Part shown: in pieces, positions 1-64,000 of the stretch
Layout: each line of letters starts with the position of its first letter
Numbering within the stretch: position 1 is the first letter of the stretch
Origin: Microthrixaceae bacterium
GTDB taxonomy: Bacteria > Actinomycetota > Acidimicrobiia > Acidimicrobiales > DATDAH01
Length of the DNA: 64,000 bases
Assembly (NCBI GenBank): GCA_020637195.1
Contig: JACJWK010000010.1
Span: 1,674 to 65,673, forward strand
Direction of reading: 5' to 3'
Translations under genes and position numbers: made by a program
The notes under the pieces: generated by a model
Database searches by the model: none
What the model saw: only the letters and a program-made list of their open reading frames with translations
Told to the model about the DNA's origin: nothing

Positions 1-1
1 C

Positions 2-1411
2 GGCGAGGTGCGGGCGTGCTGTCGCAACGTGCGGTTCCCGCTGGGCAACGTCGCCGGCCAGCGCCTCACCGACCTGTGGGAGGGCGCCCGCCGCCACGAG
101 CTGGTCGGCCGCCTCGCGGTCGACGACTGGTCCCTCGGGTGCCAGGGGTGCGGCACCGAGGTCGCCCAGGAGGGTCGGCCGGGCTCGTACCCCGCCAGCT
201 TCGACGCCCGCGCCGAGCACCTCGGCGGCGGCCCCGACGCCGGGCGGTGGCCCACGTTCTTCGAGTTCAACCTCTCGAACGCCTGCAACCTCCAGTGCCT
301 CCAGTGCAACGGTGACCTGTCGTCGTCGATCCGCATCCACCGGGAGCACCGGGCACCGTTGCCCGCCGTCTACGGCGACGAGTTCTTCGAGGACCTCGCC
401 GAGTTCCTCCCCCACCTCCACCAGGTGCAGTTCGCCGGGGGCGAGCCGTTCCTCGGCGCCGAGAACTACCGCGCCTGGGACCTGATCGCCGACGTGGCCC
501 CCGACCTGCCCGTCACCGTCGTCACGAACGCCACCCAGTGGGGCCCGCGGGTCGAATCGGTCCTCGAGCGCCTGGCGGTCGGGTTCGTGTTCTCGCTGGA
601 CGGCATCCACGAGGCGACGTACGAGGCCATCCGCGTCGGCGCCGACATCGACGCGGTGCTGGCCAACGTCGACCGCTTCTGCGCCTACGCCCGCGAGCGG
701 GGCACCGCCACCATGATCAACCACTGCCTGATGGTGCAGAACGCCCACGAGTTCGCCGACCTGTTGCTGTTCGCCGACGAACGTGACCTGCCCGTCAACG
801 TCAGCGTCGTGCACCACCCGGGGCACTGCAGCATCGCCCGGCTCCCCCACGACGACATGCGCGCCCTGCTCGACCGCCTCACCGCCCAGTCGCCGCAGGT
901 CGCCCCCCGGCTCGGCCGCAACCGGGAGGTCTGGGACCGGGAGCTGGCCCGCATCGCCAGCTGGGTCGAGAGCGGCACGGGCGGCGCGGTCGACGACGGG
1001 GAGTTCGCGGCGTCGGCCCACGAGATCCTCGACCTTCCCCGCCAGGGCGACGGCCCCTACGACGACGGTGGGGCCCGCGCCGAGCTCACGGCCTTCGCCG
1101 ACGCGCCGGTGCACGTCGTGACCGTGGGGCCCGACGACGTGATCCGCTCCTGCACCCCGGCCCCCGACGAGCTGTTCGGCGTGCCCGGCACCGACCTGGT
1201 GGGCCGGCCGGTGGCCGACCTCCGCGACCTGTTGACCCGACGCCACGGGACGATGACGGACTACCGCGTCACCGACGTGGGCATCGATCGGATCGACGCC
1301 GCCGCCCGCTGCGGTGATCTGGAGCTCCGGCTGTCGCTGGTGGCGGTCCGGGACGAGCAGGGCTGGGCCGACGAGGGACGGGTGCTCGTCGGGCGGCGCT
1401 CGATCGCCTGA
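2..1411 (+). CDS. Radical SAM protein, 5'-partial. A SPASM-like Cys motif is followed in the same frame by a complete radical-SAM core and a PAS-like C-terminal region.
   Basis: The frame is open from the window edge. CX3CX2C motif 'SNACNLQCLQCNG'. The N-terminal 'CCRNV...LGCQGCG' resembles the C-terminal Cys motif of the radical SAM at 40996..42702. The C-terminal ~110 aa ('VHVVTVGPDDVIRSCTPAPDELFGVPGTDLVGRPVADL...') looks PAS-like. GC3 is high. Confidence 0.7.
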   Translation, partial: GEVRACCRNVRFPLGNVAGQRLTDLWEGARRHELVGRLAVDDWSLGCQGCGTEVAQEGRPGSYPASFDARAEHLGGGPDAGRWPTFFEFNLSNACNLQCLQCNGDLSSSIRIHREHRAPLPAVYGDEFFEDLAEFLPHLHQVQFAGGEPFLGAENYRAWDLIADVAPDLPVTVVTNATQWGPRVESVLERLAVGFVFSLDGIHEATYEAIRVGADIDAVLANVDRFCAYARERGTATMINHCLMVQNAHEFADLLLFADERDLPVNVSVVHHPGHCSIARLPHDDMRALLDRLTAQSPQVAPRLGRNREVWDRELARIASWVESGTGGAVDDGEFAASAHEILDLPRQGDGPYDDGGARAELTAFADAPVHVVTVGPDDVIRSCTPAPDELFGVPGTDLVGRPVADLRDLLTRRHGTMTDYRVTDVGIDRIDAAARCGDLELRLSLVAVRDEQGWADEGRVLVGRRSIA

Positions 1412-1422
1412 GGGGCGGCCCC

Positions 1423-2802
1423 TCAGAAGGGCAGCTGCTCCGCCTGCAGCTCGCACAGCTCGTCGAACATCGCGCGGCAGGCGGCGGGGTCGTCCGGCGT
1501 GAGCGGGTCCTCGACGAGGGCACGGAAGGCCAGGTCGCGGTCGCCGGTGACGGTCGCCTCCACCAGCAGCTCCTGGAGCTCGATCTGGGGCGCGATCCAA
1601 CCGGCGAGGGGCTCCCCCACGGGGGCGACCGTGTCGGGGTGGACCCCGTCGCCGTCGACCGTCGCGCCCACCTCGACGATCGCTCCCTCGGCGATGTCGG
1701 GCACGTTGCCGCGGTTGGGGACGTTCACCGCCATGAGGCGGCGGGGTGTGCCCGTCCACATCGCGGCGATGATCGGGACCACCTCCTCGGCGCTGTGGCC
1801 CACCCGGTGCAGGGGCACGGGCACGGCGGTGTCGGCCACCCAGGCGCTGAGGCGCTCGGTGAAGTCGCTGAAGCGCTCCATGACGTCGACGCGCGACGGG
1901 TACCAGTCGGCCACGTCCGCGGTGAAGGGCAGGTACTCGCCGATGTGGCTGTCGATCGAGCAGGGCACGAGCCCGTACTCGCGCACCAGATGCACGACGA
2001 GGGGCATGTACAGCTCGTCGCCCAGGGCGCCGAGCGGGCCGAACCGGCCCATCCACTGCACGGCCCGCACCGACGCCGGCCCGTAGTCGAAGACCCCGCG
2101 CTCGAACAGGCGCCGGACCTCGGGGAGCAGGTCCTCGCCCGTGCGGCGGTCTCGCAGCGTCGTGAAGAAGGTGAAGTGGTTGATGCCCGACGCCTCGGCG
2201 TCGATGTCGCGGCGGTCCCGGCGCAGGAACTTGGCCAGGCGACCCACCCCGTTGGGCATCTCGTGGCACATGCTGACCGACCGCACGTCGGTGTGGCGCT
2301 CGATGGCCAGGGCCACGCGGCTGAGCGGGTTGGAGAGGTTGATCATCATCGTGTCGGGGCAGTGGCGCTCGATGTCGGCGCAGATCGACAGCGTGTTGGC
2401 GATGCTGCGCAGGGAGTGGAAGACCGCGCCCGGCCCGCCGTTCTCACCGTTGATCTGGCGGGCGCCGTGGCGGTTGGGCACCTCGTAGTCCTGGCGGCGG
2501 TAGTGGAAGCGGCCGAACTCGGCGCTGCTCATCACGAAGTCGGCCCCGTCGAGGGCCTCGGCGGGCTCGACCGTGCGGTCGAGCACGACGGGCGCGCCGG
2601 ACGCGGCGTTGAGCTTCGACGCGAACCGGTACGCCCGTAGCAACCGGGCCTCGTTCACGTCGTGGAGGACGAGCCGGGCCCCGGCCAGGGCCGGGGTCTT
2701 GATCACGTCGTTGACCATGGTGGGGCCGAACGCCATGCCGCCGGCGCCGACGAGGGTGATCTTCGGGGCGGACGCGCTGGCGGAGCGGGCGGGTGCAGGC
2801 AT
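1423..2802 (-). CDS. Glycoside hydrolase family 4 (NAD-dependent alpha-glucosidase / 6-phospho-glycosidase type)
   Basis: N-terminal Rossmann motif 'KITLVGAGGMAFG'. GH4 signature region 'NLSNPLSRVALAIERHTDVRSVSMCHE'. Start chosen at the internal ATG (MPAPARS...); the ORF-track start at 2847 is an alternative. Confidence 0.8.
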   Translation of the reverse strand: MPAPARSASASAPKITLVGAGGMAFGPTMVNDVIKTPALAGARLVLHDVNEARLLRAYRFASKLNAASGAPVVLDRTVEPAEALDGADFVMSSAEFGRFHYRRQDYEVPNRHGARQINGENGGPGAVFHSLRSIANTLSICADIERHCPDTMMINLSNPLSRVALAIERHTDVRSVSMCHEMPNGVGRLAKFLRRDRRDIDAEASGINHFTFFTTLRDRRTGEDLLPEVRRLFERGVFDYGPASVRAVQWMGRFGPLGALGDELYMPLVVHLVREYGLVPCSIDSHIGEYLPFTADVADWYPSRVDVMERFSDFTERLSAWVADTAVPVPLHRVGHSAEEVVPIIAAMWTGTPRRLMAVNVPNRGNVPDIAEGAIVEVGATVDGDGVHPDTVAPVGEPLAGWIAPQIELQELLVEATVTGDRDLAFRALVEDPLTPDDPAACRAMFDELCELQAEQLPF

Positions 2803-2849
2803 AGAACCAGGAACGATATGGAGCCACGCACGTGCCCGCAGGGGCACCC

Positions 2850-3482
2850 ATGATCCGGGCGGCGCTGTTCGACTTCGGCGGGGTCATCCTGTCGTCCCCG
2901 TTCGAGGCCTTCGCCGCCTTCGAGCGCGAACGGGGACTGCCCCCCGACTTCCTCCGCACGGTCAACGCCACCGATCCCGACACCAACGCCTGGGCGCTCC
3001 TCGAGCGCAGCGAGGTCACCCTCGACGAGTTCGACGCCCGCTTCGCCGCCGAGTCGGCCGCCCTCGGTCACGAGGTCCGGGGCCACGAGGTGCTCGGCCT
3101 GCTCCGGGGGACCCTCCGTCCCCGCATGGTCGAGGCCGTGCGGCGCTGCTCGGAGCGGCTCGTCACCGGCCTGCTCACGAACAACTTCGTGGTGTCCGAC
3201 GACGGCGCCCACGTCGACCGCGAGCAGGAGATGGCCGAGGTGCTCGCGCTGTTCGACGCCGTGGTGGAGTCGAGCCGGGTCGGGATGCGCAAGCCCGACC
3301 CCCGCTTCTACGAGCTCGCCTGCGAACGCCTCTCGATCGCGCCCGACGAGGCCGTGTTCCTCGACGACCTCGGCGTCAACCTGAAGCCGGCCCGGGCCCT
3401 CGGCATGACCACCATCAAGGTGGTCGACCCCGACGAGGCCCTCGCCGAGCTCGAGGCCGTCGTGGGGTTCCCCCTCGCGTGA
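2850..3482 (+). CDS. HAD-superfamily hydrolase (phosphatase, subfamily IA-like)
   Basis: Motif I 'AALFDFGGVI' (DxG variant of DxD) and a C-terminal 'FLDDLGVNLKPA' motif typical of HAD IA. Divergent from the GH4 gene. Confidence 0.7.
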   Translation: MIRAALFDFGGVILSSPFEAFAAFERERGLPPDFLRTVNATDPDTNAWALLERSEVTLDEFDARFAAESAALGHEVRGHEVLGLLRGTLRPRMVEAVRRCSERLVTGLLTNNFVVSDDGAHVDREQEMAEVLALFDAVVESSRVGMRKPDPRFYELACERLSIAPDEAVFLDDLGVNLKPARALGMTTIKVVDPDEALAELEAVVGFPLA

Positions 3483-3580
3483 GCCCGGCGCCTGCGCCCT
3501 TCCCGGGCCTCGCGTAGCCTGTGGCCCGTTGGGGCCGCGACGTCGTCGGGCCACGAGGAGTCCCGAGGAAGGGTGGACCG

Positions 3581-4069
3581 ATGAGCGACCAGCAGCGTGA
3601 GCCCGAGGTGGAGGTGTCGGGCATCGACCTCGACGGTGACGGCGAGCTCGACGGGGTCAACGTGACCGAGACCATCGGCAAGGACGTCGACGGCGACGGC
3701 TTCGACGACGTCGTCACGGAGACCTCCACCTCCGTGATCGACGTGGACGGCGACGGCTCGCCCGACATCATCACGTCGACCGAGACCACGATCTACGACC
3801 TCGACGGGGACGGGTCGACCGACGTGATCCAGGAGGTCACCACCACCGCGATCGACGTGGACGGCGACGGTGTCCCCGACATCGTCCAGGAGACCACCAC
3901 GACCGCCATCGACCTCGACGGCGACGGCACGTTCGACGCGGTCGAGGAGATCACGGCCACGGGTGTGGACCTCGACGGCGACGGCACCCTCGACGAGATC
4001 GAGGTGACCGAGAAGGTCTACGGCACCGACGGCCTCGAGGCCGGCGACGAGGGCGACGGCGACGACTGA
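3581..4069 (+). CDS. Highly acidic repeat protein with about 8 D-x-D-G-D-G motifs (putative Ca2+-binding). No signal peptide or TM segment is visible.
   Basis: SD-like GAGGAAGGGTGG lies upstream of the ATG at 3581. Repeats include 'IDLDGDGELD', 'KDVDGDGFDD', 'IDVDGDGSPD', 'YDLDGDGSTD', 'IDVDGDGVPD', 'IDLDGDGTFD' and 'VDLDGDGTLD'. Confidence 0.7.
   Translation: MSDQQREPEVEVSGIDLDGDGELDGVNVTETIGKDVDGDGFDDVVTETSTSVIDVDGDGSPDIITSTETTIYDLDGDGSTDVIQEVTTTAIDVDGDGVPDIVQETTTTAIDLDGDGTFDAVEEITATGVDLDGDGTLDEIEVTEKVYGTDGLEAGDEGDGDD
3622..3995 (+). repeat. Coding tandem repeat of about 57-63 nt period (DxDGDG units separated by Thr/Glu-rich linkers)
   Basis: Recurrent 'gacctcgacggcgacggc' / 'gacgtggacggcgacggc' cores are seen directly in the DNA. 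Confidence 0.8.
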
Positions 4070-4078
4070 GCCACGCCG

Positions 4079-4705
4079 TCAGCCCACGCGCTCGAAGAGG
4101 TACGCGAACGGCGACGTGGTGTAGGCGACCCCGCGACCGGAGCGGTGGAGGGACTCCCTCGTGATCTCGACGTCACGCTTCGGCACGAGGTACCGCTCGA
4201 GACCGCTGCCGTCGAGCCGGTACCGGCCGTCACGGGATCGCACCACGCCGGCGAGCCGGTAGCGGTCGTCGATCGACGCCATCGCCGCGTCGCCGTGGCT
4301 GGCGTTGACCAGCAGGTGCCCGCCGGGGCGCAGGTACCGCGTGCAGTGCTCGGAGACGAAGCCCGCGTACAGCGACACGACCAGGTCGAACGACCGCTCC
4401 TCGAGCGCGAGCGGCTCCTGGTAGTCGGCGTGCAGGAACCGGAACGTGTGCCGGCCCGGGTCCGCGCCGCGCTCGGCGAGGAGCGCTCGCACCCCCTCCT
4501 CGTCCGAGAAGAACTGGTTCGCCCGTCGGTCGACGTCGACGTAGGTCACCGAGGGAAAGACGAACGACGGCGCGAGGTCGACGTAGGAACCCGGATAGAG
4601 GACCGCCGACACGTCGAGGCCCTGGGCCACGGCGGCGAACAGCGGCCGGCGGTCGCCGACCGCCCGGTCCTGCGTCTCCCACAACTTCCGCGTCCGGTCG
4701 AGCAC
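4079..4705 (-). CDS. Putative class I SAM-dependent methyltransferase-like protein
   Basis: 'VLYPGSYVDLAPS...FDLVVSLYAG...YLRPGGHLLV' resembles methyltransferase motifs I/II/post-II. Recognition is weak. Confidence 0.45.
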   Translation of the reverse strand: MLDRTRKLWETQDRAVGDRRPLFAAVAQGLDVSAVLYPGSYVDLAPSFVFPSVTYVDVDRRANQFFSDEEGVRALLAERGADPGRHTFRFLHADYQEPLALEERSFDLVVSLYAGFVSEHCTRYLRPGGHLLVNASHGDAAMASIDDRYRLAGVVRSRDGRYRLDGSGLERYLVPKRDVEITRESLHRSGRGVAYTTSPFAYLFERVG

Positions 4706-4866
4706 CCCGTCACGCTAGGCGGCCCGCGGTCGCGCGGGCGGCGTCTCGTCGCGGGAGGCGTTCCGCCAGGTGGCGGATGTGCCAGCGCCCGGCGCCGGCT
4801 CTCAGCCCACCGCCGAGCACCCCCGGTCGGGCACGGCGCGCCCCCCTGTGCCGATCGTGTCCGGCC

Positions 4867-6210
4867 TCAGGCGAGGAACCTCTTGGCCACCTCGTACCAG
4901 CCGAGCGCGGACAGCTCCAGCGACTCGAGGTCGATGCGCTCGTCCACCCCGTGGAACCGCGACCAGTACTGATCCGGTGAGAGCTGCTCGCTGAGCAGAC
5001 CGAAGCCGTAGGTCGTGGTGCCCGCGGGACGCAGCCAACTCGCGTCCGTCCACGCCGCGAGCATCGCCGGGACGAGGGTTGCGCCGTCGTGCGCCTGGTC
5101 GGTGACCGACGCCAGGACATCCCAGAGCGGCGTCTCGGTCGACGAGGCCCTCGCGTCCTGGTGGAAGATGAGGATGCCGTCCTCCTCGACCAGGTCGGCG
5201 AGCAGATCCCGGAGCTCCTGGGCCATCGCTTCGCCGGAATCGCCGAGCGCCGGGCGGAAGTTGACGGCCAGTTCGACGGTCTGCGGGATCGTGTTCACCT
5301 TCTCCCCGCCCTGCAGGATCGTCGGCACGGCCGTGCATCGAGTGCACGCGTGCGCGTGGGCCGCCATGCCGTCGGGCAACAGGTCGAGCACCTCGTCGAT
5401 GCGGCTCGCGTCCACGAGCGCCGCGGCGAGGTCGGCGTCGAAGCCCTGCGCCCCGACCCAGCGGCGCCACGGCTCGGAGATGCGCACCTGCGGCCGCCAC
5501 GCCCCGATCCGGCGGACGGCCTCGGCGGCCTTGAACAGCGGGTTGTCGGCTCCGTGCGGAAGGGACGCGTGCGATTGCCGACCCCGGAACGCGACGTGCA
5601 CGGCCCCCATGCCCTTGTCGCTCACCGAGGCGTCGACGACGAGTCCCTTCGGGGTCCGGCGGGCAGCACCACCGACCTCGGTCAGTGCGAAGTCGGTTCG
5701 GACCAGGTCCTGGTCGCTCTCGAGCACCTGCTTCGCCCCCAGGTACCCACCGTTCTCCTCGTCGGGGACCGCCCAGAACACCAGGTCCCCGCGAGGCCGG
5801 AAGCCCTCGTCCGCCAGCCGGCGAACGGTGAGCGCCATCGCCGCGGTCTGATTCAACATGTCGACCGCGCCCCGCCCCCAGACCTCCCCGTCCACGAGCT
5901 CGCCGCCGAACGGATCCCGCGTCCAGCCATCGGCCTCGTCGGCCGGGACGACGTCGGTATGGCCCATGAGCGCCAGCGACGGTGCGGCCGGGTCCGAGCC
6001 GGCGATGCGCGCGACCAACGAGGCGCGACCGTCGATCGCCTCGTGCCAGTCGACGTCGACCCCGGGGCCCTCCACGACCGCCCGCAGCGTGGCCGCGTTC
6101 ACCGACTCGTTGCCGATCGACGAGATGCCCTCGAATCTGCTCACGCACCGGTTGCGGATCAGCACACCGAGCAGCTCCGCCACCTCGTCTCCGGAAGATC
6201 CGTCAGCCAC
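4867..6210 (-). CDS. M20-family metallopeptidase (ArgE/DapE/dipeptidase-like)
   Basis: 'LMGHTDVVPADEADGWTRDPFGGELVDGEVWGRGAVDMLN' is the classical M20 metal-binding region. Start set at GTG 6210, preceded by GAGAGGA; the longer ORF-track N-terminus is Arg-rich and looks non-coding. Confidence 0.8.
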   Translation of the reverse strand: MADGSSGDEVAELLGVLIRNRCVSRFEGISSIGNESVNAATLRAVVEGPGVDVDWHEAIDGRASLVARIAGSDPAAPSLALMGHTDVVPADEADGWTRDPFGGELVDGEVWGRGAVDMLNQTAAMALTVRRLADEGFRPRGDLVFWAVPDEENGGYLGAKQVLESDQDLVRTDFALTEVGGAARRTPKGLVVDASVSDKGMGAVHVAFRGRQSHASLPHGADNPLFKAAEAVRRIGAWRPQVRISEPWRRWVGAQGFDADLAAALVDASRIDEVLDLLPDGMAAHAHACTRCTAVPTILQGGEKVNTIPQTVELAVNFRPALGDSGEAMAQELRDLLADLVEEDGILIFHQDARASSTETPLWDVLASVTDQAHDGATLVPAMLAAWTDASWLRPAGTTTYGFGLLSEQLSPDQYWSRFHGVDERIDLESLELSALGWYEVAKRFLA

Positions 6211-6670
6211 GGCGGCAGTCCTCTCGTGGTCCGGTCGTGGCGGTGACCGTACCAACACCGGCTCCTCCCGTCCCGAGCCCGGCGTGGCACGCCCGGCCCA
6301 CGGGTTCGCCGTCCGACGTGCTCCGGTTCCCCGTGGCGCCGACCGGCGATCCGTGCGCTGGCGGCCATGAGACCGACACATCGACCTGTGGACCTGACGG
6401 GACGGCGTTCAACCCTTCAGATTGGGCAGATCCATGGATTCTCCCCGTGGGGCGAGCGCGCCCCCCGTTCGTCTCTTGGTGAGATGCACCCGCCTCCCTG
6501 ACATCCGATACGCAGGATCGTCGGTTCGTCGCCCCGGCGGTGGCCCTGGCCCGGGAACCCGAACAGGGATCCATCGGTCGACGCCGTGAACGACACGCCA
6601 TCGGGTGTCCCACGGCGAGTCGCGAACCGGCACGTATGGCATTGTGACCTCTGCTCTGCAGGAGGAGTCG

Positions 6671-7462
6671 ATGGGGTCGCTCGATGATGCGGTGAGGCTC
6701 GAGGCCGCGGGACCCGGCGTGTGGACCAGCTACGCCGATCCCGACCATGAGTCGATCAATGGCATGTTCGGCGGATGGACCGCAGCTGTCTCGGTGGCAG
6801 CAGTGATCGCATCGGCCGACGAGGCGCTGCGGCCCTCCGCGCTCACGATCAGCTACCTCTCGGTGGTGACACCCCAGACGACATCTGCCATCCACGTCGA
6901 ACGCCTGGGCGGCAGCCGCTCGATCGACCACTGGCGGGCCGACCTCCGGGCGTCCGATACCGGCGAGCTGCAAGCGACAGCGTCGATGGTGCTCACCGCT
7001 CGGCGCCCCACCGAGGCGCACGACCAGTGGTCGATGCCTCGGGCAGCGGCGCCGAACGCACTGCCCGAGTTCCACGCTCCCGGAACCCAGGGTCAGCAGA
7101 CCGACATCCGCCGCCTGTCCGGCGACGACGATGGGTTCGGCAGCGGCGACACGCGAACAACCCACTGGATCCGCATGGCATCGGGTCGGCAGCTCGACCA
7201 CCTCCAGCTCGCCTATCTGGCAGATCAGTTCGCACCGCGCTCGTTCTACTGGGGTGTCGGCCGGCGGCCATCTGCCACCCTCACGATGACGGTCTACTTC
7301 CACGCCACCGACGACGAGCTCGCGGAGGTGGGGACCGGCTACATCCTGAACGAGGCCACCGGAACCCGAGGCTCACATGCCACCTCGGGCCAGCAGGCCC
7401 GCATGTGGAGCCCGACTGGCGCCCTTCTGGCCACGACAGAGCAACTGGCCTGGTACCGCTGA
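6671..7462 (+). CDS. Acyl-CoA thioesterase II-like (double hot-dog) protein
   Basis: GGAGGAG SD upstream of the ATG at 6671. 'MFGGWTAAVSVAA' plus a C-terminal 'SGQQARMWSPTGALLATTEQLAWYR' resemble the TesB-like family. Confidence 0.6.
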   Translation: MGSLDDAVRLEAAGPGVWTSYADPDHESINGMFGGWTAAVSVAAVIASADEALRPSALTISYLSVVTPQTTSAIHVERLGGSRSIDHWRADLRASDTGELQATASMVLTARRPTEAHDQWSMPRAAAPNALPEFHAPGTQGQQTDIRRLSGDDDGFGSGDTRTTHWIRMASGRQLDHLQLAYLADQFAPRSFYWGVGRRPSATLTMTVYFHATDDELAEVGTGYILNEATGTRGSHATSGQQARMWSPTGALLATTEQLAWYR

Positions 7463-7621
7463 AAGGGCTCCGACTCGACCTCGACACCCCGTGGGAGGAC
7501 TGGGAGTAGAACTTCGACCACATGCGCCCGATCCGCCCACGCGAGACCGAAGTGCGCTCGTTCGAACCCTACCGCTGACCGGCGGTTCTCCACCTGGCTG
7601 TTGTGAGATCGACACAGTTCG

Positions 7622-7696
7622 TGGGCGCTACAGGACTCGAACCTGTGACCCCCTGCTTGTAAGGCAGGTGCTCTGACCAGACTGAGCTAAGCGCCC
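7622..7696 (-). tRNA. tRNA-Val (anticodon TAC)
   Basis: Folded by hand: acceptor GGGCGCT/AGCGCCC, D arm GCTC..GAGC, anticodon stem CCTGC/GCAGG with loop CTTACAA, T arm ACAGG-TTCGAGT-CCTGT. Length 75 nt. CCA is not encoded. Confidence 0.9.
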
Positions 7697-7804
7697 CCGG
7701 GAGCGGCCACGCTAGCGCCCCCCTCGGACTCGGGGTCGGGGCTCCCTTCCCGGCCGAGAGGAGGTGGGCTACCCTCGCCGGGTCGCCACCCGGGGGGTTC
7801 CTCC

Positions 7805-10075
7805 ATGTCCGTGTCCATCCTGAAGTCTCGACGGAGCGTGGTCGCCGCGGCGCTCCTCGCGGTCGGCGGTGCCGCGTGGCTCCTCGCCGGCAGCACCGCG
7901 GCGGGTGCGCAGGAACCGGAGGTCGCGGGCGCGGCCGCGTCGATCGTGCTCACCGCGGACCAGGACACGGTGGTCGCCGGCGACGACATCGACTACCACG
8001 TGACGGTCACCAACACCGGCATCGTCGCGCTGACCGGGGTCGAGGTCATCGACCCGGCGGCGCCGGCCTGCTCGGGCCCGCTCGTCGACCTCGCGCCCGA
8101 GGACGAGTTCACCTACGACTGCTCGTACACGACGGTCGACCCCGACGACGTGGGCACCTACCCGAACGCCGCGGTCGTGATCTCGAACGAGGGCGCGCTC
8201 GCGCTCTCCGACACCGTCGAGACCACGGTCGAGGCGCCGCTGTCGGAGCTCACGGTCGTGAAGTCGGCCGACGAGACCGACGTGGTCGAGGGCGACGACA
8301 TCCACTTCCACGTCGAGGTCACCAACAGCGGCAACCAGCCCCTCACCGGCGTCGGCGTCACCGACGCCAGCGTCCCGGCCTGCGACTCGGCCATCGGGGC
8401 GATGGCGCCCGACGCGGTCACCACCATCGACTGCACCTACACCACCACCGGCGCCGATGTCGGCACGTTCAGCAACATCGCCGCGGCGGGCTCCGACCAG
8501 ACCGCGCCCGTCGACTCGAACCAGGTCGACGTCACGGTGGCCGCCGAGAGCTTCGGCCTCGACGCCACCCTGGCCGTCGACCAGGACGAGGTCGTCGCCT
8601 CCGAGGACCTCGACTACCACCTCACGCTGGAGAACACGGGCAACCGGCCGCTGACCGGGCTGGTCGTCACCGACGCCGCCGTGCCCGACTGCGAGGGCCC
8701 CGTGGCCGACCTGGCCGCCGGCGCCACGACGACGGTCGACTGCACCTACACCACCACCGACGGCGACGTCGGCACGTTCGCCAACAGCGCCTCGGTCGAC
8801 TCGAACGAGCTGACGACCGTCGACAGCAACGAGGTCACGAGCACCGTCATCGAGGCCGACCCCTCGATCACCATCGACCAGGACGTCGACCAGACCTCGG
8901 TGTTCATCACCCAGGACATCGACCTGCACATCACCCTCGAGAACACGGGCAACCAGACCCTCACCGGCATCCAGATCGTCGACTTCAAGGTGCCCGACTG
9001 CGCGGGACCGGTGCCCGACCTCGCCCCGGGCGCCAGCACCACCATCGACTGCACCCACCAGGCCGTGAAGGCCGACGCGCCGACCTTCCGCAACACCGCG
9101 GCGGTGGACACCACCCAGACGCCCCTCCTGGCGTCGAACCAGATCAGCGTGTCGGTCACCATCCCCACCTGCGGGAACCTGCCGGTCAACGTCTCGCTGG
9201 CCGAGGGTGACGTCCCCACCAACGGCAACGACGTCATCTTGGGCACCCCGGGCCCCGACGTCATCAACGGCATGGGCGGCGTCGACCGGGTCTGCGGGCT
9301 CGGGGGGGCTGACGTCATCAACGGCGGGTCGGGCAACGACCAGCTGTTCGGGATGAACGGCGACGACGAGATCCACGGCGGGTCGGGCAACGACTACATC
9401 ACCGGCGACGGCGGCGGCGGCATCAACCCCGGTGAGGACGTGATCACCGGCGACGGCGGCGCCGACTACCTCGACGCCGGCAACGGCGCTGACCAGGTCG
9501 ACGGCGGGCCGGGCAACGACACGGTGCTCGGCTACGGCGGCGACGACGTCCTCGAGGGCGGCGACGGCAACGACTACCTCGACGGCTTCGGCGGTCGTGA
9601 CACGATCACCGGCGGCGCCGGCGCCGACTCGATCTTCGGCGGCCCCATCGGCGACACGCTCGAGGGCGGCGACGGCAACGACTCGATCGTCGGCCAGGAC
9701 GGCAGCGACACCATCCGGGGTGGCGCCGGCACCGACACCCTGGTGGGCGGCAACGGCACCGACCTGCTGCTGGGCGACGGCGGGGACGACAACATCTCGG
9801 GCCAGGTGGGCAACGACACCGCCCGGGGCGGGCCCGGCAACGACGCGGTGCAGGGCGGCGCCGGCAACGACACCGTCCGGGGCAGCGGCGGCAACGACGT
9901 CGTGTTCGGCGACGCCGGCAACGACCGGGTGTTCGGCGACGCCGGCATCGACCGGGTGCTCGGCGGGCCCGGCAACGACCGGCTGAGCGGCGGTACCGGC
10001 CAGGACGGCTGCTTCGGTGACTCCGGGTTCGACGTGGCCGACGCCACCTGCGACGCCACCGCCGGCGTGCCCTGA
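7805..10075 (+). CDS. Secreted repeat protein: Sec signal peptide, 4 DUF11-type ('conserved repeat domain') modules, then a long RTX/hemolysin-type Ca-binding nonapeptide array
   Basis: Signal 'MSVSILKSRRSVVAAALLAVGGAAWLLAGSTAAGAQE'. Four ~103-aa repeats each contain 'D[IL]DYH[VL]T[VL].NTGN..LTG[VLI].V.D...P.C' and a second Cys ('DCTYTTT'). These are followed by more than 20 GGxGxDxxx repeats ('GGSGNDQLFGMNGDDEIHGGSGNDYITGDGG...'). Confidence 0.85.
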   Translation: MSVSILKSRRSVVAAALLAVGGAAWLLAGSTAAGAQEPEVAGAAASIVLTADQDTVVAGDDIDYHVTVTNTGIVALTGVEVIDPAAPACSGPLVDLAPEDEFTYDCSYTTVDPDDVGTYPNAAVVISNEGALALSDTVETTVEAPLSELTVVKSADETDVVEGDDIHFHVEVTNSGNQPLTGVGVTDASVPACDSAIGAMAPDAVTTIDCTYTTTGADVGTFSNIAAAGSDQTAPVDSNQVDVTVAAESFGLDATLAVDQDEVVASEDLDYHLTLENTGNRPLTGLVVTDAAVPDCEGPVADLAAGATTTVDCTYTTTDGDVGTFANSASVDSNELTTVDSNEVTSTVIEADPSITIDQDVDQTSVFITQDIDLHITLENTGNQTLTGIQIVDFKVPDCAGPVPDLAPGASTTIDCTHQAVKADAPTFRNTAAVDTTQTPLLASNQISVSVTIPTCGNLPVNVSLAEGDVPTNGNDVILGTPGPDVINGMGGVDRVCGLGGADVINGGSGNDQLFGMNGDDEIHGGSGNDYITGDGGGGINPGEDVITGDGGADYLDAGNGADQVDGGPGNDTVLGYGGDDVLEGGDGNDYLDGFGGRDTITGGAGADSIFGGPIGDTLEGGDGNDSIVGQDGSDTIRGGAGTDTLVGGNGTDLLLGDGGDDNISGQVGNDTARGGPGNDAVQGGAGNDTVRGSGGNDVVFGDAGNDRVFGDAGIDRVLGGPGNDRLSGGTGQDGCFGDSGFDVADATCDATAGVP
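7943..9180 (+). repeat. Four tandem ~309-nt coding repeats (DUF11-like modules)
   Basis: Periodicity is seen in the translated sequence. Boundaries are approximate. Confidence 0.7.
9230..10010 (+). repeat. RTX-type 27-nt (nonapeptide) coding repeat array
   Basis: Reiterated 'ggcggc..ggcaacgac' units encode GGxGNDxxx. Boundaries are approximate. Confidence 0.75.
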
Positions 10076-10118
10076 GCCACCGCGCCGCGCCGGGGAACCC
10101 GCGCCGGGAGGTCGGCCC

Positions 10119-10622
10119 TCAGGCCACCTCCCAGCCGGGGCGCGGCTCGTTGGCGGCCCGGGCCAGCGCGATGAGCGCCGTGGTGGTCTCCACCTGGAGC
10201 TCCGGCAGCTCGTCGGGTGGGAACCAGCGCACCTCGGCGATCTCGGGCGACACCGGTCGCACGGCGTCGAGGTCGGCGCCGGCGGCCGGTCGGGCGCGGT
10301 AGACCAGGTCGACCCGCTGGGGCACCGCGTCGACCACCGGCGCCGGCTCGCCGGCGAGCTCGACGTCGAGACCGACCTCCTCCCAGACCTCTCGCCGGGC
10401 GGCGTCCGCGGGCTCCTCGCGCCGGTTGAGCAGGCCGCCCGGGACGCCCCAACGGCTCCGGTAGCTGTGGCGGATCAACAAGACGGCCCCGTCGCGCCGC
10501 TCGATCACGCACATCGCGCCGACCGTGTACGACGGGGCGATCGTGCGCACCACCCAGCGTCGCCCGAGGGTGGGGAGGCGCTGGTAGCACCGCAGGGCGA
10601 AGCGGTGGAGGCGAGCCGGCAC
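10119..10622 (-). CDS. NUDIX hydrolase
   Basis: NUDIX box 'GGLLNRREEPADAARREVWEEVGL'. Start set at GTG 10622, 5 nt downstream of the upstream gene's TGA stop (10627-10629), no overlap. Confidence 0.8.
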   Translation of the reverse strand: MPARLHRFALRCYQRLPTLGRRWVVRTIAPSYTVGAMCVIERRDGAVLLIRHSYRSRWGVPGGLLNRREEPADAARREVWEEVGLDVELAGEPAPVVDAVPQRVDLVYRARPAAGADLDAVRPVSPEIAEVRWFPPDELPELQVETTTALIALARAANEPRPGWEVA

Positions 10623-10626
10623 CGGG

Positions 10627-11412
10627 TCAGGATAGGGGTGGGGGTGCGCCGAACGTCCGCCGGGCCGCCAGCAGCTCGTCGAGCAGCGCCGGGGTGGCGG
10701 CGGCCACCGGCGTGCGGCGGGCGGCGTGGTCGAGGGTGACCAGCTCGCGGTCGTGGGCGTCGACCACCGGCACGCCCGCCTCCCGGCACACCAGGAGGGC
10801 GCCGAGGTAGTCCCAGACACCGTGGGCGTCCACGGAGCAGTCGGCGAAGGCGTCGAGCGTCCCGTCGGCGACGGCGCACAGGTCGAGGGCGACCGCACCG
10901 AGTGCCCGGAACTGCGCCCAGCCGAGTTGGCGCGGGGGCAGGCCCGACAGGCCGACCAGCGCCTCGTCCAGGCGATCGCACCCGCTGGGGCGCAGCGGCG
11001 CGCCGTCGACGGTCGCGCCACCGCCGCGCCTCGCCTCGTACCGGCGCCCGGTCACGAGGTTGCGGACGTGGGCCACCAGCGGGCCCTGGTCGTCGACGAC
11101 GCAGAGGCTCGTCGCGAACCACGCCAGCCGTCGCGACGCATTGGTGGAACCGTCGAGTGGATCGACGACCACCACGCGCGCCGCGTCGGGTCGGTGGGTG
11201 CCGGACTCCTCGCTCAGCACGCCCACCCCGGCCCCCTCGAGGACGTCGCGGACCGCGGCGTCGGCCACGACGTCGCTGCGGTACTGCCCGTCCCGCGCGC
11301 CCGACGGCCCCCAGTCGACGAGGGTGCCGAGCGCGTCGGCGACCGCGTCCCCGGCCCGCCGGAGCAGTGCCGGCAGTTCGTCGTCGTCCACGGGTGGCTC
11401 CTGTGTCGGCAT
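10627..11412 (-). CDS. Inositol monophosphatase family protein (SuhB / CysQ / HisN-type; subfamily not resolvable by eye)
   Basis: Motifs 'VLSEESG', 'VVVDPLDGSTNA' and 'WDYLGALLVCREAG'. Start set at the internal ATG 11412 (MPTQEPP...). Confidence 0.8.
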   Translation of the reverse strand: MPTQEPPVDDDELPALLRRAGDAVADALGTLVDWGPSGARDGQYRSDVVADAAVRDVLEGAGVGVLSEESGTHRPDAARVVVVDPLDGSTNASRRLAWFATSLCVVDDQGPLVAHVRNLVTGRRYEARRGGGATVDGAPLRPSGCDRLDEALVGLSGLPPRQLGWAQFRALGAVALDLCAVADGTLDAFADCSVDAHGVWDYLGALLVCREAGVPVVDAHDRELVTLDHAARRTPVAAATPALLDELLAARRTFGAPPPLS

Positions 11413-11440
11413 TGTCGGACCTCCGTGGCAGGCTAGGGAC

Positions 11441-12004
11441 GTGGCCGCCATCGACGTCGCCGGTTTCATCGCTGACCTGAAGGACCACGCCGTGGACCAC
11501 GGGTTCCACGTCCACGACGAGCGGCACTTCGTCGAGTCCTACTCGCTGCGTCAGGCCTGGGAGGTCGACCTGCACCCCGAGGAGGCGTGCGGCGGCCCGC
11601 TCGACCTCCACCTGTCGCTCGAGGTCGACCCCCGCGTCCTGCTGTCGTTCGAGGACAAGGTGCTCGAGCTCGCCGATCCCGACGAGCCGCCCGACGAGTT
11701 CCACTTCCCGATGCTGTTCACGTGGGCGCTGCCGCCCCTGCCCCTCGGCCCCGACCTGCTCGTGCTGGCCACCGAGCTCGCCGGCGTCGGCGGGCCCGAC
11801 CTGCCCCTCGAGGTGTCGGCCATCGACTCGTTCGCGTCCGTCACCGACGCCCCCGAGCGCAGCCTCGCCATCGTCGCCCGCATCGAGGTGTCGCTGGCCA
11901 AGGTGTTCCTCGGCCAGGAGCTGCTGTGCGAGGTCCTCGACCGGTGCCTCGCCGTCAGCCAGTACCTGCTCGACCGGGCCCCCGTGTGGCTCGACGAGGT
12001 CTGA
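11441..12004 (+). CDS. Hypothetical acidic protein (187 aa), no recognisable domain
   Basis: Very high GC3 from GTG 11441 onward. The upstream part of the ORF-track frame is antisense to the IMPase gene. Confidence 0.55.
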   Translation: MAAIDVAGFIADLKDHAVDHGFHVHDERHFVESYSLRQAWEVDLHPEEACGGPLDLHLSLEVDPRVLLSFEDKVLELADPDEPPDEFHFPMLFTWALPPLPLGPDLLVLATELAGVGGPDLPLEVSAIDSFASVTDAPERSLAIVARIEVSLAKVFLGQELLCEVLDRCLAVSQYLLDRAPVWLDEV

Positions 12005-12022
12005 GCGGCGGCCGAGCCCGAC

Positions 12023-13342
12023 TCAGCGGCGGCCCGAGGCCAACCACGCCCCCACCGCGAGGACGTGGCGGTCGCTCCCCCGCCGCCCCACCACCTGCAC
12101 CCCGACGGGCAGCCCGTCGACCCGGGCGAACGGGACGCACAGCACCGGTAGGCCGGTGAGCGAGAAGGGCACCGTCAGCGCCAGCAGTGCCGGCCGCAGG
12201 GCGAGCGGGCCGGACTCCAGCTCGACCTCGGTGCTGCCTCGTGGCGGCGCCGGGACCGGGGCGGCCGGCAGGACGAGGGCGTCGACCCGGCCGGCGGCGG
12301 CGTCGAGCGCGTCGGCGAGCTCGGCCCGCGCGGCGTGAGCCTCCTGCTCGGCCCCGCTCGTCACCCGCTCCCCGTCCCCGAGCTGGCTCCGCACCGTCGG
12401 CGTGAAGCCATCGGGTGCGACCCGGAGGGCCTCGGCGTGCACGCGTGCCGCCTCGGGGCCCTGGATGGCCCGGAAGACGTCGAGCGCGTCCTCGATGCCG
12501 GGGAGGTCGAGGTCGACGACGTCCACGCCGGCCCGCCGGACCATGTCGAGCCACCCCTCGAAGGCGTGGCGCACGGGCCGCGACAACCGGCCCGCGAGGA
12601 AGCCGAGGGGCACGGCGAAGCGCGCGGGCATGCGGGGCAGGACGGGCGCCGGGGCGCGGCCCGCCAACACGGCGTCGAGCAGCGCCGCGTCCGCGACCGA
12701 CCGGGCCAGTGGCCCGGCGTGGTCGCACGTGAGGCTGAGGGGGAGCGCCCCGTCGAGGGGCACCCGACCGGTGGTGGGCTTGAAGCCGACGATCCCGCAG
12801 TGGCTGGCCGGGACGCGGATCGAGCCGCCGGTGTCGGTGCCCAGCGAGGCGAGGCCGATGCCCGCCGCGACGGCCACGGCCGACCCGCTGCTCGAGCCGC
12901 CCGACTGGCGCGCGGGGTCGTGGGGGTTGCGGACGTCGCCCGTCCAGGCGTTCTCCCCGGTGATGCCGTAGGCGACCTCGTGCAGGTTCGTGGTGGCGAG
13001 GACGATGGCCCCCGCCGCCCGGAGGCGGCCCACCGCCGTGCCCTGCGGGCCGAGGTCGGGAAGGGGCGCCCGGGTGCCGGCCCCGAGCGGGAAGCCGTCC
13101 ACCACGAAGAGGTCCTTCACGGTGATCGGCAGTCCGTGCAGCGGGCCCACCACCTCGCCTGCGGCCAACTGCGCGTCGCGCTCGGCGGCGAGTGCCCGGG
13201 CGCCGTCGGCGTCGAGGTGGGCCACGGCGTTCAGGTCGGCGCGGTCCTCGGCGCGGGCGATCGACGCCTCCACCAGCTCGGCCGCCGTGGTGGTGCCCGC
13301 CCGCAGGGCGGCGGCCGCCGCCCCGAGCGTGTCAGCGTCCAT
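12023..13342 (-). CDS. Amidase (amidase-signature family, GatA-like)
   Basis: AS signature 'GGSSSGSAVAVAAGIGLASLGTDTGGSIRVPA'. Confidence 0.85.
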   Translation of the reverse strand: MDADTLGAAAAALRAGTTTAAELVEASIARAEDRADLNAVAHLDADGARALAAERDAQLAAGEVVGPLHGLPITVKDLFVVDGFPLGAGTRAPLPDLGPQGTAVGRLRAAGAIVLATTNLHEVAYGITGENAWTGDVRNPHDPARQSGGSSSGSAVAVAAGIGLASLGTDTGGSIRVPASHCGIVGFKPTTGRVPLDGALPLSLTCDHAGPLARSVADAALLDAVLAGRAPAPVLPRMPARFAVPLGFLAGRLSRPVRHAFEGWLDMVRRAGVDVVDLDLPGIEDALDVFRAIQGPEAARVHAEALRVAPDGFTPTVRSQLGDGERVTSGAEQEAHAARAELADALDAAAGRVDALVLPAAPVPAPPRGSTEVELESGPLALRPALLALTVPFSLTGLPVLCVPFARVDGLPVGVQVVGRRGSDRHVLAVGAWLASGRR

Positions 13343-14852
13343 CGGCGAGCGGCGCGGGGTCCCCGGCCAGGGCGGAGGGGCGCGGGACCATGGCCGGGTG
13401 CGGTGGCGGGAAGCGCCCCACGCCGCCGTCGAGCAGCATCAGTCCCGTCATGGTCCGATCGAGGTGGTTCATCCTCCACTCGAGCATGGCCTGAGCTTCG
13501 CGGAGCACGACCGCGGGATCGTGGACCTCCGTGCGCCAGGTCGGGTCGGCGGCGAGGTCGTAGCACCGCCACGAGCCGTCGCCGAAGTGGACGTAGGCGC
13601 GCTCGGCGCTGCGGCGGACCGCGAGGTGGAAGGTCTCGGGCCGGCGGTCCCAGGGCCACGGGAACTCGCCGAGGAACTGCACGACGTCACGCCAGTCCCA
13701 CTCGTAGAAGGCGGCGTCGCGCCACCACGGCGGCTCCTCGCCGTCCAGGAAAGGGGTGAGGGGCACCCCGTCGCACTGGACCGGGACCTCGATGCCCATC
13801 GCGTCGCAGAGCGTCGGGAACACGTCGACGTTCTCGGTGAAGCGGTCGACGACCGTCCCGTGCCCTGCGGGGCGGCGGGGGTCGCGCCACAGGCCGATCA
13901 CCCGGTAGCTGGCGTCGAAGAACCCGGCCTTCTCGATCAGACCCTGGTCGCCGAGCTGCTCGCCGTGGTCCGCCACCACGACGACGACGGTGTCGTCCCA
14001 CCGGCCCAGGCGCTCCAGCGCCGCCCGCACGCGCCCGACCTGGTGGTCGACGTCACCGATCATCCCGTAGTACTGGGCGCGCAGGTGCCGCATCCCCTCC
14101 TCGTCGGCCGGGGCGGCGAGGCTCGGGTGCTCGAGCATGTGCCCGTGGAGGGGGTGGCGATCGTCCGCCGGGGGCACCGGGAGCGGCACGTCGGCGGGGT
14201 CGTAGGCGCGGCTCCAGTGGCCGGCGGCCGCGTAGGGCGGGTGGGGACGCAGGTACGAGGCGTGGGCGAACCAGGGCTCGCCCCCGTCGGCCTGCGCCTC
14301 GATCCAGGCGATGAGCCGGTCGGTCAGGAACGCGGAAACGCCGTGGTCGGCGGGCCGGTCGGGCTCGGTGGCCAGGACCGCCTCGGGGTCATCGGCGACG
14401 TCGTGGCCGAGCGTGCGCAGCCAGTCGATCCAGGGCCCGACCTCGGTGGGCAGGTGCAGCACCGCGTCGAATCCGGCCAGCACCCCCTCGTAGGTGTCCA
14501 GGCGAGGGTCGTCGGGCCCGGTGGCCAACCGGGGGTCGATGCCCTGGTCGGTGTAGCCGAACAGCGCCGGCCGGTAGCCCGCTCTGCGTGCCGCCAGCGC
14601 GAGGTTGTCGAAGCGGCTGTCGAGGGGCGTGCCGTTGCTGACCACGCGGTTGTTCATCTGGTACGTGCCGGTGTAGAGCGCGGCACGACCCGGGCTGCAC
14701 GGCGCGGCCTGCGAGTAGTGGTTCGCGAGGCGCACCCCGTCGGCGGCGAGCGCGTCCAGGTTCGGGGTCTGCACGACCGGGTGGCCCGCGCACGAGAGGG
14801 AGTCCGCCCGGAACTGGTCGAGGGTGACGAGCAGGACGTTCGGCCGGTCCAC
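13332..14852 (-). CDS. Sulfatase (alkaline-phosphatase superfamily, Cys-type formylglycine motif)
   Basis: 'NVLLVTLDQFRAD' and the 'APCSPGRAALYTG' C-x-P-x-R sulfatase signature. GTG start. Overlaps the amidase start by 11 nt. Confidence 0.85.
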   Translation of the reverse strand: MDRPNVLLVTLDQFRADSLSCAGHPVVQTPNLDALAADGVRLANHYSQAAPCSPGRAALYTGTYQMNNRVVSNGTPLDSRFDNLALAARRAGYRPALFGYTDQGIDPRLATGPDDPRLDTYEGVLAGFDAVLHLPTEVGPWIDWLRTLGHDVADDPEAVLATEPDRPADHGVSAFLTDRLIAWIEAQADGGEPWFAHASYLRPHPPYAAAGHWSRAYDPADVPLPVPPADDRHPLHGHMLEHPSLAAPADEEGMRHLRAQYYGMIGDVDHQVGRVRAALERLGRWDDTVVVVVADHGEQLGDQGLIEKAGFFDASYRVIGLWRDPRRPAGHGTVVDRFTENVDVFPTLCDAMGIEVPVQCDGVPLTPFLDGEEPPWWRDAAFYEWDWRDVVQFLGEFPWPWDRRPETFHLAVRRSAERAYVHFGDGSWRCYDLAADPTWRTEVHDPAVVLREAQAMLEWRMNHLDRTMTGLMLLDGGVGRFPPPHPAMVPRPSALAGDPAPLADGR

Positions 14853-14861
14853 CGGGCCGCC

Positions 14862-15764
14862 TCAGCCGTCGGCGTGCGCGAGGAGCAGCGCTCGCAGCGC
14901 GGTGGGGTCCACGTCGGCGGGCTCGGTGGCGTCGAGGAACTCGAGCAGGGCCTCGAGGAACTCCTCCGGGCACTCGACGTGGGGGAAGTGGCCCGCACCC
15001 TCGATGATCTCGAGGCGGCTGCCGGGGATGGCCTCGTGGGCCGCGTGGGCGTGGTCGACCGGGATGATCTCGTCCTGGTCGCCCCACACGATGAGGGTGG
15101 GCAGGTGGGCGGCTAGGTAGAGCCGGTCCAGCGCGCTCACCGTCTGGCCCCCGGGGTCCACGACGCCCCGCATCGTGCGGACGAACGCGGAGCGGTTCTG
15201 CGAGTCGGTGAGCGACCCGTAGGCGCGCCACATCTCGCTGACCCGCGCCGACCGGAGGCCCCGATCGCCCAGCCAGCGCCCGGTGGCGTCACCCCAGGGC
15301 CGCACGAAGCGCGGGAAGAGCAGGGGCATGACGTACTCGGCACCGGGCAGGGTGAGCGCCCGCAGCATCCAGCTGACCTCGCGGCCGAGGCCGCCGCTGT
15401 TCACGAGCACGAGGCGCTCGCACAGCTCGGGGTGCTGGTACGCGAGCTGCATGGCGACGCCGCCCCCGAAGGACTGACCGACGACCGTCGCCCGGGTGAC
15501 GCCGAGCACGCCCAACAGGTCGCGCAGGCCGCTGGCGACGGCCCCGAGCGAGTAGTCGCCCATGGGCTTGGCCGACTCGCCGTGACCCAGGAGGTCGGGG
15601 GCGATCACGGTGTACTCCTTGGCCAGTCTCGGCATGACCTCCTTCCAGGCCGCCGAGCTGCCGGCGATGCCGTGGATCAGGAGGAGCACCGGGCCCGAGC
15701 CGCCCATCCGGTAGCCCACCTCGTGACCGTGGATGCGGACGTGCTGGAGGGCGAGCTCGGCCAT
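14862..15764 (-). CDS. Alpha/beta-fold hydrolase
   Basis: 'VLLLIHGIAGSSAAW' and nucleophile elbow 'GQSFGGGVAM'. Stop lies 10 nt upstream of the sulfatase start. Confidence 0.8.
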   Translation of the reverse strand: MAELALQHVRIHGHEVGYRMGGSGPVLLLIHGIAGSSAAWKEVMPRLAKEYTVIAPDLLGHGESAKPMGDYSLGAVASGLRDLLGVLGVTRATVVGQSFGGGVAMQLAYQHPELCERLVLVNSGGLGREVSWMLRALTLPGAEYVMPLLFPRFVRPWGDATGRWLGDRGLRSARVSEMWRAYGSLTDSQNRSAFVRTMRGVVDPGGQTVSALDRLYLAAHLPTLIVWGDQDEIIPVDHAHAAHEAIPGSRLEIIEGAGHFPHVECPEEFLEALLEFLDATEPADVDPTALRALLLAHADG

Positions 15765-15806
15765 CGGGACAGCTTTCCACGCCGGCCCGGCGTGCGGCAC
15801 GCCCGC

Positions 15807-16283
15807 TCAGCCGGCAGGGGTGGCGCTGAGGCTGCGGTCCCCCAGGGGGGCGTCGAGCGACACGGCCAGCTCCTGGGCCTCGGCGATCTCGATGCACGCA
15901 CGGTCGACGGCGTCGGGGCGCGTGCCGGTCTCGAGGGTGACCACGACCGCGTCGTCGCTCTCCTCCACGGTGGCGTGCGCCCCGTAGCAGTCCTGCACGC
16001 CCCCGTAGAAGCGCACCAGCACGGTCGCGTCGTCGTCGGGGTCGACCAGCAACTCGCTCGGCTCGGCGATGACGGCGCCGACCAGGTCCTGCGTCGGCTC
16101 GATGCGGGTCCAGGTCACGTCGCCCGTCGCCGTGCCCGGGATCGACTGGACGGTGGGGGCCGACGTGGTGGCGTCGTCGCCGCTCCCGGTGCTGGCGACG
16201 TCGTCGTCGGCGCTCCCGCAGGCGCCGAGGAGCAGCGCCAGCGCCAGGCCGGCGGCGAGGACGGGGGTTCGCAGCGCTCGCAT
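15807..16283 (-). CDS. Putative lipoprotein
   Basis: Signal plus lipobox 'LALALLLGAC|GS'. Confidence 0.65.
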   Translation of the reverse strand: MRALRTPVLAAGLALALLLGACGSADDDVASTGSGDDATTSAPTVQSIPGTATGDVTWTRIEPTQDLVGAVIAEPSELLVDPDDDATVLVRFYGGVQDCYGAHATVEESDDAVVVTLETGTRPDAVDRACIEIAEAQELAVSLDAPLGDRSLSATPAG

Positions 16284-16377
16284 GGGATCACCTCACGGGT
16301 CGGGCGCGCCGGATGCGCGTGGACGGCGACTTGGACGTCGCGGGCGGGCCCCCTGGTTCCCGAGGGCCCGGTTCGGC

Positions 16378-16803
16378 TCACCGGGGCGGGGGCACCTGAC
16401 CGGGGTGCGCCGCCCGCCACCGGTCGAGACGGATGCGGTAGTCGAGCCACTCGGCCAGGCTGTGCAGGGCGAGGGCGACGACGCCGTAGATGACGATGGC
16501 GAACAGCACCGCGAAGTCGAGGATCGACCCGTTGCCCGCCTGCTTGGTGGGGAAGATGCCGCGGAAGGGCTCCATCACCCGGTCGGCGCTGCGGTACACC
16601 CACTCCGAGAACGACGCCGTCGGGTCGGCGTTGAACAGCAACAGGAGGAACTCGAGGACGAGCAGGATCACCGCGACCAGCACGAAGGCGTACACCAACC
16701 AGGTGAGCACCTTGGCCACCCGCAGGCCGGTGATGGTGGTCGAGTCGGGCGGCGGCGCGGCACCCTCGGCGGGGGCCGGCGAGCCGGACGGCATGGGTTC
16801 CAT
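16378..16803 (-). CDS. YggT-like small integral membrane protein (putative)
   Basis: Two hydrophobic helices flank 'RVMEPFRGIFP...SILDFAVLFAIV'. The assignment is tentative. Confidence 0.5.
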   Translation of the reverse strand: MEPMPSGSPAPAEGAAPPPDSTTITGLRVAKVLTWLVYAFVLVAVILLVLEFLLLLFNADPTASFSEWVYRSADRVMEPFRGIFPTKQAGNGSILDFAVLFAIVIYGVVALALHSLAEWLDYRIRLDRWRAAHPGQVPPPR

Positions 16804-16890
16804 GGCCGCGACGTTACCGGTGGACGCCCGCGGAGAGCAGGGATGTCCGCGGGCCGACACGACCCGACCACGGCGTGCCATCATCGGGCC

Positions 16891-18765
16891 ATGTGGCTCG
16901 GGCCACGCGATCGGTCACGGCGGGCGGCCACCCCGACGGTGGCCGTCCTGTTGGCCCTCGCTGCGTCGGTGGTCGTTCCCGGCCTCGTCCCGGTCGCCGC
17001 GTCGTCTCCCCCCGACGAGCCGTTCGGCATCGGGGAGGACGCCGAGCCCCGCCCGACCGACGGCGATCCCTTCGACGCCAGCGAGGCGGACGGCACGGCA
17101 TCGGTGACGGTGGTGCTCGCCGCGCGCCCCCGGGCGCCGCAGGACTTCACCTTCACCGGGTGCGGGCCCCACGGCTGCGGCACCTTCGCGCTCGACGACG
17201 ACGAGGACGCCGAGCGGGCCGACCGGATCACCGCGGCGGGGCTCGAGGCGGGCGACTACACGATCACGATGGATGCGGTGCCGGGCTGGGAGCTCGACAC
17301 CCTCGTGTGCGACACCGGGGAGCGCACCGACCTCGCCGCCAGGACCGCCACGGTCACGCTCGACGCCGGCGAGGACGCCGTCTGCACCTTCACCGCGACC
17401 AGTGCGGCGGTCACCGTGGTGCTCGAGGTGACCCGGCCGCCCGCCTCCCAGGACTTCCCGTTCACCGGGTGCGGGCCCCACGGCTGCGGCACCTTCGCGC
17501 TCGACGACGACGGCGACGCCGCGCGTGCCGACACCGTCACGGCCGCAGGGCTCGACCCGGGTGCGTACACAGTGACCGCGGACGCGGTCCCCGGCTGGCT
17601 GCTCACCCGTCTCTCGTGCGACACCGGCGAGGTCACCGCGCTGGCCGAGGGACGGGCGACCATCGAGCTCGCCGCCGGAGAGCACACGACCTGCACCTTC
17701 ACCGTCGACACCCTCCCGACGTTCACCGTCGAGACGGTGGTGAGCGGCCAGTCGATCCCGTGGGACGTGGCCTGGACCCCCGACGGATCGATGCTGTGGA
17801 CCGAGCGGGCCGGCTCGCTGAACGCGCTGGTCCCCGGCGGCGTCCCCGTCGAGGTCGACCTGTCGGGCAACGCCGACTTCGCCGCGTCGGGCGAGATCGG
17901 CCTGATGGGCCTGGCGGTGGACCCGGCCTTCACCCAGAACCGGCGGATCTACACGTGCCAGGGCAGCAGCGCGGCGGGCACCTCGACCATCAAGGTGGTC
18001 GCGTGGAGCATCGCCGTCGGTTTCGCGTCGGCCACCAGGGTCGTCGACCCCCTGGTGGGCGGCATCCCGATGGGCTCGATCCACGGGGGGTGCCGGCTCG
18101 AGTTCGCCCCCGACGGCACCCTGTTGGTGACGACCGGCGACGCCGCGATCGGAACCGCCCCGCAGAGCCTGGGGTCGCTCGCCGGAAAGGTGCTGCGCGT
18201 CGACCCCGCCACGGGCGCGGGCGCACCGGACAACGTGTTCGCGGCCGACGGCGACCCGGCGACCGACGCCCGCATCTACACCCGAGGTCACCGCAACGTC
18301 CAGGGCCTGGCGATCCGGCCCGGGCTCGGGCAGTTCTGGAGCGTGGAGCACGGCCCGAACCGCGACGACGAGGTGAACCTGCTCGAGAACGGCGGCAACT
18401 ACGGGTGGGACCCGGTACCCGGCTACGACCAGAGCGTCCCCATGACCGATCTGAGCCTTCCCGGGGCGGTCGGCGCCCGATGGAGCTCGGGTGCGCCCAC
18501 CCTCGCCACCAGCGGTGCGACGTTCCTGTGGGGACCGCAGTGGGAGGGGTACCGCGGCATGCTCGCGGTGGCCACCCTCAAGGACAGCTCGCTCCGGCTG
18601 ATGGGCTTCGCCGCCGACGGCGAGTTCGTCCTGATGCACACGCCGCCGGCGCTCGACGGGACCTTCGGTCGGCTCCGCACGCCGGCCCTCGGCCCCGACG
18701 GCTCCCTCTACGTCACGACGTCGAACGGCTTCGGCGACCGGATCCTCCGCGTGACGCCGACATGA
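16891..18765 (+). CDS. PQQ-dependent sugar dehydrogenase (soluble glucose/sorbosone dehydrogenase beta-propeller) with two N-terminal ~103-aa Cys-containing repeat domains and a signal sequence
   Basis: 'GLMGLAVDPAF', 'HGGCRLEFAPDGTLLVTTGD', 'GKVLRVDP', 'RGHRNVQGLA' and 'GGNYGWD'. N-terminal 'ATPTVAVLLALAASVVVPGLVPVAASS'. Start at ATG 16891. Confidence 0.8.
   Translation: MWLGPRDRSRRAATPTVAVLLALAASVVVPGLVPVAASSPPDEPFGIGEDAEPRPTDGDPFDASEADGTASVTVVLAARPRAPQDFTFTGCGPHGCGTFALDDDEDAERADRITAAGLEAGDYTITMDAVPGWELDTLVCDTGERTDLAARTATVTLDAGEDAVCTFTATSAAVTVVLEVTRPPASQDFPFTGCGPHGCGTFALDDDGDAARADTVTAAGLDPGAYTVTADAVPGWLLTRLSCDTGEVTALAEGRATIELAAGEHTTCTFTVDTLPTFTVETVVSGQSIPWDVAWTPDGSMLWTERAGSLNALVPGGVPVEVDLSGNADFAASGEIGLMGLAVDPAFTQNRRIYTCQGSSAAGTSTIKVVAWSIAVGFASATRVVDPLVGGIPMGSIHGGCRLEFAPDGTLLVTTGDAAIGTAPQSLGSLAGKVLRVDPATGAGAPDNVFAADGDPATDARIYTRGHRNVQGLAIRPGLGQFWSVEHGPNRDDEVNLLENGGNYGWDPVPGYDQSVPMTDLSLPGAVGARWSSGAPTLATSGATFLWGPQWEGYRGMLAVATLKDSSLRLMGFAADGEFVLMHTPPALDGTFGRLRTPALGPDGSLYVTTSNGFGDRILRVTPT
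17101..17715 (+). repeat. Two tandem 309-nt coding repeats containing a 51-nt identical core
   Basis: 'ttcaccgggtgcgggccccacggctgcggcaccttcgcgctcgacgacgac' occurs at about 17152 and about 17461, encoding 'FTGCGPHGCGTFALDDD'. Confidence 0.85.
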
Positions 18766-18814
18766 CGGCGGCCGGCGAGGTGACCCGGTCGACCGCCGCT
18801 CGGGCCGTCGGGCC

Positions 18815-19201
18815 ATGGGCCTTGACGCCGACGACGTCTCCGACGTCGCCGGGGATCAGCGGGACGTGCTCCGGCCGGCCGTCCGCTCCTCCGCCGGTGA
18901 CGTGCCCGCGGTCGACGTCATGGCCGGCGTGGACGGCAACGGCGCCATCGGCCTGCACCTCCACGACGACGCGGCGACACCCGGCGAGACGACCCTGGCG
19001 CGCCTCCCCTACTTCAGCGGCCAACCCTTCCAGGACGGGGTGGACGTCTTCCTGCCGGCCGATCCCGACGCGTCCGGCACGGTGACGGTGACCAACCTCC
19101 CCCGCGGCGACGAGTCCCGGCCCCAGACCGTGAACGTGGCGAACTGGCCGTCGCGCGGCCATGCGGTCACCGTGATGTTCGCCGACCACCCCGTGGACTG
19201 A
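18815..19201 (+). CDS. Hypothetical protein (128 aa)
   Basis: High GC3 throughout. The ATG at 18815 is the first start after the in-frame stop at 18752. No domain recognised. Confidence 0.45.
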   Translation: MGLDADDVSDVAGDQRDVLRPAVRSSAGDVPAVDVMAGVDGNGAIGLHLHDDAATPGETTLARLPYFSGQPFQDGVDVFLPADPDASGTVTVTNLPRGDESRPQTVNVANWPSRGHAVTVMFADHPVD

Positions 19202-19217
19202 TCCGGCGCCTCCCGAG

Positions 19218-19290
19218 TGGGCCCGGCAGGGATCGAACCTGCAACCGAGCGATTATGAGTCGCCTGCTCTGACCATTGAGCTACGGGCCC
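19218..19290 (-). tRNA. tRNA-Met (anticodon CAT). Elongator-type by a paired 1:72; an Ile2 (lysidine) identity cannot be excluded.
   Basis: Hand fold: acceptor GGGCCCG/CGGGCCC, anticodon stem GGCGA/TCGCT with loop CTCATAA, T arm GCAGG-TTCGATC-CCTGC. Length 73 nt. Confidence 0.88.
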
Positions 19291-19345
19291 CGTGGTGACA
19301 GTCTCGCGGACGTCGACACCACAGGCGCGGGACCGCGCCGGTCGG

Positions 19346-19418
19346 CTCCGGGGGTGGGGCTCGAACCCACGACAAACCGGTTAACAGCCGGTTGCTCTGC
19401 CAACTGAGCTACCCCGGA
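19346..19418 (-). tRNA. tRNA-Asn (anticodon GTT)
   Basis: Hand fold: acceptor TCCGGGG/CCCCGGA, anticodon stem ACCGG/CCGGT with loop CTGTTAA, T arm GTGGG-TTCGAGC-CCCAC. Length 73 nt. Confidence 0.9.
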
Positions 19419-20059
19419 AGGGCTTCCGACGATAGCAGCGCGCCCACCAGTCCCATGACTTCTCGGTGTGTCCGGCTGCAGCCGTAGGACACGGACGGGC
19501 ACCCGAGCGGATGCTTGGTGCGCCGGATCGAGGCGTCCGCCACGGCCCGGTACGGCTGATGGAACTGCAACTCGGGAATCCCCGTCAGATCCGACCAGAA
19601 CGACGTCGCCGCCTCGAGGTCCAGGCCCACGTGGAGGTACAGCCGGGCGCGCAGGCGGGTCTCGTCGATCTCGAAGAACCGACGCAACCACACGCAGAAG
19701 AGCTCGATCATGCGGGGATCGCTGTTGGCGAACTTGACGACCCCGTCGGTCTTCGACCCCTCGCCGGCGTAGAGCGCCGTCCCGGCCACGAGGAGCTCCT
19801 GATCGGTCATGCGGCCGATGCGCCGACGCCCCTCCTCGTGCAGCTCCGCGATCTCGGCCTCCTTGCGGGCGACCCACGGGTGGGGTCGGCGGTGCGGGCC
19901 GGGCTGGCGAGGTCGAGGGACGAACTCGACGTCGCGCACCCAGACCGACACCGACGCCTTGGCCACGCCGAGCTCGTCGGCGATCTCCTGGAGCGTCCAC
20001 GCCTGCGCGCGGAGCACTCGGGCCCGCTCCTGCTCGACGACCTTGCCCCGGTATCCCAT
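19409..20059 (-). CDS. HTH-domain protein with a C-terminal LAGLIDADG-like (single-motif homing-endonuclease-like) domain. Function is tentative.
   Basis: N-terminal HTH 'WTLQEIADELGVAKASVSVWVRD'. 'LLVAGTALYAGEGSK' resembles the LAGLIDADG '..AGf.DGEGs' block. High GC3. The stop codon lies inside the tRNA-Asn acceptor stem (10-nt overlap). Confidence 0.5.
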   Translation of the reverse strand: MGYRGKVVEQERARVLRAQAWTLQEIADELGVAKASVSVWVRDVEFVPRPRQPGPHRRPHPWVARKEAEIAELHEEGRRRIGRMTDQELLVAGTALYAGEGSKTDGVVKFANSDPRMIELFCVWLRRFFEIDETRLRARLYLHVGLDLEAATSFWSDLTGIPELQFHQPYRAVADASIRRTKHPLGCPSVSYGCSRTHREVMGLVGALLSSEALPG

Positions 20060-20113
20060 GGGACGATGGTGCGCCGAGGGTACGACAGCGGCGGGCGGGG
20101 TAGAACGAGGTCC

Positions 20114-20341
20114 ATGAAATTCCGCACCGGGCTCCTCATCGGCGGCGTCGTCGGCTACTACTTCGGCGCCAAGGCGGGTCACGAGCGCTACGAGCAGCTC
20201 AACGACCTGCTCCACCGCGTCACCGACTCCCCCAGCGTCCAGTCCGCCACCACACGGGTCAGGACGACGCTGCGGCGCGACGACGCCAACGGTTCGGTGG
20301 ACGACACCATCGACCTGCTCCAGCCCGAGTGGAGCGCCTGA
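20114..20341 (+). CDS. Small YtxH-like membrane-anchored protein
   Basis: 'MKFRTGLLIGGVVGYYFGAKAGHERYEQL' matches the YtxH-type N-terminus. SD-like GAACGAGG upstream. Confidence 0.5.
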   Translation: MKFRTGLLIGGVVGYYFGAKAGHERYEQLNDLLHRVTDSPSVQSATTRVRTTLRRDDANGSVDDTIDLLQPEWSA

Positions 20342-20342
20342 G

Positions 20343-21557
<1,215 letters not shown>

Positions 21558-21645
21558 CCGCGGCGTTCCGGGCCGAGGCGGGGACACGCGCACCGGCCGG
21601 TCACCGCCGGCCGATCACCTTCCCCGAGCCGCTGTGCCGCGTACG

Positions 21646-23418
21646 TCATCGGATCTCCTCGGCCACGGTGGCCTCTTCCGCCAGCCAGGCTAACAACTGC
21701 GCACGCGCCTCCTGGTCGGGGTCGTCGGGGTCGACCTGCTCGATGGCGAGCTTGAGCCAGGCGATCCGCCGGGAGCGGTCGGCGTCGAAGTCGCGGCGGT
21801 TCTCGGCGTCGAGTCGCCGCAGGGCACGGCGGGCGGCGGCGGCGGTGAGCAGGCTGGCCACGTTGTCCGCGTCACCCGCAGGCTCCTCCACGACGAGGCG
21901 CTGCAACAGCTCGGCGGCCCGGGGGTCGCAGCGTTCCAGCACCTCGTGCATGGTGCCCCCCGGCGCCAGGGCCCGGAACACCGCCGCGTGCAGCTCGTCG
22001 GCGAACAGGACCTCGTCGAGCAGCGGCCCGATGGCCTCCGGGTCGTGCACCGCGAGGCGCAGGGCCTCGACCTCGGCCCGGTCGCGCCCGTCGGCGGACG
22101 ACGGGGCCCGGAGCGGCGCGGCCACGGGCGCGGCCTCGCCCCGCACGACGCCCGACAGGCGCTGGCGCAGCTGGTCGGGGTCGAGGCGGCACCGGTCGGC
22201 GACCTCCATCACGTACTGGTCGCGCACGAGCTCGCCCGGGTGCTCGGCGATGACCGCGAGCGCGGCCTCCGCGGTGCGCGCCCGACCCTCGGGGGTGTCC
22301 ACGGACCCGGCCGCCAGGGCGCGGCGCACCCGGAAGCCGAGGAAGGGGGTGGCCCCCTCGACGGCGGCCGCGAGTGCCGCCGGATCGGTGCGCGAGAGGT
22401 CCGCGGGGTCCACGCCGGAGGGCAGATCGGCCACGGCCACGTCGATCTCGTAGGCCTTCTCCCACTCGTAGAACCGCTCGGCCGCGGCCTGCCCCGCGGC
22501 GTCGGCGTCGAACGCCAGCACCACCCGGTGGGCGTAGCGCTTGAGGGTGCGGAAGTGCTCCTCGGTGAGGGCGGTGCCGCACGTCGCCACCGCGCGCGGC
22601 AGGCCCGCGTCGGCGAAGCCGATCACGTCGGTGTAGCCCTCGCACACGATGGCCTCATCGGCCTCGACGATGCCCGCCTTCATCCAGTTCAGCCCGTAGA
22701 GCACCTTGCTCTTCGCGTACAGCGGCGACTCGGACGAGTTCTTGTACTTCGGCCCGTCGTGGCCGGGCAGGATGCGGCCGCCGAAGGCCACCGGCTCGTC
22801 CTGGACGTCGAAGATGGGGAACAGCACCCGCCCCCGGAAGGCGTCCTGCTGGCGACCGCGGCGGTTGACGAAGCCCAGGCCGGTGTCGCGCAGCACGTCG
22901 TCGGGCACCCGCAGATGACGGGCCAACGCGTCCCAGTCGTCGGGCGCCCACCCCAGCCGGTACCGCCGCACCTTGTCGCCGTCGAAGCCACGGCTGCGCA
23001 GGTAGCCCCGGGCCTCGCGGGCGTCGGGCGAGGACAGCAGGCGGTCGTGGTACCAGTCGACCGCCCGCCCCATGGCCTCCAGCAGCCGCTTGCGGCGCTT
23101 GCGTCCCTCGTTCTCGCCGGTGTCGGTGTAGCGGACGGTGATGCCCGCCTTGTTGGCGAGCCACTCGACCGCACCGGGGAAGTCGAGGTGCTCGATCTCG
23201 CGCACGAACGTGATGGCGTCGCCCTTCGCCTGGCAGCCGAAGCAGTAGTACAGGCCCTGCTCGGCGTTGACCGAGAACGAGGGGCTCTTCTCGGCGTGGA
23301 ACGGGCACAGCCCGACCCACCGCTGGCCGACCCGCTTCAGCTGGAGGTGCTGGGAGACGACGGCGACGAGGTCGGTGGACTCGCGGACCCGGACGATGTC
23401 CTCGTCGACGATGCCCAC
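21646..23418 (-). CDS. dnaG: DNA primase
   Basis: Zn-finger 'CPFHAEKSPSFSVNAEQGLYYCFGCQAKGD'. TOPRIM 'AIVCEGYTDVI...LAFDADAAGQAA'. Start at GTG 23418, 17 nt downstream of the ppdK stop. Confidence 0.9.
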   Translation of the reverse strand: MGIVDEDIVRVRESTDLVAVVSQHLQLKRVGQRWVGLCPFHAEKSPSFSVNAEQGLYYCFGCQAKGDAITFVREIEHLDFPGAVEWLANKAGITVRYTDTGENEGRKRRKRLLEAMGRAVDWYHDRLLSSPDAREARGYLRSRGFDGDKVRRYRLGWAPDDWDALARHLRVPDDVLRDTGLGFVNRRGRQQDAFRGRVLFPIFDVQDEPVAFGGRILPGHDGPKYKNSSESPLYAKSKVLYGLNWMKAGIVEADEAIVCEGYTDVIGFADAGLPRAVATCGTALTEEHFRTLKRYAHRVVLAFDADAAGQAAAERFYEWEKAYEIDVAVADLPSGVDPADLSRTDPAALAAAVEGATPFLGFRVRRALAAGSVDTPEGRARTAEAALAVIAEHPGELVRDQYVMEVADRCRLDPDQLRQRLSGVVRGEAAPVAAPLRAPSSADGRDRAEVEALRLAVHDPEAIGPLLDEVLFADELHAAVFRALAPGGTMHEVLERCDPRAAELLQRLVVEEPAGDADNVASLLTAAAARRALRRLDAENRRDFDADRSRRIAWLKLAIEQVDPDDPDQEARAQLLAWLAEEATVAEEIR

Positions 23419-23435
23419 CGCCCGCGTCCCGCCGG

Positions 23436-26075
23436 CTAGTCGCCGGCGCGGGCCGCGAGCACCGAGCGGGCGGCCTCGAGCCGGGCGATGGGCACACGGA
23501 ACGGCGAGCAGGACACGTAGTCGAGCCCGAGCCGGTGGAACAGGGCGATCGAGGCCGGGTCGCCGCCGTGCTCGCCACAGACCCCCATCTTGAGGTCGGG
23601 CTTGACCGACCGGGCCCGCTCGACGGCGAGGCCCACCAGGCCGCCGACCCCGTCGCGGTCGATGCTGTCGAACGGGTCGCCGGCCAGCAGGCCCCGCTCG
23701 AGGTACCGCTCCATCAGGCGTCCCTCGACGTCGTCGCGGCTGAAGCCGAACGTCATCTGGGTGAGGTCGTTGGTGCCGAAGGAGAAGAAGTCGGCCTGGT
23801 TGGCGATCTCGTCGGCGCACAGGGCGGCGCGCGGGGTCTCGATCATCGTGCCGATGCGCACGTCACCCTCGGCCACCCCCTCCCCGGCGGCTCCGGCGAG
23901 CTCCTCTTCCACCCAGCTGCGGGCCAGGGCCAGCTCGGCCTCGGCCACCACCAGCGGGATCATGATCTCGACGATGGGTCGACCGCCGGCGGCGCGCCGG
24001 CGGGCCGCGGCCTCGAGCAGCGCCCGCACCTGCATGCGGTAGAGACCGTCCTTGAGCACCCCGAGGCGGACGCCGCGCGTGCCGAGCATGGGGTTGGCCT
24101 CCTCCCAGCTGCGAGCCGCGGCGAGCAGCTCGGCCTCCTCGTCGGAGAGCCCGACCCGTGCGTCTTTGACCGCCAGCTCCTCCACGTCGGGCAGGAACTC
24201 GTGCAGCGGCGGGTCGAGCAGGCGGACCGTGACCGGCAGGCCGTCCATGGCCGCGAGGATCCCCTCGAAGTCCTCCCGCTGGACGCGCCGGAGCTCCTCG
24301 AGGGCCTCGTCCTCGTCGTCGGGGGTGGCGGCCAGGATCATGCGGCGCACGACCGGAAGGCGGTCACCGAGGAACATGTGCTCGGTCCGGCACAACCCGA
24401 TGCCCTCGGCGCCGTTGTCCCTGGCCCGTGCCGCGTCCTCGGCGTTGTCGGCGTTGGCCCGCACGCCCAGCCCGTCGCCCCGGGCCTCGTCGGCCCAGGC
24501 CAGCACGGTGTCGAACTCGTCGGGGGTCTCCCCCCGGGTCAGGTGCATCGCGCCGAGCACCACCTCGCCGGTGGTGCCGTCGATGGACACGACGTCGCCC
24601 TTGCGCACGACCGTGTCGCCCACCCGGAAGTGGTCCTCGCCCACCACGATCTGCTCGGCACCGCACACGGCGGGCTTGCCCCACCCCCGGGCCACCACCG
24701 CGGCGTGGCTCACCAGCCCGCCCCGGGACGTGAGCACGCCTTGGGCGACCTCCATGCCGTGCACGTCCTCGGGCGACGTCTCCTGCCGCACGAGGATCAC
24801 GTCCTCGCCGTCGTGCGCCGCCTCGACCGCCTCGTCGGCGTCGAAGTAGACCTTGCCCACCGCGGCGCCGGGCGAGGCCGCCAGGCCCTTGGTGAGCACG
24901 GTGTGGTCGACCTGCTCGAACTGGGGGTGCAGCACCTGGTCGAGGTGGTCGGCCGAGACCCGCTGGATCGCCTCGGCGTGGGTGAGCTCGATCGCGGGGT
25001 CGTCCACCATGGACACGGCCAGGCGGAGCGCGGCCCGCCCCGTGCGCTTGCCCACCCGGGTCTGGAGCATCCAGAGCTTGCCCTGCTCCACCGTGAACTC
25101 GGTGTCGCACATGTCCCGGTAGTGGCGCTCGAGCGCCTCGAAGATGCGCTGGAGCTCGTCGTACAGGTCGGGCCAGCGCTCGCCCATCTCGTGCAGCGGC
25201 TGGGTGGCGCGGATGCCGGCGACGACGTCCTCGCCCTGCGCGTTGACGAGGAAGTCGCCGAAGCTGCCCTGGTCACCGGTGGCCGGGTCCCGGGTGAAGC
25301 CGACGCCGGTGCCCGACTCGTCGTCGCGGTTGCCGAAGACCATCGCCTGGACGTTGACGGCGGTGCCGAGGTCGTCGGGGAGGTGCTCGCGCCGGCGGTA
25401 CGTGACCGCCCGGGGCGACTGCCACGACCGGAAGACGGCGTCGATCGCCCCGCGCAGCTGCGCCGCCGGCTCCTGCGGGAAGGCCTCGCCGGTGTGGTCC
25501 TCGACCACCGCCTTGAAGCGATCGATGACGAGCGACAGCACCTCGGGGGGCACCTCGTGGTCGGTGGCGGCGCCGGCCAGGTCCCGGGCACCCTCGAACC
25601 GCCGGTCGAACTCCTCGCCGGGGACACCCAGGACGATCTTGCCGTACATCTGGATGAACCGGCGGTAGGAGTCGAGCGCGAAGCGCTCGTCGTCGGTGGC
25701 CCGGGCGAGCGCCTCGACGGAGTCGTCGTTGAGGCCGAGGTTGAGGATCGTGTCCATCATCCCCGGCATCGAGAACTTGGCCCCCGACCGGACGCTGACG
25801 AGCAACGGGTCGTCGCCGGCGCCCAGCGTGCGCCCCATCGTGCGCTCGAGACGGTCGACGTGCTCGTCGACCTGGAGGGCCAGGCCGTCGGGCCACCCGC
25901 CGGCCAGCGCCGCGCGGCACGCTTCGGTGGTGATCGTGAACCCGGGCGGCACCGGCAGGCCGAGCACGGAGGTCATCTCGGCGAGGTTGGCGCCCTTGCC
26001 CCCCAGCAGGTCCTTGCGGGCCATGGGCGGCTCGGGGTGGTCGTGGTCGAACGCGTAAACGAGGGGCTCTGGCAT
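23436..26075 (-). CDS. ppdK: Pyruvate, phosphate dikinase
   Basis: 'LLGGKGANLAEM'; phospho-His region 'GVLTSRGGLVSHAAVVARGWGKPAV'; PEP-utilising C-terminus 'FFSFGTNDLTQMTFGFSRDD' and 'GVCGEHGGDP'. ATG at 26075. Confidence 0.95.
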   Translation of the reverse strand: MPEPLVYAFDHDHPEPPMARKDLLGGKGANLAEMTSVLGLPVPPGFTITTEACRAALAGGWPDGLALQVDEHVDRLERTMGRTLGAGDDPLLVSVRSGAKFSMPGMMDTILNLGLNDDSVEALARATDDERFALDSYRRFIQMYGKIVLGVPGEEFDRRFEGARDLAGAATDHEVPPEVLSLVIDRFKAVVEDHTGEAFPQEPAAQLRGAIDAVFRSWQSPRAVTYRRREHLPDDLGTAVNVQAMVFGNRDDESGTGVGFTRDPATGDQGSFGDFLVNAQGEDVVAGIRATQPLHEMGERWPDLYDELQRIFEALERHYRDMCDTEFTVEQGKLWMLQTRVGKRTGRAALRLAVSMVDDPAIELTHAEAIQRVSADHLDQVLHPQFEQVDHTVLTKGLAASPGAAVGKVYFDADEAVEAAHDGEDVILVRQETSPEDVHGMEVAQGVLTSRGGLVSHAAVVARGWGKPAVCGAEQIVVGEDHFRVGDTVVRKGDVVSIDGTTGEVVLGAMHLTRGETPDEFDTVLAWADEARGDGLGVRANADNAEDAARARDNGAEGIGLCRTEHMFLGDRLPVVRRMILAATPDDEDEALEELRRVQREDFEGILAAMDGLPVTVRLLDPPLHEFLPDVEELAVKDARVGLSDEEAELLAAARSWEEANPMLGTRGVRLGVLKDGLYRMQVRALLEAAARRRAAGGRPIVEIMIPLVVAEAELALARSWVEEELAGAAGEGVAEGDVRIGTMIETPRAALCADEIANQADFFSFGTNDLTQMTFGFSRDDVEGRLMERYLERGLLAGDPFDSIDRDGVGGLVGLAVERARSVKPDLKMGVCGEHGGDPASIALFHRLGLDYVSCSPFRVPIARLEAARSVLAARAGD

Positions 26076-26077
26076 CG

Positions 26078-26902
26078 TCAGCCCACCTTCGTGGCTCGGA
26101 GCGTGTACATGAGGGGCAGCAGCGGCCGGTCGTCGGGCATCCACCAGGTGCCGTCGTCGCGCCGCTCGAGGAACGGCCAGCGCTGGTAGACGGTGTAGGG
26201 GTGCTCGTGGAGCAGGTCCAGGTGCAGGCCCTGGGCCAGCACCGCCGAGACCACCTCGCTGATCGGGTGCTGCCATTCGAACGAGCGGTTGTGCACCGTC
26301 GTGGCGTCCGGGTCGGCGTACGAGCCCGGGTCCTCCCAGGTGAGGGGCTCGCCCTGGGCGAAGTAGTCGTAGTCCACCTCGAGCGACTCGTCGGCGAAGA
26401 CGTCGAGGAACGGGTGCGCCTCCCGCAGGTACAGCCGACCGCCCGGGCGCAGCAGCGCGGCCACGATCTCGGCCCAGCGCCACACGTCGGGCAGCCAGTT
26501 GAGGGCACCGAGGTTGACGTAGACCACGTCGTAGCGGTGGTCGAGCACCTCGAGCGCGTCGTAGACGTTGGCGGTGACGAAGCGCGCGTCGATGCCGCAG
26601 TCCCGAGCGAGCGCCCGGGCGGCCTCGACGGCGGGCTCCGAGAAGTCGAGGCCCGTGACCCGGGCACCGAGCCGGGCCCACGAGAGCGTGTCGAGGCCGA
26701 AGTGGCACTGGAGGTGCACGAGCTCGCGGTCGCGCACCGGGCCCAGCTCCTCGATCTCGAACGGCTCGAGCGTCGACCGGCCGCCGGTGAACCCCTCGAC
26801 GTCGTAGAAGTCGGAGGCCACGTGCAGCGGCACCCGCTCGTCCCACATGTCGCGGTTCGCCGTGAACCACTCCTCGGGGTCGACGGCGGTGCCCCCGCTC
26901 AC
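26078..26902 (-). CDS. Class I SAM-dependent methyltransferase
   Basis: Motif I '[31 protein letters not shown]' and post-I/II '[14 protein letters not shown]...LRPGGRLYL'. Its GTG overlaps the glyQS TGA (GTGA). Its stop is 2 nt before the ppdK ATG. Confidence 0.75.
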
Positions 26903-28260
26903 GCCAGCTGCTCCCGGAGGTGGTCGACGAGCTCGTCGACCGAGACGCGGACCTGGTCCATCGAGTCACGCTCCCGCACGGTCACGGCCCGGTCGTCGAG
27001 CGAGTCGAAGTCGACGGTGACGCAGAACGGCGTGCCCAGCTCGTCCTGGCGGCGGTAGCGCCGGCCGATCGCCTGGGTCTCGTCGTAGTCGCACATGAAG
27101 TGGGGCTGGAGCAGGCCGAGGACCTCTCGGGCCATGGGCGTCAGGGTCTCCTTCTTGGAGAGCGGCAGGATCGCCACCTTGTACGGGGCGAGGCGGTGGT
27201 GCAGGCGCAGCACCGTGCGGGTCTCGCCGCGGACCTCCTCCTCGTCGTAGGCGTCGAGGAGGAACGCCATCATCGTGCGGGTGGCACCGGCGGCCGGCTC
27301 GATCACGTGGGGCACGTACCGGGTGTTCGTGGCCTGGTCGAAGTAGTCGAGGCGCTCGCCCGACGCCTCGGCGTGCTGGGTGAGGTCGTAGCAGCCCCGG
27401 TTGGCGACGCCCTCGAGCTCGCCCCACCCCCAGGGGAACAGGTACTCGACGTCGGAGGTGCCCGCCGAGTAGTGGCTGAGCTCGTCGGTGGCGTGCTCGC
27501 GCAGGCGCAGGTGGGCGGGGTCGATGCCGAGGTCGACGTACCACCGGCGGCGCTCGTCGCACCAGTACTCGAACCACCGGTGCGCCTCGTCGGGCGGGAC
27601 GAAGAACTCCATCTCCATCTGCTCGAACTCGCGGGTGCGGAAGATGAAGTTGCCCGGGGTGATCTCGTTGCGGAAGGACTTGCCGATCTGCGCGATCCCG
27701 AAGGGGGGCTTCTTGCGACTCGCCTGGAGCACGTTGGCGAAGTTCACGAAGATGCCCTGGGCCGTCTCGGGCCGGAGGTAGGCGACCGCGGCGTCCTCCT
27801 CGACGGGGCCGGCGTGGGTCTTGAACATCAGGTTGAACTGCCGGGCCTCGGTGAAGGTGCCCCGGCTGCCACACGTGGGGCAGACGTCGGGGTCGGGGAT
27901 GTCGTCGGACCGGTGGCGGGCCCCGCAGTGGCGGCAGTCCACGAGCGGGTCGGTGAAGTTCGAGAGGTGACCCGACGCCTCCCACACCGCCGGCGGCGAG
28001 AGGATCGCGGCGTCGAGGCCGACGACGTCGTCGCGGAGCTGGACCATCGAGCGCCACCACGCATCCTTCACGTTGCGCAGGAGCAGCACGCCGATGGGCC
28101 CGTAGTCGTAGGTGGAGCGGAAGCCGCCGTAGATCTCCGCGGACGGGAACACGAAGCCACGCCGCTTGGCGAGGTTGACGATCTGGTCCATCCGGTCGAC
28201 CGGCTCGGCGGCGGGGGCGTCGGGGGGCGTGTCGTCGGAGGCGGGCGCGTCGGCGGGCAT
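26899..28260 (-). CDS. glyQS: Glycine--tRNA ligase (alpha2 dimer type)
   Basis: '[43 protein letters not shown]', 'FKTHAGP', '[13 protein letters not shown]' and '[17 protein letters not shown]'. ATG at 28260. Confidence 0.95.
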
Positions 28261-28345
28261 CGTGGGGAGGTTACCCCTCCCCCCTGACGGTCCGAACGGG
28301 CACGGCGACGCCCCCCGAGGCGCCGATGAGCTAGGAATAGGCCTC

Positions 28346-29245
28346 GTGACCGACGACGCGCGCCGCGGCGACCCCACCCGGGTCCTGTTCCGCCGCATCC
28401 TCGCCTGGCTGTTCGACGTGGCCCTGTTCGAGGCCGTGTTCCTCGCCGCCATCGTCGCGTTCGGCCAGCGCTTCACCGGCGAGCTCATCGCCGCCGAGCC
28501 GGCCGGCTTCCGCTTCACCGACGGCGACGCCACCCTGTGGTTCCCCGAGGGCATCCCGGGTCTCGGCGACTCCGTGCTGGTCGTCCCGGGCGACAAGTTC
28601 TGGCTGGCGCTGGCGCTGTTCTGGGTGGCGCTGCTGGTCGACTGGGTGCTGGTCCAGGGGCTCACCGGCGCCACGTTCGGCAAGGCGGTCTGGCGCATCC
28701 GCTGCGTCACCCGGGAACGGCCCAGGCCCGGCATCGGTCGGGCCCTGGTGCGCACGCTGCTGTGGGTGGTCGACCTCATCATGATCGTCCTGCCCCTCGG
28801 GTTCATCCTCGCCACGTTCACGCGCGGCCACCGGCGGGTCGGCGACTTCGCGGGGGGCACGTTCGTCGTGGACCGGCGGTTCGCGGCGCACCTCGCCGCG
28901 GGGCGGCGCGACGGCGGGTCCGAGCGGGTCCCGTCCTCGGAGGTGGCGCTCGAGGGCCTCGACGAGCCCGGCGACGACGCCTTCGCTCCCCCACCGACCG
29001 ACGAGGCGACCGAGCCGCCGTCGGTGTTCGACCCGGCGGTCGCCTCCACCACCGCCGCGGCGACGGGCGCGGCCGCGGCCGCCGAGCCACCCGCGCCCGC
29101 CGACGAGCCCGAGCCGTCCACCGATCCGATCTGGAGCGACGAGCTCGACACGTACATCCGGTGGGAGCCCTCGGTGGGGCGCTGGATCGGCTGGGACGAG
29201 GACGCCGGGAAGTGGCGCCTCGTCGATCCGTCGAGACTGCCCTAG
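28346..29245 (+). CDS. RDD-family membrane protein with an Ala/Pro/acidic linker and a Trp-rich C-terminal module
   Basis: '[13 protein letters not shown]', '[14 protein letters not shown]' and '[15 protein letters not shown]' (RDD). AGGAA SD upstream of GTG 28346. C-terminus '[35 protein letters not shown]'. Confidence 0.75.
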
Positions 29246-29285
29246 CTGCCCGCCTGCCCCGGCGAGATGGGGTAGAAAGGGCGCC

Positions 29286-30098
29286 GTGAGCGCCTACCAA
29301 CCCGCAGCAGATCCCACGAACGTCGTCGGCAAGCGCGTCGTCGCCTTCATCATCGACTGGGTCATCCTCCAGGCCCTGTGGTCGGTGCTGTTCTTCGCCC
29401 TCGCGGACTCGGCCGACGCCGACTTCGCCACCTGCACGGGCACCTGCGTCACCGCCGGCGACACGGTGTACGGCGTGGGCGGCGGCAAGGCCGCCCTGCT
29501 CTGGCTCGTGTACTGGGGCTACTCCGTGGGCATCTTCGTGTTCCTCCAGGGCGCCAAGGGCATCACCCCCGGCAAGGCCATCCTCGGTCTGCGGGTGGTC
29601 GACGCCGACGGCAAGGCGGGGCCGGGCCCGGTCAAGGCGCTGATCCGGTGGCTGCTGCTGATCGTCGACCTGCTCCCCTACTGCATCCCGGGCCTGCTCG
29701 GCTTCATCCTCATCATGACGGGCGACAACCACACCCGCCTCGGCGACCGCGCCGCCAAGACCTTCGTCGTCGGCAAGGGCGACACCGGGCGGCCCATCGG
29801 CGCGGCGGCCGCGGCCGCCGGCCCCTACGGCACGCCCGTGGCCCCCGGCGGCATGGCCCCGACGGACTACGCCACTCCGGGCGCCGCCGCGGCCCCCGCG
29901 TACCAGCCCCCGGTCGAGCCCGCGGCGCCGGCGCCGGCGGCGGCCCCCGAGCCCGCCGCCGCTCCCGCTCCCGCTCCCAGCGCCACCGAGCCGCAGTGGG
30001 ACCCCGCCCGCAACGCGTACATCCAGTGGGACGCCAACCAGGGCGCCTGGCTCCAGTTCGACGACGCCACCCAGCAGTGGCGCCCCATCGACCAGTAG
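29286..30098 (+). CDS. RDD-family membrane protein (paralogue) with the same Trp-rich C-terminal module
   Basis: 'KRVVAFIIDWVILQ', 'GITPGKAILGLRVV' and 'NHTRLGDRAAKTFVV'. C-terminus 'EPQWDPARNAYIQWDANQGAWLQFDDATQQWRPID'. Confidence 0.75.
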   Translation: MSAYQPAADPTNVVGKRVVAFIIDWVILQALWSVLFFALADSADADFATCTGTCVTAGDTVYGVGGGKAALLWLVYWGYSVGIFVFLQGAKGITPGKAILGLRVVDADGKAGPGPVKALIRWLLLIVDLLPYCIPGLLGFILIMTGDNHTRLGDRAAKTFVVGKGDTGRPIGAAAAAAGPYGTPVAPGGMAPTDYATPGAAAAPAYQPPVEPAAPAPAAAPEPAAAPAPAPSATEPQWDPARNAYIQWDANQGAWLQFDDATQQWRPIDQ

Positions 30099-30189
30099 CC
30101 GGCACAGCACGCAGCACGCAGCACGCGACGAGGCCCTCCCCGTTCGGGAGGGCCTCGTGGCGTCTCGGAGGTGCCGACCGGCGACGACC

Positions 30190-30783
30190 TCAGTCGGTCA
30201 GGGGGCGCCCCTCGGCGTCGGTGGCGAAGCTCGCCGACCCCGTGAGGATCATGATGCCCTCGATCAGGCCCCAGATGCCCCCGATGCCGCACGTGACGAA
30301 GGTGACCACGATCTGGGCGATGCCGATGCCCGGGTAGCCGAGGTAGAAGCGGTGCACCCCGAAGCTGCCGAGGAAGATGCCGAGCAGGCCGGCTGCCATC
30401 TTGGACTTGAGCGGTCGGCCGTCGGGGCCCACCTTGGGGGCCGCGTACGGCTGGGGTGCGTAGGCGTAGCCGGGCTGGGGCGGGGCGTACCCCGGCTGGG
30501 CCGGCGGCGCGTAGCCCGGCTGGGGTGGGGCGTACCCCGGCTGGGCCGGCGGCGCGTAGCCCGGCTGGGGTGGGGCGTACCCGGGCTGGGGCGGGGCCGC
30601 GGCCGGCGGCGGCGTGGCCGGGATGCCGCCCGCGGGCGGCGGCGGGGTCGGCTCGGGCTGGGTGACGGGCTCGCCGCCGGGCGGCGGTGGCGAGTGCCAG
30701 ATGGTCTCGCTGGGGTCGATGCCGTCGGGCGGGGGCGGCGGGGTGTCGCTCATGGCAGTCCTCGTGGTCGTGGGCGGGCGCAC
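30190..30783 (-). CDS. TM2-domain membrane protein with an N-terminal Pro-rich PQPGYAPP repeat region
   Basis: 'GIFLGSFGVHRFYLGYPGIGIAQIVVTFVTCGIGGIWGLIEGI' is TM2-like. The N-terminus carries (P)PQPGYAPPAQPGYAPP repeats. Confidence 0.7.
   Translation of the reverse strand: MRPPTTTRTAMSDTPPPPPDGIDPSETIWHSPPPPGGEPVTQPEPTPPPPAGGIPATPPPAAAPPQPGYAPPQPGYAPPAQPGYAPPQPGYAPPAQPGYAPPQPGYAYAPQPYAAPKVGPDGRPLKSKMAAGLLGIFLGSFGVHRFYLGYPGIGIAQIVVTFVTCGIGGIWGLIEGIMILTGSASFATDAEGRPLTD
30455..30595. repeat. 45-bp perfect direct tandem repeat (2 full copies at 30482-30526 and 30527-30571, plus degenerate flanking copies) inside the TM2 gene
   Basis: Unit 'ggggcgtaccccggctgggccggcggcgcgtagcccggctggggt' was read directly from the sequence. 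Confidence 0.9.
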
Positions 30784-30833
30784 GTTACCAACGGACCACC
30801 CGCGGGGTCGCCCGATCTGCCAAGCTCACCGGC

Positions 30834-31268
30834 ATGAGCGACTACTCGCAGGGCCCGGGTTGGTGGCAGGCGTCCGACGGCAAGTGGTACCCACCGGAGC
30901 AGGCCGCCGGGGTCGCACCCCCCGCGGCGGCACCCTGGGGCTCGACACCGCCCGCCGCCGCCCCGTACGCGACGCCCTACGGCGCACCGGTCCAGGCGGC
31001 ACCGTCCACGAACGGACTCGCCATCGCCGCGCTGGTGTGCGGCCTGCTCGGCTTCGTCACCTGCGTGTCGGCCATCGCCGCGGTGATCCTCGGCCACATG
31101 GCCCGCAAGCAGATCGGCGAGTCGGGTGGCCAGCAGTCGGGCGACGGGATGGCCCTGGCCGGGCTCATCCTCGGGTACGTGGTGCTCGGCCTCGGGCTCG
31201 CCTACGTCGTGATCGCGATCATCGTCGCGGCCGGCAGCGACAGCGCCCTCGCGCTCGCGGCCGGCTGA
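30834..31268 (+). CDS. DUF4190-like small membrane protein with an N-terminal 'GWWQASDGKWYPPEQ' (DUF2510/GYF_2-like) motif
   Basis: 'GLAIAALVCGLLGFVTCVSAIAAVILGHMARKQI...GMALAGLILGYVVL' matches the DUF4190 pattern. ATG at 30834. Confidence 0.6.
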   Translation: MSDYSQGPGWWQASDGKWYPPEQAAGVAPPAAAPWGSTPPAAAPYATPYGAPVQAAPSTNGLAIAALVCGLLGFVTCVSAIAAVILGHMARKQIGESGGQQSGDGMALAGLILGYVVLGLGLAYVVIAIIVAAGSDSALALAAG

Positions 31269-31305
31269 CCCGCGTCGCCGCCGAGGCGGCGGGCGCGAGC
31301 CGCTC

Positions 31306-32022
31306 TCACGCCTGCTCGAGCACGCCGAGCGAGCGCAGGCGCCGCTCGAGGTGGTGCTCGAGCGCCCGGGTGGCGAGGGTCTCGACCTCGGTCGTGGCCG
31401 GCGAGCCCGGCGCGGCGAGCGCGGCGGCGAGCTGACCGCCCAGGATCTGGCGCAGCAGCACGACGGCCTCCGGGGACACCGCCGTCCCGCGCCGGCAGGC
31501 CCGGCACAGCAGGCCGCCCTCGTCCAGGTCGAACGACACCAGCGACCCGGTGGCGCCACAGCGCACGCACCGGTCGACGGTGGGGCGCAGGCCCTCGAGC
31601 GCGAGGAGCTTCCAGAAGAACCCGCCCACCACGAGGTCGGACGGCTGGGCCGCCAGCGTGCGCAGCGCCCGCAGCAGCAGCTGGTAGAGCGCCGGCGCCG
31701 GGGGCGCGTCCTCGCTGACCTGGTCGACGGCCTCCAACATGGCCGAGGCCCGGGCGAAGCGGTCGAGGTCCTCGCGCAGGGCCCGGAAGTGATCGACCGT
31801 GTCGGCCTGGGTGACGATGTCGAGGGTGCGGCCCTCGTAGAACTGGGCCGCGACGTGGCTCGTGGGCTCGAGGCGGGCCCCGAACTTCGACCGCGTCTTG
31901 CGCACGCCCTTGGCCACGGCGCGCACCTTGCCGTGCCCCGCCGTGTACAGCGCCACGATGCGGTCGGCCTCGCCCAGCTTGTGCGTGCGCAGCACGATCC
32001 CGTGGTCGCGGTACAGGCTCAC
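31306..32022 (-). CDS. recO: DNA repair protein RecO
   Basis: 'MSLYRDHGIVLRTHKLGEADRIV...GKVRAVAKGVRK' and Zn motif 'CVRCG...LLCRAC'. Sits next to uppS and near era in conserved synteny. Confidence 0.88.
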   Translation of the reverse strand: MSLYRDHGIVLRTHKLGEADRIVALYTAGHGKVRAVAKGVRKTRSKFGARLEPTSHVAAQFYEGRTLDIVTQADTVDHFRALREDLDRFARASAMLEAVDQVSEDAPPAPALYQLLLRALRTLAAQPSDLVVGGFFWKLLALEGLRPTVDRCVRCGATGSLVSFDLDEGGLLCRACRRGTAVSPEAVVLLRQILGGQLAAALAAPGSPATTEVETLATRALEHHLERRLRSLGVLEQA

Positions 32023-32029
32023 GCCGGGG

Positions 32030-32782
32030 TCACCCGCTCCGGGAGCGCCTCTTGCGGTCCCGCTCGGCGTCGAGGCCCCCGAAGCGGCGCGTCCGCTGCT
32101 GGTACTCGCGCACGGCGTCGAAGAGGTGCTCGCGGCGGAAGTCGGGCCACAGCACCTCGGTGAACACCAATTCGCTGTAGGCGATCTCCCACAGCAGGTA
32201 GTTGGAGATCCGGTACTCGCCCGACGTGCGGACCATCAGGTCGGGGTCGGGCATCTCGGGGTCGTACAGGTGGCGACGGATGGTCGCCTCGGTGATCTTG
32301 TCGGCCGGGACGCCCTCGGCGACGATCGCCTGCACCGCGTCGACGATCTCGGCGCGTCCGCCGTAGTTGAACGCGATCGTGAAGGTCATGCCCGTGTTGG
32401 CCCGGGTGAGCTCGATGCTCTCGTCCATCCGCCGGACGAGCCGCTTCGGCACGCGCCAACCCCGGCGGCCCACGAAGCGCATGCGCACGTTGCGCTCGTG
32501 CAACTCGTCGCGCCGGCGACGCAGGATCGACTCGTTGAAGCCCATCAGGTAGCGGACCTCGTCGGGTGGCCGCTTCCAGTTCTCGGTCGAGAAGGCGTAC
32601 ACGGTGAGCCACTCGATGCCGAGGTCGAGCGCGCCCTCGACGGTGTCGAACAGCGCCTCCTCACCCGCCGCGTGGCCGTCGGTCCGCTTCAGCCCCCGCT
32701 GCTCGGCCCAGCGGCCGTTGCCGTCCATGACCAGCGCCACGTGCACCGGCACACGCGTCGGGTCGAGATCGGCCGGCACCAC
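32030..32782 (-). CDS. uppS: Isoprenyl transferase (undecaprenyl/decaprenyl-diphosphate synthase, cis-IPPS)
   Basis: 'HVALVMDGNGRWA', 'LTVYAFSTENWKRP' and 'DLMVRTSGEYRISNYLLWEIAYSELVF'. Confidence 0.95.
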   Translation of the reverse strand: MVPADLDPTRVPVHVALVMDGNGRWAEQRGLKRTDGHAAGEEALFDTVEGALDLGIEWLTVYAFSTENWKRPPDEVRYLMGFNESILRRRRDELHERNVRMRFVGRRGWRVPKRLVRRMDESIELTRANTGMTFTIAFNYGGRAEIVDAVQAIVAEGVPADKITEATIRRHLYDPEMPDPDLMVRTSGEYRISNYLLWEIAYSELVFTEVLWPDFRREHLFDAVREYQQRTRRFGGLDAERDRKRRSRSG

Positions 32783-32881
32783 GCCTGCAACCTACCGCCT
32801 CGCCGGTGGGCTCCCGAGCATGGGCCGGCGCCCCGGGCGCGGCCGCGCCCGACCCCGTCGCGGCACCCGTAGGGTGGCGCC

Positions 32882-34782
<1,901 letters not shown>

Positions 34783-34789
<7 letters not shown>

Positions 34790-35637
34790 CCGAGCCGTTC
34801 GAGCGCCTTCGGGCGGCGCTGCCAGTCCTTGTCGACCTTGACGAAGAGCTCGAGGTAGGCCCCCTCGGGGAGCTGGCGGCGCACCTCGGTCCCGACCTGC
34901 TTGAGCACCGAGCCCTTCTTCCCGATCACGATGCCCTTCTGGGACTCGCGCTCGACGAGGATCTCGCAGCGGATCCTCGGCCACTCCCACTCGGTCACCC
35001 GGGTGGCGATCGAGTGCGGGAGCTCGTCGCGGGTGACCGCGAGCAGCTGCTCGCGCACGAGCTCGGCCACCCAGAAGGCCTCGGGCACGTCGGTGACCAT
35101 GTCCTCGGGGTAGTACGGCGGCCCCTCGGGGAGGCGGGACACGAGGTGCTCGACGAGGACGTCCACGCCCTCACCCGTGCGCGCCGACACGGGGAAGTAC
35201 TCGCTCAGGTCCAAGGTGGCGGCGCGGGCGAGCTGCCCGAGCACCTCCTCGGGGGCGGCGGCATCGACCTTGTTGACCACGACGACCGCGTCCCGGGGCA
35301 CACGCTGCGCCACGAAGCGGTCCCCCGGCCCCAGCGGCGCGCTGGCATCGATGACGAGGCACACGACGTCGACGTCACCGATGGCCCCGGTGGCGGTGGC
35401 GTTCAGGCGATTGCCCAGCTCGGTGCGGGGACGGTGGATGCCCGGCGTGTCCACGAAGACCACCTGGGCCTCCAGATCGCCGGCGGGACCCCGCTGGTTG
35501 AGCACGCCCCGCACCTCGGTGCGGGTGGTCTGGGGCTTGTCCGAGACGATGGCGACCTTCGTGCCGAGGATCGTGTTCACGAGCGTCGACTTGCCCACGT
35601 TGGGGCGGCCCACGACGGTGACGAAGCCCGAGCGCAC
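34783..35637 (-). CDS. era: GTPase Era
   Basis: G1 'GRPNVGKSTL', G3 'DTPG', G4 'NKVD', and a KH domain at the C-terminus. Confidence 0.95.
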
Positions 35638-35646
35638 CGGGGAACG

Positions 35647-36951
35647 CTACCGGGGCTCCGCGGCGTCGGTCCCGCGCACGGGCGTGATCCGGACCCGGCC
35701 GATGCGCCGCGCCTGCACCCGCTCGGCCCGCAGCTCGTAGCCCGAGAACTCGACGGCCTCACCCTCGGAGGGCACCCGGCCGAGCTGGCTGTACAGGAAG
35801 CCTCCGACGGTGTCCCAGTCGCCGTCGGGCACCTCGATGCGCAGGAGGTCGTTGACCTCGTCGATGGGGAGGCGGGCGTTGACCCGCAGCCCGCCGTTGG
35901 GCAGCGGCTCGACCATCGGCTCCTCGACGTCGAACTCGTCGCGGATCTCTCCGACCAGCTCCTCGATGAGGTCCTCGAGGGTGACCATGCCGGCGGTCCC
36001 GCCGTACTCGTCGATGACGATGGCGATGTGGAACCGCTCCTCCTGCATCTGGCGGAGCAGGTCGGGCACGCGCTTCGTCTCGGGGATGTACACGGCCGGT
36101 CGCAGCACCGTGGAGACCTCCTGGGCGCCCGCGTCGTCGCGCTCGGCCCGCATCAGGTCCTTGGCGTAGACGATGCCGGTGATGTCGTCGATGCCCTCGC
36201 CGTAGGCCGGCAGGCGGCTGTAGCCGTGGAGGATGGCGACCTCGATGGCGGCGTCGATCTGGAAGTCGGCCGCGATCGTGACCATGTCGGTCCGCGGGAC
36301 CATGACCTCGCGGGCGATGGTGTCGCCGAACTCGATGATCGACTCGATCAGGGCCTGCTCCTCGAGCTCGATCACGTCCTCCTCGGCGGCGGCGCCCGCC
36401 AGCGCCAGCAGCTCCTCCTCCGAGACCGAGGGCCCCTCCCGCCGTCCCTTCCCCGGCAGCAGGACGTTCGACATGCCGATGAGCCCGCGGGTGGCCCAGC
36501 GCAGCGGCCAGAAGCGGGCCAGCCCGCCCACCAGCGGCGCGAGGCGCACGGCGACCGGCCCGGTGTGTTGGAGCGCGTACGTCTTGGGCATGGCCTCGGT
36601 GACGACGAACAGCACGCCGATCTCGACGACGAGCGCGCCGGCCACGCCGGCGAGCCCCCACCAGTCGTAGGCGACGACCGCGGTGACGGTGGCGAGCCCC
36701 AGGTGACAGACCAGCAACAGCAACAGGACCGGGTTGAGGACCTCGTCCCGTCGCTCGAGGAGCTCGGGCAGCGTGCCGCCACGCCGCGCCTCGACGGGCG
36801 CGTCGCCCTCGGTCGCCGCGAGCTCCTCCTCGATGGCGGCGGCCCGCGCCCGACCGAGGTGCAACAGGGCGGTCTCGGCCATCGCCAGGACCGCCGCGAA
36901 CACGACGAGGGCCACGACGACCAGCGCGCCCAGCAGGACGGTGCCGCTCAT
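35647..36951 (-). CDS. CNNM/HlyC-CorC family transporter-associated protein (DUF21 + CBS pair + CorC_HlyC)
   Basis: N-terminal TM helices, a CBS region 'IAREVMVPRTDMV...', and the C-terminus 'VGGFLYSQLGRVPSEGEAVEFSGYELRAERV'. Its ATG overlaps the ybeY stop (ATGA). Confidence 0.85.
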   Translation of the reverse strand: MSGTVLLGALVVVALVVFAAVLAMAETALLHLGRARAAAIEEELAATEGDAPVEARRGGTLPELLERRDEVLNPVLLLLLVCHLGLATVTAVVAYDWWGLAGVAGALVVEIGVLFVVTEAMPKTYALQHTGPVAVRLAPLVGGLARFWPLRWATRGLIGMSNVLLPGKGRREGPSVSEEELLALAGAAAEEDVIELEEQALIESIIEFGDTIAREVMVPRTDMVTIAADFQIDAAIEVAILHGYSRLPAYGEGIDDITGIVYAKDLMRAERDDAGAQEVSTVLRPAVYIPETKRVPDLLRQMQEERFHIAIVIDEYGGTAGMVTLEDLIEELVGEIRDEFDVEEPMVEPLPNGGLRVNARLPIDEVNDLLRIEVPDGDWDTVGGFLYSQLGRVPSEGEAVEFSGYELRAERVQARRIGRVRITPVRGTDAAEPR

Positions 36952-37472
36952 CCCCGACGCTCCAGGCCGGCGGCCCCGAGCAGCTCCCGCTCGCGCGCCA
37001 CCATCGCGGCCGTCTGGTCGGCGTCGGCGTGGTCCCAGCCGAGCACGTGCAGCACCCCGTGCACGACGAGCAGCGCCAGTTCGGCCTCGTAGCCGCCCGG
37101 TGGCACCGCGTTGCGCCGCGCCACCGCGGGGCACACCACGACGTCACCGAGCAGTCGCGGCTCGCCGGGCCGATCGGTCGGATCGGCGGCGGGCCCGTTC
37201 GGCGACCCGTCGAGGGGGAAGGACAGGACGTCGGTGGGCCCCGCTTCGCCCAGGTGCTCGATGTGCAGGCTCGCGATGGTGTCCTCGTCGACGAAGGCGA
37301 CCGCAAGCTCGGCCGGTCCGGTCACGCCCTCGGCGACGAGGACGTCGGTGGCCAGCCGCGCCCAGCGGTCGGTGTCGACGGGCTCCTCCCCGGCCCGCGG
37401 CGACCCGGAGCGGTCGTCGGTGACGACGACGGTCGGAGGGACCGGCCCCGGGCCCGCGGGCGGCGAGCTCAC
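36948..37472 (-). CDS. ybeY: rRNA maturation endoribonuclease YbeY
   Basis: Zn motif 'HGVLHVLGWDH'. Its GTG start overlaps the phoH stop (GTGA). Confidence 0.85.
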   Translation of the reverse strand: MSSPPAGPGPVPPTVVVTDDRSGSPRAGEEPVDTDRWARLATDVLVAEGVTGPAELAVAFVDEDTIASLHIEHLGEAGPTDVLSFPLDGSPNGPAADPTDRPGEPRLLGDVVVCPAVARRNAVPPGGYEAELALLVVHGVLHVLGWDHADADQTAAMVARERELLGAAGLERRG

Positions 37473-38419
37473 GACGGGTCGAGTGCCGAGCGCTCGTAGG
37501 CGTTCACGATGTCGGCCACGATGCGGTGGCGCACGACGTCGGCGGCGCCCAGGCGGACGAAGGCCAGGCCGTCGATGCCCGACAGGACCGGTTCGAGCCC
37601 GCCGAGCCCGCTGCGCCCCCCGGGCACGTCGACCTGGGTCACGTCGCCGGTGATGACGGCCTTGGAGCCGAAGCCGATGCGGGTGAGGAACATCTTCATC
37701 TGCTCGGGCGTCGTATTCTGGGCCTCGTCGAGGATGATGAAGCTGCGGTTCAGGGTGCGGCCCCGCATGAACGCCAGCGGGGCCACCTCGACGGTCCCCT
37801 TGTCGAGCAGGCGCTGCGCCCCCTCCGCCTCGACCATGTCGTAGAGCGCGTCGTACAGCGGCCGGAGGTACGGGTCCACCTTGGCCATCAGGTCCCCGGG
37901 CAGGAACCCCAGCCGCTCCCCCGCCTCGACCGCCGGTCGGGTGAGGATGATCCGGTCGACCTCCTTGGCCTGGAGGGCCTGGACCGCGCAGGCGACCGCC
38001 AGCCAGCTCTTGCCCGTCCCGGCCGGGCCGATGCCGAAGGTGATGATGTTCTGGCGGATGGCGTCCACGTAGCGCTTCTGCCCGCTCGACTTGGGGCGCA
38101 CGGTCCGGCCCCGGGCCGAGCGCCACACCTCGGTGGTGAGGACCTCCGAGGGCCGTTCGTCGGCCCGCACCATGTCGATGGTGCGGGCGACCCCGGACGG
38201 CTCGAGGGCGTGACCCTGTTGGAGCAGGAGCACGAGCTCGTCGAACAGGCGGCCCACCAGCTCCGCGTCGGCCCCGGTGACCGTGATCTCGTTGCCCCGG
38301 ACGTGGATGGACGCCTCGAACGCGCCCTCCACGAGGCGCAGCAGCTCGTCGCGCTGGCCCAGCAGGCCCACCATGAGGTGGTTGCCGGGGACGCTGACGC
38401 GGACCTCGGTCTCGGGCAT
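37469..38419 (-). CDS. phoH: PhoH-family ATPase
   Basis: 'GPAGTGKSWLAVA', 'FIILDEAQNTTPEQMKMFLTRIG' and 'VVRHRIV'. Confidence 0.9.
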   Translation of the reverse strand: MPETEVRVSVPGNHLMVGLLGQRDELLRLVEGAFEASIHVRGNEITVTGADAELVGRLFDELVLLLQQGHALEPSGVARTIDMVRADERPSEVLTTEVWRSARGRTVRPKSSGQKRYVDAIRQNIITFGIGPAGTGKSWLAVACAVQALQAKEVDRIILTRPAVEAGERLGFLPGDLMAKVDPYLRPLYDALYDMVEAEGAQRLLDKGTVEVAPLAFMRGRTLNRSFIILDEAQNTTPEQMKMFLTRIGFGSKAVITGDVTQVDVPGGRSGLGGLEPVLSGIDGLAFVRLGAADVVRHRIVADIVNAYERSALDPS

Positions 38420-38463
38420 CGGCTACGACCGGCGGGGTCGGGGCGGGCGTCGGGGTCCGGCGC

Positions 38464-38718
38464 TCACGCCGTCTCGTCGTCCCCGCCGTCGTCGGCGCCG
38501 GGGCCGGCCTCGGGGTACAGGTGCTCGAGGCTCCCCGGTTCGATGCGACAGGACTCGATGAAGGCGTCGACCTCGGACTCCTTCAGCCGGATGACCCGCC
38601 CGAACCGATAGGCAGGCAGGTCGCCGTTGTCGATGAAGCGGTACAGGGTGCGCGGCGTGATGCCCACCCGCTTCGCCGCGTCCGCGGTCGACAGCCACCG
38701 GATCTCGTCGTCCTCCAT
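38464..38718 (-). CDS. Excisionase/MerR-superfamily small HTH DNA-binding protein with an acidic tail
   Basis: 'LSTADAAKRVGITPRTLYRFIDNGDLPAYRFGRVIRLKESEVDAFI' matches the HTH_17/excisionase-type pattern. Confidence 0.7.
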   Translation of the reverse strand: MEDDEIRWLSTADAAKRVGITPRTLYRFIDNGDLPAYRFGRVIRLKESEVDAFIESCRIEPGSLEHLYPEAGPGADDGGDDETA

Positions 38719-38827
38719 CGCACGCAGCCTAGACAGGCCGTCGGGCCGTCACGCCCCCTGGCCGCCACTCTGGCACCGTTTCGTGCGCTTTCGGCCTGCC
38801 CGACGCCGAGGCGGTGGCGATGGGCGG

Positions 38828-40189
38828 TCAGCCCCGCCGGCGTCGCACGGTTCGCCGGGCCCGGCGGACGAGCCGGCCCGGAGCGGAGCGAAGTCGGGGC
38901 CGGGGCCGAGGGGCCCCGCTCGCCGGCTCGGCACGACCCTCACGGTCGAGGTCGTCACGCAGCCCGGCGAGGGCAGCGTCCAGGCGAGCGACGGACTCGT
39001 CCACGGTGGCCTCGGTGTGCGCCAGGCTGGCCAGGGCGTTGCCGTCGGTGAGCACGCCGTGGACCAGCGCGCCCTCCAGGAACAGCTCGCGCACCCGCGG
39101 ACGCTCGACCCCGTGCTGGTCGGGGAAGTCGAACGACATCCGTTGCGGGGGGCCGAGCAGGACGGCCTCGACGCCGTGGCGTTCCGCTGCGCCCAGGTAC
39201 CCGTCGCGCAGGCGGGTCCCCATCGCGGCGAGGTGGCCCGCGACGTCGCGCGACTCGAGCACGTCGAGGACCGCCGACGCGGCGGCCAGCGAGAAGGTCT
39301 CGCCGCGGAAGGTCAGCCCGAACCCGACCGACGGCAGCAACTCCATCAGGTCGGCCCGGCCGACGACCGCGGAGAGCGGTAGCCCGTTGGCCAGGGCCTT
39401 GCCCAGGCAGGCGAGGTCCGGCGTCACCCCGAAGTGCTCCTGGGCACCGCCGTTGGCGAGGCGGAAGGCGGTGACCACCTCGTCGAACACGACCACCGCA
39501 CCGTTGCGGTGCGCGAGGTCGATCACGCCCTCCAGGTAGCCCGGCTCGGGCAGGTACTGGTTGGTGGGCTCCATCACGACCGCGGCCACGGCGCCCCGGT
39601 GGCGACGGAACGCCTGGGCCAGCGCCTCGAGGTCGTTGTAGGGGAACGGCTCGACCAGCGTGCGGAGCACCGAAGGGATGCCCTGCACGTCGGGGTGCAC
39701 GCACGTGTACCACTCGTGGAACCCGTGGAACCCGTGCTGGAGCACGAGGTCGCGGCCGGTGGCCGCTCGGGCGACCCGGACGGCGGCGTTGAGCGCGTCC
39801 GAGCCGTTCTTCGCGAAGGCGACGCGCTCGGCACACGGCACCAGGACGCAGATCCGCTCCGCGACCTCGACCTCGACGGGGTGCATGAGCGACAGCGTCG
39901 GCCCGGCTCCGAACTGGGCCCGCACGGCCGCTTCGACCGCCGGGTGGCGGTAGCCGAGGAACACCGGCCCCCACCCGTTGAGCCAGTCCAGGTGCACCCG
40001 TCCGGTGCTGTCGGTGACCTCGGCGCCGTCCGCAGCGACGGCGAAATGCGGGAACAGCGCCCCGCTCGGATGACGGAGCGGGCGCGTCACCATCCCGTCG
40101 AGCCCGCCGTACGCGAGCACTGCGTGCGCCCGGTCGAGCAGGTCCTCGGTGGCCGCCACCGGGTCGGCGGCGAGCGGGCTGCCAGGCAT
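38828..40189 (-). CDS. Class-III PLP-dependent aminotransferase (glutamate-1-semialdehyde aminomutase-like)
   Basis: 'FAKNGSDALNAAVRVAR', 'VVFDEVVTAFRLANGGAQEHFGVTPDLACLGKALANGLPLSAVVG' (PLP Lys in 'LGK'). SD GGGGAAGAGG upstream of ATG 40189. The C-terminal ~35 aa are Arg-rich low complexity. Confidence 0.8.
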   Translation of the reverse strand: MPGSPLAADPVAATEDLLDRAHAVLAYGGLDGMVTRPLRHPSGALFPHFAVAADGAEVTDSTGRVHLDWLNGWGPVFLGYRHPAVEAAVRAQFGAGPTLSLMHPVEVEVAERICVLVPCAERVAFAKNGSDALNAAVRVARAATGRDLVLQHGFHGFHEWYTCVHPDVQGIPSVLRTLVEPFPYNDLEALAQAFRRHRGAVAAVVMEPTNQYLPEPGYLEGVIDLAHRNGAVVVFDEVVTAFRLANGGAQEHFGVTPDLACLGKALANGLPLSAVVGRADLMELLPSVGFGLTFRGETFSLAAASAVLDVLESRDVAGHLAAMGTRLRDGYLGAAERHGVEAVLLGPPQRMSFDFPDQHGVERPRVRELFLEGALVHGVLTDGNALASLAHTEATVDESVARLDAALAGLRDDLDREGRAEPASGAPRPRPRLRSAPGRLVRRARRTVRRRRG

Positions 40190-40226
40190 CCTCTTCCCCG
40201 GTGTGGTCGTCAGGGGTGCGGGCTCC

Positions 40227-40991
40227 GTGCCAGAGTGCGGCGGAGTGTACACGCACCACAAATTCGACCATGCGTTCGAGCCGGGGACGCCCACGCGCGT
40301 GAGCTACCTGGTGTGCGCCGTGCCCCGCTCGGGCAGCTCGCTGCTCTGCGAGCTGCTGTGCCTGACCGGGGTGGCGGGGGCACCCACCGAGTTCTTCGAC
40401 GCCGAGCAGCGACGCGGTTTCGAGCGCGTGTGGGGCAGCGACGGCCTCGACGACTACGTGCGCCACCTGCTGAGGACGAAGACGAGCCCCAACGGGGTCT
40501 TCGGGGCCAAGGCCCACCACCCTCAGCTCGCGGAGACCTTCGGCGACCGTGACCTGGCCGCGGTGTTCCCGGACCTCCACGTCGTGTACCTCACCCGGCG
40601 GGACCACCTCCGCCAGGCGATCAGCTACGCACGGGCGATCCAGTCCGGGCGCTGGGCCTCCACCCATCGGGGTCGCGGTCGCGAGCGCTTCCGCCGCCGC
40701 CAGATCGACGATCTCCTCGCCCGCATCGACCGGGAGGAACGGGCCTGGGAGCGCTGGTTCGAGCGGCACCGACTCCAACCGCTGCGCCTCGACTACGAGT
40801 CGATCGTGACCGACCCGGCCGCGGCCGTGGCGGCCGTCCTCGAGCTCGTCGGGGTGCTCGACGGGACTCCCGACCCGGCGGCCGCCACCCTCGCCCGCCA
40901 GGCGGATCGACGGACCGAGCGGTGGGTGCGCAGGTACCGCCGGCGCCACCTGGACGGCCCGGTCACACCGGAGGGTGTTGTGGGAGGCTGA
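40227..40991 (+). CDS. Stf0-family (PF09037-like) PAPS-dependent sulfotransferase
   Basis: 'SYLVCAVPRSGSSLLCELLCLTGVAGAPTEFF', 'SPNGVFGAKAHH' and 'LARQADRRTERWVRRYRR' resemble, from memory, mycobacterial Stf0 (trehalose 2-sulfotransferase). The start is uncertain: GTG at 40227, 40245 or 40299. Confidence 0.7.
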   Translation: MPECGGVYTHHKFDHAFEPGTPTRVSYLVCAVPRSGSSLLCELLCLTGVAGAPTEFFDAEQRRGFERVWGSDGLDDYVRHLLRTKTSPNGVFGAKAHHPQLAETFGDRDLAAVFPDLHVVYLTRRDHLRQAISYARAIQSGRWASTHRGRGRERFRRRQIDDLLARIDREERAWERWFERHRLQPLRLDYESIVTDPAAAVAAVLELVGVLDGTPDPAAATLARQADRRTERWVRRYRRRHLDGPVTPEGVVGG

Positions 40992-40995
40992 GCGG

Positions 40996-42702
40996 ATGGC
41001 GACGGTGCCGGTACGGCTCTCGACGCGCTCGGCCGAGCCGGTCGGCGGAACCGGCCTCGTCACCGACGCCGAGCGGCGGGCGGCCGAGCACCGACACCGC
41101 CGGACGGTCGAGCGCGACCTCCTCTCGGGGGACACCAGGTGGCGGAGCACGCCGTACGAGGCCCACGTGCAGTTCTCGACCTACTGCAACCTCGCCTGCG
41201 TCATGTGCTGGGGCGACCGCCCGCCTCCCTCGCGGCGGCTCGAGCCCGCCGTGCTCGCCCGGGTCGACGCGCAGATCGCGCCGGGCCTGTCGATCCTGAC
41301 CCCCCACGACGGGAGCGAGCCGCTGGCCGTGGGGTGGGAGTCGGCGCGCGACCTCGCCCGCCGGTGGAATGTGCGCCTCAGCCTGGTGACGAACGGCACC
41401 TTCCTCGACGCCCGGCGCATCGAGGAGGCCGTGCCGCTGACCGAGACGTTGTTCGTCTCCCTCGACAGCCACGTGCCGGAGATCTTCGAGCAGCTGCGCC
41501 CAGGGGCCGACGCTCGCCGCATCTACGCGAACGCCGCCGCCGCCGCGGCGGCCTGCCGTGCCGAGGGGGTCGACTGCATCGCCAACATCGTGCTGATGGT
41601 CGAGAACGCCCCCTTCCTCGACCGCACCCTCGAGTGGCTCCACGCCCATGGGATCGACTCGGCGAACGTGATCCAGCTCATCGACGTCAACGGCCGCTCG
41701 GACATGCACGACCCGTTGCGGCACCTGTCGGTCGAGTACGTCGAAGGCGTGCGGCGCCGGGCGCACGAGACCGCCCGACGACTCGGCAGTCGCCTGATCT
41801 GGCTGGTCGGCCCGACATCGACCACCGACGCCCGACCCCGGCCGACGCGCGCCACCCCGGGCGCCGACCTACGGGCCCGGCGCGTCGCGTACGACCGCTG
41901 GAACGAGCGCCTGCGACTGCGCCACCCGGGCTACTGCCCCAAGGTCTTCGACCGGGTGCGCGTGACCGTGGACGGCGCGACGGGGCCGTGCAGCTACGCC
42001 GCGAACGGCGAGCTCGAGTACGGCACGCTGGCCACGCACGACTTCGAGACGCTCTGGAACGGCGAGACCGCACGGGACCTACGACGGGCGATGGCCACCG
42101 GCGATCCGCCCGTGCCGTGCGACACGTGCCGGTGGCGGGACCTGCCGGCGCGGCGATCCGGGCTTCCCTTCACCCGCAGTGTCGAGGCCGCCTTCCCGCT
42201 CCCGGCCACCGGGCTGGTGGTCGACGCGCCCGATCACGGCGCGCGTCTGGTGTCGCCGCCGTCGTTCGTCGTCCGCCCGCCCGACGGCCACCCCCGACGC
42301 TGGCTGCTGGCCCTGTCCCTGGGCGGCGAGACCACCGAGGTCCACCGCGTCGAGGTCGGAGCGGGCCCGCCGGGTGGCGAGACCACGGTCACCGTCCCGC
42401 CCCGGACGTGGCGCAGCCTACGGCCCAACGTCGGCTACTGGTGGGCCCTCTGGGCGATCGCCGACGACGGATCGGCGATCCGCAACGCGGAGCTGTCCGC
42501 TCTGGTGCGTCACCGATCGATCCCGAGGCGGCCCGGCAGCGGGCTCCGCTACCGCGACCGTCCGCAGGAGGTGCCCGTGCACCTCGGGGGTGGGCGCACG
42601 CCCGGCTTCGTCGACCGGAGCGGAGCGGCCCCCGCGACCGGATCGTCGAGCAGGCGCGGGCGCGGGCGCGGGCTGCTCCGCCGGCTGCTGCGCCGCCGCT
42701 GA
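40996..42702 (+). CDS. Radical SAM enzyme with a partial SPASM/twitch-like Cys motif and a ~170-aa unassigned C-terminal domain
   Basis: CX3CX2C 'STYCNLACVMCWG'; 'GYCPKVFDRVRVTVDGATGPCSY...PCDTCRW'. The GGGAGG SD lies inside the last codons of the Stf0-like gene, and the ATG is 5 nt after its stop. Confidence 0.8.
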   Translation: MATVPVRLSTRSAEPVGGTGLVTDAERRAAEHRHRRTVERDLLSGDTRWRSTPYEAHVQFSTYCNLACVMCWGDRPPPSRRLEPAVLARVDAQIAPGLSILTPHDGSEPLAVGWESARDLARRWNVRLSLVTNGTFLDARRIEEAVPLTETLFVSLDSHVPEIFEQLRPGADARRIYANAAAAAAACRAEGVDCIANIVLMVENAPFLDRTLEWLHAHGIDSANVIQLIDVNGRSDMHDPLRHLSVEYVEGVRRRAHETARRLGSRLIWLVGPTSTTDARPRPTRATPGADLRARRVAYDRWNERLRLRHPGYCPKVFDRVRVTVDGATGPCSYAANGELEYGTLATHDFETLWNGETARDLRRAMATGDPPVPCDTCRWRDLPARRSGLPFTRSVEAAFPLPATGLVVDAPDHGARLVSPPSFVVRPPDGHPRRWLLALSLGGETTEVHRVEVGAGPPGGETTVTVPPRTWRSLRPNVGYWWALWAIADDGSAIRNAELSALVRHRSIPRRPGSGLRYRDRPQEVPVHLGGGRTPGFVDRSGAAPATGSSSRRGRGRGLLRRLLRRR

Positions 42703-43773
42703 TCAGCGGAGGCGGACCGCGACCTCGTTGGCCAGGAGGCGACCGGCGACCGTGAGGTGGGCACGCCCGGCGTCGTCGACCACCACGAGGTCGGCGAGCG
42801 CCGGGTCGGCGTCGAGCGGCAGCGCGTCCGCGGGGACGCCGTCCGTGGTGCGCAGGGCGAGCTGCAGGCCCTCGACCCGGCGCCCCTCGTCGTCGAGCCG
42901 CTCGTCCGCCGCCACCGGCGAGCGGCCGTGCTCGACGGCGTCGACGTAGCGCTCCGGCGTCCGCACGTTCCAGTAGCGACGTCCGCGACGGTGCCCGTGG
43001 GCGGCGCAGCCGATCGCCAGGTAGTCGCCCTGGGACCAGTACAGGAGGTTGTGGCGGCACTCCTGGCCCGGACGTGCCCAGTTCGAGATCTCGTACCAGT
43101 CGAGGCCGGCGGCCGCGAACCGCTCGGTGGCCAGCAGGTACTTGTCGGCCTGGTCGTCGTCGTCGGGATGGCGCTCGGGGGCGTCGAACAGCGCGGTCCC
43201 GGGCTCGACCGTCAGCCCGTACGCGCTCACGTGCGGTGGGTCGAGGGCGAGTGCGGCGTCGAGCGACTCGGCCCAGTCGGCGAGCGACTCCCCGGCGGCG
43301 CCGTAGATCAGGTCGAGGCTCCACCGCTCGAACCCCGTGGCGCGCAGGAGGGCCACGGCGCGGCCCACCCCGTCCGGGTCGTGCGTGCGGCCGAGGGCCT
43401 CGAGCACGTGAGGCACCATGGACTGCACCCCCAGCGACACCCGGTCGACCCCGCCGGCCGCGTAGGTGCGCAGCATCGTGTCCGTGACCGTGTCGGGGTT
43501 GCACTCGACCGTCACCTCCGCGCCGGGGGCCAGCGGCAGCGGCGCCACGACCTCGAGCAGCGCCTCGGCGTCCACCATCGACGGCGTCCCCCCGCCCACG
43601 AACACGCTCGTCACCGGCGGGAGCCCCGCCGCCACCTCGGCCTCGACCTGACGCCGGCAGGCCCGCAGGTAGCGGTCGACGAGGTGGGCGCGGTCGGTCC
43701 AGGTCGCGAACGCGCAGTAGTCGCAGCGAGCCGCGCAGAACGGGATGTGGACGTAGCAGCCGAAGGGCTCCAC
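42703..43773 (-). CDS. hemW: Radical SAM heme chaperone HemW (HemN-like, oxygen-independent coproporphyrinogen oxidase family)
   Basis: 'YVHIPFCAARCDYCAFAT', 'SVFVGGGTPS' and 'RVSLGVQS'. Confidence 0.88.
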   Translation of the reverse strand: MEPFGCYVHIPFCAARCDYCAFATWTDRAHLVDRYLRACRRQVEAEVAAGLPPVTSVFVGGGTPSMVDAEALLEVVAPLPLAPGAEVTVECNPDTVTDTMLRTYAAGGVDRVSLGVQSMVPHVLEALGRTHDPDGVGRAVALLRATGFERWSLDLIYGAAGESLADWAESLDAALALDPPHVSAYGLTVEPGTALFDAPERHPDDDDQADKYLLATERFAAAGLDWYEISNWARPGQECRHNLLYWSQGDYLAIGCAAHGHRRGRRYWNVRTPERYVDAVEHGRSPVAADERLDDEGRRVEGLQLALRTTDGVPADALPLDADPALADLVVVDDAGRAHLTVAGRLLANEVAVRLR

Positions 43774-43869
43774 CGGCGGCTCCTGGCGGGCGGGCGGGCG
43801 CGCCCGTCGGTCGGGGCGCCCGGCCGAGCCTACCGACGCGCTTCGCGGGCGGGGCCGCCCGTCGCGCCG

Positions 43870-44430
43870 CTACTTCTTGGTGCGGACCGAGGCCAGGCCC
43901 AGGTCGTCGAGCCGGTTGCCGGCACCGTCGACGCCCGTGCCGAGGATGCAGGCGATGGCCCGCAGGTCGTCACGACGGATCGTGAGCACCCGCCCGTTGA
44001 AGTCCTGGCGCTGCACCTGGATCATCGTCAGGTAGCGGTTGAGCATGTCGGCCTCGGGCCCGGTGAGGCTCTCGAGGCGGGTGAGGTCGATGGTGACCGA
44101 GTTGAAGCCGGGCTGGGTGGCGACCCGCCCGTCGGTGAGGTCCACGACCTCGTCGTCGTCGCGGGCCAGGCCGAAGTCCGGCCCCTCGTCGACCGGCAGC
44201 AGCTGGTCGACCGGGACGTTGTAGAACCGGGCGAGGCGCTGCAGTCGGGGCACGGAGATGGCCCGCTCACCGCGCTCGTAGGCGCCGAGCACCGACGCCT
44301 TGAACTCCTGGTTGGAGGTGGCCTCCACCTCCTGCAGGGAGAGCTTCTTCTGCCGCCGGATGGCCCGGAGGCGCTCGCCCACCTTGCGCCCGTAGCCTGC
44401 CGAGGCTCCCTCGGCCGTCATCTCACTCAT
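43870..44430 (-). CDS. XRE-family HTH transcriptional regulator with a C-terminal extension
   Basis: 'GERLRAIRRQKKLSLQEVEATSNQEFKASVLGAYERGERAISVPRLQRLARFYNVPVDQLL'. Confidence 0.7.
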   Translation of the reverse strand: MSEMTAEGASAGYGRKVGERLRAIRRQKKLSLQEVEATSNQEFKASVLGAYERGERAISVPRLQRLARFYNVPVDQLLPVDEGPDFGLARDDDEVVDLTDGRVATQPGFNSVTIDLTRLESLTGPEADMLNRYLTMIQVQRQDFNGRVLTIRRDDLRAIACILGTGVDGAGNRLDDLGLASVRTKK

Positions 44431-44498
44431 TGCACGCCCTTCGCCGCGTTCCGGCCATCATACGCGCGGGGCGTAGGGCGTTCAACCACCCTTCGCGG

Positions 44499-45188
44499 TC
44501 ACGACTCCGCCAGCGCGCCGCCCGGCCGGAGCGCGGTGAGCAGCGCCCCCGCCACCACCGCGGCGGTCTCGGCCCGCAGCACCGTGGGGCCCAGGCGCAC
44601 GGCCGGCACCGCCCTCGCCCGCTCGGCGTCCGACCAGCCCCCCTCGGGGCCGACGAGCACGAGCGCGTCCCCCCGCTGGGGGGACCGACCCGTCGGGTCG
44701 GCGAGCAACGCCCCGGGGCGCGCGGCCACGTCGGCGAAGGTGCGCACGTCCTCGACCACCGGCAGCGTGGGGCGTCGGCACTGCATCGCCGCCTCGCGCG
44801 CCACCCGTCGCAGGCGCTCGACGTGGCGGGTGGCCCGCTCGCCCGCCCACCGCACGACCGAGCGGTCGGCCCCGAGGGGGACGATCACGTCGACCCCGAG
44901 CTCGGTCAGCTTCTGGACCGCCCACTCGGGGCGGTCGCCCTTCACGGGGGCGAAGCAGACCGTCACCGGTGGCGTCGGCGGGCGCTCGACCACCACCGGC
45001 CCCGCGGGCTCGAGCACCGGGCCGAAACGGCACTCCCGCCAGGCGCCCTGACCGTCGGCGACCGTGACCAGGTCACCCCGGGCGAGACGAAGGACACGGT
45101 CGAGGTGGTGCCGGTCGGCCTCGTCGAGCTCGGGGGCGTCGAGGTCGACCACGAAGGCGTGGGCCTTCGCGGTGGGCGTCGGTCCCAC
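44499..45188 (-). CDS. rsmE: 16S rRNA (uracil1498-N3)-methyltransferase RsmE
   Basis: 'RHHLDRVLRLARGD', a C-terminal SPOUT knot 'LVGPEGGWSDAE...LGPTVLRAETAAV', and a position downstream of dnaJ. Confidence 0.8.
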   Translation of the reverse strand: MGPTPTAKAHAFVVDLDAPELDEADRHHLDRVLRLARGDLVTVADGQGAWRECRFGPVLEPAGPVVVERPPTPPVTVCFAPVKGDRPEWAVQKLTELGVDVIVPLGADRSVVRWAGERATRHVERLRRVAREAAMQCRRPTLPVVEDVRTFADVAARPGALLADPTGRSPQRGDALVLVGPEGGWSDAERARAVPAVRLGPTVLRAETAAVVAGALLTALRPGGALAES

Positions 45189-45194
45189 CCGGGC

Positions 45195-46334
45195 CTACTT
45201 GAAGGCCGAGCGGATCTTGCCCAGGAGGCTCGCGTCGGGCGGCGCCACGTCCTCGCCCCGCAACTCGGCGAGCTGGCGCACGAGGTCCTCCTGCTCGGGG
45301 GTGAGGTCCGCGGGCGTGTCCACCACGACGTGCAGCATGAGGTCGCCGCGACCGCGTCCCTCCACGTGGGGGACGCCCCGGCCCCGCAGGCGGAACACGC
45401 GACCGGACTGGGTGCCCCGGGGGATGATGAGGTGCTCGACGCCGTCGAGGGTCTCGAAGTCGATGTGCACGCCGAGCATCGCCTGCACGGCGGACACGTG
45501 CAGCTCGTGGACGAGGTCGTACCCGTCGCGCTCGAAGCGCGGGTGGGCGGCCACGTCGACGTGGACGTACAGGTCGCCGACCCCGCCGCCGCGCGGACCG
45601 GCGGCGCCCCGCCCGGTCAGGCGCAGGGTGGAGCCGCGGTCGACGCCGGCCGGGATGTCGACCGTGTAGGTCTTCTCGCGGACCTGGCGGCCCTCGCCGC
45701 CGCACTCGGGGCACGGGTCCTCGACGACCTCGCCGAGCCCTCCGCACCGCGTGCAGGGCGAGGCGCTGACCATCTGGCCGAGGATGGACTGGCGGACCCG
45801 TCGTACCTGCCCGGTGCCCTCGCACTCGGGGCAGCGCTCGGGTGCCGTGCCGGGCCGGGCACCGGTCGCCTCGCAGGTCTCGCAGGCCACGGCGGTGCGG
45901 ATGGCGACCTCGGCCTCGGTGCCGAAGACGGCCTCCTCAAACGCGAGGTGGACCACCGTCTCCAGGTCGGCGCCACGGGGTGGGCCCGAGCGGCCCGTGC
46001 TCCGCCCACCGCCAAAGGGGCTCGCCCCACCGAAGAACGCGTCGAAGATGTCGCCGAGCCCACCACTCGGCCCACCGAAAGGGTCGGAGGCGGCACCGCC
46101 GATCCCGTCGGGCCCGAACATGTCGTAGCGGCGGCGCTTCTCGGGGTCGCTCAGCACCTCGTAGGCGCGTGCGAGCTCCTTGAAGGAGGCCTCGGCCGCC
46201 GGGTCGTCCGGGTTGGCGTCGGGATGCAGCTCGCGGGCCCGACGCCGGTAGGCCCGCTTGATCTCGTCGGACGACGCGTCGGGGTGGATCCCGAGCAGGT
46301 CGTAGTAGTCGGTCGCCACGCTTGGTTCGCTCAT
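45195..46334 (-). CDS. dnaJ: Molecular chaperone DnaJ
   Basis: J domain 'DYYDLLGIHPDASSDEIKRAYRRRARELHPDAN'. Zn-finger CxxCxGxG repeats 'CETCEATG...CPECEGTG...CTRCGGLG...CPECGGEG'. Its ATG overlaps the hrcA stop (ATGA). Confidence 0.95.
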   Translation of the reverse strand: MSEPSVATDYYDLLGIHPDASSDEIKRAYRRRARELHPDANPDDPAAEASFKELARAYEVLSDPEKRRRYDMFGPDGIGGAASDPFGGPSGGLGDIFDAFFGGASPFGGGRSTGRSGPPRGADLETVVHLAFEEAVFGTEAEVAIRTAVACETCEATGARPGTAPERCPECEGTGQVRRVRQSILGQMVSASPCTRCGGLGEVVEDPCPECGGEGRQVREKTYTVDIPAGVDRGSTLRLTGRGAAGPRGGGVGDLYVHVDVAAHPRFERDGYDLVHELHVSAVQAMLGVHIDFETLDGVEHLIIPRGTQSGRVFRLRGRGVPHVEGRGRGDLMLHVVVDTPADLTPEQEDLVRQLAELRGEDVAPPDASLLGKIRSAFK

Positions 46335-47326
46335 CCCTCCGTCAGGCGCCGGCTGAGGCGCTGGCTCACGACCGCGACGGCCGCGAGGGCCTGCGGGTAG
46401 TGCATGCGACTGGGTCCGAGCACCGCGATCGAGCCCGCGGGCTCGCCGGCCACCTCGTAGGGCGACACCACCAGGGCGCACTCGTTGAGCGGCTCCATGC
46501 CGGTCTCGGTGCCGATGGCGACGCTGAGCCCCCGGTCGAGCACGTCGCGCACGAGCGTGACGACGACGAGCTGCTGCTCGAGGATCGACAGCACGCTCCG
46601 GACGGTCTCGACCGCCTCGAAGGCGTTGGCCATCCGGAAGGCGCCGTCGACGAACACCTGGTCGTCGTCGTCGGTGCCACCGAGCGCGGCGAGCGAAGCG
46701 GCGACGAGGCGGTCCACCGCGGCGTCGCCCGTGGGTGGCGCCGCGGCCACGGCCCCGGCGTCGGTGCCGACGAGGTGCGAACCGAGGTGCGCCGCGACCG
46801 CGGCCAGCTGCTCGGGGGCCACCGGGTCGTCGCACTCGATCGTGCGCTTCTCGACCACCCCGTTGGACAGGACGGCCACGACCAGGACCACCCGCTCGGT
46901 GAGGTCGACCAACTGGATCGAGCGCACCGTGGCGACGTCGTGGGGTGGGCCGACCACCACCGCCGCGCAGTCGGTGAGGTTGGCGAGCAGGCGGCTCGTG
47001 TCGTGGAGCATCTCCTCGAGCTCGCCGTGGGCCCGGTTGAAGAACGCCCGCACCTGCTCGGCCTGCCGGGCGTCGAGGCCCTGGGGCTCGACCAGGTTGT
47101 CGACGAAGAACCGGTAGCCCTTGTCCGTCGGCACCCGTCCCGCGCTGGTGTGGGGCTGGTGCAAGAAGCCCTCCTGCTCGAGCACCACCATGTCGTTGCG
47201 CACCGTGGCCGACGACACGGTGACCCCGGGGGCGTTGGCCACGTGGCCCGACCCCACCGGCTGGGCGGTGTCGATGTACTCCTCCACGACCGCACGGAGG
47301 ATGGCGGCTTTGCGTTCGTCGAGCAT
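46331..47326 (-). CDS. hrcA: Heat-inducible transcription repressor HrcA
   Basis: 'MLDERKAAILRAVVEEYIDTAQPVGSGHVA...VSSATVRNDMVVLEQEGFLHQPHTSAGRVPTDKGYRFFVD'. Confidence 0.88.
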   Translation of the reverse strand: MLDERKAAILRAVVEEYIDTAQPVGSGHVANAPGVTVSSATVRNDMVVLEQEGFLHQPHTSAGRVPTDKGYRFFVDNLVEPQGLDARQAEQVRAFFNRAHGELEEMLHDTSRLLANLTDCAAVVVGPPHDVATVRSIQLVDLTERVVLVVAVLSNGVVEKRTIECDDPVAPEQLAAVAAHLGSHLVGTDAGAVAAAPPTGDAAVDRLVAASLAALGGTDDDDQVFVDGAFRMANAFEAVETVRSVLSILEQQLVVVTLVRDVLDRGLSVAIGTETGMEPLNECALVVSPYEVAGEPAGSIAVLGPSRMHYPQALAAVAVVSQRLSRRLTEG

Positions 47327-47430
47327 AAGGACCCCCGGGATGATACCGATCGCGTCGCCCGCACCCATGGTCCCCCCGTCCCCCGGGGCCGCCCGTCCCC
47401 GGGAGGTGGGCGCGGTAGTATCCGGCCCCT

Positions 47431-49197
47431 ATGACCCTCGCGACGGCGGATGACTCGTTCGACCCGTATGCCCCGGACGAGGCCATCGACGCCCGCGAGT
47501 ACCTGCGCACGCTCTGGCACGACAAGTGGCGCATCCTCGGCCTGGCGCTCGGCCTGGCCGTCGTGTTCGGGCTGCTCGGCGCCTTCGCCATCAGCCCGCG
47601 CTTTCGCACCGAGGCCACCATCGCGCTCGACCCGGTCGCGCTGGCCGAGCTGCTCGACACCACGGGCCAGCCGCGCGACCTGCAGGCCGACCTGGCCGCC
47701 GAGGCCAACGTCGTGGCCGACAACGGCCTCGAGGCCGCCGTGGCCGAGCAGCTCGGCTTCCCGTTCGACGTGGACATCCACGTCACCGAGGGCTCGAGCT
47801 CGTCGCTCGACTTCGGCGCCAGCGCCGGCGACGCGGCCCAGGCGCAACAGGCCCTCGACGCCCTGGTCGCGGCCTACCAGACCACCCGCATCGAGCTCGG
47901 CAGCCAGCTCGTGGACGACCAGATCAGCCCCCTGCGCGACCAGATCGCCGAGCTCCAGGCCGGCCGCGACGACGCCAGCGCCCCCCTCGACTCGATCCAG
48001 GCCCAGCTCGACGACAACCCCAGCGCCGAGTACCGGGCCCAGCTGCTCGAGCAGCAGGCCAACCTCCAGGCGCAACTGGGCGACACGCTGAACAGCTTCG
48101 ACGACCAGATCGGTCAGGCCCAGACGCAGATCCAGCGCCTCAACGGGTTCAAAGACGCCATCGCCACGGGCACGAACGCCCAGGTCGTGCAGGGCCCGAC
48201 CACCACCCAGACGACACCGGGCGGCGCCCGCCTCGCGGCCATCGGCTTCATCGTCGGCGCCCTGGCCGGGGTGTTCTGGTCCGTCGGCCGCCGGGTGCTC
48301 GACAAGTCCATCCGCAGCCGCCGCGCCCTCGAGGCGGCCACGGGCCACCGCGTGCTCGGGCTCATCCCCAAGGTGGTCGACTGGGACGAGGACCAGGTCC
48401 AGAACGTCGCGCTCGAGCATCCGACGTCGCCGCCGGCCGAGGCGTACCGCACCCTGCGCACCTCCCTGCGCTTCCTCACCGTCGACGACGACGTGCGCCG
48501 CATCCTCGTCACCAGCGCGGGCGAGGGCGAGGGCAAGACGACGACGGTGGCCAACCTGGGGGTCACGCTCGCCCGGACGGGCAAGCGCGTGCTGCTCGTC
48601 GACGCCGACCTGCGCAAGCCCCGGCTGCACGAGTTCTTCGGCGTGGACGACGACCGCGGGCTGTCCGACGCCCTCCAGGGTGCGTCGGTCGAGGGCCTGC
48701 TCGTTCCCGTCGAGGGCATCGACGCCCTGCAGCTGCTGCCCGCGGGCGGCGTGCTCGCCGACCCGTCCGAGCACCTCGGCTCCGACCGCGCCGCCGAGGT
48801 GCTCGCCGAGCTCGACGGGCTCGCCGACCTCGTCCTGTTCGACGCTCCGCCCGTGCTGCCGGTGTCGGACGCCCTCGAGGTCGGTCGCCAGATGGACGGG
48901 GTGCTGCTCGTCGCCACCGCCGGTCGCACGCAGCCGAAGGAGGCCGAGCTGGCCGCCGAGCTGCTCACCCAGGTCGGGGCGCCGTTGGTGGGCTCGGTGC
49001 TGAACGCCATCTCCCGCGACATGGGTGACGGCTACGCCTTCGAGTACCGCTACGAGCTGGACGGGTCCGCCGCGCCGGACGGCGCGGACACTCCCTCCGG
49101 CGACGCCGGGGCCGATCCGCAGCACGAGGCGACCGCCGGACCCGACGACGAGGACGTGCCGGCGGCGTCGGACCCCGAGGGCGCACCCGCCCGCTGA
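47431..49197 (+). CDS. Polysaccharide co-polymerase / bacterial tyrosine (BY) autokinase (Wzz domain + CpsD/CapB-type ATPase)
   Basis: Two TM helices flank a coiled periplasmic region. Walker A' 'ILVTSAGEGEGKTTTVANL', 'VLLVDADLRKPRL' and 'DLVLFDAPPVLPVSDA'. C-terminal Tyr cluster 'GYAFEYRYE'. Confidence 0.8.
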   Translation: MTLATADDSFDPYAPDEAIDAREYLRTLWHDKWRILGLALGLAVVFGLLGAFAISPRFRTEATIALDPVALAELLDTTGQPRDLQADLAAEANVVADNGLEAAVAEQLGFPFDVDIHVTEGSSSSLDFGASAGDAAQAQQALDALVAAYQTTRIELGSQLVDDQISPLRDQIAELQAGRDDASAPLDSIQAQLDDNPSAEYRAQLLEQQANLQAQLGDTLNSFDDQIGQAQTQIQRLNGFKDAIATGTNAQVVQGPTTTQTTPGGARLAAIGFIVGALAGVFWSVGRRVLDKSIRSRRALEAATGHRVLGLIPKVVDWDEDQVQNVALEHPTSPPAEAYRTLRTSLRFLTVDDDVRRILVTSAGEGEGKTTTVANLGVTLARTGKRVLLVDADLRKPRLHEFFGVDDDRGLSDALQGASVEGLLVPVEGIDALQLLPAGGVLADPSEHLGSDRAAEVLAELDGLADLVLFDAPPVLPVSDALEVGRQMDGVLLVATAGRTQPKEAELAAELLTQVGAPLVGSVLNAISRDMGDGYAFEYRYELDGSAAPDGADTPSGDAGADPQHEATAGPDDEDVPAASDPEGAPAR

Positions 49198-49204
49198 TCG
49201 GCCC

Positions 49205-50566
49205 TCAGCCCAGCGCGCCGTACCGGCGCAGGGCCTCCTCGCGCTCGACGGCGTGGTCCACGATCGGCTCGGGGTAGCCGCCGGGCGGGCCGCCCGGGTG
49301 CTTCCAGGGCTCGTGCACCGCATCGCGGTCGAGGTCCGCCAGCTCGGGGAGCCATCGGCGGAGGTACGTGCCGTCGGGATCGAAGCGGCGAGACTGCGCC
49401 ACCGGGTTGAAGATCCGGAAGTACGGCGCCGCGTCCGTCCCGGTGCCCGCGACCCACTGCCAGCCGTGCTGGTTGGACGCGAGGTCGCCGTCGACCAGGC
49501 GCTCCATGAAGAGCGCCGCGCCACGCGTCCAGTCGAGGTGCAGGTCCTTCACGAGGAAGCTGGCCGTGATCATCCGCACGCGGTTGTGCATCCACGCCTC
49601 GGCGGCGAGCTGGCGCATCCCCGCGTCGACCAGCGGGTACCCGGTCCGCCCGTCGCGCCACGCCGCGAAGCGGCGCTCGGTGTCGGGCCCCTCGTCCACC
49701 TCCATCGCCGCCAGCTTCGGCTTGAGGGAACGCCGCGCCGACCCCGGGTGGTGGAACAGGACGTCGGCGTAGAACTCGCGCCAGATCAGCTCGCGGCGCA
49801 GCACCTCACCGCCCCGGTCGCCCGGGGGCAGGCGGTCGAGCACCTGGCGCGGGTGGAGGCACCCGAACTTGAGGTAGGGGGAGAGCCGCGAGGTCCCGTC
49901 GACACCGGGGCGGTCGCGCTCGTCGGCGTAGGCCGCCACGCCGCCCTCGACGAACGCGTCGAGGCGCCCGTGGGCACCGCGCTCACCCGGGGGCGGCAGT
50001 GCCACGCCGGCGGGGGGATCGACGGAGGGCGGCGCGTCGCGGTCCAGGTCGCCCACCCACGCCACGTCCACCTCGGCCACCGGCCGCGTGTCCGCGTGGT
50101 CCGCCCACGCCCGGGAGAAGGGCGTGAACACCTGGTAGGGCGTCCCCGCCTGGGTCCGGACCACGCCGGGCGCGACCACGTACGGGGTGCCCACCCGCCG
50201 CAGCGCGCCGCCCCGGTCGGTGAGGGCGGCGTCCACGGCCTCGTCCCGGGCCCGCCCGTAGGGGCCGAAGTCCTCGGTGACGAACACGTCGGTGGCGCCC
50301 ACCTCGGCGGCGACCGCCGGGACCACGGCGGTGGGGTCCCCGCGCCGGCGCACCAGGCGCCCGCCGGTCGACTCGTCGAGGTCGGCGAGGCAGCCCTCCA
50401 GGAAGGCCGCGCGGGCCCCACCGGACGGGCCGCGGAGCCGCTCGTCGTCCACGAAGAGGGCCACGAGCCGGTCGCTCGCGGCGGCCGCGGCCGCGATGGC
50501 CGGGTGGTCGGCGAGCCGCAGGTCGCGCCGGAACCAGACGACCGCGACCCCGGCACCCTCAGCCAT
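49205..50566 (-). CDS. phrB: Deoxyribodipyrimidine photolyase / cryptochrome family protein
   Basis: '[15 protein letters not shown]', '[14 protein letters not shown]', 'WREFY' and '[63 protein letters not shown]'. Confidence 0.88.
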
Positions 50567-52343
50567 CGAGGCGCAGCGCCGACACGAAGGCCTCGGGCGG
50601 GACCTCGACCCGCCCGATGCTCTTCATGCGGCGCTTGCCCTCCTTCTGGCGCTCGATCAGCTTGCGCTTGCGGGTGATGTCGCCGCCGTAGCACTTGGCC
50701 GTGACGTCCTTGCGCTTCGCCTTCACCGTCTCCCGGGCGATGATGCGACCCCCGATGGCGGCCTGGATGGGCACGTCGAACATCTGACGGGGGATGAGCT
50801 CGCGCAGCTTCTCGGTCATCTTGCGGCCGTAGTCCTGGGCCTTGTCCCGATGCATGATCGTGCTGAAGGCGTCGACGGGGTCCCCGTTCAACAGCACGTC
50901 CACCTTCACGAGCGTGGAGGGCAGGTAGCCGGCGGGCTCGTAGTCGAGGCTGGCGTAGCCCTGCGTCCGGCTCTTGAGCTGGTCGAAGAAGTCGGTGACG
51001 ACCTCGGCGAGGGGCAGCCGGTAGACCAGCTCGACCCGCTCGGGCGACAGGTACTCCATCTTCACCATGTCGCCCCGCCGGGCCTGGCACAGCTCCATCA
51101 GCGCCCCCGTGTAGTCGGTCGGCGTCAAGATGGTGGCGGTCAGGTACGGCTCGTCGATGCGCTCGATCTCGCCCGCCTGGGGCATGTCGCTCGGGTTGTC
51201 GATGACCAGCTCGTGGCCGCCCGTGGTGACGAGCCGGTACTCCACCGACGGCGCCGTGGCGATGAGGTTGAGGTCGAACTCCCGCTCGAGCCGCTCGCGC
51301 ACGATCTCCATGTGGAGCAGGCCCAGGAAGCCGCACCGGAACCCGAACCCGAGGGCGCCGGACGTCTCGGGCTGGTAGGTGAAGCTGGAGTCGTTGAGGC
51401 GCAGCTTCTCGAGCGACTCGCGGAGGGTGGCGAACTCGTCGCCGTCGACGGGGTACAGCCCGCAGAACACCATCGGCTTGGGGTCCCGGTAGCCCTCGAG
51501 CGGGTCCTCGGCGCCCCGGACGGCCGTCGTGACCGTCTCCCCCGAACGGGCCTCGCCCACGTCCTTGATGCCCGCGATGAGGTAGCCCACCTCACCGGGG
51601 CCGAGGGACGCCACCGGCGAGGGGGTCGGCGTGCGCACCCCGACCTCGTCGGCCTCGTGGGTGGAGCCCGCCTGCAGGAACCGCAGCTTCGAGCCCGTGG
51701 CCAGCACGCCGTTGACCACCCGGATCGAGCTGACGACGCCGCGGTACTGGTCGAAGTGCGAGTCGAAGATGAGGCCCTGGAGCGGGGCGTCGGGGTCGCC
51801 GGTGGGCGCCGGCACCCGCGCCACGACCGCGTCGAGCAGGTCGCGCACGCCCTCGCCGGTCTTGGCGCTGATGGGCAGGATCTCCTCGGCGGGCAGGCCC
51901 AGCACCTTCTCGATCTCCTCCGCGTAGCGGTCCGGCTCGGCCGCCGGGAGGTCGATCTTGTTGAGGGCGGCCACGATCTCGAGGTCGCCCTCCAGCGCCA
52001 GGTAGCAGTTGGCCAGGGTCTGGGCCTCGATGCCCTGGGCGGCGTCGACGAGCAGGATGACGCCCTCGCAGGCGGCCAACGACCGACTCACCTCGTACCC
52101 GAAGTCGACGTGGCCGGGGGTGTCGATGAGGTTGAGCACGTGGTCGCCGTACTGGAGGCGCACGCTCTGGAGCTTGATGGTGATGCCCCGCTCGCGCTCG
52201 AGGTCCATCGAGTCGAGGTACTGCGCTCGCATCTCCCGGGCGTCGACGGCACCGCAGATCTCGAGCATGCGGTCGGCCAGCGTGCTCTTGCCGTGGTCGA
52301 TGTGGGCGATGATGGCGATGTTGCGGAGGCGCGACGGGTCCAT
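50559..52343 (-). CDS. lepA: Translation elongation factor 4
   Basis: '[20 protein letters not shown]', '[12 protein letters not shown]' and the LepA-specific C-terminus '[46 protein letters not shown]'. Confidence 0.97.
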
Positions 52344-52485
52344 GGGCAGGGTTCGACGCTACCTGCTCGACCGTGGCTCTCCGTGGTCCGCCTCCCGGGA
52401 CGGCTCGGCCACCGGCCGAAACGTGCCTGGGGAGTCGGGCCCCGCTATCCTGTGTCGGCTCTCCGTACGCTCCCGAGGAATCCCC

Positions 52486-52755
52486 GTGGCCAACATCGCC
52501 AGCCAGATCAAGCGCAACAAGCAGAACGAGAAGCGCCGCCTCCGCAACAAGTCGGTGCGCTCGGAGCTGCGCACCCGCGTGAAGGCGGCCGAGGCGGCGG
52601 CGACGGAAGGCGCCGAGGACCTGGTCGAGGCCACCCGGGTGGCGATGAAGCGCATCGACAAGGCCGCGGCCAAGGGCGTGATCCACAAGAACGAGGCCTC
52701 CCGGCGCAAGTCCCGCCTGGCCAAGCGCCTCGCGAAGCTCGAGGCCGACGCCTGA
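52486..52755 (+). CDS. rpsT: 30S ribosomal protein S20
   Basis: 'ANIASQIKRNKQNEKRRLRNKSVRSELRT...KGVIHKNEASRRKSRLAKRL'. GTG start preceded by GAGGA. Confidence 0.9.
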   Translation: MANIASQIKRNKQNEKRRLRNKSVRSELRTRVKAAEAAATEGAEDLVEATRVAMKRIDKAAAKGVIHKNEASRRKSRLAKRLAKLEADA

Positions 52756-52791
52756 TCCGGCCCTCCCTCCGTACGGTCCGCACGGCCCTCG

Positions 52792-53793
52792 TCAGCGCCG
52801 GCTGAGCCGGGCCATCCGGGCCACCAGCACCTCCATCACCAGCTCCGGCGGCCACGCCTTGGCGCCCCGCAGGTCCAGGTCGGCCTGCGCCAGGAGGTGC
52901 ACGGCCCGCCGCAGGCGGTCCGTGCCCAGTCGCCGCCCCTGCTCGAGGGCCTTGCGGGCGGGGAAGGTGGATCCCTTCAGCCCGAGCAGCGCTGCCGCGT
53001 CCTTCTCGCCGCCCACGGCCGCCCCGTCGAGGCGCACCATGCGGGCGACGTGGGCGTGCAGGCTCGCCATCACCTGGAGCGGGTGCCGGTCGCCCGCGCC
53101 GAGGGTCCGGTGCAGGCGGTCGAGGGCGAGCGGGATGTCCCCCCGGTCGATGGCGTCGGTCAGCTCCCACGGCGGCACCGTGCCCGCTTCCCCGAGGTAG
53201 GGCTCGACGTCGGCAGCTCCGAGTCCGGCTCCGGGGCCGAACGCCCCCTCGAGCGTGGCGAGCAGGGCCGCCAGGCGCTCGACGTCGTCGGCGAGGCGGG
53301 TGGTGACGAGGGCCTGGGCCTCGCGGTCGAGGCGCACGGCGGCGCCCGCCAACTGGGCGTCGACCCACGCCTTGCGGTCGGCCGGACGGGCCAGCGTCGT
53401 GTTGGTGACGGTGCCACCGGCGCTCTTCACCGCGTCGAGCAGCTTCTTCGGCGGCGTCTTCGGGCCCTTCTCGGGGTAGGGCGGTTCCCAGACCAGCACC
53501 AACGAGGTGGTGGGCGCCGGGTCCCCGAGGAAGGCCAGGAGCGGTGCGAGATCGGTCCCCTTGGCGAACCGGCCCAGGTTCCGGACGACGACGATGCGGT
53601 GGTCGGTGAGGAAGGGCAGCGTCTGCGCGGCGTCGACCGCCGCCGCCAGCTCGTACTCCTCGCCGGCGTACTCGTCGACGAGCAGGCCCCGGTCGCCGTC
53701 GCCGACGAGCTCGGCCACCACGCGGCGGACCTCGTCGCCGACGAGCACCGGGTCGTCGCCGCGGACGAGCACGACGGTGGCTCCCTCCCCCAC
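52792..53793 (-). CDS. holA: DNA polymerase III delta subunit
   Basis: 'VVLVRGDDPVLVGDEV', 'LPFLTDHRIVVVRN' and 'PPWELTDAI'. Sits between comEC/folP and rpsT. GTG at 53793 is preceded by GGGGAGG. Confidence 0.7.
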   Translation of the reverse strand: MGEGATVVLVRGDDPVLVGDEVRRVVAELVGDGDRGLLVDEYAGEEYELAAAVDAAQTLPFLTDHRIVVVRNLGRFAKGTDLAPLLAFLGDPAPTTSLVLVWEPPYPEKGPKTPPKKLLDAVKSAGGTVTNTTLARPADRKAWVDAQLAGAAVRLDREAQALVTTRLADDVERLAALLATLEGAFGPGAGLGAADVEPYLGEAGTVPPWELTDAIDRGDIPLALDRLHRTLGAGDRHPLQVMASLHAHVARMVRLDGAAVGGEKDAAALLGLKGSTFPARKALEQGRRLGTDRLRRAVHLLAQADLDLRGAKAWPPELVMEVLVARMARLSRR

Positions 53794-53798
53794 GACGA

Positions 53799-54641
53799 TC
53801 AGACCTCCCCGTCCCGGGCGGCGAGGATGGCCGCCATCACGTCCGAGACCCGACGGGACCCCCGCACGTCGTGGGCGCGCAGGACCCGGCACCCGAGGGC
53901 GATCCCGAGCGCGTGGGAGGCCAGGCTCGCCTCGCGGCGGTCGGTGACCTCGGTGCCGACGAGCGCACCGAGGAACCGCTTGTTCGAGGCGGAGAGGAAC
54001 ACCGGGTACCCGAGCTCGACCAGGGCGTCGGAGGCGCGCAGCAACTCGAGCGACTGCGGCTCGGTCTTGCCGAGGTCGAGGCCGGCGTCCACCATGATCT
54101 GCTCGCGCGGGATCCCCGCTGCCTCCGCCCGGGCCGCACGGTCGGCCAGGAAGGCGCACACGTCCGGGACGAGATCGTCGTACGTCGGTTCGGGGTCCGG
54201 GACGCGGGGCGCGAGGCGGATGTGGGTGGCCACGACCGAGGCGCCGGCCTCGGCCGCGACCGCCAGGTAGTCGGGATCGGCGAAGCCGCTGATGTCGTTG
54301 CCCACCACCGCACCGGCGGCGTAGGCCGCCCGGGCCACCGACGCCCGCCAGGTGTCGACCGAGACGGGCAGGTCGAACCGGGCCACGAGCGCCTCGACCG
54401 CGGGCAGCACGCGGTCGAGCTCCTCCTGCTCGGTGACCTCGGGGCCCGGCCCCGCCTTCACGCCGCCGACGTCGAGGAAGTCGGCGCCGTCGGCCACGAG
54501 CTCGTCGGCCTTCGCGAGGAAGGCGTCGAAGGCCCAGTAGCCGCCCTGGTCGAAGAACGAGTCGGGGGTGCGGTTCAAGATGCCCATGACCAGGGCGCGG
54601 TGGCGGATGTCGAACCGGTGCGGGCCGAGCGCGAGCTGCAC
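53799..54641 (-). CDS. folP: Dihydropteroate synthase
   Basis: 'ALVMGILNRTPDSFFDQG', 'GADFLDVGGVKAGPG', 'VSVDTWRASVA', 'NDISGF' and 'GLDLGKT'. Confidence 0.85.
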   Translation of the reverse strand: MQLALGPHRFDIRHRALVMGILNRTPDSFFDQGGYWAFDAFLAKADELVADGADFLDVGGVKAGPGPEVTEQEELDRVLPAVEALVARFDLPVSVDTWRASVARAAYAAGAVVGNDISGFADPDYLAVAAEAGASVVATHIRLAPRVPDPEPTYDDLVPDVCAFLADRAARAEAAGIPREQIMVDAGLDLGKTEPQSLELLRASDALVELGYPVFLSASNKRFLGALVGTEVTDRREASLASHALGIALGCRVLRAHDVRGSRRVSDVMAAILAARDGEV

Positions 54642-54652
54642 GGCAGCGGACG

Positions 54653-56434
54653 CTACACCGACCCCCCGCCTCCGCCACCGGCCGCGTCCGGGTGGACCTC
54701 GAGACCGCCGTCGACCTCGCGAACGACCAGCCCGACGTCGCCCAGCCCGACCCGGGTGCCGTCCGGCGGCGCGACCGCGCCCGGGACGGGCGACCCGTCG
54801 GGAGCGACGACGATCGGGGCGCCGTAGCGACGGCGCAGGTCCGCCACGACCGGCGCCAGGGCGCCCGAGTCGCTGCGGCACACCACGAGGTCGAGACGGG
54901 CGACACCGGCCGTGCGCAGTCCCGCCAGCAGGTCGCCCTCGTCGACCCGGCCGCTGAGGACGAGGACCACGCGCCCGCCCCCACGCCAGAGGTCCGCCCC
55001 GTCGGCGGGCCGGCCGTGGGGCGGTGGCGTCCCCAGCCGCAGCACCAGGCCCGGGAGGACCAGGGCACCGACCAGGAGGACAACACCACCGGCCACCAGC
55101 GCCGACCGGTGCCGGCGTCGGCCCACCGTGACGGCCCCGCCGCCGGCCACGGCCGCGACCAGCTCCGTCGCGCCGAGCTGCCCCAGGGGCACCCCGACCG
55201 CGACGCGGGCGACGCCGGCCACCCAGCCGACCAGCAGCCGCGTGGGCAGGTGCACCAGGTCGGCGACGGCGGGCACGGCACCGGCGAGCAGGCCCGCGGT
55301 CATCCCCCACGTCGTGAGCGGGCCCGCCGCCGGGACGGCGAGCAGGTTGGCCGCGGGCGCCACCACGGGCAGGTCCCCGAAGGTGGACAGCAGGACCGGG
55401 GCCACACCGAGCTGGGCGCCCAGTCCGACCGAGAGCGCCTCCGCGAGCGGGCGCGGGCCCGGCAGCGCCCGCTCCAGTGGCCCGGCGAGCGCCACGATCC
55501 CCAACGAGGCCGCCACCGAGAGCCGGAACCCGACCGAGACGACGAGGAGCGGGTCGACGAGCACCAGCCCGGCGACGGCGAGGGACAGCACCCGCAGGCT
55601 CGTGGCCTCCCGCCCCCGAGTGGCGGCCAACGTGGCGATCGCCGCCATCGCGGTCGCCCGCAGGACCGAGGGCTCGAAGCGGGTGAGCAGCGCGAAGAAC
55701 GCCAGCAGCGCCAGGGTCGCGACGAAGCGGCTCCGCAGGCCCAGGCGCCGCAGCGCGGGGGCGAACAGGGCGAGCACGAACGCCACGTTCTGCCCGGACA
55801 CGGCCAGCAGGTGCATGAGCCCGGCTCCGCGGAAGTCGTCGGTCACGAGCTCGGACCGCCCCCGGTCGTCCCCCAGCACGAAGCCGAGGAAGAGGGCCCG
55901 GGTGTCGTCGGGCAGGTCGGCGGCGCCCCGGGCGAGCAGCCGGTGCAGCCGATTGGCCGCCTGCACCGGCGGCGTCCCGGGACGCCACCCTTCGACGACG
56001 TCGATCTCCAGGCGGCCCGACAGGTGGCGCGCCACCTGCCACGCGCCCGGGTCGGTGAGCGGTCGCAGCCGGCCGGTGACGAGGACCTGCTCTCCGCTGA
56101 GCCGCGCCCGGAGCGATCCCGAGGCGCCGCCGCGCGCCCACGCCTCGACGTGGCGCCGACCCAGGCGGACCTCGACCTGGACGCCCGAGGCGACGGGCGA
56201 CGGGTCGGTGAGCAGGGTCACCCATCCGTGATGCCGGCCGGCGGGGGCCGGGGCGAGACCCCGATGGGCGGCGGCGCCCCACGTGCTGGCGAGCGCCGCG
56301 GCGAGCAGCACCAGCGCCACCGGGCGCCGCCAGCGCACCAGGCCGACGGCGAGCGCGGCCAGGACCGGCCCGGGCACCGGCCGGGCGAGCGTGGCGCCGG
56401 CCACGACACCCACGGCCAGCGCGACGGCGGCCAC
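54653..56434 (-). CDS. comEC: ComEC/Rec2-family DNA internalisation channel protein, apparently lacking a canonical metallo-beta-lactamase HxHxDH motif
   Basis: Competence domain 'RGAGLMHLLAVSGQNVAFVLALFAP...' with multiple TM helices. Start is tentative (GTG 56434). Confidence 0.72.
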   Translation of the reverse strand: MAAVALAVGVVAGATLARPVPGPVLAALAVGLVRWRRPVALVLLAAALASTWGAAAHRGLAPAPAGRHHGWVTLLTDPSPVASGVQVEVRLGRRHVEAWARGGASGSLRARLSGEQVLVTGRLRPLTDPGAWQVARHLSGRLEIDVVEGWRPGTPPVQAANRLHRLLARGAADLPDDTRALFLGFVLGDDRGRSELVTDDFRGAGLMHLLAVSGQNVAFVLALFAPALRRLGLRSRFVATLALLAFFALLTRFEPSVLRATAMAAIATLAATRGREATSLRVLSLAVAGLVLVDPLLVVSVGFRLSVAASLGIVALAGPLERALPGPRPLAEALSVGLGAQLGVAPVLLSTFGDLPVVAPAANLLAVPAAGPLTTWGMTAGLLAGAVPAVADLVHLPTRLLVGWVAGVARVAVGVPLGQLGATELVAAVAGGGAVTVGRRRHRSALVAGGVVLLVGALVLPGLVLRLGTPPPHGRPADGADLWRGGGRVVLVLSGRVDEGDLLAGLRTAGVARLDLVVCRSDSGALAPVVADLRRRYGAPIVVAPDGSPVPGAVAPPDGTRVGLGDVGLVVREVDGGLEVHPDAAGGGGGGSV

Positions 56435-56482
56435 ATCGGGACGTCCGGCCCACGGCCTCGGGCGGCCTCTACCATCGCCGGG

Positions 56483-56935
56483 GTGAGCACCCGTGCCCGC
56501 CGGAGCCGGGAGGGCCCCGCGCCCGGCTCCGTCGTGGCCCGCCCGGGCCGGATCCGGCTGCTCGGGCCCCTGGCGGCGCTGTTGCTGCCGACCGCGCTGC
56601 TCGGCCTCGCCGCGGCGATCTTCTTCGGCTACCCGTGCGAGGGATCGGCCTGCGTGCGGCCCTCGCTCGTGTCGTACTTCCTCGTGCTGCTGGCGGCCCC
56701 CACCGCGTTGCTCGCCGGCCTGCCCTGGTTCCTGCACCCGCTCAACGTCGGGCTCACGGTGGTGTCGAGCGTGGTGCTCTGGGTGGCGCTCGGGCGGTGG
56801 TCGGCCCGCCGGGCCACCGAGGACGTCGACGCCGGCTGGCGGGCCTACGTGGCGGAGCTCGCCCTCGTGCTCGCCGGGATCTGGGGCGGCATCGTGGTCG
56901 GCCTCGCCGTCGTGGGGCTGTGGCTGTCGCACTGA
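56483..56935 (+). CDS. Hypothetical integral membrane protein (about 150 aa, 4 predicted TM helices)
   Basis: High GC3 on the plus strand, while the overlapping minus-strand frame is Arg/His/Gln-rich junk. Hydrophobic segments include 'LLGPLAALLLPTALLGLAAAIFF', 'YFLVLLAAPTALLAGLPWF', 'GLTVVSSVVLWVAL' and 'LALVLAGIWGGIVVGLAVVGLWL'. Confidence 0.5.
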   Translation: MSTRARRSREGPAPGSVVARPGRIRLLGPLAALLLPTALLGLAAAIFFGYPCEGSACVRPSLVSYFLVLLAAPTALLAGLPWFLHPLNVGLTVVSSVVLWVALGRWSARRATEDVDAGWRAYVAELALVLAGIWGGIVVGLAVVGLWLSH

Positions 56936-56951
56936 CGCGCCCTCGGCCGGA

Positions 56952-57662
56952 TCACACCACGACGAGGTCACGCAGCTCGGCCAGCTTGGCGTCGCCGATG
57001 CCCCGCACGTCGAGCAGCTGATCGACCGAGGTGAAGGGCCCGTGCTCGGCGCGGTGGTCCAAGATGGCCTGCGCCGTCGCCGGGCCGACGCCGGGCAGGG
57101 TGTCGAGCTGCTCGAGCGTGGCGGTGTTGAGGTTCACCGGTTGGCCGGCCGTGCCGGCCGGGTCGCCGGACGGCCCGCCCCCGCCCGCGCCGGTGGCGCC
57201 GACCGCCACCGGGGGCACGGTCTGGCCGACCGCGGGGACGAACACCCGCTCGCCGTCGACCACCGGCGCGGCGAAGTTGATCCGGGCCCGGTCCGCCCGC
57301 TCGGTCAACCCGCCCGCGGCCGCCACGACGTCCGCGATGCGCGCGCCGGTGGGCACCTCCTGCACCCCGGGCCGCCGCACCTCGCCCAGGACGTCCACCA
57401 CGAGCACGCCGGGCGGCGCGGTGGTGGCGACCGGGGACGGGCCGGCCGTGGTCGACGCCCGGGGCAGGGTCAGCTCGGGATCGGGGGCCGCGGGACGGGG
57501 CCACAGGACGAGCAGTGCCAGGGCCGCGGCGGCGGTCAGGGCGAGGCCGGCGAGGAGCCGGGGCGCGGTCACGCCACCGGTGAGCTCGTCCAGTCGGTCT
57601 CGCAGACCGAGGCGGGCCGGCGGGCGCGTGGGGTCGCCGAACGGCGCGACGGGATCGGGCAT
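56952..57662 (-). CDS. comEA: ComEA-family DNA receptor (SLBB + helix-hairpin-helix)
   Basis: 'VNLNTATLEQLDTLPGVGPATAQAILDHRAEHGPFTSVDQLLDVRGIGDAKLAEL'. N-terminal TM anchor. Confidence 0.85.
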   Translation of the reverse strand: MPDPVAPFGDPTRPPARLGLRDRLDELTGGVTAPRLLAGLALTAAAALALLVLWPRPAAPDPELTLPRASTTAGPSPVATTAPPGVLVVDVLGEVRRPGVQEVPTGARIADVVAAAGGLTERADRARINFAAPVVDGERVFVPAVGQTVPPVAVGATGAGGGGPSGDPAGTAGQPVNLNTATLEQLDTLPGVGPATAQAILDHRAEHGPFTSVDQLLDVRGIGDAKLAELRDLVVV

Positions 57663-57755
57663 GGGTCCTCCCGGGGAGGGCGGGGCTCGGGAGGGGAAGG
57701 GAGGGCGGGGGCCGGGAGGGGAAGCGAGAGCCAGCCGCCGGCGCCGGCCCGGCGC

Positions 57756-58475
57756 TCAGTACAGCTGGGCGGTGAGCCGCTTACGGTACTCGGCGGTCCG
57801 GGGGTCGTCAGCCCCCATCACGTCGAGCAGGTCCACGTACTCCTGGCGGGCCTCGTCGTCGTGCTTCACCCGGTCGAGCAGCGCGTCGAGGGTGGCGGTC
57901 ACGTCGTCGCCCGTCGGGGCGCCGGTGCGGGCCAAGGCGGCGATCCGGCGGGTCTCGGGCGTCTCGGGGATGCGGGCCAGCAGCGCCAGCGCCTCCTCGG
58001 CGCGGTCGTCGCCGGGCGCCTCCTCCTCGGACACCAGCAACTCGGCCAGGGCCAGCACCGCGGGCTCGTGGCCGGGGTCCAGCTCGAGTGCCTTGCGCAG
58101 CGACGGCTCGTCACCGGCGGCCACGAGCGCGGTCAGCTCGTTCTCCTCGTCGGTCGGCAGCAGGCCCTGGACGAAAGCCGTGACCGCGTCGCGGCCCTGG
58201 GCACCCACGAAGCTGTCCACCACCTGCCCACCCTTCAGGCCGAACACCGCGGGGATCCCCTGGACGCGGAAGGCCTGGGCGACCTGGGGGTTGTCGTCGA
58301 CGTTGACCTTGGCCAGCACCACCTGGCCGCCGGTGGCACCGACCGCCTCCTCCAGGAGCGGCCCGAGCTGCTGGCACGGCCCGCACCAGGGCGCCCACAG
58401 GTCCACCACGACGGGCTGGCTCTGGGACCGCTCGAGGACCTCGGTTCCGAACGTGGCATCGGTGACGTCGACCAT
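57756..58475 (-). CDS. Thioredoxin-domain protein with a C-terminal TPR-like domain (YbbN/CnoX-like co-chaperone)
   Basis: 'VVVDLWAPWCGPCQQLGP' and 'GIPAVFGLKGGQVVDSFVG'. The C-terminal half is helical. Confidence 0.75.
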   Translation of the reverse strand: MVDVTDATFGTEVLERSQSQPVVVDLWAPWCGPCQQLGPLLEEAVGATGGQVVLAKVNVDDNPQVAQAFRVQGIPAVFGLKGGQVVDSFVGAQGRDAVTAFVQGLLPTDEENELTALVAAGDEPSLRKALELDPGHEPAVLALAELLVSEEEAPGDDRAEEALALLARIPETPETRRIAALARTGAPTGDDVTATLDALLDRVKHDDEARQEYVDLLDVMGADDPRTAEYRKRLTAQLY

Positions 58476-58601
58476 GGGCCGTGCAACGACGGGGCCGCGG
58501 CCGGCATTCCCGGTAGGTTGGCCGCGACCGAGTCCTGCGCGAGCGAGTCGCGCAGGCGATCCGGAGCGCGCAACCGAGGACTGCACCGTGGAGAGGGGCC
58601 G

Positions 58602-59639
58602 ATGAGCCACGACGTCGAGGGAGTGGACGCCGAGCGGGTGACCGCGTGGTTCGCCGAGCACGTCCCCGAGGCCGTCGCCCCCCTCACGTTCGACCTGATC
58701 GCGGGCGGCCACTCCAACCTGACCTACCGCGTCGCCGGGGCCGGCGCCGGGGCCTGGGTCCTGCGCCGCCCCCCGCTCGGCCAGGTCCTCGCCACGGCCC
58801 ACGACATGGGACGCGAGCACGCCATCCTCAGCGCCCTCGGCCCCACGGACGTGCCGGTCCCGACCACACGGGGGCTGTGCACGGACGAGGCCGTCAACGG
58901 CGCACCGTTCTACGTCATGGACTTCGTCGACGGCCGGGTGGTGCGCAACGGCGCGCTCGCCCGGGCCCTGACCGACGACCAGCGGGCGACGGCCGGGCGC
59001 TCGGTGGTCGACGTGCTCGCCCGCATCCACGCGGTCGACGTCGACGCGGTCGGCCTCGGCGACCTGGGCCGCAGGCAGGACTACGTCGCCCGCCAGCTGA
59101 AGCGCTGGAACGGGCAGCTCGAGAAGTCCAAGACCCGCGACCTGGCGGTGATGGAGCAGGTGCACGACGAGCTGGCGGCCACCATCCCGGCCCAGCGCCG
59201 CACCGGCATCGTGCACGGCGACTACCGGCTCGACAACTGCCTGCTCGACGACTCCGGTGCCGTCGCCGCGGTCCTCGACTGGGAGATCTGCACCCTGGGC
59301 GACCCCATGGCCGATCTCGGCCTGCTCCTCGTGTACTGGACCGAGCCGGGCGACGAGCACGAGGTGCCGCCGGACGCCCCCACCGCCGTCGGCGGCTTCC
59401 CGAGCCGTGACGAGCTGCTGACCCGGTACGCCGAGGCGTCGGGGGCCGACGTGTCGGGGATCGACTACTTCGTGGCCTTCGGGTACTGGAAGCTGGCCTG
59501 CATCGTCGAGGGCGTGTACGCCCGCTACGTGGGCGGCTCCATGGGCACCAAGGGCTCCGAGCGCGACTTCGAGCCCTTCGCCCGGATGGTCGACGCGTTG
59601 GCCGACGCGGCCGCGGCCGCCCTCGGGCGGACGGGCTGA
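58602..59639 (+). CDS. Phosphotransferase-family protein (APH/choline-kinase fold, acyl-CoA-dehydrogenase-associated type)
   Basis: 'GGHSNLTYRV', 'APFYVMDFVDG' and 'IVHGDYRLDNCLLD...VLDWEICTLGDPMADL'. Confidence 0.75.
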   Translation: MSHDVEGVDAERVTAWFAEHVPEAVAPLTFDLIAGGHSNLTYRVAGAGAGAWVLRRPPLGQVLATAHDMGREHAILSALGPTDVPVPTTRGLCTDEAVNGAPFYVMDFVDGRVVRNGALARALTDDQRATAGRSVVDVLARIHAVDVDAVGLGDLGRRQDYVARQLKRWNGQLEKSKTRDLAVMEQVHDELAATIPAQRRTGIVHGDYRLDNCLLDDSGAVAAVLDWEICTLGDPMADLGLLLVYWTEPGDEHEVPPDAPTAVGGFPSRDELLTRYAEASGADVSGIDYFVAFGYWKLACIVEGVYARYVGGSMGTKGSERDFEPFARMVDALADAAAAALGRTG

Positions 59640-59650
59640 GGGCCGGGCCG

Positions 59651-60532
59651 GTGGCGCTCTACGAGATCCACGAGCGCGTCGAGCTCGACTCGCCCGCGCT
59701 GGTCATGGCCCTCGAGGGCTGGATCGACGCCGGCGGCGGTGCCGCGCGCGCCACCACCGCGCTCACCGACGCGCTCGACTCGGTGCTGCTCGCGTCGTTC
59801 GACGCGGACGCCCTCCTCGACCACCGGGCCCGGCGCCCGATGATGGAGCTCGTCGACGGCGTCAACACGGGGCTCACCTGGCCGGGCATCGAGCTGCGGG
59901 CGGCCACCGACGGCGCCGGGCGCGACCTGCTGCTGCTCGTCGGCGCCGAGCCCGACCACACGTGGCGCGCCTTCAGCGCCGCCGCGGTCGACCTCGCCCT
60001 CGACTTCGGGACGCGCCTCGTCCTCGGCCTCGGCGCCTACCCGGCACCGGTGCCCCACACCCGCCCCACCCTCCTGGCCTCCACCGCCACCTCGCCCGAG
60101 CTCGCGCAACGGGTGGGCTCGATCGGAGGGACGCTCAGCGTGCCGGCCGGCGTGCAGGCGGCCATCGAACGCCAGTGCGCCGAGGTCGGGGTCCCCGCCG
60201 TCGGCCTGTGGGCCCAGGTCCCCCACTACGCCGCCGCGATGCCGTATCCGGCCGCTGCCGCGGCGCTGGTCGACGGCCTGGCCGAGGTCGGCGGGCTCAC
60301 CCTCGACAGCCAGCAGCTCCACGACGAGGCCGCGGCCACGCGGATGCGGCTCGACGCGCTCGTGGCCGAGAGCGACGAGCACCGCGAGCTCGTGGCGCAG
60401 CTCGAGGCCCACGTGGACGCGCAGGCCCGTGGGGAGTGGGTCGAGGGCGACGAGGACGCTCCCCTCGAGCTCCAGTCGGGCGACGAGCTCGCCGCCGAGC
60501 TCGAGCGCTTCCTCCGGGACCAGGACGGCTGA
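59651..60532 (+). CDS. PAC2-family (proteasome-assembly-chaperone-like) protein
   Basis: 'PALVMALEGWIDAGGGAA', 'LLLVGAEPDHTWRAF' and 'VPHYAAAMPYPAAAAALV' match the actinobacterial PAC2 pattern. Confidence 0.6.
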   Translation: MALYEIHERVELDSPALVMALEGWIDAGGGAARATTALTDALDSVLLASFDADALLDHRARRPMMELVDGVNTGLTWPGIELRAATDGAGRDLLLLVGAEPDHTWRAFSAAAVDLALDFGTRLVLGLGAYPAPVPHTRPTLLASTATSPELAQRVGSIGGTLSVPAGVQAAIERQCAEVGVPAVGLWAQVPHYAAAMPYPAAAAALVDGLAEVGGLTLDSQQLHDEAAATRMRLDALVAESDEHRELVAQLEAHVDAQARGEWVEGDEDAPLELQSGDELAAELERFLRDQDG

Positions 60533-60538
60533 TCGGGG

Positions 60539-62248
60539 TCAGCGGGCCGGGGACGGGTACTCCGGCGGCGCCTCGGACTCGGGGGGCTCCTCGTAGATCG
60601 TGACCGCCCCGTCCGGATCGAACAGCCCGAGCGCCTCGTCGGGCCACTCGTCGGGCAGGTATCGGACCCCGCCGTCGACGAACTCGTACATCCCCGCCGC
60701 CACGTCGCCGCGCTCGTCGGGCCCCTCGGCGTCCGGGTTCCACCACACGAGGGTCGTGTCGTCGATGCCGAGCCAGTCGGTGCCCGGCCAGATGCCCTTG
60801 TCGCCCCAGCTGAGCGAGGGCTGGGTGACCGCCGACGGGGTCGGCTGGCCGGCGAAGATGGCGTCGCGGAAGCTCTGGCGGGTCAGGTTCGGGCCGACGC
60901 CCTGGACGACGTTGTAGAAGGTGTTGAGCTGGGCCGAGAGCAGGGCGACCGTGTCGTCCGCCGGTGGCTCCTCGCCGAAGTACCACTCGTAGAGGAAGGC
61001 GCTCCCCTGGGTCGAGGGATCGGTCTTGGCCGCGCCGGTGATGACGCCCATCGCGTGGGCCCACTGCTCCTGGTCGTAGGTGCGGGCGAACACGTTGGTG
61101 TCCACCAGGACCGATGCCGGGGTGATGATCCACTCCGGGAAGTAGTCCTGCGCCGTCGCCTCCCGGGTGAGCTCTCGCGGGGCCACCGGGTCGCCGACGA
61201 AGATCACCGACGTGACCCCGGCGTCTTTGAGCTTGGCGATGACGTTGGGGGCGGAGGTCTGGAGCGTGACCGGGCTGTCGTAGGCGACCTCCTCGGCGAG
61301 CGTGATCCCCTGCTCGTCGAGGCGCTCCTCGAAGGTGTCGAGGGCCTCGTCGGAGTTCTCGATCGAGTCGAGGTACACGAGCCCGAACTGCCGCTCCTGG
61401 TCGGCGAGGTCGTCGCCGGCGAACTCCGCCGGCCGGCCCGCGAGCTGCGAGCCGAGGAACGCCGCCGTGTGGTACTGGCCCTGCTCGTTGTTCATGGTGA
61501 CCGTGAGCAGGTACGGGTCGGCCTCCTCGTAGAAGGACTGCGGCTGGGTCGGGCCGCACTGCAGGCACGAGACCCCCCGGGCGGCGAGCTCCTCCTCGAA
61601 CGCGGCGGTGAGCTGCGGGCCGTTCAGGACCATGAAGGGCGCCAGGTCCTCGGCGATGGCGACTGCGTCGGCCCGGGCGGCGATCTCGTCGTCGGCGGTG
61701 CCCGTGGCCTCGTAGAACTCGAGCTCGACCTCGCGCCCGTAGGTCTCCGCGAAGTGGCCGAAGAACTCGTTGAAGCCCTCGAGGGTGGCCCGGGTGTCCG
61801 CGGCGGTGTCGTTCGAGATGCCCTCGCTGATGAAGTCGATGATCGGGTCCACGTCGGGCGCGAGGTACCAGACCACCTTGATGCGGTCGGCGGTCACCCC
61901 CTCGTCGGTGGCGCCTCCGTTGTCCCCGGTGAACGGGGCGTAGCACTCGGGGGCGAAGAAGCTCGGGTAGGCCACCGTGCCCCGCTCGGTGTCGCAGGTG
62001 TCGGGCCAGTCCACGTCGATGCCCTCGGCCTCGGCCACGCTGAAGGGCAGCACCCCGTCGGGCAGGTCGTCGCCGACGGCACCGGCGCCGGCCGCGGTCG
62101 TCGCGGTGGACGACCCGTCGTCGTCGCCCGAGCTCAACACCAGCGCACCGCCCACGAGGGCGACCACGGCCACGATGGCCACCAACGGCCCCCAGCGGCG
62201 CAGCGCCGACCGCCCTGGACCCGCCCCCGCGTCGCTGCTCGGCAGCAT
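60539..62248 (-). CDS. ABC transporter substrate-binding protein (type-I PBP, Liv-like), unusually long, with an N-terminal membrane anchor/signal
   Basis: ATG 62248 is preceded by GGGGGAG. 'WGPLVAIVAVVALVGGALVLSSG'. It lies immediately downstream of the Liv-type ATPase gene. The family call is mostly by context. Confidence 0.55.
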   Translation of the reverse strand: MLPSSDAGAGPGRSALRRWGPLVAIVAVVALVGGALVLSSGDDDGSSTATTAAGAGAVGDDLPDGVLPFSVAEAEGIDVDWPDTCDTERGTVAYPSFFAPECYAPFTGDNGGATDEGVTADRIKVVWYLAPDVDPIIDFISEGISNDTAADTRATLEGFNEFFGHFAETYGREVELEFYEATGTADDEIAARADAVAIAEDLAPFMVLNGPQLTAAFEEELAARGVSCLQCGPTQPQSFYEEADPYLLTVTMNNEQGQYHTAAFLGSQLAGRPAEFAGDDLADQERQFGLVYLDSIENSDEALDTFEERLDEQGITLAEEVAYDSPVTLQTSAPNVIAKLKDAGVTSVIFVGDPVAPRELTREATAQDYFPEWIITPASVLVDTNVFARTYDQEQWAHAMGVITGAAKTDPSTQGSAFLYEWYFGEEPPADDTVALLSAQLNTFYNVVQGVGPNLTRQSFRDAIFAGQPTPSAVTQPSLSWGDKGIWPGTDWLGIDDTTLVWWNPDAEGPDERGDVAAGMYEFVDGGVRYLPDEWPDEALGLFDPDGAVTIYEEPPESEAPPEYPSPAR

Positions 62249-62300
62249 GGCTCCCCCTGATGTCGCTTCGGGCCGCCCCCCGGCGACCGGTGGCCGGACG

Positions 62301-64000
<1,700 letters not shown>

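Follow-up and report, generated by a model that had tools for sequence, protein, structure and literature searches.

A cassette of class-III aminotransferase, Stf0-family sulfotransferase and twitch-type radical-SAM genes beside hemW in a Microthrixaceae genome: probably an undescribed pathway to a sulfated, aminated compound

Results

Genes between phoH and hemW

We analyzed a 64,000-nt stretch of a Microthrixaceae genome (the window), in which four genes separate phoH from hemW. Using Pfam and NCBIfam profiles as well as direct reading, we found that the four genes, the motifs and the start-stop arrangement that a sequence-only reading had described are present:

37469-38419, minus strand: phoH, flanking gene (PF02562, E 1e-91)
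38464-38718, minus strand: small DNA-binding protein of the HTH_17/excisionase family (PF12728, E 1.4e-15; TIGR01764)
c. 38797-42702: inserted three-gene cassette of ~3.9 kb in the hemW/HTH_17 intergenic spot (from comparison with relatives)
38828-40189, minus strand: class-III (GSA-aminomutase-like) PLP aminotransferase, 453 aa (PF00202, E 3.5e-43, 148 bits)
40190-40244: 55-bp intergenic region from which the aminotransferase and sulfotransferase genes diverge, presumed to serve both as promoter region (direct reading)
40245-40991, plus strand: Stf0-family PAPS sulfotransferase, 248 aa, GTG start (PF09037, E 3.9e-39)
40982-40998, plus strand: GGGAGG Shine-Dalgarno in the 3' end of the sulfotransferase gene, its stop codon and the radical-SAM ATG (direct reading)
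40996-42702, plus strand: radical-SAM enzyme, 568 aa (PF04055, PF13186)
41929-42138, plus strand: predicted twitch-type auxiliary-cluster domain of the radical-SAM enzyme, aa 312-381, with cysteines C314, C332, C375 and C378 invariant (alignment A1)
42202-42510, plus strand: predicted FN3/Ig-like C-terminal domain, ~aa 403-505, whose model resembles an FN3-like beta sandwich
42703-43773, minus strand: hemW, flanking gene (TIGR00539, 264.5 bits relative to a cutoff of 205; alignment A3)

The flanks were identified as the conserved genes that had been named, with era, CNNM, ybeY and phoH on one side and hemW, rsmE, dnaJ and hrcA on the other. The hemW side also encodes a BldD-like regulator, which was missing from the earlier list. 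The hemW stop codon directly abuts that of the radical-SAM gene (TGA/TCA).

A three-gene cassette in a variable spot

The sequence-only reading regarded all four genes as an accessory pocket, and proposed examining close relatives for contiguity of phoH and hemW. In one relative (L091), whose PhoH is 92% identical, we found that hemW, the HTH_17 gene and phoH are contiguous, with a spacer of only 112 bp between hemW and the HTH_17 gene. In alignment A3 against this relative, homology runs on one side up to the hemW stop codon; on the other it covers ~80 nt in front of the HTH ATG and stops near 38796. Thus, the HTH_17 gene belongs to the housekeeping block itself and lies outside the cassette, and the insert comprises three genes (~38797-42702), those for the class-III aminotransferase, the Stf0-family sulfotransferase and the radical-SAM enzyme. 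Moreover, HTH_17 orthologues occur at the same position with the cassette absent in L091 (84% identical), L093 (89% identical), L097 and L133, and a search for an HTH homologue in all other loci bearing the three genes found none.

The spot is empty in L091, L097 and L133, is occupied by an ABC-transporter operon in L093 and holds other ORFs in L134. The pocket therefore stands, as three genes and not four: the hemW/HTH_17 intergenic spot is variable, and in the window it houses a self-contained, three-enzyme accessory cassette. We considered that the cassette might be an integrative mobile element associated with an excisionase, but rejected this, since the HTH gene resides at the same site in cargo-free relatives and we found no integrase, tRNA or flanking repeats at the cassette.

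Within the cassette, the aminotransferase and sulfotransferase genes diverge from the 55-bp region, in which a search for a sigma-70 consensus yielded no match. The nearest relative of the cassette (L009) shares the divergent arrangement, with a spacer of 53 bp and a conserved context of the GTG start. The sulfotransferase and radical-SAM genes had been read as translationally coupled, and the arrangement is indeed present here, with GGGAGG at 40982-40987, the sulfotransferase TGA at 40989-40991 and the radical-SAM ATG at 40996 (a gap of 4 nt); it is not conserved, however, as the corresponding spacer in L009 is ~80 nt.

The three enzymes

The profiles expected of the four proteins (PF12728, PF00202, PF09037, PF04055 and PF13186) all match, with the exception that the last of these marks a four-Cys twitch domain and not a full SPASM domain, as detailed below.

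The aminotransferase combines the PF00202 match with a Schiff-base lysine, K264 (the LGK motif, encoded at 39398-39400), placing it in the class-III PLP aminotransferase fold; K264, D236 and E237 are each invariant in 14 orthologues. None of the NCBIfam equivalog cutoffs was reached (the best was PRK06209, 271 bits relative to 486), and assignment as HemL (glutamate-1-semialdehyde 2,1-aminomutase, TIGR00713) was rejected at 209 bits relative to a cutoff of 527. After HemL, the best solved or curated relatives are aminoglycoside C-6' aminotransferases (PDB 7LLD/7LM0), the aminopentol aminotransferase FumI (6HBS) and the aldehyde-aminating enzymes GntE and PigE, which were matched through curated profiles. 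They have the class-III fold and PLP lysine in common with the window enzyme, but the similarity is at the level of the family only (~160 bits), and the window aminotransferase belongs to its own orthologous group, which comprises >100 clusters at ≥50% identity. Most members of the group carry an uncharacterized C-terminal domain of ~125 aa, which the window enzyme lacks.

The sulfotransferase scores 135 bits with PF09037 (gathering cutoff 22) and bears both the PAPS 5'-PSB loop (PRSGSS, encoded at 40323-40340) and the 3'-PB motif, as Stf0 (trehalose 2-sulfotransferase) does. Loss of PAPS-binding residues would have spoken against the sequence-only reading, but PRSGSSLL, KTxxNG, RxD...QxxS...RAxQ and QAD..W are invariant across 12 orthologues. 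In an alignment with the Stf0 structure 1TEX (E 1e-19), PRSGSS lies opposite QRSGST and RRDHLRQAIS opposite HRPDVVSQAVS, in two aligned segments with the central segment unaligned. The description as Stf0-like thus holds for the family but not for orthology, which we rejected since the score with the NCBIfam equivalog NF047724 is 115.6 bits, where the cutoff is 400. Furthermore, unlike Stf0, this enzyme is partnered with a radical-SAM enzyme and an aminotransferase, and its hosts are Acidimicrobiales, Solirubrobacterales and Planctomycetota. A sulfolipid-1 locus, which the sequence-only reading had likewise discounted, was rejected, as PKS, acyltransferase and MmpL genes are absent from the window region and from the other loci with the three genes.

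The third enzyme belongs to the radical-SAM superfamily, based on a PF04055 score of 33 bits (cutoff 29.5) and the CX3CX2C motif CNLACVMC (encoded at 41185-41208), whose cysteines C64, C68 and C71 are nearly invariant (alignment A1). In an AF2 model (pLDDT 86.5), its N-terminus is a single long helix. Although PF13186 scores 28.5 bits, we rejected a full SPASM domain (two clusters, seven-Cys CX2CX5CX3C), since only four cysteines are invariant and none follows the CX2C. A twitch domain is a shortened SPASM domain in which four cysteines ligate a single auxiliary cluster, as is the case in BtrN (PMC9012708). In a comparison of the family profile with PDB sequences, GxxxPC and CxxC align with GNVLPC and CKNC of BtrN. 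Thus, judged from its sequence, the enzyme is of the BtrN twitch type, with a predicted single four-Cys auxiliary cluster.

As the sequence-only reading anticipated, the enzyme falls outside characterized families: it reaches none of the NCBIfam cutoffs, and no curated family claims it. The top Foldseek match of the model is DesII, a sugar-modifying enzyme, but the structural and profile similarities are generic, in that SkfB, anSME, CteB and SuiB score as well as sugar-modifying enzymes do. The SPASM maturases among these share with it a radical-SAM core and a C-terminal Fe-S domain, but the CX5CX3C of the second cluster, an RRE, a nearby precursor peptide and a sulfatase are all lacking here. 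Membership in anSME itself was rejected, as it is not among the NCBIfam matches, CX5CX3C is missing and no sulfatase occurs in the neighborhoods. Fusions to GT4 glycosyltransferases and to sulfotransferases occur among more distant relatives of the radical-SAM enzyme.

Recurrence of the trio

Gene-neighborhood analysis had been named beforehand as a test of the association, and co-localization does recur. Among 37 full-length loci of the radical-SAM family in species-representative genomes, an aminotransferase orthologue (51-74% identical) adjoins the radical-SAM gene in 16, an Stf0-type sulfotransferase in 11 and both in 10; in a reverse look-up, a radical-SAM/SPASM gene lay beside the aminotransferase orthologue in 2/2 cases. 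The trio is found in Acidimicrobiales, Solirubrobacterales (up to three copies per genome) and Planctomycetota, thus in two phyla, and all carriers are uncultured MAGs. Gene order and orientation differ among loci. Even the closest trio, L009 (aminotransferase 74%, sulfotransferase 64%, radical-SAM enzyme 56% identical), lies in an unrelated genomic context. Because it recurs in many genomes, the trio is a conserved unit whose co-occurrence goes beyond chance.

All three possible gene pairs also occur as fusions: sulfotransferase with aminotransferase (L005, 879 aa), radical-SAM enzyme with aminotransferase (P0042, 1225 aa; P0066) and sulfotransferase with radical-SAM enzyme (P0078). When ORFs of at least 70 aa were clustered across 22 trio loci, no further conserved gene appeared except a second sulfotransferase in some loci; in particular, no sugar synthase, glycosyltransferase, transporter or PAPS-synthesis gene is conserved with the trio in these loci. 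About half of the radical-SAM family, including a whole clade in Planctomycetota, has no adjoining aminotransferase or sulfotransferase gene, and thus the enzyme can work without adjacent partners.

Discussion

The trio probably constitutes an undescribed pathway to a sulfated, aminated compound. Its repeated co-localization across Acidimicrobiales, Solirubrobacterales and Planctomycetota, and the fusion of every pair, agree with the suggestion in the sequence-only reading of a distinct tailoring pathway, and we found no description of the trio in the literature that we searched. That reading was largely right, with its chemistry and substrate a matter of inference.

We consider the chances evenly divided that the cassette enzymes act jointly on one substrate, by oxidation, transamination and sulfation, to yield a sulfated amino compound. 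For this scheme we infer the following order of reactions, chemistry and class of substrate. All three enzymes would work on a common substrate and may form a complex. By the logic of BtrN, DesII and anSME, the twitch-type radical-SAM enzyme would first oxidize a C-OH group by two electrons, giving a carbonyl; the GSA-aminomutase-like PLP enzyme would convert the carbonyl to an amine, as do aminoglycoside C-6' aminotransferases, GntE and FumI; and the Stf0-family enzyme would use PAPS to sulfate either a hydroxyl or the newly formed amine. This would give a sulfated amino compound, for which a carbohydrate-like or cyclitol-like structure is most plausible.

The closest precedent is the BtrN/BtrS pair of butirosin biosynthesis (2-deoxystreptamine), which resembles the trio in its four-Cys twitch domain, its aminotransferase partner and its alcohol-ketone-amine logic: BtrN oxidizes an alcohol to a ketone, which an aminotransferase then aminates (PMC9012708). 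By analogy in architecture and in partnership with an aminotransferase, the radical-SAM enzyme may be an alcohol-to-ketone dehydrogenase of the BtrN type. There are nevertheless clear differences. Only the twitch region shows sequence similarity to BtrN (E ~3.5e-6), and the enzyme here, with 568 aa and an extra FN3-like domain, is longer than BtrN (~250 aa). Its aminotransferase partner is a class-III GSA-AM-like enzyme, whereas BtrS is of a different aminotransferase family; in addition, the sulfotransferase is an integral third member and aminoglycoside genes are absent. Sugar-type chemistry would agree with the DesII match in Foldseek, the kinship with aminoglycoside aminotransferases, the placement of the sulfotransferase in the family of a sugar O-sulfotransferase and the GT4 fusions among more distant radical-SAM relatives.

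We considered that the radical-SAM enzyme might instead act on a peptide or protein whose gene lies elsewhere, oxidizing or cross-linking one of its residues, with a resulting carbonyl aminated as in daptides and a side chain sulfated. Peptides are the substrates of most characterized SPASM/twitch enzymes, SkfB and anSME are the best PDB profile matches, Foldseek gives CteB and SuiB high ranks, the aminotransferase weakly matches the daptide aminotransferase family and the FN3-like C-terminal domain would fit protein binding. We nevertheless find such a RiPP-like route unlikely, since the cassette has no space for a precursor gene (gaps of 55 bp and 4 bp, and a radical-SAM stop that abuts the hemW stop), the clustering of ORFs of at least 70 aa across the 22 loci gave no additional conserved ORF and no peptidase or exporter, and Pfam and NCBIfam profiles matched no RRE-type domain, the N-terminus being one long helix. 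With neither room for a precursor gene in the cassette nor a match to a leader-binding domain, the locus was rejected as a RiPP biosynthetic gene cluster, in keeping with the sequence-only reading, which saw no precursor-sized ORF.

A role in phage defense, in which a viperin-like radical-SAM enzyme would modify a nucleotide and subsequent amination and sulfation would turn it into a toxic analog, could account for the patchy distribution, the variable context and the insertion in a variable spot. The similarity to viperins is weak, however: the PADLOC pVip match (27.5 bits) covers only the generic radical-SAM core, the NCBIfam prokaryotic-viperin model NF038283 scores 25 bits relative to a cutoff of 180, and the aminotransferase and sulfotransferase have no PADLOC match. 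With non-defense genes as neighbors and up to three copies per genome in Solirubrobacterales, we regard this role as very unlikely. It also fits poorly with the predicted auxiliary cluster, since, to our knowledge, viperins have no auxiliary-cluster domain.

No more can be said for enzyme maturation, in which the radical-SAM enzyme, like anSME, would modify a residue of a partner enzyme whose gene lies elsewhere; anSME does rank with the best matches in sequence and structure, and many family members stand alone, but the second-cluster cysteines CX5CX3C are missing, neither a sulfatase nor another recurrent target gene occurs in the neighborhoods examined, and fusion to the aminotransferase would be left unexplained, making this reading highly improbable. 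Least probable of all is that the sulfotransferase is orthologous to Stf0 and forms trehalose-2-sulfate, as in the mycobacterial sulfolipid-1 pathway, beside unrelated neighbors: despite the PF09037 match, the structural alignment and the conserved P-loop and 3'-PB motifs, the equivalog score is far below cutoff, the alignment is split with its central segment missing and pks2, papA and mmpL8-type genes are absent nearby, while the idea of unrelated neighbors is largely refuted by the co-variation of the sulfotransferase with the aminotransferase and radical-SAM enzyme across phyla and by other sulfotransferase types fused to aminotransferase or radical-SAM genes.

Returning to a joint pathway to a sulfated amino compound, we note that the three pairwise fusions, together with shared accessory domains, hint at a physical complex. 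A bolder form of this proposal is possible, although we lean against it: a new twitch radical-SAM family with a built-in FN3-like domain, complexed with its own aminotransferase and with one sulfotransferase or two, may define an unrecognized biosynthetic route. This would lead to sulfated amino metabolites of a new class, such as a zwitterionic amino-sulfo sugar or cyclitol; alternatively, the radical-SAM enzyme may act on a sulfated intermediate by chemistry that goes beyond simple dehydrogenation. If so, many uncultured Actinomycetota and Planctomycetota of soil and sea would possess the route.

Insertion of three genes into a housekeeping block

Since the window has a G+C content of ~74%, we called genes by third-position GC and then confirmed them with profile searches, which gave the map below.

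Genes in the region of the three-gene cassette
34783-35637, minus strand, era
between era and ybeY, minus strand, CNNM/CorC transporter
36948-37463, minus strand, ybeY
37469-38419, minus strand, phoH
38464-38718, minus strand, HTH_17/excisionase-family protein (84 aa)
38828-40189, minus strand, class-III aminotransferase
40245-40991, plus strand, Stf0-family sulfotransferase (GTG start)
40996-42702, plus strand, radical SAM/SPASM-type enzyme
42703-43773, minus strand, hemW
43870-44430, minus strand, BldD-like regulator, between hemW and rsmE
beyond the BldD-like regulator, minus strand, rsmE, dnaJ and hrcA

The motifs quoted in the sequence-only reading were found in the sequence (PRSGSS of the sulfotransferase, 40323-40340; CNLACVMC of the radical-SAM enzyme, 41185-41208), as was the tight junction between these two genes: GGGAGG occupies 40982-40987, the sulfotransferase ends with its stop codon at 40989-40991, and the radical-SAM gene opens with an ATG at 40996. 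Likewise, the 'LGK' lysine noted in the aminotransferase corresponds to K264, a residue that does not vary among the orthologues.

To define the insertion, we searched for close relatives of PhoH and read their contigs. In L091, a relative whose PhoH is 92% identical and which lacks the cassette, the gene order is lepA, photolyase, hrcA, dnaJ, rsmE, BldD-like, hemW, HTH_17, phoH, ybeY, CNNM, era, with only 112 bp between hemW and HTH_17. Alignment of the window with L091 DNA showed homology up to the hemW stop codon, which the radical-SAM stop abuts; on the HTH_17 side, it extends over the ~80 nt preceding the start codon, to a limit near 38796. Based on this gene order and alignment, the HTH_17 gene is native to the housekeeping block and was wrongly counted as a fourth member of an accessory pocket between phoH and hemW. 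The insert is ~3.9 kb (~38797-42702) and contains exactly three genes. We also considered HTH_17 as a regulator or excisionase of the module, and rejected this because relatives lacking the cargo keep the gene at this position, and other loci with the trio do not have it.

We surveyed the spot between hemW and HTH_17 (window 38719-38796 / 42703) with a PhoH scan of metagenome contigs and found it empty in L091 and in two further contigs (L097, L133). A further contig (L093, PhoH 90%) carries a four-gene PotABCD-like ABC transporter there (3282-7554); in another (L134), the spot is occupied by a pair of unrelated ORFs on the minus strand, one of which is membrane/LysM-like. In the window's lineage, this spacer within an otherwise rigid housekeeping block repeatedly receives accessory genes. 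Hallmarks of a mobile element (flanking repeats, an integrase, a tRNA or a shift in GC) were looked for at the cassette and not found, and promoter/terminator and Rfam scans over it found nothing. GC3 of the cassette is slightly lower (0.91-0.93) than that of neighbouring genes (0.93-0.97); that of HTH_17 itself is 0.93.

Several other features of the region are of note. In more distant relatives (L118, L119, L147, L152, L155, L160), hemW lies upstream of dnaJ and no HTH_17 gene precedes phoH, whereas in the window's lineage hemW lies between the BldD-like gene and HTH_17; thus, hemW has moved within the block. The BldD-like regulator (43870-44430) combines HTH_3 and BldD_C, scores 140 bits with NF050110, below the cutoff of 250, and is 94% identical in L091; many Acidimicrobiia-like contigs carry one, and this BldD homologue is conserved beyond the sporulating actinomycetes. 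A 588-aa Wzz/CbiA-ParA-type protein (47431-49197, plus strand), with the architecture of a tyrosine-kinase-like chain-length determinant, is divergent from hrcA and occupies the same position in L091. ARAGORN called an 87-nt tRNA-Arg(ACG) at 34178-34264 (plus strand) within the coding region 32873-34789, which is probably a false positive since Rfam gives no support.

Recurrence of the trio in other genomes

The radical-SAM enzyme belongs to a small family, for which a word-indexed search yielded 38 clusters, all spanning the C-terminal extension; after an identical copy in an Acidimicrobiales MAG, the next-best match was 43-44% identical. A full profile search yielded 187 representatives at E<1e-30, only a few dozen of them full length. 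Using the family alignment, we scanned a single genome for each species and identified neighbours by tblastn with the window proteins. This survey gave 37 full-length loci, all in MAGs from Acidimicrobiales, Solirubrobacterales, unclassified Actinomycetota and Planctomycetota.

Genes found beside the radical-SAM gene (tblastn; identity to the window protein)
orthologous aminotransferase: 16 of 37 loci, 51-74% identity
Stf0-type sulfotransferase: 11 of 37 loci, 39-64% identity
all three genes together: 10 of 37 loci

Gene order and orientation vary among the trio loci. Beyond these counts, the aminotransferase is partnered by a more distant radical-SAM enzyme in two loci (L055, L079). L009, an Acidimicrobiales locus with the closest trio (aminotransferase 74%, sulfotransferase 64%, radical SAM 56%), shares the divergent layout of the cassette and lies in an unrelated genomic context, with no phoH, hemW or HTH. 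Its spacer between the sulfotransferase and radical-SAM genes contains a tandem duplication (9930-9972; cgacaccatgcaa, twice), and this junction does not have the tight stop/start arrangement of the window. The aminotransferase orthologous group is large (>100 clusters at at least 50% identity); in the reverse direction, a radical-SAM/SPASM gene adjoins both of the two members looked up, and Stf0 as well in one.

Fusions are known for all three gene pairs: an 879-aa sulfotransferase-aminotransferase protein directly upstream of the radical-SAM gene (L005), two radical SAM/SPASM-aminotransferase proteins (P0042, 1225 aa, and P0066) and a sulfotransferase-radical SAM protein (P0078). The only further conserved neighbour to emerge when ORFs of at least 70 aa from 22 trio loci were clustered was an additional sulfotransferase (Sulfotransfer_1/3 type), present in some of the loci; what at first looked like a cluster from six loci was a mixture of cupredoxin, peptidases and DUF11. 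In a neighbour-joining tree, linkage is frequent in one large clade (19 of 29 sequences), and a basal, purely planctomycetal clade has zero linkage. Judged by sequence, all three enzymes of the trio are cofactor-competent; selection keeps them together and they can occur as fusions, and we consider it very probable that the cassette is an inserted, conserved functional unit.

Some Solirubrobacterales MAGs have up to three radical-SAM copies, of which two per MAG are accompanied by an aminotransferase of their own; multi-copy loci are L013/L021/L049 (one MAG), L026/L039/L042 (one MAG), L017 (two tandem copies) and L089, and some planctomycetal loci have two family genes in tandem. Two additional domains are shared among relatives of the trio proteins. 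One of ~125 aa (GW..LL...RPD..AFP...AGF..LP) is attached, depending on the genome, to aminotransferase, sulfotransferase or radical-SAM proteins (L005, 4509-4925; the C-termini of aligned aminotransferase orthologues, A5; the C-terminus of P0013) and stands at the N-terminus of the additional sulfotransferase of L018, L037 and L049; the window's proteins do not have it. Another of ~150 aa (SKGD..LL.L...WHFP...GA.YLV.P...WWL..Y) moves between radical-SAM proteins (C-termini of P0004, P0005, P0008, P0015, P0021 and P0029) and aminotransferases (N-terminus of P0282). Neither has a match in Pfam or PDB, and the ~125-aa domain lacks homology to the FN3-like domain of the radical-SAM enzyme (hhalign probability 0.2).

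Properties of the three enzymes

The radical-SAM enzyme has a CX3CX2C motif and only four invariant cysteines in its SPASM-type region (C314, C332, C375, C378). In the family profile, GxxxPC and CxxC align with GNVLPC and CKNC of BtrN, and also with CKKC of anSME, and no CX5CX3C follows the CxxC. By sequence this is the twitch pattern, with one auxiliary cluster predicted; twitch enzymes have one such cluster, that of BtrN being ligated by four cysteines (PMC9012708). The protein is not assigned to any curated NCBIfam model, and its similarity to the nearest solved structures is confined to the generic core. An AF2 model was confident (pLDDT 86.5), with residues ~403-505 forming an FN3/Ig-like beta sandwich that has only generic matches. 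With the full model, Foldseek did not separate sugar-modifying from peptide-modifying relatives: DesII, CteB, viperin, anSME, SkfB, SuiB, BlsE and BtrN matched at similar significance, so the class of substrate cannot be read from the fold.

The sulfotransferase is a clear PF09037 member that aligns to the Stf0 structure and keeps the PAPS loop and 3'-PB motif, both invariant in 12 orthologues. Nevertheless, its score with the Stf0 equivalog model is 115.6 bits, where the cutoff is 400, and its central segment is unaligned; by these comparisons it is Stf0-like and not an Stf0 orthologue. The aminotransferase falls below every curated cutoff, and its nearest solved relatives after HemL are an aminopentol aminotransferase and aminoglycoside C-6' aminotransferases, which act on polyols and sugars at aldehyde, ketone or amine groups.

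A proposed pathway and its alternatives

We propose that the radical-SAM enzyme would oxidise a C-OH to a carbonyl in a BtrN-like two-electron reaction, that the aminotransferase would turn this carbonyl into an amine, and that the sulfotransferase would add sulfate from PAPS, giving a sulfated amino compound. We hold this chemistry tentatively, at even chances or slightly less. We favour a substrate resembling a carbohydrate or cyclitol, because the known acceptor of the Stf0 family is a sugar, the aminotransferase relatives act on sugars and polyols, BtrN/BtrS and DesII/DesV provide precedents, and more distant radical-SAM relatives carry GT4 fusions. Two findings count against this proposal: no substrate-supplying gene is conserved, and about half of the radical-SAM family members are unlinked.

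The main alternative is a RiPP or protein-modification system, since peptides are the usual substrates of SPASM/twitch enzymes and the top sequence matches are SkfB and anSME. Against it, no precursor gene, protease or exporter emerged from the cassette or from the clustered ORFs of at least 70 aa, an RRE was likewise missing, and we consider it unlikely. A viperin-like role in defence, suggested by generic similarity only and with no PADLOC support, is far less probable, and an anSME-like maturase, to which the similarity is equally generic, marginally less so again. The sequence-only reading had set the locus apart from the SL-1 pathway, and rightly: an SL-1-type Stf0 with unrelated neighbours is essentially excluded. 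We also rejected an ascamycin/nucleocidin-type sulfamate cluster, in which gene content differs (sulfatases, amidinotransferase, B12 radical-SAM enzyme).

A full-text literature search on the three-enzyme combination found nothing relevant; the ascamycin cluster was the sole match combining the terms. The suggestion of a distinct, possibly undescribed pathway, which would have fallen to homologues that never co-localise, is supported by the recurrence of the trio and by its fusions; the observation behind it was real, the HTH assignment does not stand, and the function continues to be deduced indirectly. All parts of the trio fall in known superfamilies and its oxidation/transamination logic has precedents; thus, it is a variant tailoring cassette rather than a wholly new kind, compact and built around an uncharacterised radical-SAM family.

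Every carrier of the trio is uncultured, and the carrier lineages (Acidimicrobiales, Solirubrobacterales, Planctomycetota) are almost entirely so; since the cassette is just 3.9 kb, direct synthesis and expression are feasible. Sulfated metabolites and radical-SAM/aminotransferase pairs are of interest in natural-product research and enzymology. If the trio does constitute one pathway, it would define a radical-SAM family that has yet to be characterised, along with a compact way of making a sulfated, aminated product with three genes.
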